From the IMG/VR virus record IMGVR_UViG_3300001765_000186, positions 1-59,884 of that record: a stretch of 59,884 nucleotides of DNA. One strand, given 5' to 3'. The position numbers were made by a program, and so were the translations under genes. This document shows positions 1 to 59,884 of this stretch, one piece after another. The stretch's first letter is position 1. Each line of letters opens with the position of its first letter. The notes beneath the pieces are model-generated. The model made no database searches, was not told the DNA's origin, and saw only the letters and a program-made list of their open reading frames with translations. Origin of the DNA: a virus. Lineage: Duplodnaviria > Caudoviricetes.

Positions 1-295
1 TCCTGGGCTACTTCAATGGGTGTACGGTCCATATCAAGCTCCTTGTGTGACTGTGACGTGATAACGGCGGGCGTCTTGCTGGGCCTTCTCGGACTTCTTG
101 CTCAAGCCCGCGATGGTCCCGATATTTCGACCACTGGCTTCAACCTTCTCGCGCGAATCCGTGGCCACTTGCGATGCGCTTGACCCACTGGCATTTGCAG
201 GGCTGAAAGATCGGTCTTCTGCAAATACACTGCGCTGGCCGCTGCCGTGTGCAGTAAGGATGTTGCCCAATGACTTGGGTGTGCCATCCGGCCAG
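1..295. repeat. Terminal overlap copy A (homologous to ~59324-59618); first 89 bp identical, then diverged
   Basis: Bases 1-89 match 59324-59412 exactly; ORFs 34..333 and 59357..59629 are clear alleles. Confidence 0.9.
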
Positions 296-333
296 ACTGC
301 CGGGGTCCGCGTGGTCTGTGCGGTGTCGCTCAT
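34..333 (-). CDS. Hypothetical phage protein, allele of 59357..59629
   Basis: 4-bp overlap with 330..548; second homologous copy with conserved frame. Confidence 0.75.
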   Translation of the reverse strand: MSDTAQTTRTPAVWPDGTPKSLGNILTAHGSGQRSVFAEDRSFSPANASGSSASQVATDSREKVEASGRNIGTIAGLSKKSEKAQQDARRYHVTVTQGA

Positions 334-548
334 ATCCCTCGCGCTCCCTCGTATTCCCTCAGAACTCCCTTGCTCTTGAGTTCGGTGTGCAGCAACATTG
401 CGGCATGGATTTCAATCACCGCCCACTTGTGAAGGACATCCCGAGCAATCTCGGATTTGTCCTTTCCTGTGGTTCGGTGGAGTGTTTCCAGAAGTGCATC
501 GACTTCTGGGGTGACTTTGCAGCGGAAGTCTGTGAGGGGGATAGACAT
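330..548 (-). CDS. Small regulator, possible ribbon-helix-helix (cII position)
   Basis: DFRCKV strand then helices with KSEIARDVL; directly downstream of cro. Confidence 0.6.
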   Translation of the reverse strand: MSIPLTDFRCKVTPEVDALLETLHRTTGKDKSEIARDVLHKWAVIEIHAAMLLHTELKSKGVLREYEGARGI

Positions 549-752
549 TTATGCGGCCCTCTCGGCTGCTTGGGGGGCGGGTTTCTTGCGAAGTGGCTTG
601 GGCTGCGTGTACTTCATTTCAAGCACCTTCGCCCAAGGTTTCGGGAGGCCGCGTTTGCGCCAATTGCTCACCACGTTTTGTCTAACGTCAAGAGCATTTG
701 CGAGCTTTCCGACACTGCCTTCGGAATCAATTGCGTTTTCGAGAATGTTCAT
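549..752 (-). CDS. cro: Cro-like HTH repressor (probably leaderless)
   Basis: GSVGKLANALDVRQNVVSNWRKRG HTH; divergent from cI. Confidence 0.8.
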   Translation of the reverse strand: MNILENAIDSEGSVGKLANALDVRQNVVSNWRKRGLPKPWAKVLEMKYTQPKPLRKKPAPQAAERAA

Positions 753-759
753 GAACAAC

Positions 760-813
760 ACTGTATCACTTAAGTGTTATTTATTCAACACCAAAGTGCT
801 TCACTGCTGTGAT
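760..813. promoter_or_regulatory. OR-like operator region with pR-like promoter
   Basis: CAC-N4-GTG sites at 765-778, 787-800, 800-813; minus-strand TTGAAT-17-TACAGT ends 7 nt before the cro ATG. Confidence 0.75.
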
Positions 814-825
814 TTACTCAGCGGT

Positions 826-1551
826 ATGGAAGAATCGATCGGAGACCGCCTGAAGAAACTTCGGAAAGCGGAAAAACTAACGCAAGCCGCACTTGCTGCA
901 CAGGTCGGGCTAAGTCAAAGCGCAATTGGAAATATTGAAGCTGGCACAAGGGGGTATGGCGCTAGTGTTGTACTTATCGCAAAGGCTCTTAAAACCTCCC
1001 CCGAATTCCTCCAAGTGGTCGGGAGGTTAACGAGACAGCCATCAGAATCAAACCAGCCTGCGGATATCCCGTTTTCTGGTCAAGTGGCTGGCGAACATAG
1101 GCCAATACCCATAGAACTTGAAAACAACCCCGAATACCCAGCGATTCGTCGAGTGGCCATCAAGGCTCAGGCTGGCGTGTCTGGTTTTTCAGTTGAGTAC
1201 AGCACCGAGGACGACGGACCACCTATCGTGTTTCGCGCCGACTGGTACAAGGCTAAGGGCTATAAGCCAGAGAAGATGCTGGCGTTGCGGGTCAAGGGGG
1301 AAAGCATGATCCCCAGCATGTACGAGGGCGACTTGATCGTCATCAACACGCTGTCCACGGAACCCAAGCAGGGCATCCCTTTCCTCGTTTCGTATGAGGG
1401 AGAAATATGCGTGAAGCGCTTGGTGCGCGATGATGGTCTTTGGTGGCTCACCAGCGACAACCCGGACCAGAGACGCTACCCGCGCACCAAGTGCAACGGT
1501 GGAACCGATATCATTGGGGAAGTCGTGTACCGACAGACAGAGCGGGTCTGA
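826..1551 (+). CDS. cI: CI-like repressor (XRE HTH plus S24 peptidase)
   Basis: LTQAALAAQVGLSQSAIGNIEAG HTH; VKGESMIP catalytic Ser and VKRL Lys; ATG at 826 preferred over the ORF-track start. Confidence 0.92.
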   Translation: MEESIGDRLKKLRKAEKLTQAALAAQVGLSQSAIGNIEAGTRGYGASVVLIAKALKTSPEFLQVVGRLTRQPSESNQPADIPFSGQVAGEHRPIPIELENNPEYPAIRRVAIKAQAGVSGFSVEYSTEDDGPPIVFRADWYKAKGYKPEKMLALRVKGESMIPSMYEGDLIVINTLSTEPKQGIPFLVSYEGEICVKRLVRDDGLWWLTSDNPDQRRYPRTKCNGGTDIIGEVVYRQTERV

Positions 1552-1566
1552 TTATCAGAACTCCAT

Positions 1567-2289
1567 ATGAAACGAACATTCATTTCTGCAATCACGCTTT
1601 TTATTGGCAATGCATTTGCTCAAGCCATAAGCAGAACAGGAAATGTGATTGAAGACGACAGCGGCGGGCTTGGTGGCAGTAGCGCAGGAGTCGGAATTGT
1701 GTATTCGGCGTTCGTAGTCGGAGCAATCGCAGTCTGGCTTTTTGCGGGTTACAGAAGCAGGCAGCAAAACAAGACATCGCTTCCTGTCACCACACCTAGC
1801 CCCAAAGCAAATTGGAATTGGCGACTCATTGCTTCGTGCTTTGTTGCATTTTGGGCCTGGAAACTGTTCTTTATCTGGAGCAATGACACACCAAAACCGC
1901 CTGTGTACGTTTCTGTGGATCAACCAAGTCCAGCAGTTCAATTTTTAGAACTAGATGTCATAAAGCCACCAGAACCGCCACCGCAAGGTCAAACTCAACC
2001 AGCCCAGCAGTACCAGCCATCAACACCACCCCCACCTACGCAGGCAGAAAAGGACGCCGCCCTAAAACAACAACAAGCCAACCGCCAAGCGGCAGCAGAC
2101 CTCGACGAGCGAGCAGCCCGCGCCGTTGCAGCTTACCCTTATCTTGATACTCCCGCTGGCGCAGACACCCTGCAAAAAATCATCGACTACCGCGACGAAC
2201 AAATTAGAGGCGGCACATACCCAGCCCTTGCGCTTACGCGGGCAGTCAACAAATATGCACCGGGGAACGACCCGCGCGGTCTACGGTGA
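1567..2289 (+). CDS. Membrane protein with Pro/Gln linker and C-terminal scaffold-like domain
   Basis: Signal-like N-terminus, two further hydrophobic segments, PQ-rich linker, C-terminus aligns with 45990..46892 product. Confidence 0.8.
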   Translation: MKRTFISAITLFIGNAFAQAISRTGNVIEDDSGGLGGSSAGVGIVYSAFVVGAIAVWLFAGYRSRQQNKTSLPVTTPSPKANWNWRLIASCFVAFWAWKLFFIWSNDTPKPPVYVSVDQPSPAVQFLELDVIKPPEPPPQGQTQPAQQYQPSTPPPPTQAEKDAALKQQQANRQAAADLDERAARAVAAYPYLDTPAGADTLQKIIDYRDEQIRGGTYPALALTRAVNKYAPGNDPRGLR

Positions 2290-2567
2290 TTCTCGTTGCC
2301 CGCGCTCTTTTATTGATAGCGTCTATATCAATATCCACCGGGGCTACAGCCAAAATAGAGCGAAAGCACTCGGTGCGTCATGCGTTTGTTAGGCAGCAGG
2401 CGTGCCCTTCAACAGAGCGGCATCGACTGCCCTGCCCTGGCTGGCAGATTGACCACGTGGTCCCGCTCAAATGCAAAGGGCCGGACAACACGGACAACTT
2501 GCAATGGCTGACCATTGAGGATCACAAGGCGAAAACCGGCCGCGAGGCAAAACTATGCAGGAAGTGA
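2286..2567 (+). CDS. Small HNH endonuclease-like protein with signal peptide
   Basis: Hydrophobic N-terminus ending ATA; IDHVVPL..GPD..DNLQWL...HKAKT motif; GTGA overlap. Confidence 0.8.
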   Translation: MILVARALLLIASISISTGATAKIERKHSVRHAFVRQQACPSTERHRLPCPGWQIDHVVPLKCKGPDNTDNLQWLTIEDHKAKTGREAKLCRK

Positions 2568-2571
2568 ATCT

Positions 2572-2907
2572 ATGACCGCTGACGAACACGAAATACTGAG
2601 TCTAAAAATGCGCCTACTCGCGCAAAAAACCCTATTGGATTGGCTTGTCGATATGCAACGGATTCGTTATGGCTCTTTACCATCACCTGAGCAACCTCAG
2701 ACGCTGACGCAATATGAGAAAAAGCTATCACTTGTGCGTCAAGACTACTCGACCATGACGCTGCCGAATTTGCATCCGGCTGAGTCTGATATGCAGACGG
2801 CGTTGTTTCAGGAATCATTTGATGGACTTTCAAAAGAGATGGTTTCAACAATTAGCAAAGGGCTTTCAGACGAAGAACTGATACGGCTTAGCAAGCTTAA
2901 AAAGTAG
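2572..2907 (+). CDS. Hypothetical protein, last gene of the cI-downstream block
   Basis: ATG 4 nt after upstream stop; followed by terminator. Confidence 0.65.
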   Translation: MTADEHEILSLKMRLLAQKTLLDWLVDMQRIRYGSLPSPEQPQTLTQYEKKLSLVRQDYSTMTLPNLHPAESDMQTALFQESFDGLSKEMVSTISKGLSDEELIRLSKLKK

Positions 2908-2925
2908 CCCACTCGAACCCCACAC

Positions 2926-2949
2926 AAACCGCCCGCGAGGCGGTTTTTT
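2926..2949 (+). terminator. Rho-independent terminator
   Basis: AAACCGCC-CGCGA-GGCGGTTTTTT. Confidence 0.85.
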
Positions 2950-3002
2950 GTTGCCTGAAAATTAATGACTCAATAGATATTAGAGCACAAGACAAAATCA
3001 AC

Positions 3003-3043
3003 AACACTTTAGTGTTTACTTATTAAATCACTTGAGTGATACT
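3003..3043 (+). promoter_or_regulatory. OL-like operators with pL-like promoter
   Basis: AACACTTTAGTGTT (3003-3016) and ATCACTTGAGTGAT (3027-3040) overlap TTTACT-17-GATACT. Confidence 0.8.
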
Positions 3044-3061
3044 TCTCCAAGCCCGCAATAA

Positions 3062-3373
3062 ATGCGGAAACAGGAGCAAGTGATGTACCTAAATTCAAGT
3101 GAAGCGACCAAGCCCAAGCGGCATAGAAGCCTCCCAGGCTTTGAGTCCTATGTCAGCGGCATTCCTTGCCGCATCGACGTTACCTACTACTTTGAGCAAA
3201 AGCCACTCGGCCCAACGTGCGACAGCGATTGGGACTGCCACGGCTACACAGAAATTTCCTTTGACGTGCTGGACCGCAATGGCCGCGATGCGCCCTGGTT
3301 GACCAGAAAGATGTCGCTTGCCGACAAGGAGCGCATCGAAAGCGAAATCTGCCACCAGCACGGAGCCCACTAA
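3062..3373 (+). CDS. Hypothetical phage early protein
   Basis: First ORF after pL-like promoter; TAATG coupling to next gene. Confidence 0.7.
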   Translation: MRKQEQVMYLNSSEATKPKRHRSLPGFESYVSGIPCRIDVTYYFEQKPLGPTCDSDWDCHGYTEISFDVLDRNGRDAPWLTRKMSLADKERIESEICHQHGAH

Positions 3374-3675
3374 TGAACACGATCAAAAGCAAGGCCACCA
3401 CAGCCCTCCTGCTGATGGGCTTTCTGGGTGCGCTGGGCGTTGTTGGCCCCGCCCTGGACATTGAAGATCACGGCTACGAGCACGAAGTAGCGCGTGAAGA
3501 ACTGGACAAGCAGCAGCGGCAAGAGCGTTTTGAGAATGCCGCCCGCGAAGTGTGCGGAGAGAACGCCACTTACCGCCTGACCCACAAGCACGGCGAAATT
3601 ATTTGTCTCACAAAGCGCAATCATGCTACGGGGCGCATTGCCTCGATTGGAGAAACCAATGCCAAAAGCAATTGA
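3373..3675 (+). CDS. Hypothetical protein with N-terminal hydrophobic segment
   Basis: GGAG RBS, coupled start. Confidence 0.7.
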   Translation: MNTIKSKATTALLLMGFLGALGVVGPALDIEDHGYEHEVAREELDKQQRQERFENAAREVCGENATYRLTHKHGEIICLTKRNHATGRIASIGETNAKSN

Positions 3676-3793
3676 CATCACAGGTCAGCGGTTTGGGCGG
3701 CTGGAAGCAATTACCAGCGTAGGGCGCATTCGGCAAGCACAACACCTTGGCAGCAGCAATCCACCTAACCATTCAAACACTGAGGACTAAAAA

Positions 3794-4870
3794 ATGAACG
3801 TCGAACTGATTGAGCCATCCACCACTGCCATTAGCGAATACAACCAGACCGAAGCTGCGTTGACAGAGCTTCGTGAACGCATGGCGAACGTCGAGTATGA
3901 CGTGGCCACCGTAAAGGGCATGGAAGTCGCCAAGAAAGACCGCGCCGAGGTCCGTGGCCTGCGCACTGGCTTGGAAACCATGCGTAAGCAGATCAAGGCC
4001 CCCGCACTGGCCCAATGCAAGCTGATCGACGCAGAGGCAGCACGCATCACGACTGAACTGCTTAAACTGGAAGAACCCATCGACCAGCAAATCAAGGCCC
4101 GTGAACTGGTGTTGGAAGCTGAGAAAGAAGCCAAGGCCCAAGCAGAACGCGCCCGCATTACAGCCATCCACAAGCGCATAGCAGATGTGCGCGGATACCA
4201 CGCCTTGGCTCTGGAGTGCCGCACTGCTGACCGCGTGCAGGTTCTGATTGATAAAGCTCTCGCCGCCTGGGTGGCCTACGAATTTGAGGACGACTTTCAA
4301 GAGTTCGGAATCGAAGCACAGACAGCCTACAACGACACCCATAACCGCATGGTTGAGATACATGCGCAGAAGTTCGCTGATGAAGCGGAACGCGCAGCCG
4401 TCAAGGCCGCACAAGCAGCGGAGACAGAGCGCCTAGCAGCCGAAAAGGCCATCCAAGACGCAGCCGCAAAGAAGCTGGCCGACGAACGCGCAGCGTTTGA
4501 AGCAGAGCAGGCCGCATTCCGCGCCCAGCAAGCCGCCGCCCAGGCCGAAGCGTTGGCCAAGGAAGAAGCGCATTTACGCGCCATTGCGGAGGAAGTCTCC
4601 CAGTTTGAGGCAGGGCAAGCCGCAAAAGAACTGGCCGAGTATCAAGCTGCAATCGCCGGTGTTGAAGCCGCACCAGCAGAAGACACGCCACAAGTGCAGT
4701 CCACTGAACTGGCGACCGTGGAAGCGACTACATGGAGTGCCCCCATCCCGGAGCGCCCCGCCTCATTCGATCTTGTCGAGTGCATTGCCGACCGCTGGGA
4801 TGTGCCTATGAAGGTAGCCGAGGGATGGCTGTACAGCTACTGCAACGACTTCACCACCGACTTTGTTTAA
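3794..4870 (+). CDS. Coiled-coil protein upstream of the recombination genes
   Basis: GAGG RBS; long Ala/Glu-rich helical sequence. Confidence 0.75.
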   Translation: MNVELIEPSTTAISEYNQTEAALTELRERMANVEYDVATVKGMEVAKKDRAEVRGLRTGLETMRKQIKAPALAQCKLIDAEAARITTELLKLEEPIDQQIKARELVLEAEKEAKAQAERARITAIHKRIADVRGYHALALECRTADRVQVLIDKALAAWVAYEFEDDFQEFGIEAQTAYNDTHNRMVEIHAQKFADEAERAAVKAAQAAETERLAAEKAIQDAAAKKLADERAAFEAEQAAFRAQQAAAQAEALAKEEAHLRAIAEEVSQFEAGQAAKELAEYQAAIAGVEAAPAEDTPQVQSTELATVEATTWSAPIPERPASFDLVECIADRWDVPMKVAEGWLYSYCNDFTTDFV

Positions 4871-4885
4871 CCCAAGGAGAAACAC

Positions 4886-5893
4886 ATGGAATCCAACCAA
4901 AACGAAAACCGCGCTCTGCAAACTGTTGTGGATGACACACCCGAGTCCACGGGTCGTATCAGCGCCGGAAGCCTCATGCTCGACTCGGACACCATGGGCA
5001 CATTGATGCGCGTTGCCGACCTCATGGCCGGTGGCAAGTCCACCGTGCCCCTGCACTTGCAAAAGAACCCGTCCGACTGCATGGCAGTGTGTACGCAAGC
5101 GATGCAATGGGGGATGAACCCCTTTGCCGTGGCACAGAAGACCCACATAGTGAATGGCACGCTGGGCTATGAAGCCCAGTTGGTAAATGCCGTTGTGCAG
5201 CAGTCAGGCGCTATCGTGGGCCGCTTTCACTACGAGTACAAGGGCGACTCCCCGCAAATCAACTGCCGCGTCGGTGCCGTCATCCGTGGCGAAGTGGACA
5301 TCACATGGGGCGAGTGGCTGCACGAAGGCAAGGTAACGACCAAGAACAGCCCACTGTGGAAGACAAACCCCAAGCAGCAAATGGGATACCTGCAAGTGAA
5401 GAACTGGGCACGTCTGTACGCTCCCGGTGCTTTGCTGGGCGTCTACACACCGGACGAACTGGACCAGCCGCTACCGCGCAACATGGGCCACGCCAATGAA
5501 GTGCCTACTGAGTCCTATGTAGCAACATCTGAATTGGAAGCCAGCGCCCGCAAGGCCGCCAGCGAAGGCAAGGCCAGTTTTGCAGCCTTCTTCAATGGAC
5601 TGCCCAAAGCAGACCGCCCGCATCTGCGCAGCCTGCGTGCAGAACTGGATCAGATCGCCACGGATGCCGACGCGGCCCGTACCGTTGAAACACCAGCAGC
5701 CAGCACAACCAACCAGTCAACCGGCGAAGTAACTGTGACATTCGCCCAGGTGATTGCCAAGCTGGACATGGCCGACAACGAAGACAAGTTGTATGTGGCG
5801 TATGACTGGGCCAATGCGATGGACGACCAAACCCGCATGGCCGAAGTTGAAGCCCACTTCAATGCCCGCCTCACCACTATCCGGGGCGAATAG
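4886..5893 (+). CDS. recT: RecT-family single-strand annealing protein
   Basis: VPLHLQKNPSDCMAV..QAMQWGMNPFAVAQKTH, LGYEAQLVNAV, LGVYTPDEL. Confidence 0.9.
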   Translation: MESNQNENRALQTVVDDTPESTGRISAGSLMLDSDTMGTLMRVADLMAGGKSTVPLHLQKNPSDCMAVCTQAMQWGMNPFAVAQKTHIVNGTLGYEAQLVNAVVQQSGAIVGRFHYEYKGDSPQINCRVGAVIRGEVDITWGEWLHEGKVTTKNSPLWKTNPKQQMGYLQVKNWARLYAPGALLGVYTPDELDQPLPRNMGHANEVPTESYVATSELEASARKAASEGKASFAAFFNGLPKADRPHLRSLRAELDQIATDADAARTVETPAASTTNQSTGEVTVTFAQVIAKLDMADNEDKLYVAYDWANAMDDQTRMAEVEAHFNARLTTIRGE

Positions 5894-5895
5894 TC

Positions 5896-6705
5896 ATGGG
5901 TTTCATCATCGTCAACTGTGAGCAGGGTTCCCCCGAGTGGCACGAAGCGCGTGCCGGGGTCATCACTGCCAGCAACTTCAAAATCGCAAGAGAGCGCGTA
6001 GGCGGTTTGACAGACCAGCAGCAGCTTTTCGTCAATGCCGTTCGTGCTGGCCGGTCGGATGCCGAAGCCGGTGAACTGGCCGGGTACAAGACCAAGGTGA
6101 AGCGCACTGACACCGTAGAGCGGGCCATCATGGGCCTGCCAATTGGTGACTTCTCGGAGGCAGCCAAGAACTACGCCTTTCGTGTAGCCGTCGAAGGTAT
6201 CAGCGGCGTCCCCCTGGACGAAGGCTTCACGACTTGGGCCATGAAGCGCGGCAATGAACTGGAACCAGAAGCCCGCCACCGTCACGAAGAAGAAGCCGGT
6301 GTGATTGTGGAGCGTGCTGGGTTCGTCACCACCATGGATGGCGCATTCGGTGGATCTGCTGACGGCTTGATAGGCGATACAAAGGGCAGCGAATACAAGT
6401 GCCTTGTGTCCCCCGAGGGCCTGCGCGATGTACTGCTGGAGAACGACATTAGCGCGTTCACCGACCAGATTCAAGGCTGCATGTGGATCACGGGCCGCAC
6501 GGCATGGCATTTCGGCCTGTACTGCCCTGCCCTTGCGGCAATCGGTATGGACTTTACGTGGCAAGAAGTTGCCCGCGATGACAACTACATCGAAAAGCTG
6601 GAGTCGGACCTGATGCGCTTTCGTTCCCTGGTTCAGCAGTACACGTCAAAGCTGCGACTGATGGGCCGGTCTGCAAATGTCGATTTGATGCGCCAAGCCG
6701 CATAA
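5896..6705 (+). CDS. YqaJ/lambda-exonuclease family protein
   Basis: EQGSPEWHEARAGVITAS, MKRGNELEPEAR, SADGLIG, EYKC, QIQG. Confidence 0.9.
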   Translation: MGFIIVNCEQGSPEWHEARAGVITASNFKIARERVGGLTDQQQLFVNAVRAGRSDAEAGELAGYKTKVKRTDTVERAIMGLPIGDFSEAAKNYAFRVAVEGISGVPLDEGFTTWAMKRGNELEPEARHRHEEEAGVIVERAGFVTTMDGAFGGSADGLIGDTKGSEYKCLVSPEGLRDVLLENDISAFTDQIQGCMWITGRTAWHFGLYCPALAAIGMDFTWQEVARDDNYIEKLESDLMRFRSLVQQYTSKLRLMGRSANVDLMRQAA

Positions 6706-6744
6706 CCCTTTCCCTCAACCCTCCACAACTTCAAGGAGAACACC

Positions 6745-7086
6745 ATGGCAACACCACCGCGCCCGTTCACGGACACACTCAACTCATTGCGCTACGGCAC
6801 CCTGAGTGATGACCTCACCAAAGCCCTCAACGACTTGACTTCCAAGTGTGCAGACTCTGGCAAGCAGGGCACGCTGACGCTGAAACTCGTCCTCAAGCCG
6901 GGTAACGGCGGGCAAATCGAAATCTCCGACGACATCAAGATCGTGATGCCCAAGGAAGTCAAAGGCTCCAGCATCTTCTGGGCGACACCAGAAGGCAACC
7001 TCACGCGCGAAGACCCAAAGCAGCGCTCTATCGAAGGTCTGCGCACGCTGGACCAAGCAACCGGCGAACTGCGTCGAGTCGGCTGA
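6745..7086 (+). CDS. Conserved phage protein usually preceding DUF2303 genes
   Basis: AAGGAG RBS; GTLTLKL and FWATPEGNLTREDP motifs. Confidence 0.75.
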   Translation: MATPPRPFTDTLNSLRYGTLSDDLTKALNDLTSKCADSGKQGTLTLKLVLKPGNGGQIEISDDIKIVMPKEVKGSSIFWATPEGNLTREDPKQRSIEGLRTLDQATGELRRVG

Positions 7087-7183
7087 TGCAAGAGCAAGAG
7101 CACGACACCAAAGAAGAAGAAAAAGACACCCGAATCCCCATCGGACCTTTTGACGTTTAACCCCTTCACTTTTTGAGAACCTT

Positions 7184-7441
7184 ATGAGCATTGATACCGT
7201 AAGCGGCACCGCCAACAAGGGCAAGTTGCAGATCCCTGAAATCTTCACCATCGGCATTCCAGTACTGGAAGGTGGCGACAAGTACGCCGTGGGCTGCCGC
7301 CTGCGCTACCGCATTGACGGCGGCAAGATGCTCATGTGGTTCGACATGCTGCGCCCCCACAAGGTTGTGGAAGACGCCATCAAACAGGTCTGGCTCTCTA
7401 TCGAAGAAGGCACCGGCCATTCAATCCTGAACGGTAACTAA
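7184..7441 (+). pseudogene. C-terminal fragment of a DUF2303-like protein (internal deletion)
   Basis: IPEIFTIGIPVLEGG..RLRYRI..G.ML resembles the DUF2303 C-terminus, but the ORF is only 85 aa. Confidence 0.6.
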
Positions 7442-7445
7442 AACC

Positions 7446-7769
7446 ATGACCGTCACCCAACACAGCGAAAAATCTCACTCCGAACGCATTGCCGAAATCG
7501 TTGCGGAACTGGCAGAGCAAAAGCGTGCTTATTTTGTGGACGGAATTGAACGCCCAATGGCTGTACGGGTGACGCTTGAGGCTGAACTTGCCCGCCTGCG
7601 CCTCGAAAAATTGCAGCTTCACAGCGCCGAAAAGGCCAGAACGATGCAGGTACGCCAGTTGCGCGGCGACCTGTTGAAAAAAGCCCTTGCCGACCTCGGC
7701 CATGTGTCGCTGTATGAAACATGCAACGCCCAGGCCGAATGCCTGATTCCCCCAGTCAACCAGCGATAA
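7446..7769 (+). CDS. Hypothetical protein
   Basis: Tightly packed co-directional ORF. Confidence 0.7.
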   Translation: MTVTQHSEKSHSERIAEIVAELAEQKRAYFVDGIERPMAVRVTLEAELARLRLEKLQLHSAEKARTMQVRQLRGDLLKKALADLGHVSLYETCNAQAECLIPPVNQR

Positions 7770-7773
7770 CACC

Positions 7774-8322
7774 ATGGCATCCGTAAATAGAGTCATTGTT
7801 GATGTTGATGAAATACAGAGAATGTATGTCTCTGATTTTCTGAGCATCCCACAGATAAGCAGCGCCATCGGCGTATCACAGTCAACAGTCAGGAACCGCC
7901 TTCATGATCTTGGTGTACTCCGCGCCAGAACCGAGGCGATCAGAGTAGCGGCAGCAATCGGCAGGCTAGGTAGCGGGCTGCGAGGAAAGACAAGAACCTT
8001 TACAGAAGATTGGTGCCGCAACATTTCCACTGCCAAGCTGGCATTTGGTGAAAAGTTCGCCAAAGGGGTGGCAAAAAAAACAAGTGGCTATATGGAGTTC
8101 ACTCGCGGCCAACACAAAGGCCGAATGGTCCACGTTGTCACCATGGAAGAAAGCATTGGCCGCAGGATTCTTCCGGACGAAGTTGTTCATCACATTGATG
8201 AAAACAAAGCCAACAACCAGTTGACCAATCTGCAACTAATGACCAGATCTGAACACTCCGCACTTCACAGCCAAATCACAGTCAAAAACAGAAAGCGAGA
8301 TAGTCATGGCAAGTTTGAATAA
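7774..8322 (+). CDS. HNH homing endonuclease with N-terminal HTH
   Basis: HVVTMEESIGR..DEVVHHIDENKANNQLTNLQLMTRSEH. Confidence 0.88.
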   Translation: MASVNRVIVDVDEIQRMYVSDFLSIPQISSAIGVSQSTVRNRLHDLGVLRARTEAIRVAAAIGRLGSGLRGKTRTFTEDWCRNISTAKLAFGEKFAKGVAKKTSGYMEFTRGQHKGRMVHVVTMEESIGRRILPDEVVHHIDENKANNQLTNLQLMTRSEHSALHSQITVKNRKRDSHGKFE

Positions 8323-8794
8323 AGTCCACCTAATTGGTAACGTGGGGCAAGACCCAACAATGCGCTACATGGGCGACGGCAAAGCAGTCTGCAACATATC
8401 CGTAGCCACCAGCACCCGCCGCAAGAACCGCGAAACGGGCGAAGTCACCGAGTCCACCGAATGGCACCGCGTCACCTTCTATGAACGCCTTGCAGAGATT
8501 GCCGGTGAATACGTGCGCAAGGGCAAGCCCGTGTATGTGGAAGGCCGCCTAAAGTACGGCAAGTACACCGACCAAGCAGGTGTAGAGAAAAACACGGCAG
8601 AAATCATCGCTACCGAATTGCAATTGCTGGGTGGCCGCGACGACGCACCACAGCAAGGCCAAGCGCCACAAGGCCAGCCCGCACAGCGCCAACAGCAGCC
8701 ACAACGCCAACAACGGCCAGCAGAGCCGCAACGTCAACAAGCCCCGCGCCCCGCCAGCGGGTTTGACGATATGGACGACGACATCCCGTTTTAA
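8306..8794 (+). CDS. ssb: Single-stranded DNA-binding protein
   Basis: NKVHLIGNVGQDP, TEWHRV, KGKPVYVEGRL, acidic DDDIPF tail. Confidence 0.97.
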   Translation: MASLNKVHLIGNVGQDPTMRYMGDGKAVCNISVATSTRRKNRETGEVTESTEWHRVTFYERLAEIAGEYVRKGKPVYVEGRLKYGKYTDQAGVEKNTAEIIATELQLLGGRDDAPQQGQAPQGQPAQRQQQPQRQQRPAEPQRQQAPRPASGFDDMDDDIPF

Positions 8795-8830
8795 AACCCG
8801 AACCCACAACACACCCACTCAAGGACAACC

Positions 8831-9022
8831 ATGTTTGACAATCTCACCAGCGGCTCAGTGAAGACCGCAATGAAAGATGCTGGAGCCAAGTCTGCCGATC
8901 TGTGGATGGTCCCCATTGCGGACATCCGGGAGGCCGAAGGCTTCAACGTCCGCGCCTACAACGCCCACCGCGAAGACCACAAGATTGCAAACCGCCAGGG
9001 CATCGGCGGCAAGAAGTTCTAA
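8831..9022 (+). pseudogene. Short chimeric ORF: ParB-like N-terminus fused to MazG-like C-terminal tail
   Basis: ..EAEGFNVR joined directly to AYNAHREDHK..GGKKF; family assignment from recall. Confidence 0.5.
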
Positions 9023-9069
9023 CGCCGCGATAAGCGGTGCGAAGCATCCGATTGATTGACCTGTTATAC
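9017..9069 (-). mobile_element. attC-like site 1
   Basis: TTCTAAC...GATAAGCGGTGC-GAA-GCATCCGATTGATT...GTTATAC hairpin with extra G and T in the right arm on the + strand. Confidence 0.75.
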
Positions 9070-9086
9070 GGACGAAGAAAGAACAT

Positions 9087-9635
9087 ATGCAAGCACTAAA
9101 TTTGGCGAACAACAGCACAACAAACGCACGGCGAGAACTGGATTTTTACCCAACGCCGCCCGATGTTACCCATGCACTTATGAAGTTTTTGGACTTAGCG
9201 CCATGCACTATTTGGGAGCCTGCTTGTGGGGATGGCGCAATGGCAGAGGTACTGAAAAAGTATGCCACTACTGTGCTTTGCAGTGATTTGCGCGAGACAG
9301 GTTACGGCGAGGGTGGTGTGGATTTTCTGACGGAACGGCGCGACTGTGGCGCGATCATTACAAACCCGCCATTCAATGTGAGCGAGGACTTTATTCGCCA
9401 TGCGCTACCGCAAGCTGGTGTAGTGGCGATGGTTCTTAAATCCCAATACTGGCACGCAAAGAAGCGTACCGCGCTTTTTACAGAACACCCGCCAGCATGG
9501 GTTCTACCGCTGACTTGGAGGCCGGACTTCATGGGTGGAGAGCGCGGTGGCGCACCAACGATGGAGGTTCACTGGACGGTGTGGGTGCGCGGGGACGCGG
9601 ACACCAAATACCGACTACTTAGCCGAGTCGTATAA
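9087..9635 (+). CDS. Orphan amino-(N6-adenine-type) DNA methyltransferase, cassette-borne
   Basis: DFYPTP, IWEPACGDG, IITNPPF. Confidence 0.88.
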   Translation: MQALNLANNSTTNARRELDFYPTPPDVTHALMKFLDLAPCTIWEPACGDGAMAEVLKKYATTVLCSDLRETGYGEGGVDFLTERRDCGAIITNPPFNVSEDFIRHALPQAGVVAMVLKSQYWHAKKRTALFTEHPPAWVLPLTWRPDFMGGERGGAPTMEVHWTVWVRGDADTKYRLLSRVV

Positions 9636-9684
9636 CACCGGCAATGAGGGGCGCGAAGCGTCCCACTCGATTAACCAGTTGGGC
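9630..9684 (-). mobile_element. attC-like site 2
   Basis: GTATAAC...AATGAGGGGCGC-GAA-GCGTCCCACTCGATT...GTTGGGC hairpin. Confidence 0.75.
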
Positions 9685-9703
9685 TGAGGCCCGGAGAACA
9701 ACG

Positions 9704-9934
9704 ATGGATGACAGAGTGACCTTGATCGGAGTGCGCGCAGACGGCACGGAGGAAGTTTTGGGCACTGCGCCAACGCCAGTAAGGATGAAGGCCCGCGAAC
9801 TTGCGAGAGAGCAGTTCGGGTGGTTTGAGGATGATGATGGCTCAGACGCTGAGCTGTGCTTTGGCGCAATGGATCAGCTCATCGACTGGATGCTTGCTCA
9901 AGGCTGGACACCACCGAAGCTGGTGGCAGCCTGA
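9704..9934 (+). CDS. Hypothetical 76-aa protein, cassette-borne
   Basis: GGAG RBS; bounded by GTTGGGC and GCCCAAC. Confidence 0.7.
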   Translation: MDDRVTLIGVRADGTEEVLGTAPTPVRMKARELAREQFGWFEDDDGSDAELCFGAMDQLIDWMLAQGWTPPKLVAA

Positions 9935-9935
9935 A

Positions 9936-9954
9936 GCCCAACGCAATGTAGACG
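9936..9954 (-). mobile_element. attI-like simple site or cassette insertion point
   Basis: Minus strand CGTCTAC-ATTGC-GTTGGGC; no attC-type hairpin arm. Confidence 0.45.
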
Positions 9955-10061
9955 TCAAACCCCGGTTGATACAGACTTTTATCCACCCAACAAAACCAGC
10001 CTCTAGCCCCCGTGGGGTATGAGCACATTGCTACATTAAATATAGCGACAAAGGACGCAAG

Positions 10062-10361
10062 ATGACCACAACCCTACAAACCGCAGGCGAAGCCACCGGG
10101 TATCTGAGCAAGATTGAACGTATTGTTGCCGAGCAGGCAGTGGAGATTGAGAAGCTAAAGGGCCACATCAAACACATCGGCAACGATGCACTGCGCAGTG
10201 AGGTTGAGAAGCTGCGCAAGGATGCTGAGAGGTATCGCTGGCTGCGTCGTGGCGACAACGACGAAAAGGTTTTGGTCATCGGAAAGTATCAAAGCTATCT
10301 GCCGCGCAACGAAAAGCTAGACGAACTGATCGACGCCGCAATCCAAAAGGAAACACCATGA
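10062..10361 (+). CDS. Hypothetical phage protein (DAERYRWLR motif)
   Basis: AAGGA RBS; common phage motif; ATGA overlap. Confidence 0.75.
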   Translation: MTTTLQTAGEATGYLSKIERIVAEQAVEIEKLKGHIKHIGNDALRSEVEKLRKDAERYRWLRRGDNDEKVLVIGKYQSYLPRNEKLDELIDAAIQKETP

Positions 10362-11227
10362 CCACAGACACACAAGACTTGCAGAAGCGGCTGCGCGACA
10401 TTGCAAGCAAAGGCGTATCTATGTGGGGCGACCTGCAAATGGAAGACGCTAAGGAAATCGAAATCTTGCAAGCAGAGCGCGACAACTTGGCGTCTGCAAA
10501 TGCAAGGCTTACCGCAGAACTTGGCGACTTGCCCGAGGCACAGGCAGACATGCTGCACACGATCAAAGAATTGAAGGCGCGGCTGGCGCAAGCAGGCGCA
10601 TCCCCGGCACGCAATAACCAGTTCATGACGCCCGGTTGTGGTGCTGGAGGATTGGGTGCAAAAGAAGGCGCACCCACGGTGAAGCCATTCCAGCAGCGCG
10701 TTTTGCCGTGGCTACATGCGTGCTTCGGTGATGTGATTGCTGCCGATAAGGTCGAGCGCAATCACCGGTTCCTTGAAGAGTCGCTGGAACTGGTGCAGGC
10801 ATGTGGCTGCACTCAAAGCGAAGCACATCAACTGGTTGACTACGTATTTGGTCGGCCAGTGGGCGAGATACCCCAAGAGATCGGTGGCGTGATGGTGACT
10901 CTTGCCGCCCTGTGCCTCGCGCAACAGGTCGATATGCATGCATGCGGGGAAGCCGAGTTGACACGGATTTGGACCAAGGTGGAGGCCATCCGCGCAAAAC
11001 AGGCTGCGAAACCGAAGCACTCGCCACTGCCACAGGCCGCGCAGCCAAGCCAAGCGGGGCTAAGCGACACACAGTTGCTCAACTGGATGCAATCGAAAGG
11101 TGGTCAATGGGTTTGCCGCGACTCAACAACCGGACGCGGCTGGAGGCTTTATCAATCAATGTACACCGGCTCTTTGTCGGTGCGGGAAGCAATCATCGCA
11201 GCCCTCAATGCTAAGGGAGGCGTATGA
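10358..11227 (+). CDS. Multidomain protein with MazG-like NTP-pyrophosphohydrolase domain
   Basis: RFLEESLELVQA...QEIGGVMVTLAAL acidic helical motif. Confidence 0.6.
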   Translation: MTTDTQDLQKRLRDIASKGVSMWGDLQMEDAKEIEILQAERDNLASANARLTAELGDLPEAQADMLHTIKELKARLAQAGASPARNNQFMTPGCGAGGLGAKEGAPTVKPFQQRVLPWLHACFGDVIAADKVERNHRFLEESLELVQACGCTQSEAHQLVDYVFGRPVGEIPQEIGGVMVTLAALCLAQQVDMHACGEAELTRIWTKVEAIRAKQAAKPKHSPLPQAAQPSQAGLSDTQLLNWMQSKGGQWVCRDSTTGRGWRLYQSMYTGSLSVREAIIAALNAKGGV

Positions 11228-11538
11228 CACAAAAAGAAGCCCGAAAAATCATGCTCTGGAAAGCCATCGAGCGCTACCGCAAATCAATCGGCGGCGAGAG
11301 CGAGAACCACCATACAGAATCACTGCACAACTACATAGACGACATGCTGGATGTGAGCGAGATGGACGAAGTTGCCCACCGGTTTGCCCACCCCCTAGCG
11401 CTTGAGCTTGAGTGCGTATTGGCTGACCGGAACACCAACTGGGACAGAGCCATGAACCTGATTGGCGAGTACCGCAGCGCGATGAATGCCATCCACGAAC
11501 AACACAGCCCGACACACATGGGGGAGCCAGTGCTATGA
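11224..11538 (+). CDS. Hypothetical protein
   Basis: GGAGG RBS, ATGA overlaps. Confidence 0.7.
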   Translation: MTQKEARKIMLWKAIERYRKSIGGESENHHTESLHNYIDDMLDVSEMDEVAHRFAHPLALELECVLADRNTNWDRAMNLIGEYRSAMNAIHEQHSPTHMGEPVL

Positions 11539-11813
11539 CAAAACAAGCTGATGCCAAGCGCCTATACAACGCCGTAGACCGGCTGTGCGTCATAGCAGGA
11601 ACCGACACGCAAGAAACTGTTGAGTGGATGTGTGGTCAACATGGGGGAATGTCAAAACTATTAGCAGCTTACTTTTCACCCGATGTTAAGAGCCAATCTT
11701 TCGCAGAGAAGTACCCGCGCAACCCCGATGCCAAATGCAAATGCGAGCACTGGCAGGCTTGCATTGAATGCCACCCGACCTATATTGAATCCGCGCTAAA
11801 AGGTGATGTATGA
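11535..11813 (+). CDS. Hypothetical protein with Cys-rich C-terminus
   Basis: ATGA overlaps; CKCEHWQACIEC. Confidence 0.7.
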   Translation: MTKQADAKRLYNAVDRLCVIAGTDTQETVEWMCGQHGGMSKLLAAYFSPDVKSQSFAEKYPRNPDAKCKCEHWQACIECHPTYIESALKGDV

Positions 11814-12034
11814 AACTCGTAGAAAACGTAACCGTACTGCCGGTTATCACAAGCCTAGACCTCGACGTTGAGCGCGTACTGCAAGCGGCCATTGACGCCA
11901 AGCCAAAGCGCGTATGGGTGATTGGCGAAGATGCTGATGGGGGCTTGTACTTTGCATCGACTTGCGCTGATGGTGGCGAGGCATTGTGGTGGATGGAAAA
12001 AGCCAAACGCGCATTGATGGAGATTTCGGAATGA
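11810..12034 (+). CDS. Hypothetical phage protein
   Basis: ATGA overlaps at both ends. Confidence 0.75.
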   Translation: MKLVENVTVLPVITSLDLDVERVLQAAIDAKPKRVWVIGEDADGGLYFASTCADGGEALWWMEKAKRALMEISE

Positions 12035-12594
12035 CCCACCAATGTAAATCATGCGGAGGCTTCTGCGGGAAGGCTGAACGCAAGCCAAACGGTCGGCCAC
12101 TGGTGAACAAGGCACACTACGAATCTGTGATGCACCCGGTTGCGCCGGAGCCTGATGTATCGGCCCACATTCATTCTGTGGCCAGAGAACTGACCCAAGG
12201 ACTGAAAGACTGGCAAGCAGGCCGACAGCTTGATTCCAAAGCCGCTCAGGACATGCGTACAGCATGGCTTAATTCACCAGCCTACGCCCGTCTTCGCCGT
12301 GCCAACGCTATCCGAGCCATCGACGCCCACAAGACCGTAGTGCGGCACCATGCGGCCAAACGGCGTGCATCACAACTCAAGCAATCGCCTGATTGGGCAG
12401 ACCAAGCCAAGATCAAGGCCGTTTACCAGCACGCAAAGCACTTGACTGAATCCACAGGTATTGCGCACCATGTAGACCACATTGTCCCGCTGACTGGGCG
12501 ACTTGTGCGCGGGCTGCATGTGCATAACAATTTGCAGGTTATTACTGCTTTAGAGAACATGAAGAAACATAACAAATATGAGGTTCTTCCATGA
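12031..12594 (+). CDS. HNH endonuclease
   Basis: HHVDHIVPLTGRLVRGLHVHNNLQVITALENMKKHN. Confidence 0.85.
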   Translation: MTHQCKSCGGFCGKAERKPNGRPLVNKAHYESVMHPVAPEPDVSAHIHSVARELTQGLKDWQAGRQLDSKAAQDMRTAWLNSPAYARLRRANAIRAIDAHKTVVRHHAAKRRASQLKQSPDWADQAKIKAVYQHAKHLTESTGIAHHVDHIVPLTGRLVRGLHVHNNLQVITALENMKKHNKYEVLP

Positions 12595-12824
12595 GTGAAC
12601 TAGAACTACTGCGCCGCGAAGTCGCAAATCTGGTGGCTAATCTCTCTCCTTATATCGGCCAGGAGGAAATGCAGGCACGGTATAGTGTTACCGGGCAGAC
12701 GCTGTTAGCCATGGAGCGCCGACGCGAAATACCGGCCAGGGTTTCTGGCCGCTGGGTCCGGTCCGAAGTATTAGCCTGGGAGACTGCACGGAATATGCAC
12801 GGAAATCAGTCGAGACCCGCATGA
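12591..12824 (+). CDS. Excisionase/AlpA-like protein
   Basis: Small HTH-like protein with RWVRSEVLAWE; next to the att region and integrase. Confidence 0.65.
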   Translation: MSELELLRREVANLVANLSPYIGQEEMQARYSVTGQTLLAMERRREIPARVSGRWVRSEVLAWETARNMHGNQSRPA

Positions 12825-12974
12825 ATAGGGCCTTTAGCAGGCCCATTTCGGGCCGCTGATTTCATGCTGATTTCACGCCCTATAGCTACAACGCAATAGC
12901 TTTGCCAGAAAACAAGCCCATAATCCTGTAATCCGTGAACCATCTGCACGGAATCTGCACGGAATTTACACGGG
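12785..12974. other. Putative attP with arm-type repeats
   Basis: TGCACGGAA at 12785, 12796, 12945, 12956, a variant at 12967 and an inverted variant at 12932. Confidence 0.7.
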
Positions 12975-12978
12975 TTTT

Positions 12979-13959
12979 ATGGCCTCCCCAAGCAAAACCA
13001 AGGAAGGTAGCTGGCGCATCATCGTCACCGTCAAGGGTGTACGCGATTCGGCTACCTTTGCCACCAAACGCGAGGCTCAGGAATGGGCTGGACAGCGTGA
13101 GGCTGAAATGCGTGCTATCGGGGCGGGGCGAATCTCGGAGTTCGTAACCACGCACCAAGCCATATCCCGCTACCTGGACGAGGAAACCCCGAAGCACCGG
13201 GGTTCCAGCCGGGAGCATGATCGCGTGGTTGCTCTCAAGGCGCAGTTTCCCGACATCCCTCTATCCAAGGTGACGCCCGCTCACATCATTGCGTGGCGCG
13301 ATGCACGGTTGTCGCAAGTCAAGCCAGCCACGGCACTGCGCGAACTAAAGATTGTGGACCTGATCTTCAAACGCTGCTGCTCACTGGAGTGGCGCTACCT
13401 TCGGGAAAATCCCTGCAAGGGTGTCGACCGGCCAAAGGGTTCCGCGAGTCGCACAAGGACTATCAAGGGCACCGAAGTTAGGGCCATGTTGCGCCAGCTT
13501 GGATTCCCCAAACGGGATACGCCCGTCCATGCTGTGGGCTGGTTGTTTCTGTTGGCGCTCTGCACGGGGATGCGCCAGGGCGAATTGCTGGGCATCCATT
13601 GGGGCCATGTATTCCCCAAGTACATCCACTTGCCAAAGACCAAAAACACAGAGCCGCGTGACGTACCGCTATCCCCCGCCGCCCGCAAGATACTGGAGCG
13701 GATGCGGGGCTACCACGCGGTTAGCGTGTTCAATCTGACTACCGCCAAGACCACCCAAGAGTTTGCAAAGGCACGGACCAATACCGGGTTAAGTGGGTTC
13801 ACATTCCACGATTCGCGCCACACCGCCGCCACCAGAATAGGACGATCTGGCAAGCTGACGCTTATGGAAATGTGCAAGATGTTTGGGTGGAAAGACCCGA
13901 AGATGGCGCTCGTTTACTTCAACCCGACCGGCGAAGATTTGGCCGACAAGTTGGGCTGA
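12979..13959 (+). CDS. int: Tyrosine integrase
   Basis: TGMRQGEL, KTKN, FHDSRHTA, FGW, Y in ALVYFN. Confidence 0.93.
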   Translation: MASPSKTKEGSWRIIVTVKGVRDSATFATKREAQEWAGQREAEMRAIGAGRISEFVTTHQAISRYLDEETPKHRGSSREHDRVVALKAQFPDIPLSKVTPAHIIAWRDARLSQVKPATALRELKIVDLIFKRCCSLEWRYLRENPCKGVDRPKGSASRTRTIKGTEVRAMLRQLGFPKRDTPVHAVGWLFLLALCTGMRQGELLGIHWGHVFPKYIHLPKTKNTEPRDVPLSPAARKILERMRGYHAVSVFNLTTAKTTQEFAKARTNTGLSGFTFHDSRHTAATRIGRSGKLTLMEMCKMFGWKDPKMALVYFNPTGEDLADKLG

Positions 13960-13960
13960 A

Positions 13961-14197
13961 TCACTCCACCCCCGCCGCCGCCCGACATTCGTAGTAGATC
14001 CCGGCCACTTCCGTCAGCTTGTTGAGCACGGAGCCCATGGAATCATCGACTAGGGGCGTCAGTTTTGGGCAGCTTGCCACCACCAAGGGTGAGGTCGTTG
14101 GAGGGGGTGAGGGCTTGATTGGCCAAGTGCAAGCCGCCAGGAGTGAGCTTGCAATCAGCATAGACAGTATTGGTTTTGATTTCACGCTGTACCTCAT
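13961..14197 (-). CDS. o-spanin (Rz1-like lipoprotein)
   Basis: LLAAC lipobox, Pro-rich, overlaps the i-spanin gene; exact start uncertain. Confidence 0.7.
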   Translation of the reverse strand: MRYSVKSKPILSMLIASSLLAACTWPIKPSPPPTTSPLVVASCPKLTPLVDDSMGSVLNKLTEVAGIYYECRAAAGVE

Positions 14198-14393
14198 TGG
14201 TGATGGTCGTGGACTTGACCTTGAGGCCAGCTATGGCCTTGGCTGATACATCGGTGGCCTTTTCAATGGCTTCTGTGATGTGTTTGTCTTCTCGGGCCTG
14301 GGCGGCAACCTCGTGGTCTGCCCCCAGCTTGAAACCGCCCGCACCGGCAGCGAGAACGGCGGCCAGGGCGGCAATAATCAGGTAGGGGTTCAT
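14043..14393 (-). CDS. i-spanin (Rz-like)
   Basis: N-terminal TM MNPYLIIAALAAVLAA; AAGGA RBS; downstream of lysin. Confidence 0.7.
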   Translation of the reverse strand: MNPYLIIAALAAVLAAGAGGFKLGADHEVAAQAREDKHITEAIEKATDVSAKAIAGLKVKSTTITNEVQREIKTNTVYADCKLTPGGLHLANQALTPSNDLTLGGGKLPKTDAPSR

Positions 14394-14403
14394 GGCAGTG
14401 TCC

Positions 14404-14838
14404 TTAGCCGGGTGGATTGGAGATCTCAAGCCGCACAGTGCCGCCAGCACGTAGGTGCGGGACGACCAGCGCACGGACCTTGCCCAATGCGACTTGGCTA
14501 CCCGCCACGGTGTTGACGCTGTTTCGCGTACCTGGGAGGGGGCAACCCTCGGTATCTTCTGCCTTGTTGCCGCCGTGGATACGGATGCCGACAAAGCCGT
14601 CCACGTTGTCAACGGTCAAAGTCTCAGGTCCAAAACGGGGGCTGTTTTGCAGGGACAGTGTGTAGGAGCCCGCTGGAATGGCCGTCTTGCCCTTGACCTT
14701 CCATTCAGCTACCGGGCGGCCAGCAACTTCGCGGATTTCGTCTTCCAGCACATCGCAAATGAATTTAGGGCCAAGGTACAGCTTGGAGAGCGTTGCGCCC
14801 CCTTGGCTGGGCTCCCGCACCATGGACAGGATCATCAC
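14404..14838 (-). CDS. Putative endolysin (DUF5675-like)
   Basis: TAIPAGSY, SPRFG, GIRIHGGN..DTEGC; lysis-cassette position. Confidence 0.7.
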   Translation of the reverse strand: MMILSMVREPSQGGATLSKLYLGPKFICDVLEDEIREVAGRPVAEWKVKGKTAIPAGSYTLSLQNSPRFGPETLTVDNVDGFVGIRIHGGNKAEDTEGCPLPGTRNSVNTVAGSQVALGKVRALVVPHLRAGGTVRLEISNPPG

Positions 14839-15134
14839 GATTCACTCCGATGGTCCCGGTGCAGTCGTCGGGTAAAGCGCCTGGGCACGCCGTTGCGCCA
14901 GTTCCTTGCTGTGAGTGCCTGCACGCAAACTGCGATGGCTGCAAGCGCGATAGCCTCCCAAGTGGGCATGTATCCATACAGCGGGAAAGCCATGCCAGCA
15001 ATCGCCGCCAGACCCAGAAGCCGTAGCGCCATCTTCACGTCGAACCGGGTATTGATGTCCACCAGCGTCGATCTGCAAAACACCGACCAGACCAAGGCCA
15101 AGCAAAGGATTTCCCAAAGAAGCAGCTTGTTCAT
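14835..15134 (-). CDS. Holin-like membrane protein
   Basis: Three hydrophobic segments, basic C-terminus. Confidence 0.6.
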   Translation of the reverse strand: MNKLLLWEILCLALVWSVFCRSTLVDINTRFDVKMALRLLGLAAIAGMAFPLYGYMPTWEAIALAAIAVCVQALTARNWRNGVPRRFTRRLHRDHRSES

Positions 15135-15514
15135 TTGGGGCCTCCTGATATGGAAATGAGGGCGATCAACCGCTGCTTGATGGATTCAAAGACTTCGTGC
15201 CATTTATTGCCGAATGCCCCAATGACAAAGGCCACTGCAACGTAAACTTCTTTTACGTCAGTGACCTTGAGCCAGGGGGCGACAATGGCCGCCAAGATTG
15301 CAGTAAGCGCCAGGGCAGTGAGGATGCATCGCAGCATCATCCCGGCCCCCTGCCTGCGGGTCATCTTCTTGACACCGGCCAGCGCCCATAGGCTCCCGCC
15401 GACAGACCCCAGCAGAATGACAACATAGGGGCCAGCCGCTGGGCCGAACATTGCAACGGCAAGCGTCACAAGCGACACGCCTGCGGTTGCGGTGGATTGG
15501 ATAGGCTCAGTCAT
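15131..15514 (-). CDS. Holin/antiholin-like membrane protein
   Basis: Several TM segments; first gene after a late-promoter motif. Confidence 0.6.
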   Translation of the reverse strand: MTEPIQSTATAGVSLVTLAVAMFGPAAGPYVVILLGSVGGSLWALAGVKKMTRRQGAGMMLRCILTALALTAILAAIVAPWLKVTDVKEVYVAVAFVIGAFGNKWHEVFESIKQRLIALISISGGPK

Positions 15515-15548
15515 GCGCCCGATTGTCCCAACGGACAACCAGAACGCG

Positions 15549-15564
15549 AAACCCTAGTGGGGGG
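15549..15564 (-). promoter_or_regulatory. Late-promoter-like motif copy (lysis genes)
   Basis: CCCCCCACTAGGGTTT-N21-GACAAT. Confidence 0.7.
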
Positions 15565-15678
15565 TCAATCCCGCGTGAAGACCCACACCAAGCCAATCAA
15601 AATAATTATTCCGATTGGCCCGGTTGCTAACCCTGCACCCAGTAGCCCGATTGCAACGCTGACGTTGCCAAGGTTCAC
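15565..15678 (-). CDS. 37-aa hydrophobic peptide
   Basis: GTG start overlaps the TGA of the giant gene; TM-like GIIILIGLVWVF. Confidence 0.45.
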   Translation of the reverse strand: MNLGNVSVAIGLLGAGLATGPIGIIILIGLVWVFTRD

Positions 15679-18600
15679 CGGGCTTCCAGTTCTTGACGCA
15701 CAGCCGCGCGAATCTCTGCCGGGGCAGTCTTCGCAATACGCTGTTCTTTGGTCATGTTCATTTGCTTCACGCGGCTCAAGACTTGAGAGAATTTGATGCT
15801 GATGGGGGACTCGGGGTTGGTCGCATTCCATTTTGCCAGATCCTCCCGCGCAGCCTTCACTTTTTCAACGTCCTTTTCAAACAATCCCTTTGCCCACTCG
15901 TCGGCAATCTCGCTCTCGCGCATCTTGTTCAGACCAATCATTCGCACGGCCTCTTGTCCTGCGTCCTGCACGCGCTTTACATCATTGGGCTGGAACCCGA
16001 TGGCCTTAGCGAGTACGTCTGAGCCGTCCACGTCAATGACCTTTTTCCCAGACTGGTCCCGATACATACCGGTGGTGTACATATCGTAGGCTTTGACGAG
16101 GTTCCGCGCCGCAACCGGCGAAGCGGTCATGATGGCACCATCCACTCCAAAAACATGCCCTCCTATTGCTTTTCCAGCAGCTTCAAACCCGCGCTTTGCC
16201 AAGTCACCCACGGGGCCAAGCACTTCCGTCACGTCCCTGGTGTGGTCGGTCTTCTTGGTGAACAGGCCCGTGCCTGGGATCAGGTTGCCCAGTCCCATGC
16301 GTCCGCTCACATCGATAGGCACACCGGGCAAGCCAGAAATGCCGCTCTCCATAAACCGTGCCCCGCCCTCGCCAAACAGTTCCACGAAAAACGCCTTGCG
16401 CTTCGCTGCACTGTCAAAGTTGTAGCCCATGGACTGCAACACACCGCTGATGATGTCGTCCAAATCCTCTGCGCCAGGGAAGCCACCGGCACCGGCCATC
16501 AAGAACAACACACCCAGCGCCAGCGCAGCGGCCTTCTTACCCTCGGGTCCGTTCTTCGCCATGCGCGAGAGCATTTCCACGTAGCTCACCGAAAACTGTT
16601 TGAAGGTGAACAGTGTTGCGCCGATAGCGCCCCGCGCCCACTTGGGTTTATTGCCCTTGTTGTAGATACCCTGAGTCTCGCTGATTGCCTTGCGTGCGAA
16701 CCCGTCGGGGTCGGCCATGCCTTCGGCTACTGCGGTGCGGAATGCTGCAATAAACGTGACCCTGCGGTTGAACTGCTCGGCCACGCCGAACAGCTTGCCC
16801 CATGCCAGACCCAAGCGGGCAACCCCGTTTTGTGCCGTGGCCAGCGCATTGCCCGCCGTGGTGCCGTCGCCAGAGCGCAAAGCGCCCTTACCTTGGGATT
16901 GCTGCATCAACTGGTGCACCTCTTGCGGGCTCACGGTGCCATCTTCCTCTGCACGCTTGATAGCTGCATCCAGCTTGGCATCGCCCGTGCGGGCTTTCAG
17001 AGCATCCTGCATGGCCGCCGTCATCTGCTTGGCCGCCTTGATGCCGCCGCCGTACTGCGACAGCCAAGGGAATGTCATGGTTATGGGCTGTGTCAAGTTG
17101 ACCATGGCCGATGCAACGCTGCCGCCAATGTACTGGGCGAACATCAAACCACGTACCGCCTGGGCTTCTTCCATGGGGTTCTGGATGTAGTCAACCAGTT
17201 GCACGGCTGCATCCTTCAACTCGCCGTCGCCGTTCTTGGTGCCGTCGGGGTTCTGGCCGACCACGCTTGCGGCTTCGGACATTTCACCCATGTGCAGGTT
17301 CTTGGACGACTGGCGGGCGTTGGAGTAGACGAACCCGGCCAGCACCCGGCCCGCGTCTTCGCTGAATCCAGCAATGCCCTTGCGGGTCATCAAGCGTTTC
17401 ATGCTGGAACGGTTGTTCTTCGCCAGCTTGATGTATGTCTGGAAAGCCTTGGCCGCCGCGTCGTCGCCCTTGGCCTCCAACCCCAGCATGTCGCCAAACA
17501 GTTCCAGCGTTTCAGGGCTCACGCCAGCGAACAGTTTGTATTCCTCCTGGGACACGGTGTCACGCTTCACGGTCGCACCTGGGTGCAACGCCGTCATATC
17601 CCGCGCCATCTTCGCCGCGTCCATGGTGGACTCAAACATGCCGAAGTAGACCCGTTCGCCCTCGGCGTCCAGCACGTCTACCGTGTGTTGCCCAAAGCGG
17701 GACAGCGGAGCATAGCCACGGTCGATCAAGTCAAGCGCACGGGTGCCCTTGTCGATGATGGTGTTGGCCGTGTCGGTCAGCACGTTGGTGCGTGCGGAGT
17801 CGCCGTCATCCGTCAGAGACAACAGGTAGTCGCGCAGGGTTTCAGCCGCCTCCATGGCGGTCTTGCTGCTCTGCACCACGTCGCGGATGGGTGCCGCGTC
17901 TTTGCCCGCGTAGCGCAGCATGTCGGTGATAGCCAAGTTGGTAAGGCTCTTGTTGGTGGCCGCGCGAAACTCCTTGTACAGCGGGATCTGCTTTTCGTTC
18001 AGCCCGAACATGGACTTCAACTCGGCATCCTTCCACACCACGCCAGGGCGCAGCATTTCCCGCTCGTACTTGCTTTCAATCAGGGCGTTGTACTGGTCAA
18101 GCTGCATCCCGCGCCACATGGTCATCACCTGATTGGAAACGAGGTTCTTGCGAATCAGGATCTGCGCCTTGTCGGCGGTCGGGATCTTCGCGGCCTCGGC
18201 CTCCAGTACTTCCATCTTTACCGGCTTGCCGGATGTATCCCGGCCCCACAGCAAGGTGCCTTCAAACACCGGGCGGCTCAGTGCCTTGGCATCTTCTGGG
18301 CTCATGGCAGCGCGTGTGATGTCCTTCCAGCTTTCCAGCTTCGGCAAGATGGTCGGCGCAAGGTCTGCCGCCTCGGTGGCAAAGTAGCTCACGTCGTTGA
18401 TGAAGTTCTGCACGCCATCAAACACCCGCTTGAAGGCCGTGGACCGCTGGGCAAGGTTGTATTGCGTGCCCACGGTCTTGTGCCACCAGTTCAGTTTGCC
18501 GGGTACAGAGCCAATCAGGTCGTTGACCTTGTAGCCTGCGGGTAGCGCCACGTCGCGCACGCTGTTGGTTGCGCTGGTCAGGGTGTCGCCAACGGAGCGG

Positions 18601-21600
18601 CTGAACATGGTTTCAGCATCGTCTGCCCTGCTCATAGCTGGCAATCCACCGCCACCACCGCCAGGGCCGCCACGCTCCACCCACGCACGCGCGGGCAGGA
18701 TGTAGTTCTGGATCAGTTCATTGTCCGACAGGCGCATGTTGTTGAAACCCGGCACGTTCTGGCGCAGCCAAGTGCGTACAGCCGCAATGGCACGCTGCAC
18801 GAATCCAAGCTCGGGCTTTGTCTGGGCTAGTTCTGCAAGCACTTCCTCTGCTGCGGTGAACCGGTCCAGTTGGCTACCCATCTTCAAACCGTACTGCGTG
18901 ATCTTCGCGTCCACTTCTGCTTTGCGCATCATGGCCACGCCCCGCAAGATAGGGCGCAGTGCCTTACCAAAGGTGCCGCGTAGACCGTAGTGGCCCAGCG
19001 ACTCATGGAACAACACTCGCGCGATGTCGTTGGGCGTGCCCAGCTTGGACGACATCAAGTACACGGTGCCCTTGTAGTAGAAACCCTCCGGCGTGCCGGA
19101 TGCCCCGCCGCTTCGCTGGCGCTGGTCTTCTGCCCTGACTTTCTCAGGGATCACCGGGTCGTTCATGTCGAAAGCGATAACCACCTCTGGCGGGTTTTCC
19201 CAATGCGATGCGATGCCGCGTGCCAAACGCTCCACCGATTCATTGGCCTGGGACTGTGCGCCACGGCTGAACGTGGGGCGGGAGAAAACCACGTCGGTTG
19301 TATTTGCCGTGGTGTCTGGGATAGCTCCCATCGCACCTTCAAGGGTTTCCCCGTCGGCGGTCGCGGTCACACCAGCACTAGATAGGTTCCTCAAAACCTC
19401 TTGGTGCTTCTTGCGCAGTTCCACCAGCTTTGGCTGGTCCGGCCAGTCACCAGATACAGGGGCTGCATCCAGTTCGGCCTTTTCCCTCTTGGCGTTTTCC
19501 AGTTGACGTTTTTCATATTCGTGCTGCTGGCGGGCGCTCACGGCCAAGTTTTCAGCCATAACCACCACCACTGGGACGGTGCGCTCTATCCCCGCCTCAT
19601 CTACAGCATAAAGGCTGCGAGCATTTGAAATAGTCTGCCCCATATAGGTCAGCACTACGTCAAGCACTTTTTCAAGTTTTGCGCTCTGCCCTTCGACTGA
19701 TACGCTAAATGGCCCCAGCTTGCCAATCTCCTTGACTTGCTCATCGGCAATGGATTCGGCAACTGCCTGCCGAATGGCCGTAGCAATTTGCGTCCGGCGA
19801 TTGAATGCTTCTCCACCAAACGTCCAGGCTATCGGCTCCCGGTCGCCTCGAAGGTTGGAGAATGCTTCGGTCAGTTTGTCGCGGGAAGTGAACACCTCGC
19901 CGTTCATGTTCACCGACAACGGCACAGGGCGGGCGGCCCACGGGTTGTAGTCGGCGGCCTTCTTGTCCTGCTCGGGCTCGGCTGCTACCTGGGCTTCCGT
20001 CAGTTGGCGGCCTCCATACTTGCCGTCGGCTTGGCGCTGCATGTAGACCTTGTTGTCGATCATGGCCAGGAGCACTGCCCCGGCTTCCTTTGCGTCGGTG
20101 TAGTCCTTGCCGTCGATAGTGGCCTTGAAGCCCTCGCCAATGGCGGCCAGTTCAGTGCGGTACTGGTCGGATGCCTCGGCCATGCCCTTGGACGATTCAA
20201 TTTTTGCCGGTAGGCTTTCCAGCTTCTGCGACACGCTATTTTTGCGGCTTTGCAGGTCGGACTTCTGGGCATCGAATGCCCGCTTGCGCTGCTCCAGCTT
20301 CTTGATTTCGCCCTTGATCTGGATTTCGCGCAACAGGTCGATATTGCCGGTGGCCGCCGCTTGCATTTCGCCTGCGGACAGTTCCAAGTCTTCAAATGCG
20401 TTTTCGATGTCGCGGCCAATCTTGCGGGTGCGCAACTGGTTAATCATCTTGAGTTTGGTTTCCTGAACCTGCCACATGCGCATGTCCAGTGTGTCCTGGG
20501 TCACATAGGCCAGGATCTCTACTTCAAAGCCTGGGAGCCCGCCCGCGCGGCCTTCAACCGGGGCCAGGGTGTTGCCCTGCCGGATAACGCGCCCTTCGCG
20601 CTGCTCCACGTCTGACGGCTTCCACGGCACGTCCAGATGGTGCAAGGCGACAAGCCGCTCCTGCACGTTGGTCCCAGCGCCCAGCTTCTGGGTGGAGCCC
20701 AACAAAATACGGATCTGGCCCGAATTTACCTTGCGGAACAGACCGGCCTTTTGCTCGTCCGTGTTGTAGTCGTGGATGAAGGCGATTTCGTTCTCGGGGA
20801 TACCCTTCTCAATCAGTGCGGCTTTCAGGTCGTCGTACACAGAGAATCCACGCTCGGCGGCCTGCATGGCTCCCAGCCAGTCGCGGCCCTTGGCTTCCAA
20901 TTCCTCCTGCGCGTCCTCGGCGTCGTCGATCTTCGCCTGGGCGGCCTCGTCACCCAGCGCAGCACGGCCCAACAGTTCATCGCCATACCCGGCTTCAATG
21001 CGGTCCTTGAGTACTTGGTACTCTGCCAATTCCTTCTTGGCAGTCTTCAAAGGCGTGCCAAGGTCAGAGAACACCAGTTGCGTGCCCTTCACATCGTTGT
21101 ACTGCTTGTAGCGGGCGAACAGTTCTTGCGATGCACGGTCGATGCGTCCACCGGCTTCCCGAACGGTGATAGTCGGGTCCACCAGCCGCACATCCATGGC
21201 GGCCTTGCGGGCGTCGGACATGATGACAAGAATATTGTCTTCACCCTTCTGCGGCGGGCCTTTGCGCTTCTCCAGCGCCAGGGCACGATTGGCGATGTCG
21301 GCCATGTACGCTTCCTGGGCGGCTGATTTGCGCAGCGACATAGGCGTGCGCTTGCCGCCTTTCAGCTTGGGCAATGGGAACTCGCGGCCCTGGTTTTCTT
21401 CCGAGAATGCCTTTTTGACATCCTCCATGGTCACGGTGTCGGAAACTTGGTCAAACACCTTCAATAGCTCGGGCGTGTTGACGAAGTTGCTCATGCGGTT
21501 TTGCGCCTTGAAGCCGTCGGCACTGGCCTTCTGCATCCACACCTGTTCAACCGATGCGTAGGTGTTGGCCCATGCGTCGAACGACTCAAAGCCCATTTCC

Positions 21601-24600
21601 TCCATCTGCGTTGGCATGAGGTAGCGCATCATGTGGTACATCTCGGCCAGCGAGTTGGATACCGGAGTGCCGGTCGCAAAAACCACCCCTTGCCCGCGCC
21701 CGTTGCGCTCATACAGTTGGTTGGCCTTCACGTACATATCATAGGCACGCTGGCTGCCCTTGCTATCACCCAAGCCCGCAATGTTCTGCATCTTGGTGCT
21801 GAACATCAAATTCTTGAACATATGGGCTTCATCAACAAACAGTTGGTCTACACCCAGTTCCCCGAAGTCGAGTAGCGAGTCCATGGGCTTGTCGCGCAGT
21901 GCCTTGATGCGGTTCTCCAGGCGCTCCTTGATGCCCTCCAATTGCTTGATGGTGCGCTTCTTCTGTTGCTTCTCGCCGTCGCCGTTGTCCACTTCCCGAA
22001 TGGTCTTGACGATGTTTTCCACCTGCTTGGTGTTGAATGCGGCCTCAAAGTCAGGCGCTGGCCGGATGAACCCATAAGACGAGTGCGCGATGATGACGGC
22101 ATCCCAATCGCCCGTGGCGATCTTCGCCAGGAACTTGCGCCGGTTGGACTTTTCAAAATCCTTCTTGGTCGCGGTCAGGATGTTGGCACCGGGGTACAGC
22201 TTGTAGAAGTCAGCCGCCCACTGCTTCACCAAGTGGTTCGGCACCGCGATCATGGGCTTCTTGGCCAGACCGGTGCGGCGCAGTTCCATCGCAGATGCGA
22301 TGACGGTATAGGTCTTGCCGGAGCCCACTACGTGGTCAAGCAGGGCCGTGCGGTCCTGCACGATACGCGCGATGGCGTTGCGCTGGTGGCGTCGGAACTC
22401 CACAATAGCGTTGGGCACCTTGCCAGGAAACGTCATCCATGCGCCGTCATACTGGCGGGTCACATAGTTGTTGTTGGTGTCGTTGTACGCGCGGCCCAGC
22501 AGTTCGGCCCGGTCGGCGTCGGAGAATAGCCAGTCTTGGAACTTGTCGCGCATTTCCTGCGCCTTGGCGTTGGCATTCTCCGTGCCGGTCACGTCGGTGT
22601 GCGTCTTCCCCTCGGCGTCTTTGTACGTCACCTTGACCGGCTTGTTGTTCAGCAGCGCAGAGAGAATGTCCGAGCCCCGATAGTCCGGCGTGCCCCATGT
22701 GTTGGTGTTGGCGGTGTCGCTCCCGGCGTGGATGTAGGACGAGTAGCCGCCCGAAGCCTTCACATACTTGATGCTGGCGTCCGTGCCCTCGCCCAACAGG
22801 CTCTTGGCAAAGTCTTGGTAGACCGACTCTGGCACCCATGGGGAACCGATACGCGCGTTGATTTCATGCGCTCCAACGTCCTCGGGCTGCACAGTCTCCA
22901 GGGCCTTGATGTTGTTGAACATGCCCGCCTGCTTGGCTTGCACCAGCTTGGCGCGGACATTGCCCGACAAGTAGGCATCGCGCAGCACGTATTCACCGGT
23001 CGCGGGGTCGTTGAACAGCAGCGGCGAGTCACCGCCAGACAGTTCGTGCAGCGCCTCGTCGGCATCCTTGCCCAGCAGTTCACCGATGTATTTGGTGTCC
23101 AGCCTGCCACGCTCGGCCATGGACACATTCAGCGCATCGGCGGGGCTCTCCACCTTGGCAACTTGCTGGCGGGCGTCGATCACCCGGCGGGTGAATATCG
23201 GCCCCTTGTTGGCCGTGGATGGCACCATCTTGATGCCCATGGACTTGGCAGCGGCCAGACCGATTGCCGGGGTGTAGCCATACTCCAGCGAAGCCAGTAG
23301 CGGGAAGTCTGGATCATCACCAAACACCCGAATGGTGCCGGGGTCGTTGATGCGCCCATGGTCCTTGGTGAATGCGTCGTACTGGTCGTTCAGCGTCTTG
23401 CGCAACGCTTCCATGTTGGCATCATTGGCCAACTCGGCGGCCAGCAGGCTACGCACGGTGGAGCGCATACCGGCCAGGGACTTGATGCGGTTAAACCCGT
23501 TGTCACCCAGCTTGGTTTCTTCGGTCCACTGGCTCTGTGCGGTCACTTCCTGCGCCCGCGCCTCGCCCGCGATGTCCTTGATACGCTGGAACAGCTTGCC
23601 GTCTTCCTCAAAATACCCGCCCTCTTGCACCTGGGGGTTTTGCAGCGTCTTGATAAGCGCGTCCTGCAAGCTGGCCGTGTTGGTGATGGCGCGGTCCACG
23701 TAGACATTCGCGGGCAGCTTGGATACCGCCTCCTTGAGCAATGCCGCTGTGTCTTGTCCAGGCTTTTGCACCAGTGCGGTGGATTCACCCCGGTACATGG
23801 TCCCATATGCGCCAAACTTGCCCAGCATCATTTCTGGGTGGTCGATGAAATACTGGTTCAGCGGGACAGTGCGCCCTTCTGCGTCAGTGATTTGGCCAAC
23901 GGCCAGCCACTCCTTGGCATTCGCACGCGCGGCCTTGCCGCCCCACTCCGATTCGGGCAGCTTCTGCAAGAAAATCAGGTCGGTGGTTACTTCGGTGTTC
24001 GCGTTCTTGCTGAATGCGTTGTTCGGCAACCGGATAGCGCCAAGTAGTTTTGTCTTTTCAGCGATGTACTTCCGCGCGGTGTCGGTTTGAGCATCCATGA
24101 AAGAATTGGTGATGACCTGGGCCAGAATGCCGCCCTCGCGCAGCATGTCCACTTCCTTGGCGAAAAAATAGTTGTGCAGGGACAGGCCAGACAGGTGCTT
24201 GCGCCCCGAACGGTCTACCTGTGGATCTGACGCGAACGGGGGATTGCCGACCGCCACGTCGTAGAAGTCATCATTGCCGACGAACTCGGTGAAGTCTGCC
24301 TCTTGGATGTTCTGCTGTGGGTACAGGTTGCGGGCAATCTTCGCGGAGAACGGTTCCCGCTCAATGGCGGTGAACCGGCTTGCGCTGCGCATGGTCGCGG
24401 GCATCAAGCCAATGAAGTTACCTACACCGGCTCCACCCTCCAGGGCGCGTCCACCGGCAAACCCGAAGCGCTCCAGGGCGGCATAGATGCCGTCCTGAAC
24501 CACTTGGCGGGACGTGAAGTGGGCGTAGCGCGTGGATACCCGTGCGTCGGCATAGTCACGCTCCGACATCAAGCCCTTCAACTCGGTGTATTCCTTGGAC

Positions 24601-27600
24601 CAGTCGGCGTTATCTTCGTCAAACGCCTGGGCCAAACCGCCCCAGCCAACGTACTTAGCCAATACGGCCTGCTCGGTCGGCGTGGCCATGCGGCCATCGG
24701 TGTCCAGTTGGGTCAACAGGCGAATCGCCTCTATGTTGCCCTTGAACTTGGCCTTTTGCCCGCCTTCGCCCAGTGCGAAGTCGTCTTCAATGGTGAAGTC
24801 TGCAAACGCTGGCGCTGGTATCGGCGCAGCGTTGGGTGCCGGGTTGGCTGGTATCAGTCCTCCCGTTCCCCCGGCAGTATCAACGAACCCAAGCCCCGGT
24901 TGTATTCCTGCATCGCCTTGAACCCCGGACTGTCCGGCGCTTCCTCGCTTGCTTCGCTTTCCTCGGGCGGGAACAGGTACTGCTCCCGTGTCGCTTCCCA
25001 CGCCTCCTGATACTTGAACCCCTGCGCTATCAGTAGATCCATTTCCTTCTGGGTCGCCTCTGCCGCTTCCGTCAGGGCTTTCTCCAGTTGGTGCGACTTC
25101 ACCAGTTCCCGAAACTTGCTCGGTTGAAACTCCCTCCAGTGGGTTCGGGCTTGTGCTATCCAGTTTGAGTGTTGCATTTTGGGTATCCTTGGCCGGAGTA
25201 TCGGCTTCATCTTCTGATTTTTCAAGTTCCTCAAGGGAATCGAAGCCCGCGACCGTCTTTTTAGAAGTCACTGGCTTGTCCTTGTGGCGACCGGCCACAG
25301 AGATATAGGCACCCTGCAAGGTGTCGAACGGGATGGCGTCAGCGGTTTCTTGGTCGATGCCATTGGCGATGAAGTCGCGCACGTAGGCCACGGCCTGCTT
25401 AAACGACACAGACCCTAATTCAATTGCACCGTCAAATAGTTCTATGACGATGGGCAAAAGCTGTTGTTCTTCCTCCTGGGTCCAGTTCATGCGCGTGTTC
25501 TTGCCTGCAAGGTGGGCCAGCTTGCCCAAGGCGTTGAACATCTTGGCTTTGGCGGCCTTCGCTTCGTCGGATAGGGCGGCTTTGGCGTCAGGCTTTGCTA
25601 CAGTTTCCGTAGCTACGGGCGCATTATCGGCGGGGGCTAGAGGTTGTTTTGTCTCTGCCTTCACTTCCTCAATGCTGGGCACGTCATCACGCTTGCCGTC
25701 GATAAAGTCTTGAATGGCCGGTGAACTGGACTTTGCCCCGGAATACGTCGGGTTTGGCTTTGCCTCGTAGCTCTGCATTTCTGCGTCAAGCTCGTCGTTC
25801 TGGCCTTCCAGTTGCGCAATCTCCCGCTTGATCTGGTTGATCTGCGTTTCCAGCCGGTCATCACCAACCATGCCGTTTGCATCCTGCTTGGCTTGCAACT
25901 CCATCAGCATGTTGCGGGCTTTGGTGACTGGGCTTAGTTCAGCCGCATTCGCAGTTTGCATATTGCGAACGGGTGCAGCATCCGGCCCCATCACCTTGAC
26001 CAGCTTGTCCTGCACGCGCGGTGCCAGATTCTCCCAAGACTTGAACTGCAACTTGTCGGCGGTAACCTGGGGAAACCCTGCCTTGAGGATCAGGACCATC
26101 CGGTCAACATTGCGGGTCCGCGTCCACTCTATTTCGGCTACGCCTTCTGGGGTTTCGGCTGGTTGTTGCGCTTTTGACGGCTTGGCTTTGGTGGTTTGAG
26201 TGCCATTGTCTTGTCCTTGAGTAGTTGCTACAGGTTTGATAGCTGCTTGCGCAGTATCTGCGGGGGCTACAGGCGCTTCTTGCTTGGATACGATGTCCCA
26301 GCGCGTTGCACTTGTCTTCACGGCCTTGTGGGTGTCCTTCAAACCATTCTTGGTGATGAACTCCCCGGCCTTCATGGGGTTGCCGAAATAGGCCGAGCCC
26401 TTGGCAATACGGTCTATGGCCTTGGCACGCTTCTGCGGGATGCCAAACAGGTGATCCATGTCGGCCTTGACGCTACCAAGGCTGGCGGGGCCGGGTGCTG
26501 GTTTCCCTGCGCTCCCTGCGCTCCCTGCGGGATTTTTCTCTACCCCATTGGCTTCCACCTGGGCGGTTCTGGCTCCGGGTGCGGGTTCAGCGGCATCTGT
26601 ATTTGCTCCCACAGCTTGCGCCTGCGCGTCTGGCGTGGCTTCGGTTCGCGCTGTGGGCTCGTTGGCTGCTGGCGTTGGGTTTTCGACACGGAGCACGTCC
26701 TTTGCGGTGAAGCCTGGGCCTGCACTGGCAGTCACCTGCGTGCCAAGCGATTTTGGCTGTGGGTTTCCTTGGGCTACTGGCGCTGCATTGCCTCCACCGG
26801 CCTGTTCACCAGATTGACCCACGTAATCAGCAACTGCTCCGCTCGGGTTGTCTCCCTCGGAGAGTCGATCAAGTTGTCCAAATTCCACGCCTCCAACGGC
26901 GTTATCGCCAACAGGTCCAGCGGGTTCTGTGCTTCCGGGTTCAGTTCCAGTAGTTGGGCTGACATTGAATGCGTCCTTGAGTCGGGCCACAAAGCCATCA
27001 AACACCGGGGCAATGGTCCAGCCAGTGCCCTCCAACTTTGCGCGGCGTGCTGCTGCAAACCGTGTTGCAAATGGTGCGCCCATGCCGTTGAGGATGTCGC
27101 CATCCTGGGTGCCTTCGTACTTGCGGCCACCGTCGGCCACCGCTTGATTGCTGAACAGAACCGCCCGCTTGTCTTCCTCGGACATCTGCGCCTCGGCCAA
27201 TGGGCCTTTGGTGATTGCCTGGGTGGCTGTGTCCTGCTGCTGCGCTTCTGCCTCCTGCTGGGCCATGTGCGCCTCGTAGACGGCTCGGTCTTGGTCAACG
27301 ACCTGGGTCTGCTGGATTTCGTCATGGATGCCGCCGTCCACCGCACCAGCGGCCACGCGAGACAACGGGCCAGCTTCGGGCGTGATGCCCATGGCCTGGG
27401 ATGGCTTGATGGGGTCAAGGGCACCGGTAGATGCCAAGATTTCATCGTCATGGCTTGCCACGGCACGCTGGGCGGCCAACTGCGCATCGCGCTCTTGCTG
27501 CTGCTGCGCCTGCTGGGCGGTCAGTGCCGCACGGCCATCAGGCGGCGTAGTCTGCGCGACGTTCGGCGCACCCACTTCCTCAGATTGCACAGTTGCAAGC

Positions 27601-28538
27601 TGGGTGCTGGGGTCCAATGCCAAATCAGGCCCAGGAGGGACGGTTGCCGGTGGAAGTGGCGTATTGCGCGACAACGCACCCATGCCCGCACCCATAGCGC
27701 CGCCAGACAGCAAGCCCATGGCTGCTGCTGCATCCAGATCCTGCGACCAGTCCTTGCCAAGCGCCACGTTATGTAGCGCCTGCTCGGACAGTGACTGTGG
27801 CAGTTCTTCCAACACACCTTCGGACAATGCGCCCTCGGCGGCACGGCGAATTATTCCCTTGTCTGCACCACGCGCACCGGCTTCCAGCGTGCCGCCCGCA
27901 ATCGCGGTATCGGCGTCGGCAATGCCCAGCTTGTTGGATACTTTGCCGCCCAGTGCTCCAAATACGCCCCCGACCACGCCAGACAAGCCAGCAAGCCCCG
28001 CCTGAGTACCCGTGATGTACCCGTCTTCGGTCTCCTGCCGGATGCCCTCGGCGGCAGATCCAGCGCCCACAATACCTTCGCCAGCCGCACCAGCCGCGAC
28101 CGCGCCCACCTTGGGTGCAGCGGCCATCAGCGCACGCGCACCAACACCGACCGCGCCAATCATGGGCACAGACTCGGCAATGGCGTTGCTTATCAAACTG
28201 GGGTTTGTCAGGGCCACGCCCGCCTTGTCGATGAAGCCCTCGGCGTCGTTGAACTGCTGTTGCTTGCCCTTGTAGTCGTCAGACTGGAAGCCGCTCAGTA
28301 CGCTCTTGGCGTCTTTGAACCGAACTCCAGAGTCTTCAACAAACTTGCCCGCGCGGCCACCAGATACCAAGTCGGCAAGGCCGACCACGGTTTCAGGAAC
28401 GGCTACAACGCCTTTGGCAACCGATAGGCCAAGGTCGCCCAGCTTGCGGGCTGCACTCGCGGGCTTTTCCAGGGTTGCAGTAGAGGGGTCAAATGCTTCT
28501 TCGGCCTTGGCCGTGCTTGCGTCAAATTCAAATGCCAT
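15675..28538 (-). CDS. Giant DarB-like polyvalent virion protein (MTase, SNF2-type helicase, zincin-like, PLxRFG regions)
   Basis: EGGAGVGNF and GNPPF; HVVGSGKT, VDEAH, QREGR; HESLGHYGLR; YAPLSRFG; 4287 aa. Confidence 0.9.
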   Translation of the reverse strand: MAFEFDASTAKAEEAFDPSTATLEKPASAARKLGDLGLSVAKGVVAVPETVVGLADLVSGGRAGKFVEDSGVRFKDAKSVLSGFQSDDYKGKQQQFNDAEGFIDKAGVALTNPSLISNAIAESVPMIGAVGVGARALMAAAPKVGAVAAGAAGEGIVGAGSAAEGIRQETEDGYITGTQAGLAGLSGVVGGVFGALGGKVSNKLGIADADTAIAGGTLEAGARGADKGIIRRAAEGALSEGVLEELPQSLSEQALHNVALGKDWSQDLDAAAAMGLLSGGAMGAGMGALSRNTPLPPATVPPGPDLALDPSTQLATVQSEEVGAPNVAQTTPPDGRAALTAQQAQQQQERDAQLAAQRAVASHDDEILASTGALDPIKPSQAMGITPEAGPLSRVAAGAVDGGIHDEIQQTQVVDQDRAVYEAHMAQQEAEAQQQDTATQAITKGPLAEAQMSEEDKRAVLFSNQAVADGGRKYEGTQDGDILNGMGAPFATRFAAARRAKLEGTGWTIAPVFDGFVARLKDAFNVSPTTGTEPGSTEPAGPVGDNAVGGVEFGQLDRLSEGDNPSGAVADYVGQSGEQAGGGNAAPVAQGNPQPKSLGTQVTASAGPGFTAKDVLRVENPTPAANEPTARTEATPDAQAQAVGANTDAAEPAPGARTAQVEANGVEKNPAGSAGSAGKPAPGPASLGSVKADMDHLFGIPQKRAKAIDRIAKGSAYFGNPMKAGEFITKNGLKDTHKAVKTSATRWDIVSKQEAPVAPADTAQAAIKPVATTQGQDNGTQTTKAKPSKAQQPAETPEGVAEIEWTRTRNVDRMVLILKAGFPQVTADKLQFKSWENLAPRVQDKLVKVMGPDAAPVRNMQTANAAELSPVTKARNMLMELQAKQDANGMVGDDRLETQINQIKREIAQLEGQNDELDAEMQSYEAKPNPTYSGAKSSSPAIQDFIDGKRDDVPSIEEVKAETKQPLAPADNAPVATETVAKPDAKAALSDEAKAAKAKMFNALGKLAHLAGKNTRMNWTQEEEQQLLPIVIELFDGAIELGSVSFKQAVAYVRDFIANGIDQETADAIPFDTLQGAYISVAGRHKDKPVTSKKTVAGFDSLEELEKSEDEADTPAKDTQNATLKLDSTSPNPLEGVSTEQVSGTGEVAPTGESPDGSGRGDPEGNGSTDSAGVQVSGGVGSDTGAVPVPARGKRSKRGSAGQSGVQGDAGIQPGLGFVDTAGGTGGLIPANPAPNAAPIPAPAFADFTIEDDFALGEGGQKAKFKGNIEAIRLLTQLDTDGRMATPTEQAVLAKYVGWGGLAQAFDEDNADWSKEYTELKGLMSERDYADARVSTRYAHFTSRQVVQDGIYAALERFGFAGGRALEGGAGVGNFIGLMPATMRSASRFTAIEREPFSAKIARNLYPQQNIQEADFTEFVGNDDFYDVAVGNPPFASDPQVDRSGRKHLSGLSLHNYFFAKEVDMLREGGILAQVITNSFMDAQTDTARKYIAEKTKLLGAIRLPNNAFSKNANTEVTTDLIFLQKLPESEWGGKAARANAKEWLAVGQITDAEGRTVPLNQYFIDHPEMMLGKFGAYGTMYRGESTALVQKPGQDTAALLKEAVSKLPANVYVDRAITNTASLQDALIKTLQNPQVQEGGYFEEDGKLFQRIKDIAGEARAQEVTAQSQWTEETKLGDNGFNRIKSLAGMRSTVRSLLAAELANDANMEALRKTLNDQYDAFTKDHGRINDPGTIRVFGDDPDFPLLASLEYGYTPAIGLAAAKSMGIKMVPSTANKGPIFTRRVIDARQQVAKVESPADALNVSMAERGRLDTKYIGELLGKDADEALHELSGGDSPLLFNDPATGEYVLRDAYLSGNVRAKLVQAKQAGMFNNIKALETVQPEDVGAHEINARIGSPWVPESVYQDFAKSLLGEGTDASIKYVKASGGYSSYIHAGSDTANTNTWGTPDYRGSDILSALLNNKPVKVTYKDAEGKTHTDVTGTENANAKAQEMRDKFQDWLFSDADRAELLGRAYNDTNNNYVTRQYDGAWMTFPGKVPNAIVEFRRHQRNAIARIVQDRTALLDHVVGSGKTYTVIASAMELRRTGLAKKPMIAVPNHLVKQWAADFYKLYPGANILTATKKDFEKSNRRKFLAKIATGDWDAVIIAHSSYGFIRPAPDFEAAFNTKQVENIVKTIREVDNGDGEKQQKKRTIKQLEGIKERLENRIKALRDKPMDSLLDFGELGVDQLFVDEAHMFKNLMFSTKMQNIAGLGDSKGSQRAYDMYVKANQLYERNGRGQGVVFATGTPVSNSLAEMYHMMRYLMPTQMEEMGFESFDAWANTYASVEQVWMQKASADGFKAQNRMSNFVNTPELLKVFDQVSDTVTMEDVKKAFSEENQGREFPLPKLKGGKRTPMSLRKSAAQEAYMADIANRALALEKRKGPPQKGEDNILVIMSDARKAAMDVRLVDPTITVREAGGRIDRASQELFARYKQYNDVKGTQLVFSDLGTPLKTAKKELAEYQVLKDRIEAGYGDELLGRAALGDEAAQAKIDDAEDAQEELEAKGRDWLGAMQAAERGFSVYDDLKAALIEKGIPENEIAFIHDYNTDEQKAGLFRKVNSGQIRILLGSTQKLGAGTNVQERLVALHHLDVPWKPSDVEQREGRVIRQGNTLAPVEGRAGGLPGFEVEILAYVTQDTLDMRMWQVQETKLKMINQLRTRKIGRDIENAFEDLELSAGEMQAAATGNIDLLREIQIKGEIKKLEQRKRAFDAQKSDLQSRKNSVSQKLESLPAKIESSKGMAEASDQYRTELAAIGEGFKATIDGKDYTDAKEAGAVLLAMIDNKVYMQRQADGKYGGRQLTEAQVAAEPEQDKKAADYNPWAARPVPLSVNMNGEVFTSRDKLTEAFSNLRGDREPIAWTFGGEAFNRRTQIATAIRQAVAESIADEQVKEIGKLGPFSVSVEGQSAKLEKVLDVVLTYMGQTISNARSLYAVDEAGIERTVPVVVVMAENLAVSARQQHEYEKRQLENAKREKAELDAAPVSGDWPDQPKLVELRKKHQEVLRNLSSAGVTATADGETLEGAMGAIPDTTANTTDVVFSRPTFSRGAQSQANESVERLARGIASHWENPPEVVIAFDMNDPVIPEKVRAEDQRQRSGGASGTPEGFYYKGTVYLMSSKLGTPNDIARVLFHESLGHYGLRGTFGKALRPILRGVAMMRKAEVDAKITQYGLKMGSQLDRFTAAEEVLAELAQTKPELGFVQRAIAAVRTWLRQNVPGFNNMRLSDNELIQNYILPARAWVERGGPGGGGGGLPAMSRADDAETMFSRSVGDTLTSATNSVRDVALPAGYKVNDLIGSVPGKLNWWHKTVGTQYNLAQRSTAFKRVFDGVQNFINDVSYFATEAADLAPTILPKLESWKDITRAAMSPEDAKALSRPVFEGTLLWGRDTSGKPVKMEVLEAEAAKIPTADKAQILIRKNLVSNQVMTMWRGMQLDQYNALIESKYEREMLRPGVVWKDAELKSMFGLNEKQIPLYKEFRAATNKSLTNLAITDMLRYAGKDAAPIRDVVQSSKTAMEAAETLRDYLLSLTDDGDSARTNVLTDTANTIIDKGTRALDLIDRGYAPLSRFGQHTVDVLDAEGERVYFGMFESTMDAAKMARDMTALHPGATVKRDTVSQEEYKLFAGVSPETLELFGDMLGLEAKGDDAAAKAFQTYIKLAKNNRSSMKRLMTRKGIAGFSEDAGRVLAGFVYSNARQSSKNLHMGEMSEAASVVGQNPDGTKNGDGELKDAAVQLVDYIQNPMEEAQAVRGLMFAQYIGGSVASAMVNLTQPITMTFPWLSQYGGGIKAAKQMTAAMQDALKARTGDAKLDAAIKRAEEDGTVSPQEVHQLMQQSQGKGALRSGDGTTAGNALATAQNGVARLGLAWGKLFGVAEQFNRRVTFIAAFRTAVAEGMADPDGFARKAISETQGIYNKGNKPKWARGAIGATLFTFKQFSVSYVEMLSRMAKNGPEGKKAAALALGVLFLMAGAGGFPGAEDLDDIISGVLQSMGYNFDSAAKRKAFFVELFGEGGARFMESGISGLPGVPIDVSGRMGLGNLIPGTGLFTKKTDHTRDVTEVLGPVGDLAKRGFEAAGKAIGGHVFGVDGAIMTASPVAARNLVKAYDMYTTGMYRDQSGKKVIDVDGSDVLAKAIGFQPNDVKRVQDAGQEAVRMIGLNKMRESEIADEWAKGLFEKDVEKVKAAREDLAKWNATNPESPISIKFSQVLSRVKQMNMTKEQRIAKTAPAEIRAAVRQELEAR
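24854..25177 (-). CDS. Nested 107-aa gene in the +1 frame of the giant gene
   Basis: AAGGA-N8-ATG; helical globular sequence where the host frame is a low-complexity linker. Confidence 0.7.
   Translation of the reverse strand: MQHSNWIAQARTHWREFQPSKFRELVKSHQLEKALTEAAEATQKEMDLLIAQGFKYQEAWEATREQYLFPPEESEASEEAPDSPGFKAMQEYNRGLGSLILPGERED
26774..26965 (-). CDS. Possible second nested 63-aa gene (+1 frame)
   Basis: AAGGA-N8-ATG; Leu-rich helical product over a G/P/S-rich host linker. Confidence 0.45.
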   Translation of the reverse strand: MSAQLLELNPEAQNPLDLLAITPLEAWNLDNLIDSPRETTRAEQLLITWVNLVNRPVEAMQRQ

Positions 28539-28550
28539 TAGGCGCTCCGG

Positions 28551-30419
28551 TTAGGCTGGAATAAATGCTTTGCCGTCCCACTTGGCACGGTTTCCTTTTG
28601 CATCGGTGTAGACTTTTTCTGTCTCGTACTGGCCTTGCGGCTTCGCCTGCTTGCCAGACATTTCCCCTGTGCGTTTGTTGTACAGGCTGTAGATAGGCGC
28701 GTTGGTGATCGGGTCAACGCCGGTCTGGATCTTGTCGAACAGGTCTGGCGCTGGTGCCTTCTCCTTGCCGGTCAAAACCCGAACCCGCGCCGCGTTGTCT
28801 TCGCTTGGGTCTTTGTCGTAGGCGTCAAATGCTGCTTGGAGTCGCGCTTGTTGCTTCGCGTCCAACTCAGCCTTGGCAGCGTTGCGGGCCTCCTGCGACT
28901 TCTCAATGCCGAAGCGGTCTTGCGCAAGCTGCTGGGTGGCCTTCACTGCATTGGCCTGAACCGCTTGGCCGCTGGCGGTGATGTCCTGCCCGCGTCGGGT
29001 GGTCTGGTCGGTCATGGCGAGTCGCTGCATGGCTGATGCGTTGTTGCTGGCCTGCCCTTGTTGGCCATCAAGCGCAGCAAGGCTCTGTGCTGCTACCGAC
29101 TTCTGCGCACGGGTCGCATCGTTGACGGTCGTGGACGACAAGGTGCTCTCTGCCCGCTGGCGTGCGCGTTCGCGGTCTATCTTGTCGCCAATCTGTTGCT
29201 CTACGGCCTGCTGGTTTTGCCCGCTGGCAAAGTTCGCGGCGTCTTTGGCCTCGCGCTCGGCCTGCATCTGGTTGCCCAGCGCGATGTCTTTCTGGGTCTG
29301 CGCGTCGCGCTCTGCCTTCCCGCCCATTGCCACCGGAGAACCGGGCGGCTGCGACATGCGGACTGCGGCTCCAGGCATTGCAGGCGCAGAAGCACCAGCC
29401 GCTGCAACTGGCTTCGGCGGCTGAACCGGCATTGCTGCTGGTGCAGAAGCAATCGCGCGTGCAACGGGCGCAGTAGCTGGCTGTACCGCCGCCTGGGCGG
29501 GGGCCATGTCTTCGCCGGTTGCCACGTTGCTGATGAAGTTGCCAACGGGTTTCAATGCACCAGACACCGCCCCTGCGGTATCAACCAAACCCGAAACCTG
29601 TGTAGCGGCCATGCCACGCACGCCACTGTTGATTGCTCTGCCGACGTTGCCAGCCTTGATGGCAGAGCTAACGTCGTTCACGGCGGTACGCGCGATGCTT
29701 TTGGTGTCGTCGTATGCGCCGGGGGTAGCTTGCGGGCTTGGCGCTGTTGGGCCAGCACCGGGGGCACCACCGGTAGGGATTTGCGCGACCAGTTGTTTGC
29801 GCAAGTCGTCAGGACTTGCGCCACCAGCCGCACCGCGCGACATTTCTTCGTCGTATTGGAGTGTTGGACCAACGGGCTCACCCGTACCGGCCTCCAGCAT
29901 CGCATCAACGGAAGGGAAGCCCTTTTCCTTGGCAACCTGCTGTAAGTAGGCATCCTGCTTCTTGCTGACGATGCGCTCACCAGTGGCAACCTTGATGGGT
30001 TCGCCCGTGTCAACCACTTCGGCTGGAATGCTGTCAGATGTCGGTGTGCCAGGGCCTTTCAGCATCCCGCCCCGGTCACTTTTTTTTTTACCATCCATGG
30101 CTGGATAGGAGCCCATGGCCTCTTTCGCCATACCGGGCTTGACCTTAGCACCTTGTGCAGCACCAGCAGCGGCCATGCGCTTGTCGATGATGGTCTGGTT
30201 GCCCATTGGGGCCGCCTGCGTGGGCTGTGGTGTAGGCGTCGGCGCTGGCTGCTCTGGTTTCGCCATACGCTTCATCTCTGCCGCAACCTTGGCGTCCATG
30301 GCCTGCTTGGATGTCTGCATCCCGACGGCTGACTTGAACTTGTCCAACAAGCCGCCACCAGAGTAGCCTGGGATGCGGCTCATCTTCATGACTGCTTTAC
30401 CGCGATGTACTGTTTCCAT
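28551..30419 (-). CDS. Probable internal virion/ejection protein
   Basis: Ala/Gln-rich; GPGTPTSDSIPA motif; adjacent to the giant gene. Confidence 0.65.
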   Translation of the reverse strand: METVHRGKAVMKMSRIPGYSGGGLLDKFKSAVGMQTSKQAMDAKVAAEMKRMAKPEQPAPTPTPQPTQAAPMGNQTIIDKRMAAAGAAQGAKVKPGMAKEAMGSYPAMDGKKKSDRGGMLKGPGTPTSDSIPAEVVDTGEPIKVATGERIVSKKQDAYLQQVAKEKGFPSVDAMLEAGTGEPVGPTLQYDEEMSRGAAGGASPDDLRKQLVAQIPTGGAPGAGPTAPSPQATPGAYDDTKSIARTAVNDVSSAIKAGNVGRAINSGVRGMAATQVSGLVDTAGAVSGALKPVGNFISNVATGEDMAPAQAAVQPATAPVARAIASAPAAMPVQPPKPVAAAGASAPAMPGAAVRMSQPPGSPVAMGGKAERDAQTQKDIALGNQMQAEREAKDAANFASGQNQQAVEQQIGDKIDRERARQRAESTLSSTTVNDATRAQKSVAAQSLAALDGQQGQASNNASAMQRLAMTDQTTRRGQDITASGQAVQANAVKATQQLAQDRFGIEKSQEARNAAKAELDAKQQARLQAAFDAYDKDPSEDNAARVRVLTGKEKAPAPDLFDKIQTGVDPITNAPIYSLYNKRTGEMSGKQAKPQGQYETEKVYTDAKGNRAKWDGKAFIPA

Positions 30420-30470
30420 ACCTGAACCTCTTGAAGTTCAGGCATTCTGGGTTTGCCCCGCGCGTGAGGC

Positions 30471-30486
30471 AAACCCTAGTGGGGGG
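30471..30486 (-). promoter_or_regulatory. Late-promoter-like motif copy
   Basis: CCCCCCACTAGGGTTT-N21-CAGAAT. Confidence 0.7.
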
Positions 30487-31503
30487 TCAGTTGGTTCCGT
30501 TCACGCTGTACGACGTGCCGGACGAACTGTGCAGGTTGTTGAACATGCTGGATGCCATCTGGGCAATAGCCCCAGCTTCGGCCATCAGAGCCTTAATCCG
30601 TTCCTCCACCAGTCGCACATCCACCGCTTGATTCTTCTCGTCTGCGTTCAGTTTTATGGTTGCGTTAAATTGCTCGGCCTGCTTTACCAACTTGCTGGCA
30701 TCGTTTCGCGCACCGTAGAAGCTGGCTGCGGCTGAAATCAGCTTGCTCTGCGCGTCATAGCCGACCTTCACCGCTTGGCTGGCCAGCGCAGGGCCAGCGG
30801 CCAGCGCCTTGATGTACTCCACAGCAGCGCCCAACGCCATTTGCCGAAGATCCAGAGCCTTGCCAACGGCAAACTGTATTTGCTCTACATAGGCCATCAT
30901 CAGCTTACGGTCAGCCTCGGCTACAACTTCTTGCGCCTTCTGGTTGATTTGCAGCACAGCGCCCGCCGCCGCACCGGCAGGCAACGGAAACCGCCGTGCA
31001 GCAAATGTCGCTATCACAGCATCAGACAACGTGGCGGCTTCCGCGTAGGCCCTGGTGCTGGCGTCTGTCAGTATCTGCGCCGCCACCCCAGAAGGAATCG
31101 CATAGTTGGGGTTCGATATGGCATCACTTAGCCAAGTCTCGGCCAAGTTGTAAACCTCCGACTCGTTAGGGAAATACGTTGTCCTGAAATCCACAAACTT
31201 GTCAGACAACATAGTGACAAGCTCTTGGTACTTACTGGTAAAGGTGGATAGCGCCAAGCCGGTCAAATCACCCGAAGGGATGGATATATTGGGCTCGGCA
31301 ACCGCCGCCGTGTTGGCAGAGTCAGCCGTGATGCCGCCAATGCCAGCGGCTATAACGCCCTCAACTCCATCCACCTTCGATTCAAAGGCGGTAGCCTTTG
31401 CGTTGGCCTGCTCCCACGACGTATTGATAAGAGCGGCAGAAAATTGCAACGCAGCAAGTGCGCCGGGTGTGAAATTACCAGCGGGTACGGTTACGAGACT
31501 CAT
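30487..31503 (-). CDS. Virion protein, helical (possible ejection protein)
   Basis: AAGGAG RBS; Ala-rich; structural operon. Confidence 0.6.
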   Translation of the reverse strand: MSLVTVPAGNFTPGALAALQFSAALINTSWEQANAKATAFESKVDGVEGVIAAGIGGITADSANTAAVAEPNISIPSGDLTGLALSTFTSKYQELVTMLSDKFVDFRTTYFPNESEVYNLAETWLSDAISNPNYAIPSGVAAQILTDASTRAYAEAATLSDAVIATFAARRFPLPAGAAAGAVLQINQKAQEVVAEADRKLMMAYVEQIQFAVGKALDLRQMALGAAVEYIKALAAGPALASQAVKVGYDAQSKLISAAASFYGARNDASKLVKQAEQFNATIKLNADEKNQAVDVRLVEERIKALMAEAGAIAQMASSMFNNLHSSSGTSYSVNGTN

Positions 31504-31505
31504 GA

Positions 31506-33080
31506 TTAAATTCTCCTTGTGGTAACAGAAGGCCCAAGCGAAACAAACGCAAGGGCAAAGTCTGCGCCGCTAGTGTTGGTCAGCGTCAGATCAAAATAGT
31601 TTGCGATTAGCCCTAGTCCGGGGTCTATGCGCTGCACTTGCATATCAGCGCCAGCACTGCGGGCTGCATAGGTGTAGTCCATGCTGGGAGTCTTAACCTG
31701 CATGTTCATTGGGCTTGGCGAGTCGGTTCCCAAGTAGATTGCAGGCAAGCCTTTACGTTCCTCTGAGCCCAAGTCCTGTTTGCCAAATCCCACCGAAGCA
31801 TTTACCGGCGTGTCAGCATCCGTGATGTAGATGCCATCCACCTTGGTGGCATAGCACCTAGACATGGATGTGAAGACGTTGCCCGAGTAGGTGGTTACGG
31901 CCTTGGTCTGCAAATTCATGGTGTACCCGCAAGACGACACCCGCGTGTACCCCTCGCACTCGCACACGCTGGCAGACCCGGTTGCCGGTAGCGTCACGTT
32001 CACAGTTTTGGCCATGGGTGTCTCCACGCCCCCGCTGGCGTTGGCCAGCACAAACCCCTTTTCGCCAAACCAGCCGACCAAGGCTTCATCTGGCGACTCA
32101 AACACCGTTCCAGGCACTGCCCCGTATGGCAGCACGTCAGCAATATTCCCCTGCACGTTGCCAAGGTCGCCGGGTACAAAATAAGTTTTGTCTGCGGCGA
32201 CGTATGTACCGCCCTGGTTGGTAACGGCAATGCTCACGGTGGACGGGAATGGTATGTAGCCTTCCGCTGGAAGGTAGTAGCCAGGGCGAAATGGCAGACC
32301 AACGTAAACCATGGAGCCCGCGTGCGAACAGATGCGCCCGTTGGCATTGAACAATGTCCCAGCCGGTAGCGGCGCTTCAAACCGCATGGTGGAGGGCCTG
32401 CCCGTTGCCAGGGTTGTCAGGTCCACCGTCGCGGAGCCTAGCGCCACCGTCGAATGCAGTTGTGGGACCGTGCCATTGCTATCGGACAGATACACATTTG
32501 CGTGCGTGGCCCCGGTCACAGCACCGGGCAGCGTGACGCGAACACCGCCACTCCCTTCTAGGTTGTGCAGCGTGGTAGGAGAAATGCCGCCTTCCTCGCT
32601 GGTCGTCACATTCACGTAGGCCACGGCCACTAGGTAGTTGCCTTTCAGCAAAGAACCGCCAACCGTGGATAGTGCCGGTGCAACAGGTGTTGGTAGCCCC
32701 ATGGGGTAGGCCACGCCCGCCGTTACGCGCCCTGCGTCCGTCCCGTTGGAGAAATACCAGTCGGCGCCCAGCTTCACATAGATCATGTCGGCATCACTGG
32801 CCAGCACCTTGAGTAGCGTTTCCGAGTAGGCGGGCAGCGTTATTGCGTACAAGACCGATGCCCGAACCAGAAACCCACCGGTAGATGATGTGATTCTGAC
32901 CGAGTGGGCATTGCTCATTGCCTGCGCCCGCGTTACGCCGCGCCTACGCCGGATCTTGCCAGCGTTGTCGATGTCCACATTGTCAGCGGTTCGCAAATAC
33001 TGGCCCGCCTCCACCTTCAAGGCAAAGTCCGGCAACCGGTTGTTGATGCCCAAGAACGGGCCGAATTTGATAGTTTCCAT
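31506..33080 (-). CDS. Putative podophage tail tubular/nozzle protein
   Basis: FLGINNR..ADNVDID..G.IRRRRG N-terminus; beta-rich. Confidence 0.6.
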   Translation of the reverse strand: METIKFGPFLGINNRLPDFALKVEAGQYLRTADNVDIDNAGKIRRRRGVTRAQAMSNAHSVRITSSTGGFLVRASVLYAITLPAYSETLLKVLASDADMIYVKLGADWYFSNGTDAGRVTAGVAYPMGLPTPVAPALSTVGGSLLKGNYLVAVAYVNVTTSEEGGISPTTLHNLEGSGGVRVTLPGAVTGATHANVYLSDSNGTVPQLHSTVALGSATVDLTTLATGRPSTMRFEAPLPAGTLFNANGRICSHAGSMVYVGLPFRPGYYLPAEGYIPFPSTVSIAVTNQGGTYVAADKTYFVPGDLGNVQGNIADVLPYGAVPGTVFESPDEALVGWFGEKGFVLANASGGVETPMAKTVNVTLPATGSASVCECEGYTRVSSCGYTMNLQTKAVTTYSGNVFTSMSRCYATKVDGIYITDADTPVNASVGFGKQDLGSEERKGLPAIYLGTDSPSPMNMQVKTPSMDYTYAARSAGADMQVQRIDPGLGLIANYFDLTLTNTSGADFALAFVSLGPSVTTRRI

Positions 33081-33088
33081 ACGTTCCT

Positions 33089-35203
33089 TTATGCCCATCC
33101 GACGAAGCGGCGATCCTTGTCAACAGATGCTGGGTTCTTTAGCCCCTCCGACATCACGTACCGCTTGCCGTGGCTGGTGTAGGTGTACATGCCACGGTCG
33201 TAGTAGGGGTACGTGTATGCAACGTCAAATAAGCCAGTTAGGCTTCCACCAGCCGTCCCGATTGACCCGGAAATGGCAGCGTTGAAGCAATAGACTTCCG
33301 ATATAGTCGCAGGGGGTGATGGGGTAGTAGACACAGCAACCGGTGTGCCTGGGCCGTAGCCTGACCATGTACCCCACTCCCACGAAAGCCGGTAAGGTAT
33401 AAAAGACGCCACTGTTCCGGTGAACCTTGTTGCTGATATCGGTACAGTCGTTGCTGTCTGCGAGTAGGTGCCGACCCCATCGGATTCTCGTGTTGCGGCA
33501 TAGGCTGCACAGCAATCTTGGCCAGGGATCACGAACGCCCAGGCCGAATACTTCAAGCCTGTAAAAACATAGAGCGTTCTTGTCATCGGCCCACCTTCGA
33601 TGAACCCGCCTCCGTTCGCGCCGCCGCCTGTCGAAAATATGAAACCGGGGGCTGTCGGCCCGCCGTAGTTCGTACCTACGAAGTTCCCACAGAAACCAAC
33701 AGGGTTGTCTACAGTGCTTGAGTAAGTCGGATTTGTCGTTCTGACCGACCATCTTCCATTCTGGGTAATCCCCCCATACGAAGCCCCTCCTATCACCAGC
33801 GTCATGCCGAACCCGTCGAAAATCTCGGTGCGCAGGTAGTTCAGCGGGACGTTTGCAAAATTGAAGCTGTACTGCCAGTTGTCGCTTAACGCCTCGTCGC
33901 TCGGGTTTACAAAAAGCGCGTCTGTTGTCTGTGTGTCGCTGGCCGGTAGGGTTGCAAAAGATATCTTGGAACTTTCCCAAGTGTCGTCAACGTAGTAGCC
34001 ATAAACTTCCACGCCAGAAAACACAAAGTCCGACCCTCTGCGTGGTGACCCCACCCGTAGCGACATAAGCGACAACGGGGCGGTGGACACCTCTGTTTCC
34101 GGCACAAAAATGTTGTAGGTCCCCCACCCGTCTATCCATTCGCCGTTGCTGTCTACGTTTGCTGTTGCTGTCACCTCAGTGCCTGAGTAACCCAGCTCCA
34201 CTGTCACGGTACGGGAGTGCCACCGCACGTTTGAAAGCGATGCGGGGTTCAGAGTTTCGTGCACCACGATCCGGGCCTCGCTGCCGTCACTGTTGAATTT
34301 CCAGCCATAGGCCAAGGACGTTCCATCGGCCCCTACCGGCACAGAAACAATCTTAGGTTTCTGGGTATTGATGGATGCCGACGCAAAAGCATATGCCTCT
34401 GCCTTCTCAGAACCTGGATTTGCAGCCAACAGCGCAGTAGCCGCTTTCGTGAAAATGATGGGGTAATAGGTGATGACGGTGTGCGTGCCTGATAGTGCGA
34501 GATTGACCAGAAAGTAAACCCCGTCCGCAGCCTTGAACAGTCCAGTGGTGCCGTGCGGCCAGAACCCAAACTGCAACGGTGTGTTGTTGTAGGTATAGAT
34601 CAGCGATACAGACGACCCCGTGCTTTCGATGTTGAGTTTTGGTGCAAGCTCCTGTGTTGCCCCGTACTGCGCCTGCATGAACAGACGCATCTTCCCGCTG
34701 AACAGCGACGGTGGGAAAACCGCAGCGGCCATCTTCTTCCCGACCGTGGCCCCGCCGTACAGCTCCTTTGATGCCTCACTAGGAGGGCCAATGGCCAATG
34801 AGTCTTGCCCCTCCGCAAGAGTCTGCTTGCTGTCCTGAACGCCGTCCTTTGCGATCTTCCCAAGCCATGCATCATTGACAGCAATGTCCAAGAAATGCCA
34901 CTTTGCAGCATCAAAGCGCGTTGGGTTCCCAACGCCTGGGAATGACCACGCAAGTTGCCCAGTCTCCATATACAAGGTGGTGATGTCCGCTGCACCGTTG
35001 CCATCTGTCAGGCGTGAGAACTGCGGCATACCGTTCTTCGTGGTCAGCATGGTTACGCTGCCGTCAGGCTCTGTGCGGAACTCTTTGCGATAGCCTACAC
35101 TGCCGCCCAGCCGGTCCAGCATCTGGCGCTCCCCACTCCCGCCCAGGGGTGTACCTGTCCGCGTAGGCAGAGTGAACCCGAATTTTTTATCCCGGTAGCT
35201 CAT
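33089..35203 (-). CDS. Virion structural/tail protein
   Basis: 704 aa, beta-rich, in structural operon. Confidence 0.6.
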   Translation of the reverse strand: MSYRDKKFGFTLPTRTGTPLGGSGERQMLDRLGGSVGYRKEFRTEPDGSVTMLTTKNGMPQFSRLTDGNGAADITTLYMETGQLAWSFPGVGNPTRFDAAKWHFLDIAVNDAWLGKIAKDGVQDSKQTLAEGQDSLAIGPPSEASKELYGGATVGKKMAAAVFPPSLFSGKMRLFMQAQYGATQELAPKLNIESTGSSVSLIYTYNNTPLQFGFWPHGTTGLFKAADGVYFLVNLALSGTHTVITYYPIIFTKAATALLAANPGSEKAEAYAFASASINTQKPKIVSVPVGADGTSLAYGWKFNSDGSEARIVVHETLNPASLSNVRWHSRTVTVELGYSGTEVTATANVDSNGEWIDGWGTYNIFVPETEVSTAPLSLMSLRVGSPRRGSDFVFSGVEVYGYYVDDTWESSKISFATLPASDTQTTDALFVNPSDEALSDNWQYSFNFANVPLNYLRTEIFDGFGMTLVIGGASYGGITQNGRWSVRTTNPTYSSTVDNPVGFCGNFVGTNYGGPTAPGFIFSTGGGANGGGFIEGGPMTRTLYVFTGLKYSAWAFVIPGQDCCAAYAATRESDGVGTYSQTATTVPISATRFTGTVASFIPYRLSWEWGTWSGYGPGTPVAVSTTPSPPATISEVYCFNAAISGSIGTAGGSLTGLFDVAYTYPYYDRGMYTYTSHGKRYVMSEGLKNPASVDKDRRFVGWA

Positions 35204-36021
35204 GCGCAGACATCCTCAATCTCAGGTGCGCCCTGCCCGTAGGCGTATGCGGACACACCCAGCTTGGCGTAAATCGATCCCATGACAATTTCGTCAGTTT
35301 GTCCTATTGCCGATCCCGTGAGGGGGACGCTTGCAGCCACCGTCCCACCCACACCGTGCGCCCCTTGTGCCGTTGCCGACAACCTAAATGAGGCAGAGGC
35401 CGAACCGACCACGCCCGAAGCGCCGACGGCCACCGCATCGAACGGGACCGTGACTGCTGCTGCGCCGGGACTACCCAAAACGCCAGCCGCCGAGCCGAGA
35501 AACCGGATGGGACCAGACGCCCTGCCACATGTCGGGAAGAACCCGGTAGCAGCCGCGGTGAATGGTATTTTTCGCGCTACGGAGCCAACGACCCACGTCA
35601 ACCCAAGCCCTGCGCCAGTGAATCCGATTTTTACGGAGGCCGGACCCATAACCGCCCCGCCAGGGCCAAGAGCCAGTGCGTAGACCCCAATGCTTGCGGA
35701 CACTGGGCCTGCTGGTGTGGCATAGCCGACGGCTGCTCCAGTGAAGTTGATCGTGCCGGAGGCAATGCCTGTTTTTTGCTGCTCCCCAGTTATGGCAACT
35801 GTGAACGGGATGATGCAGTCGCCGTAGCCCACTGCCCCTTGTGCACCAGTTGACGTAGCCGAGAACGGGATGATGCCCGACACTGTTCCCGTGAATGGGA
35901 ATACGCCTATCGCCGAAGCAGAGAGTTGGATGGTTCCACTGACGGAACCAGCATACGCTGCAATCCCGCCCGCAGTGCCACCAAGCGGAGCCTGTGCTAG
36001 AGCGTGGCCTCCGATTGTCAT
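35200..36021 (-). CDS. Gly/Ala-rich repetitive fibre-like protein
   Basis: Quasi-repeats G..SG.I.F.A.A.G. Confidence 0.65.
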   Translation of the reverse strand: MTIGGHALAQAPLGGTAGGIAAYAGSVSGTIQLSASAIGVFPFTGTVSGIIPFSATSTGAQGAVGYGDCIIPFTVAITGEQQKTGIASGTINFTGAAVGYATPAGPVSASIGVYALALGPGGAVMGPASVKIGFTGAGLGLTWVVGSVARKIPFTAAATGFFPTCGRASGPIRFLGSAAGVLGSPGAAAVTVPFDAVAVGASGVVGSASASFRLSATAQGAHGVGGTVAASVPLTGSAIGQTDEIVMGSIYAKLGVSAYAYGQGAPEIEDVCA

Positions 36022-36027
36022 GGTGCG

Positions 36028-37116
36028 CTAGAGGTATTGGCCGTTTGTTGCGACCGACCCGCCTGTAGATCCCGGCAAAGTGCCGCCGCCCTCGCTCAGT
36101 GCCCCCTGAGTGACGGTGTATTTCGTGCCTCCCGTCACCGCACCAGAATACGTGTTTGACGTTAAGAAGGCTGTTGCAAGAGAACTCATAGAGAGCCAGT
36201 GGGTGATGGTCGGAGATCCAGTAATCGCGATCGTCCGGCCAGTGCATATCAAACGGCCACCACTCAGCAACAACCAGTGGACCGCACCACCTCCCGCCAC
36301 AGCATAGTTACCGGTCACTTGCACCAACGATTGAGTGATGATGGCGATGTGCCCGCTAGCACAGGCACCGAACACCAAGTTTCTGAGATAGAGGCCAGTC
36401 CACTCGCCAGCGATGACTCCATACCCTGACGTAGTTGTTTGGAGTCTTAGGTCTTTCAGGGTGAATGTGTATGCGCCCGCACCACTGAAATAGAAACAGG
36501 TGTTCGACGTGGTGCTGATGACGACGTTTCCCGGGGTGCCTGCATTGCCTTGGATTACAACTGTCCCGCCGCCGACAATAGCGCCAACCGAAACTGCACC
36601 GGTATAAGTTCCGTCCGCGATCTGAACGGTTACGACAACACCTGTTGCGACATCAAGTGTTGAGCGGATAACATCGATGGCTTTCTGGATCGTCAGAAAC
36701 GCCCCGCCAGCAGTGTTTGCAAGGCCCGTGTTGCTGTCGCTGCCGTCCGTGCGAACGTAGTAGGTGCGGTTTGCCGTCAGTCGTTCGCGGAGCCACATCA
36801 CCTGTACCGCTGGCATTGTGATGTAGACCTCTTTCGTCCCGGCTGACAACGAGACGGCGGCATCAGAATTACTGCTCGATGTGACGGTCGTTCGCGTCAG
36901 AACACCCGCTGACGAGTATGTGCCCAGTCCGCACTCCCACTCGCCACTAGGTGCGCCCAGGCCATCAATGCCCTGAATAGCGTAGTAGAGCGTGTCACCC
37001 ACCGCGCACCGCGATGCGAATGTCTTGAACCCCGTCGATGCGCCCGCAAGCGTGACCGCACCTGTGCCTGTGGTGGTGGTCGTCTCCTTGACCCGATCTG
37101 CGATGACGAAGGCCAT
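36028..37116 (-). CDS. Tail fibre/spike-like protein with beta-helix region
   Basis: ADRVKETTTTTGTG N-terminus; TYYVRTDGSDSNTG..AFLTIQKAID..IADGTY. Confidence 0.7.
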   Translation of the reverse strand: MAFVIADRVKETTTTTGTGAVTLAGASTGFKTFASRCAVGDTLYYAIQGIDGLGAPSGEWECGLGTYSSAGVLTRTTVTSSSNSDAAVSLSAGTKEVYITMPAVQVMWLRERLTANRTYYVRTDGSDSNTGLANTAGGAFLTIQKAIDVIRSTLDVATGVVVTVQIADGTYTGAVSVGAIVGGGTVVIQGNAGTPGNVVISTTSNTCFYFSGAGAYTFTLKDLRLQTTTSGYGVIAGEWTGLYLRNLVFGACASGHIAIITQSLVQVTGNYAVAGGGAVHWLLLSGGRLICTGRTIAITGSPTITHWLSMSSLATAFLTSNTYSGAVTGGTKYTVTQGALSEGGGTLPGSTGGSVATNGQYL

Positions 37117-37119
37117 GGC

Positions 37120-37527
37120 TTACGGTGCCGTGATGACGAAGCTGGAAATCAGGATGGGGCCGCCAGCAACAATGTTGGTCGTGTTCAGTTGCAGCGTGCC
37201 GCCGCCGCCCGTGGTCGTCACGTCGATGTCCATGACGGTCGCGCCCGCGCCATCCAGCAGCCGCGCCCATGTGGCCGTACCCGTGGCGTCAGCCGACGAG
37301 TCTTGGGTGATAGCGGCCATGGTCAGAGCGCCAGCCGAAACGGTGCCGCAGTCGGCGGAGAAGGTCAGCGTTCCCAAAAGGACCTGTGACGTGATTGCTG
37401 TATCGGCATCAGCCGGTATTGTCCCTGTGTAGAGCTTGCATGTGCCTGGGCCGGACACATTGATTGCTGTTCGGATGGGTGCGAGGATGCTGTTTTTCAG
37501 CGTCGTGAGGAAGCGAATGATTGCCAT
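37120..37527 (-). CDS. Conserved phage structural protein
   Basis: LYTGTIPADAD, ATGTATWARL; AGGAG RBS. Confidence 0.7.
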   Translation of the reverse strand: MAIIRFLTTLKNSILAPIRTAINVSGPGTCKLYTGTIPADADTAITSQVLLGTLTFSADCGTVSAGALTMAAITQDSSADATGTATWARLLDGAGATVMDIDVTTTGGGGTLQLNTTNIVAGGPILISSFVITAP

Positions 37528-37577
37528 GATGGACTCCTAAACTAGGGGGCATCATTCCCATCTACCGACAAACAGGC

Positions 37578-37592
37578 AAACCCTAGTGGGGG
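37578..37592 (-). promoter_or_regulatory. Late-promoter-like motif copy
   Basis: CCCCCACTAGGGTTT-N21-AATGAT. Confidence 0.65.
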
Positions 37593-40500
37593 CTAGGTCG
37601 CTGCAAAAATATCCCCTGCCGTCGCCCTGGTTGATACCGGGGCATCAATGCGGGCCACCACTGGCACGGTCAGCCCTTGCGCAGACAGACCGGCCTGCAC
37701 GATAGCCACGGTGGCCTCTGCCCCGCTGGAGAACGGCACCACAATGGCGCTGTTCACGAAAATGCTGCCGCCGCTTGTATCAAGGATGTCCGTGGCAATG
37801 CCGGTGGCCGGGTCAATGTTCCCGCCCGTTATCAGGAGCGGGATGGTCGGGCCGGTCGTGTTGTTGCGGATCTGGAAGCCGGTGTTCACAATGTAATTCG
37901 CGGTGTCCTTTGCTACCATTTCTGTGGACTGGTCCTCAATACCGCCCACGGTGGAGAGCCAATACACCATGAAGGCGTAGATGCGGGATATGGTGATGGA
38001 GCCCGCATTCACGTTCACGAATAAGTTTGTGCCGACGATGCTGCACTCTGTCACGGTGCTGCCGTCAATGGCGTTGGCGTTGTACACCGTGTCGTCAACC
38101 TGGGCAACCTGATAGGCCAGGGTCGGAACTCCCGCGCTGATAGCCCCGATGCCGACCTCTACAAAGTCCTTGGCCGTCACGCCCGACACGCAGGACACCC
38201 GCAACCGGATTGCCCGGTCTACGCTGTACACCTCACTGAACACCGTACTGGTGCCAGCCACCACAGCATTGAACAGTTCAAGGGAGTTTGCTGTGTCGTA
38301 AAGCTGCACGCGGCTTCCGGCCACCAAGTTGGTGATGGTGATGGATGCCACGGCTGGGGGCGCGTAGGTGGTCCCATCGTCGGCGGTGAACAGGTTGAAA
38401 TCTGGGTGTGGATCACCAGCGTCATTCAAAACGCGCACACCCTTCAACGATGCGCCTGTGTCGCCATAGATTGCGCCGCGCACCGTCTTGTACGCCGACC
38501 CGTTGAGTTGCACAAGGTCATGCCAGTTGAACCCGTCTTTGCCTTGGAACGTGCCGCCAAGGCTTAGGTTGTAGCGAATCCAACGCATCAAAGTCTCGGC
38601 GGTGTTGCCGGTGGCCGAGTCCGTTATGGTGATGCTGAACTGCTTGCTGTTCCATGTGACAGGGCTCGCACCGTGGTCGATGATGGTGGGGGTGCCTGCA
38701 ACAAATGGTGAACCGGTCGCCAAACCATTGCTGATCGGATTCAAGCCGACCACATACAACTGATCCTCCATCGAGCCGTACAACGCAACCACGTCAGCCT
38801 CTGCTTGGTCGTAGCCGTCTTTCTGAATTTTCAGAGTCAGGTGGCCGCGCTTGTCAAAGTTGCCGTGGCCCGCGTCTCCGTAAACTTGGATCAACTGGTC
38901 AATCTTGCCGGTGGTGGCCGCGTCGGTGGTGCCCGAGCCGTCAACCTGCTGGTAGCGCACTTGGTTGCCCGCCGCCGTGTCCACAGAGTAGATGGCTGCG
39001 TAAATGGCTGTGGCCGTGCCGCCGCTGGTGTAGCGTAGACCGTCGCGGTACAGGAACGATAGCCCCGCGCTGAACTCCCAGCCCTCCAGCGTAAAACTAT
39101 TTGGCCCATTGGACGAGATTGGGAATGCGCGGTTCTTGAGCGCTGCCTGGGCTATCCAACTTTCGATCATGAAGCTGTACCAGTTCTGGCCGGTGGTCGC
39201 CACGGTCACGGTAAAGCGGCTGGTGCCTGTGTTGACGGTAGCAGTGGAGCCATAGGCCAAGCCGCTGGACGCCTGATAGGACCGGTCTGCAATTTGCGAC
39301 ACCGGAACGACTACGACCGCCGAGTTAACCACCACGCCGACCACACGGGTAGGCAAGAGCCCAGCTTTCATGATGGTGTAGTCCACCGTCGTGTCAGCGC
39401 CGCCCGCTTGGCTCCATGTCTCTGACGTGCCGGACGAACTGGTGGTGAATAGCTCGGTCGTCGTCGTGGTGGTGAATACCTTGACCTGGGAGCCAGCAGA
39501 CAGGCCGGTGAAACTCAGACCCTGTGTGACGACTGGTGCAGAAACGGTTATCGTCCCGCCCGTGTTGTTTGCGGTCGTGTATGAAGTACCAGCGGGCAGT
39601 TGCACCGTGATTGCGAACGCCGTGTCATTCATCAAGTCAACCTGCCCACTGAATGTCGAAGATGATAGGTTGTATGTTCCAGTGCCAGCAGGGGTCATCA
39701 CCAAGGACATTGGAGAACCCATGTTGAACGTGTAAGCCCCCGTAGCCCCAATCTGAAGAACGCCGCCCGAGAACGATGGCACGGCCCCCGCTTGGCTGAA
39801 AGTACCACTACCGTATTGGTAAGTGAAAGGTACAGAGCCCCATAGAAAATTGTCACCGACCACCAGAGAACCGGGACCATTTAGCGTGTAGCCGGTCGCG
39901 TTCATAATCAACCCGGAAGTCGTTAGGAACAATGTTGGCGACCCTGCAACGCCAGCGCCCGTTATCGGCACAGCGTAGGGTATGTTTGCAGGCTGGCAGG
40001 CTTGGTACTGGATGTAGTCGTACAGGTACTGGAAAGTGACATTCGATCCGATGACAACCTCACCAGTGGCCCAGGTCACAGTGATGCCGCTGTACCCGGC
40101 TGCGGTTGCTTCGCTCGCCTCCACCGTAAGGTTCACAACCCGTGTGGGGACGGCTTCGTCAAAGACAAAACCGTAGTGTCGGCAACGGTTGACGAATGGA
40201 TACTCTGTCACACCGTCAAAAAACACTGTGCCAGTTGTTACGCTGCGCGGGGTGGCCGTGTAGTTCAGGGTAAAAAACCCGTCTGCGCCACTGGTGTTGG
40301 TTACCGTTATGTCGTACTTTTCCCATGTTGCGCTACTGATTCCTGCGAACGAAGGGGCTACACCAGCCACGCCGTTGACTGTGCCAGTGGTGACGCCAAG
40401 CCCGGTGATAGATGCTGTTGGAGGGAACCATCCAGCGCCGCCGCCATTGAAGAAAAGCGCATTCGATTTGATGTAGCCAATCACCCGGATAGACGCTCCA

Positions 40501-42089
40501 TTGGCGCAGAACAAGTCTTGCGTGCGTACCGCCGGGGAATTCAGTGTGACGGGCTTGATGGAGATAGACGAAGTGCCGCGCACAACCTCGCTATTACTGC
40601 GCACAGCGGTGTAGTTAAACCGATAGTCTTCCTGCGCCGTAAGGTCTGAATTTTTATTCACTACCTTGATAAAACTATCCTCAGTCATGCGCGCCTGGCC
40701 AGTCTCCGTGATCACAGTCATAGCCGAGAAGGCGCAGTTTGTCATGGTGTTTTGCACCAAGGCAGGGGCTATTTGCAAAATATAGCTTTGGGATGCGCCG
40801 CCAGTAGGCAGGGCCGACGAAAAATCACAGTCAATGAAAGTCAATCGCTGGACATTCGCGGTGGAGTATTGCAGCCCCGCATAAGAAACCCCGCTAACCT
40901 TAATCCCTACCAAGGTTGCGTTATTGCCACCCCCTGCGCCAAGAGGTGATGCCGACGCATTGGTCTGGACAATCTTTGTATTCACCACCCGCCCTGCGTA
41001 GTTCGACTCCAGACTTATCGAGCACGCGCCAGCGAGAGAATCAGTTATCGTTGTGAAGCTACCTAGGATGGCGTTATTACTACCACCAGTATTGGCGGCG
41101 CCAACATGCAGAAACGCGCAGTTGGTGAAATTCAGAGGAGTTGCGAGCGGAGGATTTACAGAACCGTGGTTACTTGATAGCAGGGTATTGCTAGAGGTCG
41201 AGTGTGTGAACGCAATGCTATCCAGCGATGTATATGGGTTGATGTAACGGGTAGCCCCGTAGTTATCCACGCAGCGGAAACACGCCCCACCGGGATAGGT
41301 GAACGTGCCCTGCAAGTCTAAAAATTGCACGTTGCGGATTTCGCGGCTATTAGCTACGTCAACATTCGATACGTTGGCACCCCATGACCCGCGTGTAGCA
41401 TTAGACTGGCTGGTAATGAGTACGTTTGAGGTGGCGTTACCCACTGCAATGTTCAGCCGCTTGGATGTAACCAAAGCCGCACTGATTGGGACAGTCAAAG
41501 CGCTCGGCGTGTAGCCAGCGGCAATAGTCACAACCTGCGCGAAGCCAACGCTATCGCACGTAATCTGAAGGGTATCGCCCACTTGCCAGCCCGTAGCGTC
41601 TTCAACAAAAATTGTTGTTGCGCTTGCCGCTGCGGCGGCGGTTAAAACTGTGTGGCGTTTGCGGTAAGCACCTACATAGGTAAATTTGCTGCCAGGGACT
41701 GCCTCATAAATGTATTTGTTGACTACGGGTACAGACGATTTGTTGATGTAGACAGCCGCCGTCACACCTTGCGGGATGGGCGATGCTGCGGTCCCAATAT
41801 CGTGCTCACCACCAGAGTCAATCACACAACTACCCCGGCAAGTGAGTGACGAATCGACACTGCGGCTGTTCGTCAAGGTTCCGCGCACGGTGATACTGCG
41901 GTTCGTGCTGACGGTGTTTATCACGATGGTCGAGGTGGTGTCGTCGCCCCACTCGTAGTGACCGTCCAATGTGATATTTGTACCTACAGCGATAAGCACA
42001 CGGTCCCCGGTCACTGGCACAGAAGCGCCACCGTCCCAAACTGCGGGGCTTGAAGCTAGGCCGGAGCCGATAGAAAAACGGTTTGCCAT
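37593..42089 (-). CDS. Large tail spike/adhesin-like protein (1498 aa)
   Basis: S/T/G/N-rich beta protein; WDGGASVPVTGDRVLI G8-like start. Confidence 0.7.
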   Translation of the reverse strand: MANRFSIGSGLASSPAVWDGGASVPVTGDRVLIAVGTNITLDGHYEWGDDTTSTIVINTVSTNRSITVRGTLTNSRSVDSSLTCRGSCVIDSGGEHDIGTAASPIPQGVTAAVYINKSSVPVVNKYIYEAVPGSKFTYVGAYRKRHTVLTAAAAASATTIFVEDATGWQVGDTLQITCDSVGFAQVVTIAAGYTPSALTVPISAALVTSKRLNIAVGNATSNVLITSQSNATRGSWGANVSNVDVANSREIRNVQFLDLQGTFTYPGGACFRCVDNYGATRYINPYTSLDSIAFTHSTSSNTLLSSNHGSVNPPLATPLNFTNCAFLHVGAANTGGSNNAILGSFTTITDSLAGACSISLESNYAGRVVNTKIVQTNASASPLGAGGGNNATLVGIKVSGVSYAGLQYSTANVQRLTFIDCDFSSALPTGGASQSYILQIAPALVQNTMTNCAFSAMTVITETGQARMTEDSFIKVVNKNSDLTAQEDYRFNYTAVRSNSEVVRGTSSISIKPVTLNSPAVRTQDLFCANGASIRVIGYIKSNALFFNGGGAGWFPPTASITGLGVTTGTVNGVAGVAPSFAGISSATWEKYDITVTNTSGADGFFTLNYTATPRSVTTGTVFFDGVTEYPFVNRCRHYGFVFDEAVPTRVVNLTVEASEATAAGYSGITVTWATGEVVIGSNVTFQYLYDYIQYQACQPANIPYAVPITGAGVAGSPTLFLTTSGLIMNATGYTLNGPGSLVVGDNFLWGSVPFTYQYGSGTFSQAGAVPSFSGGVLQIGATGAYTFNMGSPMSLVMTPAGTGTYNLSSSTFSGQVDLMNDTAFAITVQLPAGTSYTTANNTGGTITVSAPVVTQGLSFTGLSAGSQVKVFTTTTTTELFTTSSSGTSETWSQAGGADTTVDYTIMKAGLLPTRVVGVVVNSAVVVVPVSQIADRSYQASSGLAYGSTATVNTGTSRFTVTVATTGQNWYSFMIESWIAQAALKNRAFPISSNGPNSFTLEGWEFSAGLSFLYRDGLRYTSGGTATAIYAAIYSVDTAAGNQVRYQQVDGSGTTDAATTGKIDQLIQVYGDAGHGNFDKRGHLTLKIQKDGYDQAEADVVALYGSMEDQLYVVGLNPISNGLATGSPFVAGTPTIIDHGASPVTWNSKQFSITITDSATGNTAETLMRWIRYNLSLGGTFQGKDGFNWHDLVQLNGSAYKTVRGAIYGDTGASLKGVRVLNDAGDPHPDFNLFTADDGTTYAPPAVASITITNLVAGSRVQLYDTANSLELFNAVVAGTSTVFSEVYSVDRAIRLRVSCVSGVTAKDFVEVGIGAISAGVPTLAYQVAQVDDTVYNANAIDGSTVTECSIVGTNLFVNVNAGSITISRIYAFMVYWLSTVGGIEDQSTEMVAKDTANYIVNTGFQIRNNTTGPTIPLLITGGNIDPATGIATDILDTSGGSIFVNSAIVVPFSSGAEATVAIVQAGLSAQGLTVPVVARIDAPVSTRATAGDIFAAT

Positions 42090-42098
42090 GCTCTACAC

Positions 42099-42803
42099 CT
42101 ATGTATCGGCCACACCAGTCACCAGACCGGATGTGTATGTGAGGGTTCGTGTCTTCGTCAGCGTTCCTACGCCGTTGTAGAACTGGATGGTGGTCAGCAC
42201 CCCTGCGGTGCGGTTCAGCACGCGGCGCTCGGCCAGGATGGTCTTGGCGGCATCGCTGTACAGGCACACCTCGGTGACAACGCCGTCCACGACGGTGATG
42301 GTCTTGCCGGGGTAGCTTGCTGCGGCTGGGCCAGTCGGACCCGTTGCGCCGGTCGCCCCGGTCGCGCCCGTAGGACCAGCAGGACCAGTTGGGCCGGTCG
42401 GACCGGCTGGACCCTCTGGACCCGTGGCACCAGCCGGACCAGTGGCACCAGTCGGGCCGGTTGCCCCCGTAGGACCGGCAGGGCCTGTGTCGCCGGGTGG
42501 CCCGTCTATACCAGTTGACCCCTGTGCGCCAGTCGGCCCTGGTGGACCAGTGAGCCCTATGACCCCTTGTGGCCCTTGCTCTGCCGCTGATTCAACGATG
42601 AAACCAACTTCCTCGGTCCCGGTGATGGTGTCGCCGGTGTCCGTGGTCGTGACAATCTCGGTCGTGACTGTCTCGGTGATGATGTCAACGGCATCAGCCG
42701 CCGTCGCAATGACGGAGCCAGCCGCAACGACCGTTTCCAGCAGCACGTCCGTGCTCTGGGCGATGATGACTTCGGGTGTGCTGGTTTCGGTAAGCGTTAT
42801 CAC
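42099..42803 (-). CDS. Collagen-like fibre protein
   Basis: Uninterrupted Gly-X-Y run, approximately 42324-42578. Confidence 0.85.
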
Positions 42804-43156
42804 CGTGTGACCTCTGGCGAAACGGTGACAGCACCGCCTACCAGACGATGTACAGTGATGCCATCCGACATGATGATTTCAAGGTCGTACACGGCTTTTT
42901 CAAACGCAAAGGCTGCGGTAGCGGTCGCGGCGATCAGGATGTCGATGGTTCCAGCCACCCCGCCCAGCGTGATACCGCCGTTGGCCGTCGTGAGTGAGCA
43001 CGCAGCGGCATCCGAGTCCAATGCTTCGCGGATCTGCATACGCGCGGTGCAGCCGGTTAGATCCACAGCAACGGGTGTGCTGCCAGCAAGCCATGTCAGC
43101 CGCTTGGCGAATGTGGCACCCTGGTTGATCGCCAGGGCTAGTTTTGCAGCAGCCAT
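42800..43156 (-). CDS. Virion adaptor-like protein
   Basis: [33 protein letters not shown]; common upstream of fibre genes. Confidence 0.7.
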
Positions 43157-43788
43157 TACCTGATGCCTCCAAATTTAGTGACAACAGGTTGGCGTCGTAG
43201 CCTGCCCTGTTCGGTCTTGGCCTCGGCACAGTAGGCTTCAAACTTCAAAAGGTACTCATTCGCCCGTTTGGAGTCGCCGCCGTCGATGTCGGGATTGCTG
43301 TACGCGCGGTACTTCACCCAGTGCAGCAGCCCCAACACGTTATGGTCATCAATTTCAAAGTCCGAGTCTGCCGCGACATCCACCGGCAGGCGCAGCGTGC
43401 GCAACCAGATGGTCTGGGCAACCTTGGGCACCGGATAGGCACGCAGGGACCGCTTTTGCATCCCCTGAATGAGTACATCCAGTGACCCGGTAGCGCCGTT
43501 GAACTTCACGCCGTCCAGTTGCTCCAGCGTTTTCACGGGAATAACTGCGCCGGTCGTGGTGTCGTGCGCTGACTGGATCTGCAATATGGACTTGTTCACC
43601 GCGTACCACTCGATGGCCGGGGTGATTTTCAGCTTGAAGCTCTTGGAGTCCTCAATGCCGTAAGTCTTGCGGCAGAACTGCTTTTGCGCGTCGTCAATGT
43701 AGCCATACACCAGCGCGTCCGACCAGAAATATGGAACGACGGTCGATGTCTCCGCACGGAAGATCGCAAGCAGTTCTGTCGTGTTCAT
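43156..43788 (-). CDS. Head-tail adaptor/connector-like protein
   Basis: PYFWSDALVYGYIDDAQKQFCR, YPVP, YRAYS; position after capsid genes. Confidence 0.65.
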   Translation of the reverse strand: MNTTELLAIFRAETSTVVPYFWSDALVYGYIDDAQKQFCRKTYGIEDSKSFKLKITPAIEWYAVNKSILQIQSAHDTTTGAVIPVKTLEQLDGVKFNGATGSLDVLIQGMQKRSLRAYPVPKVAQTIWLRTLRLPVDVAADSDFEIDDHNVLGLLHWVKYRAYSNPDIDGGDSKRANEYLLKFEAYCAEAKTEQGRLRRQPVVTKFGGIR

Positions 43789-43791
43789 CGC

Positions 43792-44148
43792 TTAGTCAGC
43801 CTTGGAAACGACTTCCCATATCTTGTCGGCTTCAACGCGCGACACAGCGAAGCCTGCGCGGGCAGTCAGCTTTGCCAAGTCGGGTTTACCGGCCTTGGTG
43901 AAGTCGCCTTCTTCGCCGCCGTCCAGCATTTCATTCAGGGCCTTGGTGATGACTTCCACGCGATTGAACGCGGTGCCAGCAGCCGCAACGGGCTCGTCAA
44001 TGTCAACACCTTCTGGCAGGCAACCCCGCGCGATGGCTTCCTTGTGGAATTTCTTATCCAGTTCGGTTGGCTCAACACCAACTACGGCGGTGTGGCCGGA
44101 AGTCAGTGCGATATGCATGTCTTCTTCGGTTGTGGAACGGAATTTCAT
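43792..44148 (-). CDS. Hypothetical protein
   Basis: GAGG RBS; DFTKAGKP motif. Confidence 0.7.
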   Translation of the reverse strand: MKFRSTTEEDMHIALTSGHTAVVGVEPTELDKKFHKEAIARGCLPEGVDIDEPVAAAGTAFNRVEVITKALNEMLDGGEEGDFTKAGKPDLAKLTARAGFAVSRVEADKIWEVVSKAD

Positions 44149-44240
44149 GGTGATTTCCTCTGTCTTGTTCAAAAAACCCAGCGGGGATCAAGCCGCCGGG
44201 GGTTAAAAGTCCCGAAGGACACCCACTCAAGGAGAATTGC

Positions 44241-44651
44241 TTACTGGCCCATGCCTTGGGCGAAGGTCGAACGACCACGGACGTAGTAGCGGACTTCCAG
44301 GCGCACCTTGCCGGTGGTTGGAACGCCGCCGCCAGAAGTCCAAGTGACATTCAGAGTCTTCTCGGTGTTGGTGTGGGTGAAGCCAGTCATGACCAGCGGC
44401 ACACGCGCACCCAATGCGCGAATGTTTCCGTCAGTCAGATAGCGCGTAGGCGTGGTGACATCGCCAACGTCCATTACGTCGGACGTAGTGGAGTTCCAGG
44501 CTTCGGTAGTGACCAAGGAGCCATCGACCAGCACAGCGTTAGCTGGCAAGTCAATAGCGCCCTGCGCCACGTTGTTGACCACATCCGCGAGATTGATGTC
44601 TACGTGGGCCACGATCAATTCTTGGCGGCCCGATTGTTTGGTGATAGGCAT
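44241..44651 (-). CDS. Putative capsid decoration protein
   Basis: Beta-rich 136 aa directly after the major capsid gene. Confidence 0.6.
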   Translation of the reverse strand: MPITKQSGRQELIVAHVDINLADVVNNVAQGAIDLPANAVLVDGSLVTTEAWNSTTSDVMDVGDVTTPTRYLTDGNIRALGARVPLVMTGFTHTNTEKTLNVTWTSGGGVPTTGKVRLEVRYYVRGRSTFAQGMGQ

Positions 44652-44716
44652 GATGAAATGTCCTTAAAGAGTTGAAACCATTGCGATGCAAGGGCCGAAG
44701 CCCCTGCTATTCGCTC

Positions 44717-45820
44717 TTACTGGGTGTAGTGGTCGATGGCCAACACGCCGAAGTCCTGCACCGACTGGTTGTAGATGCTGTAGAACTTGGGTTTCACCAA
44801 GCCGAACATCTTGTCCACGTTGATACCCTGTTGCGCCCCGTACTGGAACTCTTTTTCGTTCCACTCGGGTGTGCCGATGTCGGCCATACCCAGCGCCTGG
44901 GCACCACACAGCAAAGTGCGAGTACCGTTGATGGCAGAGCCAGCACCCCACTTAGCGCCACCAGCCGCGCCCTTGGTGTTGTAGACCAAGCGGTGGTCGT
45001 GAATCACCACGCCGTCAATGGTGACGGTGCCACCAGTGAACCATGGGGAATCCATACCGGCCTTGGTGGCCACAGCGACCACGGCGCGTTGGTAGTCCGC
45101 GTCGCTCTTGAGCGCTGCCAGGGTGGAAGGAGTCACGAACATCGTGTAATACTCTTTGCCGTCGGCCATCAGCGGCTTGATGTAGTTTTCCTTGGCGTAA
45201 GCCACGGCGTCCACGATCATCTTGTACGTCGGCACGAATGCCGAAGTGATAGACGCCGTGTTGGACACCAGCAACTGTGTACCGTCCCACATCAACGAAC
45301 GCTTGTTGGACGGGCCGGACACGTCGGCGGCGAACGACAGGTTGGAAAACGCTGAACTGAGGCGGGGAGCGCCGTTGTTCTGGAAGCCGAAGCCGATGCC
45401 AGACATCGAAAGCAACACCAACTGGTCAACGCGGTTCGCCAGCCAGTAGGCCAAACGATCTTTGCCCATTTCGCGGAACTTGATGACGGTCTTTTGGTCG
45501 CTCAACTTACCCTTGTTCTTCACAGAGTGGGTAATCAAGTCAATATTGATGAGCTGCGCATAAGACTGCATCGCTTCTTCATTGCCTTCGCGCTCGTTGT
45601 CGCCCACAACACCGTCGTCCACCAAGTCAGCGACAAGGTGCATGATGACCTGTTCACCCTTTTCGGTCTTGGTCAACTCGGTGATGCGTTGGATGATGGA
45701 ACTGGTGCCAGAACCGATGAACTTCTTGGTAAACATCTGGTCGCGTGCGGCTTCCCACACGTCGCGGGACCAAACGATTTTTTGCTGCGAGGTCAAACCC
45801 GCAAAATTGGTATGTGCCAT
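44717..45820 (-). CDS. Major capsid protein (N4 gp56/DUF4043-like)
   Basis: IQRITELTKTEKGEQ, GDNEREGNEEAM, LLCGAQAL, DFGVLAID; TAAGGAG RBS. Confidence 0.88.
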   Translation of the reverse strand: MAHTNFAGLTSQQKIVWSRDVWEAARDQMFTKKFIGSGTSSIIQRITELTKTEKGEQVIMHLVADLVDDGVVGDNEREGNEEAMQSYAQLINIDLITHSVKNKGKLSDQKTVIKFREMGKDRLAYWLANRVDQLVLLSMSGIGFGFQNNGAPRLSSAFSNLSFAADVSGPSNKRSLMWDGTQLLVSNTASITSAFVPTYKMIVDAVAYAKENYIKPLMADGKEYYTMFVTPSTLAALKSDADYQRAVVAVATKAGMDSPWFTGGTVTIDGVVIHDHRLVYNTKGAAGGAKWGAGSAINGTRTLLCGAQALGMADIGTPEWNEKEFQYGAQQGINVDKMFGLVKPKFYSIYNQSVQDFGVLAIDHYTQ

Positions 45821-45989
45821 GACAGGCTCCTTATGAATTGAAAACGGTTTTGCATTCCAGGCAATGCGCTGCCAATTCGCGGAGTCATGGCTTTAGGCCA
45901 CCAAGGGGGCCACACGGTTTAACGCCAGTGATAGGGCGAAGTTCACCTAGTAACTGGCCGGGATGGTGAAGCCCCGGCCAGTGAAGTTT

Positions 45990-46892
45990 TTAGTCCCCCC
46001 GCAACCGCTTCTTGTCAGCGGCAGAGAGTGAACGGAACTGGTCTTCATCCAGTGCCTCAACATTGACCCGCGCACCTGTAATGCGAGTGCCAATGCCAGC
46101 TTGTAGGGAAGGTGGTTGCAGGCTTGAATCCTGCGCTCCACGCCTCAATGCGTCCTGGGTGCGAGTATCTAGCGCAGCGTTGCCGCGTGTCGAGTCCCTA
46201 GTGGGGGGTACTGCGTCATCCGGCATGAAACGGGGGGCAATGGCGGCCACCGCACGGCGCAATGCCAGATGCATAGGCACACCCTTGGCAATGTCCACGT
46301 CACGCGCGGCCACGATCAGGCCCAATGCGTATTCGCCTTCTTCGGTTTCAAGGTACGGGTAGTCCGCTACCGCCTGGGTTGACTCTGCCTCCAAACTATT
46401 TGCGATTGCGTTGTACTCGTTGTCTGCAATCAACTCCTGCTTGGTCGAGGCGCGGATATTGGCGTTGATTTCGCGGCGAATGGCCAGTGCAGCCTCGGTG
46501 TTGCCCTCCATCATGGCTTCGATGTACTGCGCTTCCTTGGCGTCCTCGTCAAACTCGGGCAGCGCGGGTGCTGCGGGCTTTGACTGGGTGCGCAGGCGCT
46601 CAATCTCGGCGTTGGCGGCATCCAGTGCGGACAACGCGGCCTTGCGGCCCTCGTTCACTTCATCAAACCGGGCCTTGGGGATGCGTGGTGCAGGTGCGTC
46701 GCGGCCTTCTTCGGTGCCGCCTTCGTTGCCCTTGTCGCCCGCTTCGTCGTCGGTCGGAGTGAAGTCGTCGCCACGGTCCAATGCTGTGCCGGTGGTATCG
46801 CCGCCGTCGTCAGTTGTGGAGCCGGTTGCGGCACCGTCCAGGCTGATTACTTCGCCGGAATCGTCGTTGTCGTTTTCTGTTGGGAATGGCAT
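45990..46892 (-). CDS. Putative scaffolding protein
   Basis: Acidic N-terminus, IPKARFDEVN, C-terminal LSAADKKRLRGD; between portal and capsid. Confidence 0.75.
   Translation of the reverse strand: MPFPTENDNDDSGEVISLDGAATGSTTDDGGDTTGTALDRGDDFTPTDDEAGDKGNEGGTEEGRDAPAPRIPKARFDEVNEGRKAALSALDAANAEIERLRTQSKPAAPALPEFDEDAKEAQYIEAMMEGNTEAALAIRREINANIRASTKQELIADNEYNAIANSLEAESTQAVADYPYLETEEGEYALGLIVAARDVDIAKGVPMHLALRRAVAAIAPRFMPDDAVPPTRDSTRGNAALDTRTQDALRRGAQDSSLQPPSLQAGIGTRITGARVNVEALDEDQFRSLSAADKKRLRGD
46196..46208 (-). promoter_or_regulatory. Late-promoter-like motif copy inside the scaffold gene, upstream of the capsid gene
   Basis: CCCCCCACTAGGG core; -10 spacing less clean. Confidence 0.5.
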
Positions 46893-46940
46893 GGTGTTTT
46901 CCTTGGTGGGTTGAGTGAATGGATGCGGGTCTGTGCCTGC

Positions 46941-47372
46941 TTAAACGGGGTGGTGCGCGGGCTGCTGCGCTTGGAACAGTTGTTCCTTGAGTTGGTAGCC
47001 CATCAGTGGCCAGATCTGCTGCACAGCGTCCGCGCGGGCAACATTGCGGCCTATCTCGGCGTCGAAGTTCTCAGGCGATGCGCAGGACGACTTGCCGGCG
47101 ACAGTGAAGCCATTGCGCAGGGTCAGTACGCAGAAGGTCAGAAGGGATAGCGGGCCGTCGCGGTCTGGCTTGCCTTCTTCCGACTTTGGGTTCTCTGGGT
47201 CCGAGTCGGCCCAGTAGGCAAGCTGTGCACCCTGCCATCCGGTGAAGTAGTCTTCGCGCACGATGTTGGCCTTGATGTCGTCAGGCGTCACGCGCGGGGC
47301 GGTCTTGCCCTTGGCGATGATTTCCTGTTCGATGGCGTCGTCATCGTGTCGGGGTGATTGGATGTTGTGCAT
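46941..47372 (-). CDS. N4 Gp49/Sf6 gp66 family protein (Acb4-like candidate)
   Basis: TAPRVTP, LTFCVLTLRNGFTVAGKSSCASPENFDAEIG..IWPLMGY. Confidence 0.85.
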   Translation of the reverse strand: MHNIQSPRHDDDAIEQEIIAKGKTAPRVTPDDIKANIVREDYFTGWQGAQLAYWADSDPENPKSEEGKPDRDGPLSLLTFCVLTLRNGFTVAGKSSCASPENFDAEIGRNVARADAVQQIWPLMGYQLKEQLFQAQQPAHHPV

Positions 47373-47409
47373 GATTCTTCCTTGTAGTGGGTGGTTTGCT
47401 CGGTGGTGC

Positions 47410-47859
47410 TTACTGCACGGTCACCCAATCCAATGCCAGGATGTCGCCAGTGCTCGGCACCCAGTTGGAAATGGTGTTGTCCGTGTTCTTGATGGTGAAA
47501 TATGGGTTCACGGTCACTGCGCCGTCCGGCTGGTCCTTGGCGAACTTGGCGTTGTTGGGCGACCAGAACTTTTCGTGGTTGACGGCTAAGCCTTCGATGG
47601 GTCCAGCCATCGTCACCCACATGCCCTTGCCGTTCCATCCCTTGCGGGCGACCTTGCCACCCAATCGGAGCACGTTCAATGCGCTGCCGAAATCGAACGG
47701 CGACAACGAAGGCTCAACGGGCGTAGAACGGGCGTAGAACGGCTCAACGGTGCTCCCAGTCACACCAAGGACGCGCTCCAGCATCGCGCGGGCCTGGATG
47801 CCATTCAGCAGGTTGGTGGGCCAGAGCCAAACAACGCGGCCGATAGTGGGTTTGATCAT
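47410..47859 (-). CDS. DUF2829 (Tad2-like) domain protein
   Basis: FDFGSAL..L..G.KVARKGWNGKGMW...PY...WVPSTGDILALDW. Confidence 0.85.
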   Translation of the reverse strand: MIKPTIGRVVWLWPTNLLNGIQARAMLERVLGVTGSTVEPFYARSTPVEPSLSPFDFGSALNVLRLGGKVARKGWNGKGMWVTMAGPIEGLAVNHEKFWSPNNAKFAKDQPDGAVTVNPYFTIKNTDNTISNWVPSTGDILALDWVTVQ

Positions 47860-47972
47860 GGCGCTTTCCTTCTTGGTGGGTGGGTTGATAAATCTGCTGA
47901 CAAACGCTTCTTGCGAGCGCTGGGCTTCCTCTTGCATACGCGCCCAGTTGGCTATGTGTGCGTCTGAAAAGG

Positions 47973-50078
47973 TCATTGGCCAATCCCCGGCTTGGTCCCG
48001 TCAGCCTGTGGCGTTTCAATGCCATCGTTCAGGCCCACGCCGGGGTTAGCCGGTGTCATGGGGTTGGTGTTGGTCGGAATGCCTGCGTCCGTCGGCATGG
48101 GCATACCTGCCGGTGCCTCGGGCACGATTGGCCCCGCGTCTTGGTCCTTGTAGCCTGCTGACTTGAGCAATGCGTCGGCCAGTCCGCTGGTAGCTGGGTT
48201 GGTGGCAATCACCTGGGCGGTCTGGATGGCGCTGTACTGGGCTTCCACGCCGCGTGCGGTGGTGTCGGCATCTGCCTTGCGTGCCTGGGCGGCCATAAGC
48301 TGGGCCTTGGCCTCCAATGTCGGGTCCACAGTCTCGGAGCCCTGCATCTGCTCCATGATGTCGTGCTTGTCGGACAGGTTGGAGTAGCGCACCACGGTCG
48401 CATCTGGGATCTTGATGCCTTCCTTGCGCATGGCCAGTGCCTGATCGAATTGCCCGTTCTCAAACGTCACATTCATAGGCTGCTCGGTGATAACCACGTC
48501 ATAGGTGCCCATGGTGATGTCGTTGAGGTAGCCGCCCTCGCCGTCCGGCTTGTTGATTTCAATGATCTGTTCTTCTTCTTTGCCGGTCGCCGGGTTCAGT
48601 TCGGTGATGCGGAATACTCGGTGCGAGTCGTAATACTTCTGCACCAGTGCCACAACACGGTTTGCAACCAGTCGGCGCGTGTAGGCAAGGTTGTCCAGTG
48701 GCACGGCCAACTGCTGCTGGCTGGCGAACTGGTCGGCCTGCTTGGCAACACCGGATACCGCGTTGCCCTGCAGTCCACGCATGGAGTCGGGCACCGTCAC
48801 GTCCTTGAGCGCCTGGGTCGCGCGGTCGATCAGCTTGTCCACGCCAGATGGCACGTTGTTAGCCGTGATCTTCTGGGGCGCGGTGAATCCCTTTTTGAAC
48901 TCCACCACCAGTCCAGTCTTTGAACCCATTTCCTTGAGGTCGTCCGTATCCATGTTGGAGAGCGACCCTTCCTCCACGATCCATCCACCGTTGGCGCTGC
49001 TGTTGATGATGTGAACGTACTGGCTCACGGTCTTGTTGAGCACTTCCTGGGGACCAATGGCGTTGTCCACCATCCCGCGCGTCTTTCCCCTGCGGAAATA
49101 GGCGAAATACGGCACCGTGGTGATGTCGTCGTAGGGTGAATACTCGTCGTGCAGGGTGGAAAAGTAGGTAGAAACCATCCACCGGACCCGCTTGCGCATC
49201 CGTTTGGCCTGTACTGCACCCTTAACCATGGCGTCGGCAACCTGCTCGGGCGTCAATGAGTCCAGCGTCATGATGTCACCGGTTTCCGGCCATACCAAGC
49301 ACTTGGTCATTTCGTAGACATACTTCTGCCGGTCGATGACCCGATACCGGGCCAGTCCGTCACCCTCATTGCCGTAGGCGTCGTAGCGGCCTGCGGTGTC
49401 ATTGCTGCCGAATGTGTTGCGCTGTGTCTCGCCGTCGGTCACACCGAAGTCTTCGCCTGCGTCGTTGCTGGCCTCGGCAATGTCGCGGGCCTTGCGTCCG
49501 TACCGAGCTTCAATCTCGTCCAGCAGGAGCCAGCGCGTAACGATGCAGTCTCCCCAAGTGCTGGGGTCGTAGGATTTGGCGTCGGGGTCTGGGATGCAAT
49601 CGCGCGGGTCCAGCGTTTCAATCTCCAGTTCGCCCTTCATGTTCTTTTCAAAGCTGATACGGATGTCGAAGTAGCCGCGCTGTTCAATCAGCCCGTCGCT
49701 GTAAACCTGCGTTTCCTTCCAATGGAACTGGTTTTGCGCCATGATTTGCATGACAACCTTGTTCAACACCGTGGCCTTGTCCATGTCGCTCAGTCCACCG
49801 CGCGGCTTGAAAGCGATGTCCATGCGGTTCTGGATCTGGTAGCCCACGGCGCTATTGATGCTGGGCATCACCTCGTTGAACTCATACCAAGGGCGATGCT
49901 CGGCATCCAGTTTGGCCTTAGCGTCTGCCTCCCACTGGCCCCCCCCACCCAGATACATGCCTTCGCACTTCCTGGCCTGGGCCATGTACTCAAGGTGCCC
50001 ACGGTCGCGGCCATACAGGTATCGCGCCCAGTTGTCGCGGGCGATGCAGTTCTTCTCGGCTGTTTTTTTGGTTGGCAT
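47973..50078 (-). CDS. Portal protein
   Basis: 701 aa after terL; YLGGGGQW, PQEVLNK, AVSGVA. Confidence 0.85.
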   Translation of the reverse strand: MPTKKTAEKNCIARDNWARYLYGRDRGHLEYMAQARKCEGMYLGGGGQWEADAKAKLDAEHRPWYEFNEVMPSINSAVGYQIQNRMDIAFKPRGGLSDMDKATVLNKVVMQIMAQNQFHWKETQVYSDGLIEQRGYFDIRISFEKNMKGELEIETLDPRDCIPDPDAKSYDPSTWGDCIVTRWLLLDEIEARYGRKARDIAEASNDAGEDFGVTDGETQRNTFGSNDTAGRYDAYGNEGDGLARYRVIDRQKYVYEMTKCLVWPETGDIMTLDSLTPEQVADAMVKGAVQAKRMRKRVRWMVSTYFSTLHDEYSPYDDITTVPYFAYFRRGKTRGMVDNAIGPQEVLNKTVSQYVHIINSSANGGWIVEEGSLSNMDTDDLKEMGSKTGLVVEFKKGFTAPQKITANNVPSGVDKLIDRATQALKDVTVPDSMRGLQGNAVSGVAKQADQFASQQQLAVPLDNLAYTRRLVANRVVALVQKYYDSHRVFRITELNPATGKEEEQIIEINKPDGEGGYLNDITMGTYDVVITEQPMNVTFENGQFDQALAMRKEGIKIPDATVVRYSNLSDKHDIMEQMQGSETVDPTLEAKAQLMAAQARKADADTTARGVEAQYSAIQTAQVIATNPATSGLADALLKSAGYKDQDAGPIVPEAPAGMPMPTDAGIPTNTNPMTPANPGVGLNDGIETPQADGTKPGIGQ

Positions 50079-50082
50079 GGTG

Positions 50083-51651
50083 TTATGCGGCCTGCGCCGA
50101 TGTCCGTGTGTTGTTGGATGCGGCCTTCTTCAACCGGTCGCGCCAGGAAGGCTCCCGGTTGTGTCTATCCAGCTTGGGGATGCCATTGGCGAACGTCATA
50201 GCCACGCTGTCGCCCTTGTCGGGGCTGCGGCCCAGCACTTCGCGTATCTCGTCCTTGGAGCGGATCAGGATGGCGGCCTTGGTGCCCAGCGTCACGACCT
50301 TGTAGCGAACGGCGCACAGGTCGGCCTTCAACTCGCTGTCAGGCGGTAGCGCAATGGGGTCTGGTGCGGTCGGGTCCAGTGCCTCACGCATACGCCAGTA
50401 CATTTCTGCCCGCTTGTTGCGGAACCGTAGCTGGCCTTCCTTGTCCATCAGGGTTGATGCCTCACTGCCGACCAACGGGTACACCAGCAAGTTCAAGCCA
50501 CGGATGAAGTCCAAGGCGCTGGAACCGATGCCGATGGCATCAACCACCACGGGCGCACCGTTGCGAATCAGGGGCACAACGAACCCGGCGGCTGTTGGGC
50601 CATCCTTCGTCACAACACCTGGGGCTGTCACTATCGTGTCGAACCAGTTGCCGTAGCGGGGTGCTGCCGATGTCTTGTCCAGGCCACCGCGCGACGGGTC
50701 AAGGCCAATGCATGTCATCTGCCCCTTGGCGTCACGGGGCTTCCAGCGGGCCTGGGCGGCTGTCACCCACTCGGTAGGTATCAACTGCCATGCCGGGTCA
50801 CTCGCGCCCGCGTTGAAGTCCCCGCGCAGCATCTGGCTACGCAAGGGCTCGGGCAGGGATTGCAAAGTAGCTTTGTAGCCGGTGCTGCTCAGAAAAAGGT
50901 TGTCGTCAACGCTGGAAGGAATGAAGGTCCGGCTCTTGGGCTTCATCCAGTCCTTGCCGACCAGCACGGGCTCCCCGTCTGGCACTTCCTCGTCCTCGCC
51001 CTTCACGTTGGTGACGTACCAGCGCAATTCGCCCGGCTTGGCGGGGTTAGGGTGTTGCGGGTCCAGCCACGCAGCCCAGAAGCGTTTAACCCACTCCCCG
51101 GCGGCATCCGTGGGCGGGTTCCCGGCGCATACCACGCGCTGGCGAATGTTTGGGTTGTCGGTACGCAACCAGCCTATCAGCGTGCGGAACTGCGACTCGG
51201 TGAAGTGGCAGATTTCATCGAAAAATTTACCGTCATGGGGCCTACCTTGGTACTTCACCCAATCGGTTTCCAGCTTGACGCTACCCAACTCCATGACCTT
51301 GCCACCTGGGAGCCGCCAAACGCCTGTGGTGCTGTTGTAGCCGTCACGGGTACCCAGAATGCTCGTCATCCGTTCTTCGATGCCGATAAGCTGCACGGCT
51401 TCACGCCGGAAGATGATGCTATGCTCCTGTGTGGTGCAGGCAAGTCCCATCAATAGGTCGGTCTTGCCGCCACCAGCCGCACCGCCGTAGAACGTGATGT
51501 CGGCCAACGTCATGTAGGCGCTTTTCTGCGGCCCTGGCTGTGGAACCCATATCTTTTTGGTCCGCGCAACCAGCTTCACAAGCTCGGCCCGCTTCTTGGG
51601 CGTCATGTCCTTGAAGCTCTCCATCAGGTCCGCAGTAGCAGCGTTAGCCAT
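50083..51651 (-). CDS. terL: Terminase large subunit
   Basis: YGGAAGGGKT, FFDE, GNPP, GLDPSRGG.D, RSPDKGDS. Confidence 0.93.
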   Translation of the reverse strand: MANAATADLMESFKDMTPKKRAELVKLVARTKKIWVPQPGPQKSAYMTLADITFYGGAAGGGKTDLLMGLACTTQEHSIIFRREAVQLIGIEERMTSILGTRDGYNSTTGVWRLPGGKVMELGSVKLETDWVKYQGRPHDGKFFDEICHFTESQFRTLIGWLRTDNPNIRQRVVCAGNPPTDAAGEWVKRFWAAWLDPQHPNPAKPGELRWYVTNVKGEDEEVPDGEPVLVGKDWMKPKSRTFIPSSVDDNLFLSSTGYKATLQSLPEPLRSQMLRGDFNAGASDPAWQLIPTEWVTAAQARWKPRDAKGQMTCIGLDPSRGGLDKTSAAPRYGNWFDTIVTAPGVVTKDGPTAAGFVVPLIRNGAPVVVDAIGIGSSALDFIRGLNLLVYPLVGSEASTLMDKEGQLRFRNKRAEMYWRMREALDPTAPDPIALPPDSELKADLCAVRYKVVTLGTKAAILIRSKDEIREVLGRSPDKGDSVAMTFANGIPKLDRHNREPSWRDRLKKAASNNTRTSAQAA

Positions 51652-52285
51652 TGGCGTCCTCCATCAAGGAGGCGATGCGTACCGCAAGCTCGGCATCCGA
51701 CATCGTGGGCTCGGTGTCGTCCCGGCCCTTCTCGTCGTCCAGGCCAAAGGCTTCCCGCTCCAGGGCAATCATCACCTTGAGACTGTCCACCAGTGACTTG
51801 AGCGTGGAACTGCGGCCAGACAGGCTAATGACCTTCTTGTACAGGTCGTTTTGCTTGTCCTGCCCGCTATCGTTCTCGGTACGCATGATTTCACCAAGCG
51901 CCTCCAGCAGTTCAATGCCGTCCGTCTGTAGCTCAAGCTCCTTGAACAGCTTGGAAACCAGCTTGCGGGCGGCTGGGATGTCCTGCCGGTGGCTGATGAT
52001 GATGTCTGCTTGCAGGGTCGCAGCAGCGGTAATCTGCATGGTTTCCGTGACTGCCTGCCCCTTGCGTACCGTTTTGCGTACTTCACTTTTGCGTACTAGT
52101 TCTTCGGCCTTGGCTTTCACCTTGGCCTTGAGGTCGCGCGGCCATGATTCCTTCTTGGCTCTCTTGCGGATAGCACCCTCGGTGCAGTTGTGCAGGGATG
52201 CGATGGCACGCAGTGATGCCACACCTACGCGGTATAGCTCCTGTACGGCTTCCCAGTCGGTTGCGACGGGTGTTTGCGTACTCAT
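51644..52285 (-). CDS. terS: Terminase small subunit
   Basis: DWEAVQELYRVG.SLRAIA...EGAIRKRAKKESW HTH; LEREAFGL. Confidence 0.85.
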   Translation of the reverse strand: MSTQTPVATDWEAVQELYRVGVASLRAIASLHNCTEGAIRKRAKKESWPRDLKAKVKAKAEELVRKSEVRKTVRKGQAVTETMQITAAATLQADIIISHRQDIPAARKLVSKLFKELELQTDGIELLEALGEIMRTENDSGQDKQNDLYKKVISLSGRSSTLKSLVDSLKVMIALEREAFGLDDEKGRDDTEPTMSDAELAVRIASLMEDANG

Positions 52286-52452
52286 GGCGTACCCTTTGCG
52301 GCCTTGGTGTATGCGGCCCATAGCCCTGACCCCGTTGCGCAGCGTGCCCCCCTGCCTTGCCCTCCTGCGATACAGGCGTGACATTGCCAGTGGTGCGCTT
52401 GGTACGCGCGGTCTTGCTGAATCCAGCTTGCGGAGAATGATGGGGCGTCCAT
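52282..52452 (-). CDS. 56-aa His/Cys protein absent from the ORF track (MDAPSFSASWIQQDRAYQAHHWQCHACIAGG...)
   Basis: Follows a late-promoter motif; ATGA overlap with terS; HHxxCxxC...C. Confidence 0.65.
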   Translation of the reverse strand: MDAPSFSASWIQQDRAYQAHHWQCHACIAGGQGRGARCATGSGLWAAYTKAAKGTP

Positions 52453-52487
52453 TGCCCCGCATGGTGCCGACGGTGTGTGCTTTTGGC

Positions 52488-52503
52488 GAACCCTAGTGGG
52501 GGG
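52488..52503 (-). promoter_or_regulatory. Late-promoter-like motif copy (packaging operon)
   Basis: CCCCCCACTAGGGTTC-N21-CACCAT. Confidence 0.7.
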
Positions 52504-52507
52504 ACGT

Positions 52508-52539
52508 AAAAAAGCCCGCTGACTGTGGCGGGCTTTTTT
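52508..52539. terminator. Bidirectional intrinsic terminator
   Basis: AAAAAAGCCCGC-TGACTGTG-GCGGGCTTTTTT. Confidence 0.9.
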
Positions 52540-52553
52540 GGGGATCTATGGGG

Positions 52554-52838
52554 TTAGGTACTGGGGCACATGCGCCAGGAGTTGGTCAGTACCGGTCGCT
52601 CTCGCTTCTCAATGCGGGCTTGGTAGGTCTTGGCCTGGGGATAGCCTGCTACCTTGGGTGCGGCGGGCTCCGTGACTGCCAGTGCCATGAAGTTATCCAC
52701 AATCAGGTTCTTGAAGGCCCGACAAGTGGCATAGGCGTTTTCGGCCACATGCTTGATGGCGTTGCCTACCGATGTGGCGACGGCCAAGGCCAACCCGGCT
52801 ACGACGCCGATTAGGGTGAGAGTGCGAGAACGGGACAT
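52554..52838 (-). CDS. Hypothetical protein with N-terminal hydrophobic segment; stand-alone late unit
   Basis: AAGGA RBS; own promoter motif and terminator. Confidence 0.7.
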   Translation of the reverse strand: MSRSRTLTLIGVVAGLALAVATSVGNAIKHVAENAYATCRAFKNLIVDNFMALAVTEPAAPKVAGYPQAKTYQARIEKRERPVLTNSWRMCPST

Positions 52839-52927
52839 AGTGCGATTCCTTGATGTTGTGCCGTAGCTGCGGCGATCCCTTGCTGTGACGAGAGGAATCC
52901 AGTGTCAACGCTGTGCGGGGATTTGTG

Positions 52928-52942
52928 AAACCCTACTGGGGG
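52928..52942 (-). promoter_or_regulatory. Late-promoter-like motif copy
   Basis: CCCCCAGTAGGGTTT-N21-GACACT. Confidence 0.65.
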
Positions 52943-53206
52943 TCAGCCCTGGTCGCTCTTTTCAAAGCCTGCCGGTGGGAATGGCCTATCCGGCTTCGGG
53001 CGAGAGTCCTGGGGTGCCGGGGGTGGTTCTTCCCCCATGCGCTCTATGGAGCACTTTATGGAGCCACCGCTTACCAGTGCGGCCCTGCCACCATAGGCGC
53101 AGTCGCGGAAGGTCGCGGCGTCCCCCATGGAGTTGCCGGTCACGTAGCCCAGCCCGAAGAACAGGAGCGCTGCCACGGTGTAGACAATGGCGCTCCACGG
53201 GTTCAT
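52943..53206 (-). CDS. Hypothetical membrane-anchored protein
   Basis: N-terminal TM; ATGA overlap. Confidence 0.6.
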   Translation of the reverse strand: MNPWSAIVYTVAALLFFGLGYVTGNSMGDAATFRDCAYGGRAALVSGGSIKCSIERMGEEPPPAPQDSRPKPDRPFPPAGFEKSDQG

Positions 53207-53397
53207 GGTTTCTTGGCTGGCTTGGCTACTGGTGCGGCGTCAATCAGCCCACGCACCCACGGGGCTCCACCGTTGGCGTCGATCTTCTCGCGCTGGGCGG
53301 CGGTCACGACAATGAGGTACTTAACTGGCGGTGTCTCTTTGTCAATCGTGGGGCGGCCTGCGCCTGGGCGGGCGCCGCCGTGTTTGCTATCTGTCAT
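53203..53397 (-). CDS. Small DNA-binding protein (GGARPGAGRP motif)
   Basis: GGAGG RBS; HGGARPGAGRP then RHH-like segment. Confidence 0.7.
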   Translation of the reverse strand: MTDSKHGGARPGAGRPTIDKETPPVKYLIVVTAAQREKIDANGGAPWVRGLIDAAPVAKPAKKP

Positions 53398-53432
53398 CAG
53401 CCCCTCCATATTGAGTGCCAATGGTAGCCGCT

Positions 53433-53783
53433 TCATACGTCGCACCGCTCCTGCACGGTGCAAATTACTTGGTCGGTGCTGTCTGCGGCCTGCACCGCTG
53501 TCACGGTGTCGATGTAGTGCTGCCCTACTCCACGGCAGGGTTTGAACACCTGGGGCAGTAGCCAGTTGTGCGCCTGCTCGGGCGTCAGGTCGTCATCGTG
53601 GCGGGTCAGCAGGAAGTAGACATCCTTGCCGTCGATGTTCCGGTCAATCTCTCCAATCAGCGTTGCCGTGATCTGGGCATCTGGCGGCACGATGTCGGCG
53701 TCCAGGCCGCCCAGTTGGCTATCTGCCTCGGCGCAGGCTTGCTCAAAGGCTGCGGGGGTGGTGATGTCGATAGGGTCGCTCAT
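53433..53783 (-). CDS. Hypothetical protein
   Basis: Co-directional ORF in cluster. Confidence 0.6.
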   Translation of the reverse strand: MSDPIDITTPAAFEQACAEADSQLGGLDADIVPPDAQITATLIGEIDRNIDGKDVYFLLTRHDDDLTPEQAHNWLLPQVFKPCRGVGQHYIDTVTAVQAADSTDQVICTVQERCDV

Positions 53784-53804
53784 GCCGAAACCTTTGGTAC
53801 TGGG

Positions 53805-53945
53805 TCAACACAAAATCATGTTCAGCCTGAGGGCAATGTCCTCCCCGTTCTGACCGCTGCAATTGAACCTGCGCCTGCGAGACAAGATCGCCTGCACCTG
53901 GGTTTCGATGTCGTCGGTGTCGCTGAAAAGTGGGAGTTGGATCAT
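53805..53945 (-). CDS. Small hypothetical protein (MIQLPLF...)
   Basis: ATGA overlap with upstream gene. Confidence 0.4.
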   Translation of the reverse strand: MIQLPLFSDTDDIETQVQAILSRRRRFNCSGQNGEDIALRLNMILC

Positions 53946-54649
53946 GGTGTGCCGTTCTTCGCATCCGGAACCAACTCGCGCCCCGTGCCGTTCTCGCCCC
54001 ATGGCGTGATGATTCCGGCTTTCTCCATGGCCTCAACCATGTACGCGGTGCGGTTGTAGCCGATCCTTAAATGGCGCTGCACCAGCGAAATGCTGCCACG
54101 CTTGAACTTGCGCACGACCTCCAAAGCCTGGGGATAGAGTGGATCTTCGGCCCCGACGTTGCCGGTATTCCTGAGCCCAATCACTGACATGCTGGCGCTT
54201 GTTTCGGCCTCTGTCAGGCCATTGATGCCGACTTGTTCTTGACAGGTTGCTTTGGCGATGGCGGTGCGGGCTTGCTCGTACACCGGATGAAACTCAGCGC
54301 GAGCATCCTGCGGGATGATTTGCTCCCATTCGTCAAACAGTTGGGCGAAAGAAGCAACGAGTTTCAGTAGCTCTTCGCACTGAACCTCTGCGCGATCAGC
54401 GCGAGATTCCTCTTGCCGGAAAGCGTCGGGCGACACGCGGCCCTGTTCTAGAACGTCGGTGGCAATGCCATCGCAGGCATTCCAGCAGGCCACCAACCGG
54501 CGGGCACGTTCTGTGCCCTCTGCTTCATCCTGCGTAGCGTCGATGGTCGCTACTGACTTGTCGTCAGCATCGAAAATCTGCGCGAGGTAGCAACTCCCCG
54601 GCTTTCCTCTTTGAGGCGCGGAGTTGAGCAAGCCGTGTGTGTTGTTCAT
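53942..54649 (-). CDS. Modular protein with C-terminal FtsK-gamma domain
   Basis: DPLYPQALEVV...SISLVQRHLRIGYNRTAYMVEAMEKAGII. Confidence 0.85.
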   Translation of the reverse strand: MNNTHGLLNSAPQRGKPGSCYLAQIFDADDKSVATIDATQDEAEGTERARRLVACWNACDGIATDVLEQGRVSPDAFRQEESRADRAEVQCEELLKLVASFAQLFDEWEQIIPQDARAEFHPVYEQARTAIAKATCQEQVGINGLTEAETSASMSVIGLRNTGNVGAEDPLYPQALEVVRKFKRGSISLVQRHLRIGYNRTAYMVEAMEKAGIITPWGENGTGRELVPDAKNGTP

Positions 54650-54993
54650 ACAGATTCCTCGCACAGTTTGTCGGAGTGCTTATCGCATTCAGCCATAACC
54701 GCATCCCACTTGCCGCCCATGCTGCTATCCGCGATGGCTTCCCAACCGCTGTTGCCCAGCACGATGAATGCGCAATGGCCTTTTGGTTCTTCGGGGTGCT
54801 TGAAGTAGATGTGGCTCTCGTCCACAGCGAACACAGCTTCCATTGCTTCGGCTTCGGTGGTGCACTGCACGATTTCTTCGCCGTCGTTCACCTTGGTCAG
54901 CGCGTACCCGTGCTCAATGGCCGTGCGGATTAAATAGCTCACCAAGTTCCGCTCCATTGCCATGCGGTCGTCGCGTTGTTTCTGTGTTTGCAT
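54646..54993 (-). CDS. Hypothetical protein
   Basis: AAGGA RBS; first gene after a sigma70-like promoter. Confidence 0.75.
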   Translation of the reverse strand: MQTQKQRDDRMAMERNLVSYLIRTAIEHGYALTKVNDGEEIVQCTTEAEAMEAVFAVDESHIYFKHPEEPKGHCAFIVLGNSGWEAIADSSMGGKWDAVMAECDKHSDKLCEESV

Positions 54994-55023
54994 TTCAAGT
55001 CCTTTGCGTTGTTGATACTTGAT

Positions 55024-55052
55024 AATGTATATATCTTTTCAACATCACGCAA
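55024..55052 (-). promoter_or_regulatory. Sigma70-like promoter
   Basis: TTGCGT-17-TACATT in an AT-rich gap. Confidence 0.65.
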
Positions 55053-55081
55053 GGACTTTTGCAGGTTTCTTCAAAATAGTT

Positions 55082-55459
55082 TTACAGGTGCGCCACGTTG
55101 AAGGCGAACAGCAGGCCGGACACCTGCTTTGCCAGGGCGAACGCCTCGCGCGGGTTCAACTCCAGCAGTTCATCCCCCACTTCAATCTTCATCTTGCCCA
55201 GCGGCAGGCTGGTGGTGGACACGGGCCGGTCAACGCTCTGATCCACGGGGTAATAGAACCCTGGTACGTCCATGCGGATTACATCGTCGGCTTTCAGCTT
55301 CTTGATGTGGTCGTCAACAATCACCTGAGACAACCCAGACAACCGCGTCACACTCGCGCGATTGGCGTAGGCGTTGTGCTCACAGATCGTCACGATGGCC
55401 TGCAACACAATCTGGCGGCTGGTGCGGGTTTGTTCGATTTCTGTCGGCTGGTTATCCAT
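55082..55459 (-). CDS. Winged-HTH protein, candidate late regulator
   Basis: ANRASVTRLSGLSQVIVDDHIKKL..DDVI...PGFY; last gene of the pR operon. Confidence 0.6.
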   Translation of the reverse strand: MDNQPTEIEQTRTSRQIVLQAIVTICEHNAYANRASVTRLSGLSQVIVDDHIKKLKADDVIRMDVPGFYYPVDQSVDRPVSTTSLPLGKMKIEVGDELLELNPREAFALAKQVSGLLFAFNVAHL

Positions 55460-55856
55460 GCTGCGCTCCCATTGCGAATTTGATTGCGATATTGGCTTGG
55501 TACGGTGAAAAGTTGGGCCAGCGCTTCAAGGCGATGGCGAGGGCGTTGTCGATGGTCACGGTGTCGTCCTTGTGCCAGATACAGCCACGGGCAAAGCACT
55601 GTTCTATGACGTGCTTGGCGGCCAGCATCATCCTGGCGTCAACCGATTGGGTTTCCTCGCGCAGGGCCACCAGCACGGCGGTGATGATGATGTCCATGGT
55701 TGCCACGTCGGACTCGCAGGCGGTGCCGTGGTCAAGCTGGAAGATGTTGATACGCATGTCCATGACTGCGCCCAACAGCTTCTGCTTGGCGACCGCGCGG
55801 GCCACCGGGTTCATTCCGGTGTCCCTGCTTACTTTGTGAAGCGCCTTGTTTTTCAA
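55452..55856 (-). CDS. Hypothetical protein
   Basis: Overlapping packed ORF. Confidence 0.65.
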   Translation of the reverse strand: MKNKALHKVSRDTGMNPVARAVAKQKLLGAVMDMRINIFQLDHGTACESDVATMDIIITAVLVALREETQSVDARMMLAAKHVIEQCFARGCIWHKDDTVTIDNALAIALKRWPNFSPYQANIAIKFAMGAQHG

Positions 55857-56146
55857 ATCAGTCCCTTGTTTTTGAGAATCACCAAACTGCGCACATGGCC
55901 ATGGAACCAGTCAAGATCCAACTGTTCACGGGTCATGTGTTTCGCGCCCTGCATCTGGTCATACGCGGCGTCGCAGGCTGTGCAGGCGTATGCGCCCGCC
56001 AAGTCCAGTGCCTTGATGGACTTGCCGCGACCGGCAGACCCGTGGCGGCAGTGGCTCCAGATCGTCTTGGCCGGGTCGAAGGTGCAAACTCCGATGTAGC
56101 GGACTTGGCAGTCTTCGCCCCTTGCGGATGTCGTAATCTTGCTCAT
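55853..56146 (-). CDS. DUF1364-like zinc nuclease-family protein
   Basis: SARGEDCQVR..GVC, H, GAYACTAC. Confidence 0.8.
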   Translation of the reverse strand: MSKITTSARGEDCQVRYIGVCTFDPAKTIWSHCRHGSAGRGKSIKALDLAGAYACTACDAAYDQMQGAKHMTREQLDLDWFHGHVRSLVILKNKGLI

Positions 56147-56649
56147 AGTCCGCTCACGATTTCTCCGGTCACCATGTCAATGACGAGGCCCCGCACTTTG
56201 CTGTTAATGACTTCCTTGGGCGCTGGACATTCCCACTCGATGCCAAGGTCCGTTGCCCCGTACGCAAGGATTTGATCTAGGTAGATGCCGAACTGCTTAA
56301 CCGTCAGGTCAGCGGTAGAGCGCAAACGCCGGATGATTTGCACCTTCTTCTTTCCGGCCACCCGGTATTTCTTGATTTCGTAGCCAAGGTAGGTGCGCTT
56401 CATCAGTTCGTGCCATGCATCCGCTGAATACTTCTGGCCGCCCAACTCCACAAAGTTGGCGATGGTCTTGAGCACGAACCCCCAGTAAAAGCGGTTCGCA
56501 CGCAGGCTGCGCTCGTCCTCTGTCTTGCGCACAATGACCTCTACCGGCGTACCGGCTGTAGTCATGGCCTTGGCGATGCGCCAGCCCTCGTTGCACGCTT
56601 TGTTGGCGGTTATGGGGTCTGGGCAGTACACGGATAGCGACTGGTTCAT
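56143..56649 (-). CDS. NinB-like recombination protein
   Basis: RSLRANRFYW, WHELMK, STADLTVKQF..YLDQI. Confidence 0.75.
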   Translation of the reverse strand: MNQSLSVYCPDPITANKACNEGWRIAKAMTTAGTPVEVIVRKTEDERSLRANRFYWGFVLKTIANFVELGGQKYSADAWHELMKRTYLGYEIKKYRVAGKKKVQIIRRLRSTADLTVKQFGIYLDQILAYGATDLGIEWECPAPKEVINSKVRGLVIDMVTGEIVSGL

Positions 56650-56942
56650 GACATTTTGTTTTCAATGGCCGCAACCTTGGGCGGTGCCGCATCGGGCTCC
56701 ACAACTTCAAGCCAGCACTCCAGGAAATCAGCCTCATTGCCTGCGCCGTAGTAGGTTTGCAGCACGTCGGAGCCCGTAGCACGGCAGTGCCATACGTTCT
56801 CCTGCTCGACACCGGCCTTCTCAGCGTGCATGAACACGGTGGTGACGATCTTTCCCTGATTAGGGCCTTTGCCCTCACCGTTGAATGCCATGCGGCTACC
56901 AACGACGCGGCACCGCTGATCTGGCTTTGTTGGGATGCTCAT
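56646..56942 (-). CDS. Hypothetical protein
   Basis: GGAGG RBS; ATGA overlaps. Confidence 0.65.
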   Translation of the reverse strand: MSIPTKPDQRCRVVGSRMAFNGEGKGPNQGKIVTTVFMHAEKAGVEQENVWHCRATGSDVLQTYYGAGNEADFLECWLEVVEPDAAPPKVAAIENKMS

Positions 56943-57358
56943 TTCACAGCCCTCCGGTATGGGTAGGCGACCATGGCCGCGTCCCTTGTGTGCTGGTTGC
57001 TGTCTTTGGTCCAGCCGGTGGCCGCCGCGAACTGCGCCGCGTTCAGCTTTTTGCCCTTGCCTTGCGGGCTTATGCCGTGGGCAGGGATGCCCCTTTCGGC
57101 GCACAGTTCAGTTATCAGCCTGCACCACGCATCAATCTCGCCCACGTTGCGGGCCATCTTGAGAGCGGCTGCGCGACTCTTTACGGTCGTGAACATGAAC
57201 GATGTCAAGCGAGAGTCTTCAAACACCACGCGATCAGCGCCGTTGATGGCGTCGCGGATCTGGTGCGGCTGGCACGTCTGCAAGGCGATCAGCGCCCCAT
57301 TGCTGAACGTGGCCACGCCAGTTGATGCGCCTGGGTCCAGGCCAATGATGATGCTCAC
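56939..57358 (-). CDS. RuvC-fold resolvase-like nuclease
   Basis: IIGLDPGASTGVA, VVFED, NQHTRDAA. Confidence 0.75.
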   Translation of the reverse strand: MSIIIGLDPGASTGVATFSNGALIALQTCQPHQIRDAINGADRVVFEDSRLTSFMFTTVKSRAAALKMARNVGEIDAWCRLITELCAERGIPAHGISPQGKGKKLNAAQFAAATGWTKDSNQHTRDAAMVAYPYRRAVK

Positions 57359-57383
57359 AGCAACTCCCAGTGACGCGCGTGCA

Positions 57384-57605
57384 TCACTTCGTCGAAACTG
57401 AGCGGGACTTCGGCTGGCTCGGGCTCACGGACTCCGAAGTACGCTCCGACCCAATACGGCTTAACAGATCGGCGCTGATACCTGCCCACAATCCAGATGG
57501 GTTCGCGTCCAATTCCTTCGCCCGGTGCCACGCTTGGCCCTTGAAGCCGGGACTCTTGGCCATGGTTATCAGCCAGTCCAGATGCCGTTGGTAGTGCGAT
57601 CCCAT
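57384..57605 (-). CDS. Hypothetical protein
   Basis: Starts immediately after upstream stop; protein-like composition. Confidence 0.55.
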   Translation of the reverse strand: MGSHYQRHLDWLITMAKSPGFKGQAWHRAKELDANPSGLWAGISADLLSRIGSERTSESVSPSQPKSRSVSTK

Positions 57606-58031
57606 TCATGCGACCGCCAGCGCGTTCTTGGCCATTTGCACGACCGTGGGGGTGCGGCGCACACCAGCTTCTACATCGCGCAGAATGGCTTTTGCCCATG
57701 CCCGGTTGTCTATCGGGCTGTGAGTGGTCGCCTTCAAACCGCCCAGCACCTTGGCTGCGATCTCCGGGTTAACTGTTGGCGATGGAAGCTGCGGCGTTTC
57801 AGGCGAAGGGGCTTGACGGCACAGATTCTTGAATTCGATTGGGCTTGGGCACCGCTCCGGTAGGTTTTCCAACGCCCAGGCGATGCGGTGCAGCGACCCG
57901 GCGAACCCGCTCAATTCGTGCGCCCACACGGTTTTCACATCAGCAATTGGCGTGCTACCAAGCGATGCGTCCCAGCGCGCTCCGTAGGTAGCCGCAAGGC
58001 GTTTAAAAAGTCTGTCGATAGCTTCGATCAT
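57606..58031 (-). CDS. Replication accessory protein (lambda P position)
   Basis: LFKRLAATYGARW, PSPIEFKNLCRQAP; downstream of initiator. Confidence 0.65.
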   Translation of the reverse strand: MIEAIDRLFKRLAATYGARWDASLGSTPIADVKTVWAHELSGFAGSLHRIAWALENLPERCPSPIEFKNLCRQAPSPETPQLPSPTVNPEIAAKVLGGLKATTHSPIDNRAWAKAILRDVEAGVRRTPTVVQMAKNALAVA

Positions 58032-59026
58032 GCCGGGGCTCCAATGCGTTTTACAAGGGCAACGTCAATGACGTTGAGGATGGTTGATGGGGGGTTTTTC
58101 TTCGCGTTCTCAGGGTGCTGTTCGCCGGTCATTTCCTCCCAGCGTTCTCGGCCAGCTCGGGCGTCCCGTTCGCGGAATGATTCGGGCGATGCGCGTTCGC
58201 CAACCGATTTTTGGCAGACGGCTTTGAGAAATTCAGCGGCGTCCGCAGGCTGGGCGACAACCGCCGTGCGCACCGCCTCAACAACGACTTGATCGCCGTA
58301 GTCCTTGACCAGCTTTCCGACGAAGGAGCCGCACTGCGCTTTCGGCATCCCCTGCTGGGCGAGAAGTGACTTCCCGGCTGTCCACAGTTCCGCCTTGGTC
58401 AATTGGGCAGGCGATTCGACGGCCCCGCCGTCTGGTACGTTAGTACCAGTAATAGAGTCTCTCTGTCCCTGTCCCTGTCCCTCTCTCTGTCCCTTGGAGG
58501 GCTTGTCCCCGCCAATGTCGTCGTCTTTTCTTGGTTTGTCCCCAGGGACAGACAAGTGGTGTCCATGGGGACGACCAAGAGACAGCCACTCAGAAAACTC
58601 CGGGGTGGTGTGGGTTGTCCCGTGTCTTTGGTTGTGTTTTTTGACCCTGGCAACCTCTGTCCTGTACCGCTGTTCAACCTTTGATTTCCAGGCTTCAACG
58701 GCCTTTTCGGCCACGACCGGGTGATACAAGCGGCCATCAGCACAAAGCACCCACCCGCGCAACGCTCCAGGGCGTACAGCCGTCCACTCTTTGGCTATCT
58801 TTCCGCGCTGGGCATACCCTGCTTGTTTGGCGATCCATGTATCGCTGTTTGGGATGGATGCTGCCGGTACTTGGTGCCAAGACGCGGCCCACAGCAATAC
58901 AGCCGCCCAGCACGACTCCGGCGTTTCGTTTGCCGACAGATCGGAGTCACGCAGGCGAGCTACGTCCAGCGGCATGAATGCGAAGTCTTGTAGATCGCAA
59001 TCCGCTGGCGTTAAAGGCGTAGTCAT
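58028..59026 (-). CDS. DUF1376/YdaU-like replication initiator
   Basis: FMPLDVARLRDSD, WHQVPAASIP, DGRLYHPVVAE; internal iteron-like repeats. Confidence 0.8.
   Translation of the reverse strand: MTTPLTPADCDLQDFAFMPLDVARLRDSDLSANETPESCWAAVLLWAASWHQVPAASIPNSDTWIAKQAGYAQRGKIAKEWTAVRPGALRGWVLCADGRLYHPVVAEKAVEAWKSKVEQRYRTEVARVKKHNQRHGTTHTTPEFSEWLSLGRPHGHHLSVPGDKPRKDDDIGGDKPSKGQREGQGQGQRDSITGTNVPDGGAVESPAQLTKAELWTAGKSLLAQQGMPKAQCGSFVGKLVKDYGDQVVVEAVRTAVVAQPADAAEFLKAVCQKSVGERASPESFRERDARAGRERWEEMTGEQHPENAKKNPPSTILNVIDVALVKRIGAPA
58464..58621. repeat. TGTCCC iteron-like cluster, putative origin
   Basis: TGTCCC at about 58464, 58470, 58476, 58488, 58505, 58537, 58616, plus an inverted GGGACA. Confidence 0.6.
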
Positions 59027-59355
59027 TTGGCGGCACCCTTCACTGCCTTGGCGACACGGAACTCAAACAGGCCAGCACTGGCCGGGTTCATCAAACTGAA
59101 CAGGCGGGCCAGATAAGGCGTGTTGTGGTCATTCAGCTTGCGTGAGCCCGCATTGACCTCATGCAACGCCGTGTGGTGCCGCAGGACTTCCACAATCGTC
59201 CTGGCGCTGTAGTGCGCAAACCCTCTGGCGACAACGCGCTTGGCCTCCCGCTCAAATGAAAAGTACACATGGGTGTTGTCGGGTAGGTATTGCAGAAACT
59301 CAGGCGTGAACTGGTCTTGATGGTCCTGGGCTACTTCAATGGGTGTACGGTCCAT
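59023..59355 (-). CDS. Conserved hypothetical phage protein
   Basis: HYSARTIVEVLRHHT, KLND..TPYLARLF. Confidence 0.75.
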   Translation of the reverse strand: MDRTPIEVAQDHQDQFTPEFLQYLPDNTHVYFSFEREAKRVVARGFAHYSARTIVEVLRHHTALHEVNAGSRKLNDHNTPYLARLFSLMNPASAGLFEFRVAKAVKGAAK

Positions 59356-59356
59356 A

Positions 59357-59629
59357 TCAAGCTCCTTGTGTGACTGTGACGTGATAACGGCGGGCGTCTT
59401 GCTGGGCCTTCTGGGACTTCTTGCTCAAGCCTTTGATAGTCCCGATGTTTCGACCGCTGGCTTCAACCTTCTCGCGCGATTCCGTGGCCACTTGCGATGC
59501 GCTTGACCCACTGGCATTTGCAGCCATGAAAGACCTGCCCTGCGTGAATGTGCTGGGCTGTCCGTCCATGTGAGCCGTAAAGCCGTTACCGAAGCTCTTT
59601 GGGGTGCCATCTGGCCATTTGCTGGTCAT
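59357..59629 (-). CDS. Hypothetical protein, allele of 34..333
   Basis: Homologous to the left-end ORF. Confidence 0.75.
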   Translation of the reverse strand: MTSKWPDGTPKSFGNGFTAHMDGQPSTFTQGRSFMAANASGSSASQVATESREKVEASGRNIGTIKGLSKKSQKAQQDARRYHVTVTQGA

Positions 59630-59883
59630 GCTGTAGCCCTCAGTTGAGGTTGCAGGGATGCAAGGCGATCCATTTGCGCGGCCAGCAGGCGCTGAGACTC
59701 AAGCACTTGCCGCATCAGGTCTTCGGCCACGTCCGCTGGCTTTATGGGAGTTGTTGGGGCGTAGTTCAGGTCTTCCAGGATGTAGGCAGCGCCTTCATGG
59801 AAGCCACGGGTACGGGCCATCTTGAGAATAAACATCACCTGACTAGGCTTCAGGTTCTCCGGGCGGGATTCGTCCAGGGCGTT
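59626..59883 (-). CDS. 5'-truncated regulator in the cII position (runs off the window)
   Basis: Frame open to the window end: NALDESRPENLKPSQVMFILKMAR... Confidence 0.55.
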   Translation of the reverse strand, partial: NALDESRPENLKPSQVMFILKMARTRGFHEGAAYILEDLNYAPTTPIKPADVAEDLMRQVLESQRLLAAQMDRLASLQPQLRATA

Positions 59884-59884
59884 C

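Follow-up and report, generated by a model that had tools for sequence, protein, structure and literature searches.

Exclusion and defence functions are classically found among the prophage genes that lie behind the repressor. In phage lambda, the accessory genes rexA and rexB are co-transcribed with the repressor gene cI in an operon that is closed by a terminator, and the site of Rex action is the membrane and its cytoplasmic side. Mobile-element proteins that share a functional segment with the scaffold of a helper phage are known from SaPI CpmB and the alternative scaffolds of other satellites, which are cytoplasmic, reside inside procapsids and have the capsid-binding C-terminus in common with the helper scaffold. 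To our knowledge, few exclusion mechanisms that act in the periplasm are understood.

As described for phage P22 in PMC10883804, SieA resides in the inner membrane and is expressed by the prophage, and mutations that escape it lie in the ejection proteins gp16 and gp20. According to the structural account in PMC12005531, the ejection proteins of P22 are proposed to dock, within the procapsid, to the scaffold helix bundle at its inner end. In the description of T4 given in PMC6832632, RI is a membrane-tethered periplasmic protein that presumably reacts to DNA or proteins of a secondarily adsorbing phage in the periplasm, and Sp is a periplasmic protein that counteracts the incoming gp5.

Here we analysed ORF240, a gene located behind a cI-type repressor gene in a 59,884-nt stretch of viral DNA (the window). 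SieA, which in the account of PMC10883804 is located in the inner membrane, encoded beside the immunity region and blocks DNA delivery, is the closest analogue for the mode of action that we propose for ORF240. No sequence relationship between the two was found, ORF240 having no PHROG family, and no head-protein-related domain is known in SieA, whereas ORF240 carries a linker-borne domain that is predicted to be periplasmic, and is accompanied by a putatively secreted HNH protein. The window resembles the lambda rex operon in having cI, three genes and a terminator-like hairpin, with an exchangeable cassette, but ORF240 shows no homology to RexA or RexB (no PADLOC match) and the two accessory proteins of the window are predicted to be periplasmic. 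The likeness to T4 RI, Sp and Imm is that these sense or block superinfecting phage in the periplasm, yet their sequences are unrelated to ORF240, they are early genes of a lytic phage rather than lysogeny genes, and they have no head-protein domain. Compared to CpmB, ORF240 shares the central scaffold domain, lacks the tail, and is predicted to be extracytoplasmic. TonB and TolA likewise have a membrane anchor at the N-terminus, then a Pro-rich linker and, at the C-terminus, a small domain; however, the C-terminal domain of ORF240 is all-helical and not of the TonB/TolA type by any search run. The TolA-like model TIGR02794 scored 16.1 bits (cut-off 59.45) over residues 94-186 only, a weak match that mirrors the TM/linker architecture only. 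A literature search, supplements aside, turned up neither a scaffold-related module of the periplasm nor a secreted HNH protein linked to a repressor, and nothing on "Acidovorax phage AP1" or "PDC-S57".

The lysogeny operon and its exchangeable cassette

The product of the repressor gene matches Pfam Peptidase_S24 (E 1.9e-17) and HTH_3 (E 1.6e-9), and the transcriptional repressor family phrog_4 (E 4.4e-39). Behind it on the same strand come ORF240, a small HNH gene and ORF111, spaced by 15, -4 and 4 nt, after which there is a terminator-like hairpin (Table 1). A sequence-only reading of the window had already placed ORF240 15 nt downstream of cI, and this is correct, as the cI stop codon is at 1549-1551 and the ATG of ORF240 at 1567. 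ORF240 is an accessory gene of the lysogeny operon, and the position in the operon together with the terminator suggests that it is expressed in the lysogen, with cI. Among the sequencing runs listed for positions 800-3000, none is on record as RNA, and two runs labelled RNA-Seq are probably DNA. In a metagenome contig of 21.6 kb, cI is shared up to 1551, 1920 other letters follow, and the match to the window resumes at 2936, within the hairpin, indicating that the cassette is exchangeable.

The GTG start codon of the HNH gene at 2286 overlaps the TGA stop codon of ORF240 (2287-2289). Its product scored 24.6 bits against PF01844, above the cut-off of 21.4, and is a member of the HNH (His-Me finger) family of predicted nucleases. 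In an alignment of 21 sequences, D56, H57, N71, C40 and C50 are invariant, and H80 and C91 are conserved in at least 90%, as is A20 of the signal-peptide A-x-A motif, of which A22 is invariant. Because this motif is conserved across the 21 members, the HNH protein probably has a cleaved signal peptide. The assignment as a cytoplasmic N-anchored protein, considered because of the positive charges after the hydrophobic segment, was dropped. ORF111 gave no match in Pfam, PHROGs, PADLOC or NCBIfam.

Table 1. Features of the window discussed in the text
Feature	Position	Strand	Remarks
Cro-like HTH gene	549..761	-	divergent from cI; Pfam YdaS_toxin E 1.1e-5 and P22_Cro E 6e-5, both below cut-off
cI-type repressor (HTH + S24 peptidase)	826..1551	+	first gene of the operon; start ATG 826, stop 1549-1551
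ORF240, membrane protein	1567..2289	+	240 aa; directly 3' of cI
ORF240, three hydrophobic helices	1567..1881	+	residues 3-25 (signal-peptide-like, AFA/QA), 40-67 and 79-105; from AlphaFold and sequence
ORF240, Pro/Gln-rich linker	1882..2040	+	~residues 106-158; predicted disordered
ORF240, type II domain	2041..2286	+	residues ~159-240, conserved core 176-238; long helix and helical hairpin
Small HNH protein	2286..2567	+	conserved signal peptide; Pfam HNH PF01844 E 2.9e-5
ORF111	2572..2907	+	last cassette gene; GC 0.44-0.45 versus 0.58 for the window
Intrinsic-terminator-like hairpin and T run	2926..2946	+	8-pair stem with 5 GC pairs, then TTTGTT; closes the cI operon
Scaffold-like protein (type I)	45990..46892	-	300 aa; homologous domain residues 163-226 (46215-46406)

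Homology of ORF240 to a scaffold-like protein

The hydrophobic segments and the Pro/Gln linker that had been noted before are present in the sequence as well as in the AlphaFold model. In this model the linker is devoid of secondary structure (pLDDT 49-73), and the C-terminal domain has pLDDT values of 95-98. Residues 63-86 constitute a positively charged loop. BLASTP aligned ORF240 with the scaffold-like protein of the window in one ungapped segment (residues 179-232 against 167-220, 24 of 54 identical), with an E value of 2e-7 that applies to a single pairwise comparison. The ungapped alignment of 47 residues reported in the sequence-only reading lies inside this segment and is real. When the whole record was searched with residues 166-240, only ORF240 itself and the scaffold site at 46230-46406 were found (E 7.3e-8), and a profile-profile comparison of 6 membrane-protein relatives with 24 scaffold relatives gave a probability of 98.6% (E 1.2e-15, 67 columns). 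Most of the 18 invariant or near-invariant columns of the scaffold family inside 179-220 are kept in ORF240 (P, L, G, L, I, R, G, A, L, A, V, A and P, by eye), and in the two AlphaFold models the helices follow the same pattern, a long one, then a short turn helix and finally a hairpin of two (pLDDT >90). The similarity is homology and not chance.

The scaffold-like gene of the window directly precedes the major capsid gene (44717-45820; PF13252, E 6.2e-39) and lies downstream of a P22-like portal gene (47973-50078; E 3.9e-91), and the same position between portal and capsid is found in Acidovorax phage AP1 and L115. Its product is modelled as an all-helical protein with a disordered acidic N-terminus, and belongs to a family of 225 clusters with a basic C-terminal tail. 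The match to Pfam Phage_scaffold was weak (17.1 bits, cut-off 35), the PHROGs search gave no match, and Foldseek found nothing in the PDB at E ≤ 0.001. The ESM Atlas structures above TM 0.8, which we take to be members of the scaffold-like family, were unnamed viral proteins of 152-346 aa only, and no named family was present among the matches.

ORF240 itself does not have the attributes of a scaffold. It sits behind cI and not in the portal-capsid interval, the head module being located at 44.7-51.6 kb, and instead of a soluble cytoplasmic protein it is one with three hydrophobic helices, ending 3 residues past the shared domain. Both the N-terminal coiled-coil region that is conserved in the scaffold family and its conserved tail (70-85 residues, ending ..KKRLRGD) are absent. 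ORF240 matched no family in PHROGs and PADLOC, annotated exclusion and defence families included, and its matches in Pfam and NCBIfam were all sub-threshold. A tblastn search of 50,697 phage records gave no match, and comparison of the model with BFVD gave nothing at E ≤ 0.001. Against 48,161 PDB representatives (VIA-align) the best Z score was 5.7, which is within the noise for helical proteins. A homodimer prediction with two copies of residues 168-240 (alignment A6) scored 0.00, which speaks neither for nor against self-association.

Two branches of one domain family and their contexts

The shared domain has no name in Pfam, PHROGs, NCBIfam or PADLOC. A profile search showed it to be an undescribed and promiscuous family of 466 representative clusters that splits into two types. 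Type I forms the centre of the scaffold-like proteins of ~300 aa, and type II forms the C-terminus of varied envelope proteins in phages and genomic islands, the branch belonging to prophages and genomic islands of Comamonadaceae-type hosts. The type II domain has been shuffled as a module and is attached to at least eight unrelated N-terminal architectures, including signal-peptide, lipoprotein, single-TM, T5orf172-TM, HNH-TM, DnaJ-TM and DUF2628/2569/4328 forms. Tandem copies occur in P0216 and P0250, and 27 of the 71 type II representatives have a Cys-x-Trp...Cys tail, which fits a location in the periplasm. The type II family carries the label "YPYL-TP-G" C-terminal domain family.

We defined type II by a profile match, a C-terminal or near-C-terminal position, the signature G-x-YP-[SA]-[IL]-ALT-[RQ]-AVN and placement in the type II clade. 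ORF240 is type II on account of its C-terminal profile match (residues 177-238 of 240, 80.4 bits), its signature (GTYPALALTRAVN) and its place in the tree. Its close relatives form six clusters (5.8 billion proteins searched), and in relatives with three different N-termini the domain is 78-95% identical. For the tree and the comparisons, 130 usable domains from the best 150 of the 466 representatives were used. One clade with a support of 0.93 contains 62 of the 65 type II domains, ORF240 among them, and 1 of the 65 scaffold domains. The domain of ORF240 is 42% identical to that of its own scaffold, whereas its identities to 60 other type II domains have their median at 50% and reach 63%. The earlier description as a copy of the phage's own scaffold domain is thus not supported, and the domain is best read as an old relative of the scaffold core rather than a recent copy of the resident scaffold. 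The sequence-only reading had also named, as an observation that would count against it, a domain found mostly outside phage scaffolds, and this is largely the case, with 65 of the 130 usable domains (best 150 of 466) located outside scaffold-like proteins.

The question on which side of the membrane the type II domain resides was approached with sequence rules, namely the architectures of the relatives and the distribution of charges. Type II relatives that have only a signal peptide carry 6 Cys, and there is a lipoprotein form and a form with two copies and Sel1 repeats. Single-TM forms have either T5orf172 heads (P0184, P0185, P0193 and P0201) or HNH/zinc-ribbon heads (P0191 and P0225). In the signal-peptide-only, lipoprotein and single-TM forms, the latter with the nuclease or zinc-ribbon head in the cytoplasm, the type II domain is predicted to lie outside the cytoplasm. 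For ORF240, the positive-inside rule would put the C-terminus in the periplasm whether the first segment is cleaved or is a TM helix, and the protein is probably an inner-membrane protein with a helical domain of ~70 residues held in the periplasm on a Pro/Gln linker of ~55 residues. A crude TM-parity count based on hydrophobicity left the multi-TM forms unsettled and missed weak signal peptides, including that of ORF240.

A search for related loci with the 6-member alignment A2 gave no match in the viral, genome and metagenome collections, and the closer alignment A5 gave 5 loci in genomes, 2 in the viral collection and 7 in metagenomes. Two other elements, with different N-terminal modules, likewise combine a repressor, a type II protein and a small HNH protein. 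A prophage of Hydrogenophaga defluvii has an S24 repressor gene and, behind it, the gene of a 477-aa T5orf172/zinc-ribbon/TM/type II protein, with a homologous small HNH gene 32 nt further on. In metagenome contig L109, an HTH-like ORF, assigned by reading of the sequence and without a match in Pfam, precedes a signal-peptide/Cys-rich/type II protein, and the HNH gene overlapping its stop codon encodes a protein 45% identical to that of the window (E 1e-24). HNH relatives P0271 and P0281 and type II proteins P0003 and P0006 are found on equally sized contigs (6461, 51754), which is suggestive only. Provirus G005 (Curvibacter lanceolatus) encodes a type I scaffold as well as a signal-peptide/Cys-rich/type II protein, whose gene is flanked by Arc-like regulators and a Bro-N/ANT antirepressor, and an HNH homologue was not found there with the window HNH as query. 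Two type II copies in Rhodoferax MAGs adjoin tRNA genes, one of them beside a PriCT-2/AAA_25 primase. All type II contexts examined are in mobile elements: three in prophage regulatory regions (two directly behind a verified repressor, one between Arc-like regulators and an antirepressor), one behind an HTH-like ORF, two adjacent to tRNA genes and one unclear. The T5orf172 heads match PADLOC candidate PDC-S57 (E 7.7e-20 and 4.7e-16), and the HNH head of P0191 matches ZorE (E 2e-8). In the Hydrogenophaga prophage genome, where the type II protein lies behind cI, the domain search gave one match and no type I scaffold, and only 1 of 10 other type I phage records has a type II copy, so the two types are not tightly linked.

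Possible roles of ORF240

The sequence-only reading had proposed that ORF240 is a membrane-tethered decoy or sensor for scaffold, capsid or portal of superinfecting relatives. In such a model, a copy of the phage's own scaffold domain would act in the cytoplasm, co-assemble with these proteins and in this way poison head assembly or sense it. The homology to the scaffold family's conserved centre, the place in the lysogeny operon and the combination of a type I scaffold with a type II protein in a second phage, G005, would fit such a role. However, it needs a domain in the cytoplasm, and since all architectures that can be resolved are predicted to expose type II on the periplasmic side, it is highly improbable that ORF240 is a decoy for head assembly in the cytoplasm; the caveat of a periplasmic location that accompanied the proposal turned out to be decisive. 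The separate clade with its lower identity to the resident scaffold, the missing coiled-coil region and basic tail, and the prophage that has a type II protein although its genome lacks a type I scaffold argue against it as well. The last of these observations is in line with a general module for self-association or anchoring, by oligomerisation or by binding to peptidoglycan or outer-membrane proteins, that was borrowed independently by scaffold and envelope proteins, in which case ORF240 would be a lysogenic-conversion membrane protein involved in envelope remodelling, receptor masking or stress tolerance. The many N-terminal architectures, the tandem copies, the presence in scaffold proteins, which must self-associate, and the TonB- and TolA-like layout, albeit with a weak match only, agree with this. 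Yet fold searches, which are weak for helical folds, revealed no resemblance to known peptidoglycan- or outer-membrane-binding folds, the contexts in mobile elements count against it, and fusions to nuclease heads that look like defence candidates fit conflict better than housekeeping. On balance, we find a general module somewhat doubtful.

The overlap of start and stop codons, both in the window and in L109, and the 32-nt gap in Hydrogenophaga raise the possibility that ORF240 is an accessory subunit (anchor, activator or inhibitor) of the periplasmic HNH protein, in a two-gene nuclease system against incoming phage, conjugative or transforming DNA, with the variable first gene setting localisation or specificity. 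The conserved signal peptide of the HNH protein and the HNH-TM-type II fusions P0191 and P0225 are in agreement with this, and 73 of 80 loci have an ORF whose end is at most 120 nt upstream of the HNH match, with a hydrophobic segment in 46 of these 73 upstream ORFs. Among 88 candidate ORFs further upstream, S24 was found in 22 and HTH_3 in 23. However, the type II domain is present in none of the 80 HNH loci examined (of 176 viral contigs), so the small HNH gene is independent of type II and the pairing may merely reflect a shared insertion slot; a hypervariable slot would fit the upstream genes, which are mutually unrelated, equally well. Moreover, in the fusions the HNH domain is on the cytoplasmic side, and for the type II protein of G005 no HNH homologue was found with the window query. 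A role of ORF240 as an HNH subunit is unlikely.

We tentatively favour the reading that ORF240, expressed in the lysogen and facing the periplasm, interferes with the entry of phages, which we consider a real possibility, if short of probable, and a role in phage-phage conflict is plausible. In such a mechanism, the type II domain of the lysogen would bind a component set free in the periplasm by an incoming phage, most likely an ejection protein of the kind that is docked by scaffold proteins inside the procapsid. The window phage packages a likely ejected giant protein of 4287 aa (DarB-like, phrog_10089, E 0). Binding would derail the DNA-delivery conduit and result in superinfection exclusion, after which the co-encoded periplasmic HNH protein may degrade the exposed DNA. 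Where type II is fused via a TM helix to a cytoplasmic T5orf172 or HNH domain, it might position or trigger the nuclease at the site of entry. A more far-reaching version, which we regard as decidedly unlikely, is that type II is a periplasmic receptor for proteins ejected by podophages before their DNA, with an ancestry in, or shared with, the scaffold domain to which these proteins dock in the procapsid, and wired to varied outputs as an entry-sensing trans-envelope anti-phage class. Such outputs would comprise a membrane anchor with a secreted HNH protein, as in the window, to derail the conduit and degrade the DNA, a TM helix with a cytoplasmic T5orf172 or HNH nuclease to cut DNA where it enters, and a J-domain fusion.

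Even if the domain is only an oligomerisation or anchoring unit, its definition is useful for annotation and for the mining of defence islands, and the same applies to the layout of repressor, variable envelope protein and secreted HNH protein. The 466 representative clusters tie the core of a scaffold to a shuffled extracytoplasmic module, in some cases with nuclease heads that resemble defence candidates. If the receptor reading is true, this would constitute a new anti-phage class based on mimicry of a head-assembly interface, and if the module recognises ejected phage proteins, this would show how an assembly interface can become an entry sensor. This would provide a handle on the almost unstudied DNA-delivery step in phages of freshwater and wastewater Betaproteobacteria.

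The domain common to ORF240 and the scaffold-like protein

The sequence-only reading had aligned the C-terminal part of the membrane protein ORF240 without gaps to the putative scaffold of the same phage, and had placed its gene 15 nt behind cI. Both observations were correct. BLASTP gave a single ungapped match between residues 179-232 of ORF240 and residues 167-220 of the 300-aa scaffold-like protein (24/54 identical, E 2e-7), and ORF240 starts 15 nt past the stop of the cI-type repressor gene. When the whole 59,884-bp record, with an estimated completeness of 96% (IMG/VR virus record), was searched with the C-terminal 75 residues of ORF240, these matched only themselves and the scaffold-like site. 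A profile-profile comparison of six ORF240 relatives with 24 relatives of the 300-aa protein gave 98.6% probability (E 1.2e-15) over 67 columns, and in the AlphaFold models both regions run from a long helix through a short one into a hairpin of two helices, with pLDDT values of 95-98 in ORF240 and 90-95 in the 300-aa protein. The proposed likeness is therefore homology.

The 300-aa protein is probably scaffold-like. Its model is all-helical apart from an acidic, disordered N-terminus, and it matches a curated scaffold model only weakly (17.1 bits, cut-off 35). The adjacent gene encodes the major capsid protein (PF13252, E 6.2e-39; phrog_334, E 4.3e-85), and the portal upstream is P22-like (E 3.9e-91). 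Two small genes (46941-47976, minus strand) separate portal and scaffold-like gene; they encode 143 and 188 aa and gave no NCBIfam match. Acidovorax phage AP1 has the same gene order, as does L115, with TerL, portal and the 300-aa-type protein. The relatives of the 300-aa protein form at least 225 clusters, and the domain in common with ORF240 is among its best conserved blocks.

A profile of 64 positions, built on 22 scaffold copies plus the pair of copies in the window, all as DNA references, was searched against 1.84 billion representative proteins, resulting in 466 matches at E <= 0.001, of which 158 at E <= 1e-10. For the division into types we used the best 150 of the 466 matches, five earlier proteins and the scaffold protein of the window; 130 of these were usable, having one motif and a complete segment. 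Type I (65/130) comprises scaffold-like proteins of ~300 aa in which the domain is central and the 70-85 residues behind it form a conserved tail, and in type II (65/130) the domain is C-terminal, followed by 0-8 or about 36-40 residues. A Pfam scan of 20 type II proteins assigned their N-terminal parts to T5orf172 (6), DUF2628 (5), DUF2569 (4), HNH (2, one with a zinc ribbon) and DUF4328 (2, one also with DUF2628), and three matched no family. Sequence reading identified further forms: a signal peptide with a six-cysteine domain, a lipoprotein, DnaJ with a TM segment, a 121-aa single-TM protein, and a secreted protein with two domain copies and Sel1 repeats. The last 76 residues of ORF240 are 78-95% identical to those of its closest relatives, and the N-termini are of three unrelated kinds.

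By its sequence, the ORF240 domain is of type II. It is 42% identical to the scaffold domain of its own phage and shows a median identity of 39% (maximum 53%) to the 65 type I domains, versus 50% (maximum 63%) to 60 other type II domains. In a FastTree analysis of the 130 segments, 62 of the 65 type II and one of the 65 type I sequences formed a clade with support 0.93, which is only indicative of the type split since the alignment is short. Given the clade placement and identities, the domain was not recently domesticated from the scaffold gene of this phage. Types I and II are old relatives, and the description of the domain as a copy of the phage's own scaffold domain does not hold.

The cI cassette and its counterparts

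Features of the cI region, the large DarB-like gene and the scaffold-like gene
Feature	Position	Strand	Remarks
Cro-like gene	549-761		divergent from cI
cI-type repressor	826-1551	+	HTH_3 E 1.6e-9; Peptidase_S24 E 1.9e-17
ORF240	1567-2289	+	240 aa; second gene of cI operon
Small HNH	2286-2567	+	93 aa; GTG at 2286 overlaps ORF240 stop (2287-2289)
ORF111	2572-2907	+	111 aa; last gene before terminator
Terminator-like hairpin	2926-2946		closes cI/ORF240/HNH/ORF111 gene row
DarB-like protein	15675-28538	-	4287 aa; phrog_10089 E 0, 1907 bits; methyltransferase- and helicase-like parts
Scaffold-like protein	45990-46892	-	300 aa; directly upstream of major capsid gene, downstream of portal

The genes from cI to ORF111 run in one direction. 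ORF111 had no match in Pfam, PHROGs, PADLOC or NCBIfam, and its GC content is 0.44-0.45 versus 0.58 for the window; within ORF240, GC is about 0.50 in the membrane part versus about 0.58 in the domain. A 21.6-kb contig from metagenome run X2 equals the window in cI up to 1551 and again in the terminator from 2936; the 1920 letters that it has between these two stretches are different. In further contigs the match begins at ~2095, the domain start, or ~2328, the start of the mature HNH protein, and the sequence upstream is unlike. These joins and GC steps indicate that the region downstream of cI is a mosaic, exchangeable cassette, and the comparison indicates that the three genes are also swapped as a unit among related phages.

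In a Hydrogenophaga defluvii prophage, a Cro-like gene and an S24 repressor are followed by a 477-aa T5orf172/zinc-ribbon/TM/type II protein. Next come, after a gap of 32 nt, an HNH homologue and then recombination genes; this genome contains no second domain copy. Metagenome contig L109 carries an HTH-like ORF, assigned by sequence reading and without Pfam match, then a signal-peptide/Cys-rich/type II protein, and an HNH gene the start of which overlaps the stop of the type II gene (45% identical to the window HNH, E 1e-24). Among ten related records, provirus G005 (Curvibacter lanceolatus ATCC 14669) alone has a second domain copy, with a type I scaffold and a 209-aa signal-peptide/Cys-rich/type II protein, the gene of which is flanked by Arc-like regulators on one side and a Bro-N/ANT antirepressor on the other. 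In this region (locus L088, 471-2884) the type II gene interrupts an immI-like layout of two divergent Arc-like RHH genes and the antirepressor, an arrangement that recalls the position of sieA, which adjoins immI in P22. Rhodoferax MAGs contain two type II copies beside tRNA genes, one adjoining a PriCT-2/AAA_25 primase, and a Betaproteobacteria MAG has one copy among unassigned genes. In the related record G004 the slot of the type II gene is taken by a Cys-rich protein that lacks the domain, shares 44% identity (E 8e-34) with the head of protein P0005 and has the HNH behind it. The secreted six-cysteine domain, whether or not joined to a type II domain, occupies this slot between repressor and HNH; its carriers are L142 3574-3945 (G004), P0004, P0005, P0167, P0181, P0210 and P0233, and it weakly resembles the four-cysteine NCBIfam family VF_A0006 (31.7 bits, cut-off 65).

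Membrane topology and the small HNH family

ORF240 has hydrophobic helices at residues 3-25, 40-67 and 79-105. The first bears an AFA/QA site, and a positively charged loop joins the other two. With the first segment either cleaved off or kept, we infer a periplasmic C-terminus. Its relatives say more about topology than ORF240 itself. Type II forms with a signal peptide and cysteine-rich domain alone, and the one lipoprotein form, must be exported, judging from these signals. In six proteins whose heads Pfam confirms as T5orf172 or HNH/zinc-ribbon, a single hydrophobic segment precedes linker and domain; multi-TM forms were beyond the resolution of the crude TM count. A Cys-x-Trp...Cys tail is present in 27 of 71 type II representatives. 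We take the type II domain to be periplasmic.

The small HNH family comprises 56 clusters of 51-163 aa. Its hydrophobic N-terminus ends in A-x-A; of 21 sequences, all have A22 and at least 90% have A20, which fits a cleaved signal peptide. The family (about 90 aa) was found in 176 viral contigs (IMG/VR), and 80 of these loci (L117-L196) were fetched. None of the 80 contained a type II domain. In 73 of them at most 120 nt separated the HNH match from the end of an upstream ORF, which had a hydrophobic segment in 46 of the 73, and longer ORFs further upstream matched S24 in 22/88 and HTH_3 in 23/88 cases. These counts indicate that repressor, variable envelope protein and secreted HNH form a common layout, in which type II proteins are one of the kinds that fill the variable position. 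The middle gene may work with the HNH or may only occupy a hot spot. Lysogeny modules that regularly include a secreted HNH protein seem not to have been described.

Possible role in phage entry

ORF240 may interfere with phage entry, a role that we consider plausible, short of probable. In a lysogen, the linker-borne periplasmic domain would bind something brought by an incoming phage and disturb DNA delivery, and the small HNH could help by degrading exposed DNA. This proposal is based on the operon position, the predicted location of both proteins in the periplasm, the occurrence of the copies examined in mobile elements only, the fusion of the module to nuclease heads matching defence candidates, and precedents from P22. 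T5orf172 heads match the single-gene PADLOC candidate PDC-S57, and an HNH head matches ZorE (E 2e-8). In the Hydrogenophaga prophage protein (L098, 6786-8219) and P0185, both T5orf172/zinc-ribbon/TM/type II, the PDC-S57 match is N-terminal (E 7.7e-20 and 4.7e-16), which suggests a defence-like class of T5orf172 proteins that are anchored in the membrane and carry a periplasmic tail. The main rival, a general oligomerisation or anchoring module without a phage target, is somewhat less likely. The cytoplasmic scaffold decoy proposed earlier is very improbable, as the exported, lipoprotein and single-TM relatives place the domain in the periplasm.

Returning to entry interference, SieA of P22 is made by the prophage and sits in the inner membrane, and phages evade it through altered ejection proteins (PMC10883804). 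P22 scaffold has been proposed to dock ejection proteins in the procapsid (PMC12005531). By analogy, such docking would explain how a scaffold-related domain could serve in the periplasm. The DarB-like ORF, whose matching family phrog_10089 is an antirestriction family, is probably an internal virion protein ejected with the DNA, and, if packaged, would give this phage a large ejected cargo. ORF240 can be likened to a Sie-type or Rex-slot moron, while no annotated family was found for it in the libraries used, and our literature search turned up no description of a module of this kind. None of the libraries searched contains the domain family, whereas envelope proteins encoded by prophages behind the repressor are already known as a class.

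Follow-up and report, generated by a model that had tools for sequence, protein, structure and literature searches.

A two-cassette CALIN in the early operon of a P22-like phage, with genes inverted relative to bacterial integron cassettes

In a temperate P22-like phage, the early operon for recombination functions contains a locus that we read, with a probability of roughly 80%, as a two-cassette CALIN whose cassettes would be exchanged by an integron integrase (IntI) acting in trans. The window, that is, the whole stretch of DNA that was analysed, comprises the 59,884 nucleotides of virus record IMGVR_UViG_3300001765_000186. Integrons are treated as a bacterial device whose cassettes are read from the integron promoter on the top strand of attC, and at this locus a phage early operon would be built partly of true cassettes in the opposite polarity. 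Each cassette would consist of an attC site, a ribosome-binding site and a gene, site E1 going with a methyltransferase gene and site E2 with orf76 (Table 1), and the inverted genes would be read by the phage's own early transcription, in the original prediction from its pL.

Table 1 Features of the cassette locus and of the integrase gene in the window (vertical bar, predicted point of exchange)
Feature	Positions	Strand	Description
orf63	8831..9022	+	Backbone gene left of the array; TAA stop within the E1 5' box
attC E1	9017..9069	+	53 nt; 5' box TTCTAA|C 9017-9023; 3' box GTTATAC 9063-9069
Methyltransferase cassette	9023..9635	+	E1 from C9023, leader, ORF, GTATAA; bounded by AA|C crossovers
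Orphan DNA methyltransferase	9087..9635	+	182 aa; phrog_799, E 2.7e-54; TAA within GTATAAC (9630-9636)
attC E2	9630..9684	+	55 nt; 5' box GTATAA|C 9630-9636; 3' box GTTGGGC 9678-9684
Second cassette	9636..9941	+	E2 and orf76; ends in GCCCAA
orf76	9704..9934	+	GGAG upstream; GCCCAAC follows at 9936-9942
Array right end	9936..9950	+	Half box GCCCAA|C fused to conserved backbone CGCAATGTA
Conserved 75-nt backbone element	9992..10066	+	Just upstream of the orf99 start; outside the cassettes
Phage tyrosine integrase	12979..13959	+	Pfam Phage_integrase, E 1.3e-14; only tyrosine recombinase in the record

Two attC sites and the gene units between them

Judged from their sequences and from covariance models, E1 and E2 are genuine attC sites. 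The outer boxes of attC follow the consensus RYYYAAC and GTTRRRY, in which AAC and GTT are invariant. Both triplets were present in E1 and E2, as in 19 of 19 seed sites, and some outer positions of the two sites deviated from the consensus. The original prediction of two hairpins of 53-55 bp with GCGAAGC apices fits the sequence as it stands. In E1, a GAA-capped stem has its apex at 9039-9045, and T9047 and G9054 are extrahelical on the + strand according to the sequence and the model alignment. The E2 stem (9646-9668) also has a GAA apex, with GCGAAGC at 9653-9659, and T9661, A9665 and G9669 are unpaired on the + strand as bulges visible in the fold. The two sites have in common a 23-nt direct repeat with 78% identity, and TGTTATACG (9062-9070) and CGTATAACA (9629-9637) form a perfect 9-nt inverted pair. 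We rejected the GCGAAGC apex as a signal of its own because its frequency in the window was at chance level (15 observed, 13.1 +/- 3.7 expected), and hairpin stability because neither E1 nor E2, folded as single-stranded DNA, had more than an ordinary energy or did better than shuffled sequence (z -0.64 to +0.02).

Two covariance models, R1 and R2, were built in this analysis, R2 from a seed of 123 bacterial attC sites only, taken from chromosomal arrays of which some adjoin real IntI genes. RNAalifold predicted no pairs on the MAFFT alignment, after which the consensus structure for the model was supplied by hand. Within the family, 71.3% of cells paired vs 64.5% after shuffling, and none of 500 shuffles reached 71.3%; in the covariation control, partners slid by -1 scored 0.212 vs 0.206 at the true register. 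R1 scored E1 at 44.5 bits and E2 at 44.0 bits. On the + strand, R2 gave 38.7 bits (E 2e-6) for E1 and 30.7 bits (E 2e-4) for E2, and 64 bits for attC-aadA1 as a positive control. Both models matched E1 and E2 on the + strand only (with R1, 44 bits there and nothing on the - strand at E up to 10), and these were the sole attC-model matches in the 59.9-kb record. With filters off over 8700-10400, the next best match reached 7.2 bits and no third attC was scored after 9936, where the half box GCCCAAC stands alone, so that a third site at this position was rejected. E1, at 53 nt, is below the shortest bacterial site scored (55 nt). The two sites are spaced 560 nt apart on the same strand of a record that contains no IntI, which corresponds to a CALIN as described by Cury et al. 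(2016, PMC4889954): a group of at least two same-strand attC sites that are separated by less than 4 kb and have no neighbouring IntI.

The units between the boxes bore out the two further claims made for them, namely that complementary ends are a signature of gene cassettes and that each unit holds one gene with its stop in or beside the box. The methyltransferase unit ends in GTTATAC (9063-9069) and its complement GTATAAC (9630-9636), the latter containing the TAA stop of the gene; the orf76 unit ends in GTTGGGC (9678-9684) and GCCCAAC (9936-9942), and orf76 itself ends at 9934. Complementarity at all four variable box positions was seen in 20 of 27 consecutive pairs from viral arrays and in 93 of 110 from bacterial arrays, compared with 8.6% (viral) and 13% (bacterial) under random pairing of boxes. 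With the crossover placed at AA|C in the box that closes each gene, each cassette consists of an attC site followed by its gene, and the polarity thus refines the assignment: E1, not E2, belongs with the methyltransferase.

A different reading takes the hairpins as intergenic RNA elements that merely resemble attC and that serve the early transcript as terminators or as signals for processing or anti-termination. E1 and E2 are indeed intergenic, on the sense strand and topped by a stable GAA-capped apex, and attC sites are thought to hold weak terminators (Qi et al. 2023, PMC9892861, section 3.4). However, E1 and E2 had no Rfam match at E up to 1, promoter-like and terminator-like sites showed no excess in the scan, no terminator-like site coincided with E1 or E2, and no T run follows either stem. 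Such a reading would also leave unexplained both the complementary ends of the gene units and the match to IntI-linked sites. We therefore regard it as extremely improbable, although E1 and E2 may have an added RNA role alongside their identity as attC sites.

The methyltransferase, which matched Pfam N6_Mtase at a sub-threshold level only, would protect phage DNA against host restriction. Four viral relatives with 74-80% identity had the same boxes, and more distant homologues, with identities of at most 71% and from viruses as well as bacteria, had neither boxes nor attC. R1 found no match in bacterial methyltransferase loci (462,300 bases) and none in 40 of 76 other viral methyltransferase loci (295,544 bases). 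For orf76, we found no relatives in viral contigs and no PHROG family.

Gene strand and distribution of the arrays

Inverted gene polarity is general among viral attC arrays. The strand was calibrated on attC-aadA1 of plasmid R100, where R1 gave 53 bits on the strand opposite to the gene and 12.5 bits on the strand of the gene itself, and on the IntI-linked arrays G078, G053 and G006, which lie upstream of intI and have the model strand in common with its coding sequence. Translation signals (a ribosome-binding site and a start codon) with an ORF of 40 aa or more followed the 3' box on the model strand in 27/31 and 74/112 viral cases but in 0/114 bacterial ones, and on the opposite strand in 0/31 and 5/112 viral and 34/114 bacterial cases. 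Seven of 10 viral ORFs on the model strand matched PHROG families, compared with 1 of 10 on the opposite strand. In bacterial arrays, the strict cassette call returned 0 cassettes on the model strand and 79 on the opposite strand, and by longest ORF the genes lay on the attC top strand in 103 of 112 cassettes. The same rule gave 18/29 and 56/94 for viral cassettes, and coverage and ribosome-site tests were adopted because it was too noisy for cassettes of this small size. The bottom strand, which carries the extrahelical T and G, is thus the sense strand in the phage, and the genes are inverted relative to bacterial cassettes, as the original prediction had held from the position of these bases on the coding strand.

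The arrangement extends well beyond the window. Across five viral records totalling 181,855 bases, R1 returned 45 matches, of which 34 were distinct, and every one lay on the gene strand. Viral arrays with as many as 12 or more attC sites were seen, and arrays were common in metagenomic viral contigs; dozens of viral contigs showed the same architecture, among them complete genomes that have terminal repeats and encode no recombinase. On the bacterial side, matching sites were found in 47 of 151 genomes of the family of one Burkholderiaceae metagenome-assembled genome (MAG), the sole bacterial family searched, and IntI scored above the cut-off in 4 of 5 of those genomes tested. The link to this family is that one MAG, which has a 65%-identical methyltransferase, and the family may not be that of the phage's host. 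R1 and R2 cross-detected the viral and Burkholderiaceae attC sets with up to 69 bits, and the phage sites would belong to the same attC family as IntI-linked Burkholderiaceae chromosomal integrons and attC-aadA1.

This likeness in attC type, together with reported chromosomal integron fragments in Vibrio phages (Qi et al. 2023, PMC9892861), could suggest that the locus is a piece of a host chromosomal integron, acquired by illegitimate recombination and passively carried. Such an origin is very unlikely, given that bacterial cassettes have their genes on the other strand by both the strict call and the ribosome-site test, that viral cassette proteins matched phage families and none of the fetched bacterial arrays, and that the array runs in the same direction as the operon around it, each gene having its own ribosome-binding site.

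Predicted integrase supply and cassette exchange

The absence of IntI from the phage, claimed at the outset, was confirmed by a TIGR02249 search, which returned no candidate in the window record and none in any of 5 of 5 records. The integrase at 12979..13959 was rejected as an integron integrase because it was no candidate in that search and its NCBIfam Xer matches were weak (23 bits vs a cut-off of 220). Two 100%-complete relatives contained no tyrosine recombinase, and a phage-encoded recombinase acting on the arrays was therefore rejected for these two. Among array-bearing viral records, IntI was present in 2 of 37, and in 0 of the 9 that were at least 90% complete. Because there is no IntI here and no tyrosine recombinase in the two complete relatives, we infer that the phage depends on an IntI supplied in trans. 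This enzyme would insert and exchange cassettes at AA|C and would come from the host or from a phage-like element, such as G173, that resides in the same cell and has an IntI of its own. IntI is encoded by both G173 and G159, whose backbones are 99-100% identical and whose arrays differ in entire cassettes, the breakpoints lying at attC sites. In both, intI has the same direction as the cassette genes; in G173 the attC-intI strand relation is canonical and the genes are flipped.

In operon order, RecT, YqaJ exonuclease, HNH and SSB precede the array, and the backbone gene to the left of the array, orf63, is by its profile matches a chimeric remnant in which a ParB-like N-terminus is fused to 23 C-terminal residues from a different family of phage proteins (phrog_1033 at residues 5-48; phrog_5658 at 41-63, matching the very end of that profile). 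The right end of the array is, in canonical integron terms, the attI-proximal end. The expectation that relatives would hold other cargo at this site was borne out by L220 and L158: on the right they keep the backbone junction AA|C GCAATGTA, on the left they have the E1-type site as well, and the genes in between are different. In the alignment of the three phages, the sequences are unrelated left of AAC and homologous from AACGCAATGTA onward, and the conserved junction occupies the position where attI would be. The 75-nt element beyond it is 92% identical to L220:3883-3957 and partially matched in L158, and contigs matching it had high summed depth in run X2; it marks an insertion locus common to the relatives.

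Homology between the window and L002-L005 was confined to the methyltransferase unit, from 9052 or 9087 through 9611-9640. Contigs from three other metagenomes matched 9052-9636 and then diverged, the unit ending exactly at 9636. No close relative with an empty site was found in the collections, where the phage record collection matched the SSB part alone (60-80% identity), and relatives of the orf63 tail had no attC and no empty site. Metagenome contigs, which cannot show rare excision, contained no joint that skips a cassette and gave no coverage of bins 9720-9932; this counts neither for nor against exchange. In none of these data was a recombination event of this phage observed.

Part of this pattern would also arise if the array were a fossil, assembled by IntI elsewhere, for instance in an IntI-bearing phage-like element, and now moved between phages only by general or RecT/exonuclease homologous recombination across semi-conserved attC sites, with IntI no longer acting on this phage. 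The phage lacks IntI, and its genes for RecT, YqaJ exonuclease and SSB immediately precede the array. Moreover, in L002 and the three metagenomes the shared methyltransferase unit starts inside E1 (9052), and a 115-aa cassette common to L004 and L172 (95% identity) runs from box to box while the interiors of both flanking attC sites differ, which fits homologous recombination within attC sites as well as it fits IntI. Against a fossil array, the right-hand change from variable to conserved sequence is located precisely at AAC in each of three phages, box complementarity is maintained in the viral pairs at the frequency given above, and arrays of the same architecture gain and lose whole cassettes where IntI is present (G173/G159). 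We consider a fossil array possible but doubtful, and it is not mutually exclusive with exchange by IntI in trans.

If IntI acts in trans, phages would tap the integron machinery to swap genes with accessory and probable counter-defence roles, for example those for methyltransferases and nucleases, the cassette pools of phages and bacteria would stay apart despite a common type of recombination site, and strand choice would be a testable design rule for the exchangeability of an array. A broader proposal, for and against which we see the chances as evenly balanced, is that phages keep their own antisense cassette pool in early operons, in stacks that reach a dozen cassettes or more with each gene on the recombinogenic bottom strand, shuffled by IntI from hosts or from the few phage-like elements (G173 and G159) whose intI points in the direction of the cassettes. 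Were this so, the inversion would silence phage cassettes that land in a bacterial integron, and arrays would be highly exchangeable, since the bottom strand would be non-template in transcription and probably the template for lagging-strand synthesis. In surveys of viral attC clusters, the orientation of genes with respect to attC should be noted.

Comparison with known systems

PeSL stem-loops of T4-type phages are mobile regulatory cassettes that carry early promoters and recombine by homology. Like the hairpins described here, they recur between genes, flank small early genes and are associated with modular shuffling; to our knowledge, they have no relation to IntI or attC.

Integrase-less attC clusters in phages are already published. 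Qi, Rajabal, Ghaly, Tetu and Gillings (2023, PMC9892861) described 17 phage CALINs, in temperate and virulent phages and without IntI, reported five methyltransferase cassettes in them, and showed in an assay that phage attC sites were recombined by IntI1. Compared with those CALINs, the arrays found here reach 12 or more sites and are consistently inverted. The main text of that study holds no discussion of the gene strand relative to the attC strand, and its supplementary tables might list orientations; we did not find inverted cassette polarity in print. The inverted integron-integrase group mentioned by Cury et al. (2016, PMC4889954) resembles G173 and G159 in that intI and the cassette genes have the same direction. 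In that group it is intI that is flipped relative to attC, whereas in G173 the genes are flipped and the attC-intI relation is canonical.

The sedentary chromosomal integrons and CALINs of Burkholderiaceae share with the phage array the attC family and the cassette rule. They differ in having their genes on the top strand, an adjacent and divergent intI, and at least 40 sites within 20 kb. Integron cassettes and their attC sites (59-base elements) likewise have AAC-ending and GTT-starting boxes, complementary ends, a stop within the box, an L box bearing an extrahelical G, one further unpaired T and a spacer that does not pair; attC-aadA1 scored on a par with the model's own members. Unlike in integron cassettes, the phage gene lies on the bottom, recombinogenic strand, so that attC precedes its gene, and the phage has no intI and no recognisable attI or Pc; expression of its cassettes must come from the phage operon.

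A two-cassette attC array inverted relative to its genes

Our analyses showed that the locus is a two-cassette CALIN (a cluster of attC sites lacking an integrase) built from genuine attC sites whose polarity is opposite to that of the genes, and that it is located at a conserved backbone junction. The whole IMG/VR virus record is linear, 59,884 bases long and an estimated 96% complete, and belongs to a temperate phage encoding a P22-like portal protein and a capsid protein.

Features of the array and its surroundings in the window
Feature	Position	Strand	Remarks
RecT	4886-5893	+	early operon
YqaJ exonuclease	5896-6705	+	early operon
DUF2303 gene		+	early operon, listed between YqaJ exonuclease and HNH endonuclease
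HNH endonuclease (HNH_3)	7774-8322		early operon (+ strand); 17-nt overlap with SSB start; within the recombination module
SSB	8306-8794	+	early operon; array just downstream
orf63	8831-9022		backbone gene left of the array, before E1
E1	9017-9069		attC site
DNA methyltransferase	9087-9635		182 aa; phrog_799, E 2.7e-54; between E1 and E2
E2	9630-9684		attC site
orf76	9704-9934		after E2
75-nt element	9992-10066		just upstream of orf99
orf99	from 10062		separated from orf76 by a 127-nt gap
Generic tyrosine integrase	12979-13959
4,287-aa single ORF	15675-28538	-	Eco57I-type methylase and SNF2/ResIII helicase domains

The 4,287-aa ORF may encode a giant anti-restriction or virion-associated protein in this P22-like phage. 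Residues 5-48 of orf63 resemble the start of a ParB-like family and residues 41-63 the extreme C-terminus of a different phage family of 421 residues; with this two-family makeup, orf63 looks like a fusion remnant, suggesting that sequence was deleted at the array's left edge.

The original prediction was of an integrase-less, integron-like cassette array with genes antisense to attC polarity, and all its motif positions were found in the sequence. The apex GCGAAGC alone carries no weight, since its 15 occurrences in the window compare with an expectation of 13.1, nor does the fold alone, since E1 and E2 folded no better than shuffled sequence (z -0.64 to +0.02). The two sites nevertheless represent a single element in two copies, with a common 23-nt core at 78% identity and, read from the sequence, about 69% identity overall, and a perfect 9-nt inverted pair flanks the methyltransferase gene.

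For the seed alignment of 19 elements of E1/E2 build, RNAalifold predicted zero pairs. Under a hand-supplied structure, 71.3% of cells were paired compared with 64.5 +/- 1.6 in shuffles (0 of 500 reached this value), and L box covariation was clear, yet a slide of -1 gave the same covariation score. R1, the covariance model built from this alignment, was run over five viral records (181,855 bases) and yielded 45 matches, 34 of them distinct and all on the gene strand, with E1 and E2 as the only ones in the window; it gave none around 31 bacterial methyltransferase homologues (462,300 bases) and none in 40 of the 76 remaining viral methyltransferase loci (295,544 bases). Plasmid R100, with intI1 on + and aadA1 on -, served as an external control: with R1, the attC of aadA1 reached 53.0 bits on the + strand and 12.5 bits on the strand that encodes aadA1. 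To remove circularity, a second model, R2, was seeded with 123 sites from bacterial chromosomes only, and in a search of 236,504 bases it matched E1 (38.7 bits, E 2e-6), E2 (30.7 bits, E 2e-4) and the attC of aadA1 (64.4 bits). Both models were built in this analysis and are distinct from the attC model of IntegronFinder. With them, the covariance-model check proposed for the locus came out in favor of attC-type sites.

Polarity of the genes and limits of the cassettes

The strand carrying the model matches is the coding strand in the phage and the strand opposite to the cassette gene in R100. In three bacterial genomes with IntI over the NCBIfam cut-off (G078, G053 and G006), it is the intI coding strand, with the arrays upstream of intI. 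The model strand is therefore the canonical bottom strand. As had been predicted, the strand that bears the unpaired T and G thus serves as the sense strand of the phage genes.

A motif scan of viral contigs returned at least 120 stretches, with 80 loci listed; searching 78 of these with R2 (674,552 bases; the two omitted were records already studied) yielded 302 sites, and the best 150 of the 302 were spread over 54 loci.

Strand tests of attC-bounded genes; motif-scan counts cover the best 150 of 302 sites only, viral contigs are non-independent samples, and IMG/VR labels may be in error
Test	Bacterial arrays	First viral set	Motif-scan viral loci
Longest ORF opposite the model strand	103/112	11/29	38/94
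Strict coverage call, model/opposite/unclear	0/79/28	11/3/14	22/9/46
Ribosome site, start and ORF of at least 40 aa just past the 3' box, model strand	0/114	27/31	74/112
Same, opposite strand	34/114	0/31	5/112

PHROG families were matched by 7 of 10 long model-strand ORFs (including a second methyltransferase) versus 1 of 10 opposite-strand ORFs.

When the 3' box of one site was compared with the 5' box of the next consecutive site, all four variable positions were complementary in 20 of 27 viral pairs (random pairing, 8.6%; a single site's own two boxes, 3 of 32) and in 93 of 110 bacterial pairs (13% and 17 of 120, respectively), in line with the box complementarity originally noticed. Such complementary ends are what circular cassettes leave behind when they are opened within the box. 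Given the bottom-strand polarity, the exchange point is AA/C of the gene-ending box (the slash marks the recombination point), and each cassette consequently consists of an attC followed by a gene: E1 and the methyltransferase gene (9023-9635), and E2 and orf76 (9636-9941). The array ends agree with these limits, with a full attC straight after a backbone gene on the left and a half box without attC on the right (window 9936, and the viral loci L004, L005 and L172).

Differing cassettes on shared and unrelated backbones

Close relatives of the phage were absent from the collections, the best orf99 homologue being 54% identical. R1 matches, on the gene strand only, were found in 3 of the 84 loci fetched via orf63 and orf99 (L172, L220 and L158), and the backbone right of the array is common to the window, L220 and L158. 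The 75-nt element just upstream of orf99 recurs in the other two (L220:3883-3957, 92% identical; L158:3928-4006) and may be a leader or promoter region. In a wastewater run, the depths of contigs matching it add up to a very high value; these contigs end at 10066, just past the start codon. In all three loci the element is preceded by the junction ...AA/C GCAATGTA; they are alignable from AACGCAATGTA onwards, and left of the junction AAC stand unrelated cassette ends (GCCCAAC, GTATAAC and ATATAAC in the window, L220 and L158). On the left side of the array, each has an E1-type attC, with similarity from TAAC and unrelated genes upstream. The cargo is the methyltransferase gene and orf76 in the window, two small ORFs between GTTATAC and GTATAAC in L220, and two other ORFs with a short attC-like site between them in L158, so the proposed comparison of relatives revealed shared landmarks carrying other genes.

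Among the 80 viral methyltransferase loci kept, the boxes were found only in the four closest, L002-L005 (74-80% identity), and they co-vary before the gene and at its end: GTTATAC and GTATAAC in the window and L002, GTTATGC and GCATAAC in L004 and L005, and GTTATAC and GCATAAC, with one mismatch, in L003. DNA homology to the window does not extend beyond the methyltransferase unit (left limit at 9052-9087, right limit at 9611-9640). Other genes flank the unit in these loci; in L003 and L004 they form long series of small genes, with a 60-125-nt E1/E2-type element between neighbors. In three other studies, two of wastewater and one of freshwater, there are contigs that match 9052-9636 and continue into unlike sequence. 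Further contigs match E1 alone (9020/9021 to 9066/9067).

A 115-aa ORF (phrog_17296) beside the methyltransferase gene in L004 (L004:3496-3978) is also present in L172 (L172:4475-4911; 95% protein identity), with similarity bounded by the conserved GTTAGGC and GCCTAAC boxes and unrelated flanking attC interiors. The differing interiors, for which none of the readings accounts completely, suggest that homologous exchange inside attC sites also moves cassettes, perhaps via the phage's RecT system. Directly right of the array end in L005 (L005:4556-4804), a palindromic motif based on TTATCAGGCAAATNTGCCTGATAA occurs three times; the copies look like repressor operators, in which case this array would abut an immunity or regulatory region.

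Source of the integrase and relation to known phage arrays

A TIGR02249 search for IntI gave no match in the window, bearing out its reported absence, or in L002-L005. Among these five, the window alone encodes any tyrosine recombinase; none is present in the two relatives that are 100% complete, one of which has terminal repeats. Among the matches listed, IntI was present in 2 of 37 array-bearing viral records (G159 and G173, both <50% complete) and in 0 of the 9 with a completeness of 90% or more, 4 of which have terminal repeats. A second, unrelated methyltransferase (276 aa, phrog_1008; L083:3308-4138, minus strand) lies inside an attC array of G002. This 38-kb phage genome is complete and has terminal repeats, and some ten attC-bounded units take up about 5.5 kb of it.

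G173 carries ten attC sites on the + strand, with nine of nine consecutive box pairs perfectly complementary and the gaps filled by model-strand genes, including an Rv2179c-like 3'-5' exoribonuclease (E 1e-53) and a DHH-family protein. Beyond the array, the same strand encodes IntI (479 bits), ParB and SSB; the gene for a VapE-like primase lies upstream. At L358 8264-16730, this phage-like element has ten inverted cassettes pointing towards a bona fide intI. Between G159 and G173, the backbone including intI is 99-100% identical and whole cassettes differ, with breakpoints at attC sites, which indicates that inverted arrays turn over where IntI is at hand.

The nearest bacterial methyltransferase (65% identity) is in a Burkholderiaceae MAG. 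In this family, the sole one searched, 47 of 151 sampled genomes had matching sites and four of the five richest had IntI over the cut-off, which makes a host IntI plausible for the window phage. IntI supplied in trans would have inserted the cassettes at AA/C of a backbone site and could exchange them. Loot et al. (2017) report that recombination of the bottom strand is about 1,000-fold more efficient than that of the top strand, that its folding, and thereby its recombination, is favored when it is the lagging-strand template, and that most chromosomal arrays have it as the template of leading-strand synthesis. Should the phage early genes be transcribed in the direction of the replication fork, their sense strand would be the lagging-strand template and the inverted array would be maximally exchangeable; an inverted cassette landing in a bacterial integron would stay silent.

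Full-text literature searches, together with Cury et al. (2016), gave no phage array described as having its genes inverted relative to attC, a point on which supplements might bear. Phage CALINs themselves, including methyltransferase cassettes, are already known from the published account of Qi et al. (2023), as is the recombination of phage attC sites by IntI1.

Follow-up and report, generated by a model that had tools for sequence, protein, structure and literature searches.

A small gene is very probably encoded, out of frame, within the gene for a giant DarB-like polyvalent virion protein of a phage. It lies on the minus strand at 24854-25177 of the window, meaning the whole 59.9-kb phage record analyzed (59,884 nucleotides, ~60% GC, judged 96% complete). 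The gene appears to be separately initiated and to share all of its bases with its host, making the locus dual-coding. That a real gene is nested here in another frame was the original prediction, and it is borne out by a conserved ORF with a conserved start codon and SD-like site, together with frame-specific purifying selection, traced through about 66 distinct lineages.

The nested gene and its giant host

The host gene stands downstream of same-strand genes for terminase, portal, major head, tail fibre and head-closure proteins, and it accounts for ~21% of the genome (12,864 of 59,884 bases), close to the 22% taken up by the corresponding gene in phage JC1. Its product contains N6-methylase and SNF2-type helicase domains, an HExxH motif and a C-terminal PLxRFG domain, and it matches phrog_10089 (E=0), NF032893 (E=1e-189), PF07669, PF04851, PF00176 and PF00271. 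The occurrence of N6-methylase, SNF2-type helicase and PLxRFG in one polypeptide encoded within a structural operon assigns it to the DarB-like class. It is the same kind of protein as DarB of phage P1 and the giants of Bcep22-, PBC5- and PEp14-like phages, which likewise combine methylase and helicase in a virion module. According to the accessible text of one report, the giant protein of a relative, JC1 gp69, has been found in virions by mass spectrometry (PMC9144972). That the protein of the window is packaged and protects against restriction is known only by analogy.

As predicted, an AAGGA motif followed at eight nucleotides by ATG (25177-25175) opens a +1-frame ORF, which runs on the minus strand to a TGA (24856-24854), encodes 107 amino acids and is wholly contained in the larger same-strand gene (Table 1). 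The frame is open slightly further 5′, where a TTG at 25234 would give a product of 126 aa and another in-frame ATG occurs at 25210; the start is assigned to 25177 because the family alignment places it there. The ORF was also expected to lie just before the MTase domain, and it does precede the conserved N-terminal segment of the methylase. A search for sigma-70-like sites near the nested gene found one, against 0.2 expected from shuffled sequences.

Table 1. Coordinates of the nested gene, its candidate signals and the surrounding parts of the host gene in the window
Feature	Position	Strand	Description and basis
Host gene	15675..28538	minus	4,287-aa DarB-like polyvalent virion protein; last gene of structural operon
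Nested gene (putative)	24854..25177	minus	107 codons + TGA, +1 frame of giant gene; sequence, 75/77 loci, selection, AF2, PF14198
SD-like AAGGA	25186..25190	minus	8 nt 5′ of nested ATG, within the CDS of the giant gene
Weak sigma-70-like site	25197..25225	minus	TTGAAA-17-GATACT, 9/12 matches, 20 nt 5′ of nested ATG; significance doubtful
Dual-coding stretch, host frame	24852..25178	minus	Host residues 1121-1229 of 4,287, Gly/Ser/Pro/Asp/Glu-rich linker; composition
Helical X domain	25203..25553	minus	Host residues 996-1112, motif DTLQGAYI (residues 1072-1083); alignment A4; directly 5′ of nested gene
Methylase N-terminal conserved segment	24636..24803	minus	Host residues 1246-1301, ends YVGWGG; begins just past nested stop
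Eco57I-type N6-adenine methylase core	24027..24305	minus	Host residues 1412-1504; PF07669 E=1.1e-8

Homologues retain this arrangement. In 75 of 77 related loci a nested counterpart lies in the +1 frame within a giant frame that is open, the host frame being counted as open, in the window and these loci, when it continues across or far beyond the locus. Frame arithmetic on deposited annotation returned +1 in all six phages with a giant CDS annotated on that strand (PEp14, SopranoGao, POI1126, Pavtok, VvAW1 and Atu_ph08). The family of the product includes 24 proteins of 104-118 aa with 51-94% identity.

The translation start signals are conserved as well, as seen at the level of sequence. Among 66 unique loci the start codon is ATG in 61 and GTG in five, and in 50 it stands exactly five codons ahead of an invariant Trp. 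SD-like duplexes at nested starts have a mean energy of -6.6 kcal/mol compared with -2.25 at 5,060 control ATGs, and 61% of nested starts reach -6 kcal/mol or lower versus 6.3% of controls (a roughly ten-fold enrichment), with a spacing of 6-10 nt across the family. Two stand-alone forms of 312 aa that carry the domain in frame (L095, L098) lack any SD-like site ahead of the equivalent internal Met. Within an 80-codon single-coding control region of these giant genes, the +1 frame is open in 1 of 64 loci; the nested ORF matches phrog_938 (E=2e-15), whereas nine other same-strand alternative-frame ORFs inside the giant gene (73-237 aa) have no PHROG match. The nested ORF is therefore more than a chance opening.

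These start regions also bear on whether the nested frame is instead reached by programmed +1 (or -2) frameshifting, which would yield a truncated product of ~1,230 aa beside the full-length protein. Such a product stays conceivable in view of relatives that carry the domain in frame, namely P0028/P0029/P0030 and two proteins with an N-terminal polyvalent part, PBC5 gp22 (domain at the end) and P0164 (956 aa, domain at 841-931); phrog_938 places the domain at 2083-2161 of its 2,185 profile positions. However, in 12 of the 66 loci a stop in the nested frame lies 2-6 codons 5′ of the start, overlapping the SD-like site in the case of PEp14, SopranoGao and Pavtok. Any shift would thus be confined to a few unconserved codons, making programmed frameshifting very unlikely. 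The conserved elements are an initiation codon and, 6-10 nt from it, an SD-like site; no conserved slippery heptamer was noticed in the start-region sequences compared, and the alternative frame is not open upstream to such a site. Between PBC5 and its close relative Atu_ph08 the frame changes just upstream, and PBC5 has a 1.6-kb unannotated gap; this has the look of a mutation or of a sequencing error of long standing.

At E<=1e-3 the family to which the nested product belongs comprises 1,397 representative clusters, and at E<=1e-10 it comprises 518; most are proteins of 73-150 aa in which the domain begins at the N-terminus. Sampling of one bacterial order found the family in 2 of 301 genomes, including the genome on which the sample was centred, a rarity that fits a sporadic, prophage-borne distribution. 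Standard annotation was expected to miss the gene, and indeed none of the 20 phage records (~11 phages) or the one plasmid record examined annotates it. As a family of ~1,400 clusters is unannotated in all isolated phages examined, proteomic and functional screens probably did not look for it. No description of a gene nested in a DarB-like gene was found in the literature at the level of titles and abstract openings, and none is mentioned in the accessible text of PMC5512222, PMC6630229 or PMC9144972.

Selection in the two reading frames

In the overlap, diversity at nested codon positions 1, 2 and 3 is 0.341, 0.326 and 0.455, with the host wobble position being the least variable. The single-coding control of the same genes displays the reverse pattern, with 0.310, 0.273 and 0.588 at host positions 1, 2 and 3. 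Substitution classes were counted over 16 independent close pairs. Changes that are silent in the nested frame and alter the host number 159, or 51.6% of changes versus 20.0% of opportunities (2.58-fold), while changes that are silent in the host and alter the nested product number 44, or 14.3% versus 27.8% (0.51-fold). These counts point to purifying selection on the nested frame. The products also differ in conservation, with 53% identity for the nested protein (BLOSUM 2.84 per site) versus 38% for the host peptide (1.46).

It is extremely improbable that the ORF is unexpressed, its openness and conservation being by-products of constraint on the host linker or of nucleotide-level signals in a GC-rich genome. 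A genome of ~60% GC does contain many chance alternative-frame ORFs, and the host-frame peptide has conserved patches of its own. Yet selection on the host alone would produce the opposite of the pattern observed, in which the host wobble is the most restrained position, host-silent changes are 2-fold depleted and nested-silent changes are 2.6-fold enriched. The ORF also persists in Vibrio phage VvAW1, whose GC content is lower; in the control the +1 frame is almost always closed; start codon and SD-like site are conserved; and the domain, which matches a Pfam family, is found in frame elsewhere as part of other proteins.

The host frame is selected too. With the nested protein held fixed, the exact probability that the host frame stays open under synonymous recoding is P=0.010 for the window, with a median of 0.011 over the 66 loci. 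Since the host frame would be open by chance only ~1% of the time and yet is open in all but 2 of 77 loci, both frames are under selection. The nested wobble position (0.455) is less free than an ordinary one (0.588), which indicates a constraint from the host frame as well. Purifying selection on the nested frame is thus found together with selection for an open host frame.

This reduced wobble freedom fits dual coding, with neither frame evolving freely.

Of the two readings, the nested one is under stronger constraint and is probably the older. The locus had been called an overprinted gene; the gene itself stands, but the direction seems to be reversed, with the TnpV-like frame probably older and the host linker newer. 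By composition, G/S/P-rich filler is a correct label for the host frame, as the linker is 24% Gly and its G+S+P+T+D+E content is 62% versus 38% in the whole protein, while its hydrophobic content is 16.5% versus 27%. The nested product would be translated from its own ATG by means of the SD-like site within the giant CDS, most likely on the same late mRNA as the giant gene. A look through sequencing runs for the region turned up no RNA run. The outcome would be a free, acidic 107-aa protein with a four-helix TnpV-like domain and a disordered acidic tail, the same 324 bases in the host frame providing a flexible Gly/Ser-rich linker between the N-terminal modules and the methylase-helicase part. 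This linker looks like the outcome of two neighbouring genes having been fused by read-through of a small gene in another frame.

A TnpV-like protein and its upstream neighbours

The AF2 model of the nested product consists of four helices over residues 1-70 (pLDDT ~90) followed by an acidic tail, and the family as a whole is acidic (median net charge -6, pI 5.2, 70 members). The loose likeness to TnpV that was originally suggested proved real but weak. In alignment A3, 32 of 70 family members match the TnpV family PF14198 at E<=0.01 (best 2.9e-7), recurrently over the same region, approximately positions 20-82 of 111, as distant homologues would. Single relatives come close to the gathering score of 27 bits (P0111, 26.0 bits) or have a precomputed match (P0005). 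The protein of the window itself scores 15.4 bits (E=0.018) in its 126-aa form and 14.8 bits in a genome search, and the 107-aa form matches no Pfam family at E<=0.01. It does not qualify as a TnpV member at the gathering score; judged by these profiles, the nested product is a sub-threshold relative of Pfam TnpV. As a lead only, an ESM Atlas cluster with 26% TnpV members appeared at rank 17 (score 0.80); the ESM Atlas search gave no function.

Structure and profile searches with the nested product assigned it no fold. Foldseek gave no match in the PDB at E<=0.001, a sequence-profile search of the PDB gave none, and the BFVD search returned only a piece of the PBC5 protein itself. The best hit of a wide fold search with VIA, 2apl_A (Z 7.4), lies within the noise for helical proteins, and an NCBIfam scan (P0001) gave a single sub-threshold match only.

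TnpV proteins are encoded by conjugative and mobilisable transposons and resemble the nested product in size (~110 aa), helical character and residence on a mobile element, in addition to the shared profile region. The nested product is likewise a small stand-alone protein of a mobile element, having 107 aa, its own start and a place in a phage record. Unlike a transposon accessory gene, it is nested in a phage giant gene, and the similarity of the window protein is 15 bits versus 27. The literature found on TnpV, as far as its accessible text goes, states no function, which means that the name explains nothing about mechanism.

In 43 of 66 loci the host frame upstream of the nested gene encodes a helical domain termed X′, at a median of 10 aa ahead of the nested start; in four, the X domain takes this position. 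Neither domain lies within 300 residues upstream in 19 loci, including PBC5, in which the domain is in the other frame. Homology between X and X′ could not be demonstrated, given an hhalign probability of 1% (E=0.051, not significant). In-frame fusions join X to the TnpV-like domain in P0028/P0029 (312 aa, several contigs) and X′ to it in P0030, while in P0067 and P0165 the TnpV-like domain is followed by a stretch that resembles X′ by eye, though it was not scored against the X′ profile. A metagenome scan recovered the 312-aa loci of the P0029 type; in genome contigs, a single-protein search found none and an alignment search returned just giants of the usual kind, with or without a nested gene. 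For the natural 312-aa fusion, AF2 (pTM 0.37) predicts two separately folded domains with a low-confidence linker and no confident packing. Complex prediction for the pair of X domain (A4) and nested protein (A3) ended at a score of 0.00, which counts neither for nor against contact.

The original prediction also offered the product as a possible chaperone or regulator of the MTase-helicase; the linkage found for the nested gene is to the upstream helical domain, not to the methylase.

The reading favoured here is that the small protein acts in trans as a partner subunit of the giant protein, since the TnpV-like domain is joined in natural in-frame fusions to the helical domain encoded upstream. 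This is a tentative reading, possible but short of probable. The nested protein would bind the X or X′ domain encoded just ahead of it and would assist in the folding or packaging of the giant protein or travel with it into the capsid and on into the next host, on the model of the accessory proteins of DarB in phage P1.

The nested gene may instead be real but functionally independent, as an anti-defence or host-takeover module (for instance, an acidic decoy) or a selfish passenger, with nesting merely guaranteeing co-inheritance and late expression. This alternative is rather unlikely, though several observations agree with it. The family is acidic, and most of its representatives are short proteins. 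P0062 and P0088 are fused to predicted membrane segments and not to X or X′, and the giant gene of L018 has decayed while its nested ORF is intact (n=1). A 312-aa form has as neighbours a type III R-M system and separate modules of the polyvalent type (cpYpsA SLOG, ADP-ribosylglycohydrolase), and TnpV proteins are stand-alone genes of mobile elements according to the Pfam description. On the other hand, the nested gene comes right after X′ or X in 47 of the 66 loci, and repeated, tight placement of this kind together with the fusions to X and X′ is a classic signature of a physical or functional link. Searches with Pfam, PHROG and NCBIfam-type profiles found no similarity to known anti-restriction or defence families.

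For the partner reading, a parallel of function with P1 is proposed. In the accessible text of the source, packaging of P1 DarB needs the small accessory proteins DarA, Hdf and DdrA (PMC9144972), and homologues of these DarA/Hdf/Ddr accessories are described as not known for the phages considered here (PMC9144972, PMC6630229, in the portions available). The nested protein showed no relation in sequence to these P1 accessories. The texts searched, so far as they are accessible, do not describe an accessory encoded inside a DarB giant gene.

Possible dual coding at the junctions of giant genes

Embedded genes have precedents in phages. Rz1, of the lambda spanin, is embedded in the +1 frame of Rz, and the nested gene has the same arrangement, being a complete small +1-frame gene that starts on its own within a larger gene of the same strand. 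The products of Rz and Rz1 are subunits of one complex, according to the accessible text of the source (PMC5295617), whereas an interaction between the two products here is only proposed. Furthermore, the host in the present case is a 12.9-kb gene for a multi-domain virion protein, the overlap covers an inter-domain linker only, and the nested frame is the better conserved and probably older one. A further difference from Rz1-in-Rz is that at least two unrelated nested families are found at the same junction in different phages.

The giant gene also fits the class of polyvalent proteins with their many effector domains, including PLxRFG, as far as the accessible description goes (Iyer et al., 2017; PMC5512222). 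The TnpV-like unit behaves as one more shuffled module of this class, being fused or free in different elements. The main text of that paper, in its accessible part, does not contain the terms TnpV, frameshift, overlapping, PBC5 or PEp14, and the concept as presented there does not extend to modules that out-of-frame nesting keeps as separate polypeptides.

The second family at the junction, the 'MSLTSVAAPIWN' family, is nested in the +1 frame in other phages, is unrelated to the TnpV-like family and, like it, is annotated in no phage record examined. Its presence at the same place suggests a general phenomenon. A bolder and doubtful generalization is that the junctions of DarB-like giant genes are dual-coding cassettes. 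The giants would have been built by out-of-frame read-through of small genes, leaving the linker as an overprinted by-product within which the small gene survives; at least two unrelated families (TnpV-like and 'MSLTSVAAPIWN') would swap at the same junction, even within one genus, and their products would be obligatory trans-subunits. If so, these subunits would serve as chaperones for packaging, as adaptors or as co-injected factors, and would be synthesized alongside the nascent chain on a shared mRNA.

The locus would be an unusually clean instance of dual coding in a dsDNA phage, in that the nested protein is structured and probably older while the host reading is a disordered linker. It suggests a route by which giant polyvalent genes may be built, namely fusion by read-through of an intervening gene. 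For the DarB-like giants, a conserved small partner encoded inside the giant gene would be a concrete candidate for their missing accessory function.

The giant gene and the gene nested within it

The 59,884-bp virus record, estimated to be 96% complete, encodes a complete head-tail module together with an integrase, the latter suggesting a temperate lifestyle. Its structural operon runs on the minus strand from terminase through portal, major head, tail-fibre and head-closure genes to the giant gene. As in Bcep22-like and PBC5-like podophages, the giant gene (~21% of the genome) comes last in the operon. By homology its product is a DarB-like polyvalent protein, matching phrog_10089 'DarB-like antirestriction' at E=0 and carrying methylase, helicase and PLxRFG domains.

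Coordinates of the main features (window positions unless a residue range or locus is named; L-numbers denote homologous loci)
Feature	Position	Strand	Remark
Integrase	12979-13959	+	gene content of window
Giant ORF, 4,287 codons	28538 to 15675	-	closes structural operon
Complete head-tail module	28551-51651	-	gene content of window
Terminase	50083-51651	-	opens structural operon
Nested ORF, 107 codons	ATG at 25177, stop 24856-24854	-	+1 frame of giant gene
Domain X, helical	host residues 996-1112		5' of nested-gene linker
Methylase module, conserved start	from host residue 1246		3' of nested-gene linker
Eco57I-type methylase	giant-protein residues 1412-1504		profile match
SNF2/ResIII helicase	giant-protein residues ~2046-2655		profile match
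PLxRFG domain	giant-protein residues 3608-4275		NF032893, E=1e-189
Second-family ORF	L079:6344-6712; L083:946-1314; L089:6012-6407		+1 in giant-gene linker
312-aa X + TnpV-like gene	L095:7001-7939; L098:7001-7939 (metagenome contigs)		stand-alone, in frame

The nested ORF overlies host residues 1121-1229, between domain X and the start of the methylase module. The opening described in the original prediction, AAGGA followed by eight nucleotides and the ATG of a +1-frame ORF, is confirmed exactly, and its description of the host frame as Gly/Ser/Pro-rich filler is borne out by a composition of 24% Gly and 62% G+S+P+T+D+E with few hydrophobic residues. The ORF is more than a chance opening. In an 80-codon control region of the same giant genes, the +1 frame is open in one of 64 loci, and PHROG matches are absent for the nine other same-strand alternative-frame ORFs within the window's giant gene. 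A weak sigma-70-like site of doubtful weight (TTGAAA-17-GATACT, 25197-25225, minus strand) is found inside the giant gene, 20 nt 5' of the nested ATG.

Homologues of the nested product are detected by tblastn in 20 phage records, representing about 11 distinct phages that infect Erwinia, Klebsiella, Pseudomonas, Sinorhizobium, Ochrobactrum, Vibrio and Agrobacterium, as well as in a single plasmid-like record from Brucella. They always lie under the giant gene and are annotated in none of these records, in line with the original prediction that standard annotation would miss the gene. Arithmetic on deposited CDS coordinates gives the +1 relation in all six phages whose records place a giant CDS on that strand. 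In Pseudomonas phage Itty13 (L002, NC_070969, 5006-11419), two 'hypothetical proteins', gp02 and gp03, are annotated opposite the DarB-like giant frame and the nested gene, probably on the wrong strand.

With 69 further IMG/VR loci added to the tblastn set, the window and 75 of 77 loci have a host frame that stays open across the nested ORF or far past it, the exceptions being Sinorhizobium phage PBC5 (L003) and a decayed copy on an IMG/VR contig (L018). On the latter, the giant gene has decayed around an intact nested TnpV-like ORF (L018:2956-3324); the host frame is open over 2964-3701 only, and the methylase part lies in a different frame.

Out-of-frame embedded phage genes are already known. 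For DarB-like polyvalent genes, no mention of a conserved gene nested in the linker was found in passages of PMC5512222, PMC6630229 and PMC9144972, and none is described in the titles and abstract openings listed on polyvalent proteins, PLxRFG, TnpV, DarB-like proteins or nested genes.

Start signals and selection on the two frames

Among 66 unique sequences, 61 start with ATG and five with GTG, and in 50 the start lies exactly five codons 5' of an invariant Trp. The SD-like duplex energy before nested starts averages -6.6 kcal/mol, whereas the 5,060 other ATGs of these loci average -2.25 kcal/mol; values <=-6 are reached by 61% and 6.3%, respectively. In some relatives the TnpV-like domain continues an upstream reading frame (PBC5 gp22, P0164 with 956 aa, and stand-alone proteins with 312, 238 and 209 aa), which makes a +1 frameshift product conceivable. 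However, conservation falls on an initiation codon whose distance from the SD-like site suits initiation, and a nested-frame stop occurs only 2-6 codons 5' of the start in 12 of the 66 loci, overlapping the SD-like site in PEp14, SopranoGao and Pavtok. No slippery motif was seen in the sequences inspected, and in neither of the two 312-aa in-frame lineages does an SD-like site precede the equivalent internal Met.

In PBC5 (L003/L105, NC_003324, 16949-32697), annotation splits the giant gene into two 'DarB-like' CDSs separated by a 1.6-kb unannotated gap, and the first CDS closes with an in-frame TnpV-like domain. Relative to the closely related Atu_ph08, the frame changes just 5' of this domain; the change and the gap resemble a mutation or an old sequencing error. 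P0032, a deposited 1,150-aa protein from Ochrobactrum intermedium, passes from host-frame linker to nested-frame sequence in the middle of the overlap, which points to a frameshift mutation in that prophage or an error in its assembly.

Substitution patterns indicate that both frames are selected, with stronger selection on the nested one. Across 68 aligned codons of the overlap, nucleotide diversity at nested positions 1, 2 and 3 is 0.341, 0.326 and 0.455; as nested position 2 is the host wobble, the latter is the least variable position. A single-coding control from the same loci, the methylase N-terminal region, shows the ordinary pattern of 0.310, 0.273 and 0.588 at host positions 1, 2 and 3. 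That the nested wobble is less diverse than this ordinary wobble fits an added constraint imposed by host coding. Sixteen phylogenetically independent close pairs contain 159 changes that leave the nested protein intact and alter the host peptide (51.6% of changes vs 20.0% of opportunities, 2.58-fold), and only 44 that are host-silent and nested-altering (14.3% vs 27.8%, 0.51-fold). Identity across the set is 53% for the nested product and 38% for the host peptide. Conditioned on each nested protein and the codon usage of its locus, the median probability of a host frame free of stops by chance is 0.011 (0.010 for the window), yet the frame is open in nearly all loci, so that selection also acts on read-through of the linker. 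At the sequence level, these loci show a free-standing nested reading that has start signals of its own and evolves under purifying selection, within a linker that is also kept open.

The TnpV-like family and a second nested family

One database holds 24 homologous proteins of 104-118 aa with 51-94% identity. Among 1.84 billion representatives, E<=1e-3 gives 1,397 clusters for the family and E<=1e-10 gives 518; most of these proteins have 73-150 aa and carry the domain N-terminally. An AlphaFold2 model built from a 70-sequence alignment is confident over residues 1-70 (pLDDT ~90), comprising four helices (2-17, 19-27, 31-51 and 56-67), and ends in a low-confidence tail with one helix (84-97). 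Residues H13, W14, E16, P19, L31, T42, G53 and A59 are invariant in the family, which is acidic (median net charge -6, pI 5.2); in the window protein, the tail holds most of the charge. Structure and PDB sequence-profile searches found no assignable fold among solved structures.

The loose likeness to TnpV in the original prediction is genuine but weak. In 32 of 70 family members there is an E<=0.01 match to one common part of PF14198 (best E=2.9e-7), but the window protein itself scores 15 bits, below the Pfam cut-off of 27 bits. As the papers listed on TnpV gave no established function for it, the name supplies no mechanism. In the family members P0062 (367 aa) and P0088 (250 aa), the N-terminal TnpV-like domain is followed by hydrophobic, predicted membrane segments.

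At the same junction in other loci (L079, L083/L085/L087 and L089), X is followed by a Gly/Ser-rich linker holding a different conserved +1 ORF of 122-131 aa, whose protein begins MSLTSVAAPIWN. The TnpV-like profile does not match this protein and no Pfam family was found for it; the two families are unrelated. The second ORF is +1 to the annotated giant CDS in four of four phages, Parlo (NC_048758), vB_KpnP_ZX1 (MW722080), Skulduggery (NC_070827) and Ruegeria phage 45A6 (KT820175), and annotated in none. ZX1 is a Lastavirus (at genus level only), as are LASTA and SopranoGao, which have the TnpV-like gene. Because members of this genus carry different nested families, the nested cassette seems exchangeable.

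Origin and possible role of the nested gene

The nested reading is structured, more strongly constrained and has relatives that exist as ordinary genes or domains; the host reading of the overlap is compositionally biased and poorly conserved. Where X-bearing giant genes lack the nested gene (L078, L084, L086, L088 and L090), a different in-frame sequence replaces the linker. The simplest account would be that two neighbouring genes fused when the small gene between them came to be read through in a different frame; that small gene would then have survived nested, with a new internal ribosome-binding site.

The best lead on function is linkage to X or to X', another helical domain type. X' lies upstream of the nested gene in 43 of 66 loci, its end a median of 10 residues from the nested start; X, as in the window, does so in four. 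Natural in-frame fusions place the TnpV-like domain behind X in 312-aa proteins on several independent contigs, and behind X' in P0030; in P0067 and P0165, the domain precedes a stretch judged by eye to resemble X', and in PBC5 gp22 and P0164 it forms the C-terminal end of N-terminal polyvalent parts. Neighbours of the 312-aa gene include a type III R-M pair (Res, Mod) and separate polyvalent-type modules (cpYpsA SLOG, ADP-ribosylglycohydrolase). As fusions of this kind are a classic sign of functional partnership, a partner role is favoured, though it is somewhat less likely than not. Against it, 19 of 66 loci have neither X nor X' nearby, profile-profile comparison did not demonstrate relatedness of X and X', and the joining to predicted membrane segments in some members (P0062, P0088) sits badly with a simple partnership with X. 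Its main rival, that the nested product is an independent anti-defence factor, is only a little less likely.

According to PMC9144972, DarB of P1 depends on accessory proteins, homologues of which are not known in these phages, and the giant protein of the relative JC1 is virion-associated by mass spectrometry. Ribosomes would initiate internally on the structural operon's late mRNA to translate the nested gene. By analogy with the P1 accessory proteins, the nested product is tentatively proposed as a trans-acting partner of the giant protein, one that may bind X or X' and help to fold, package or accompany it.
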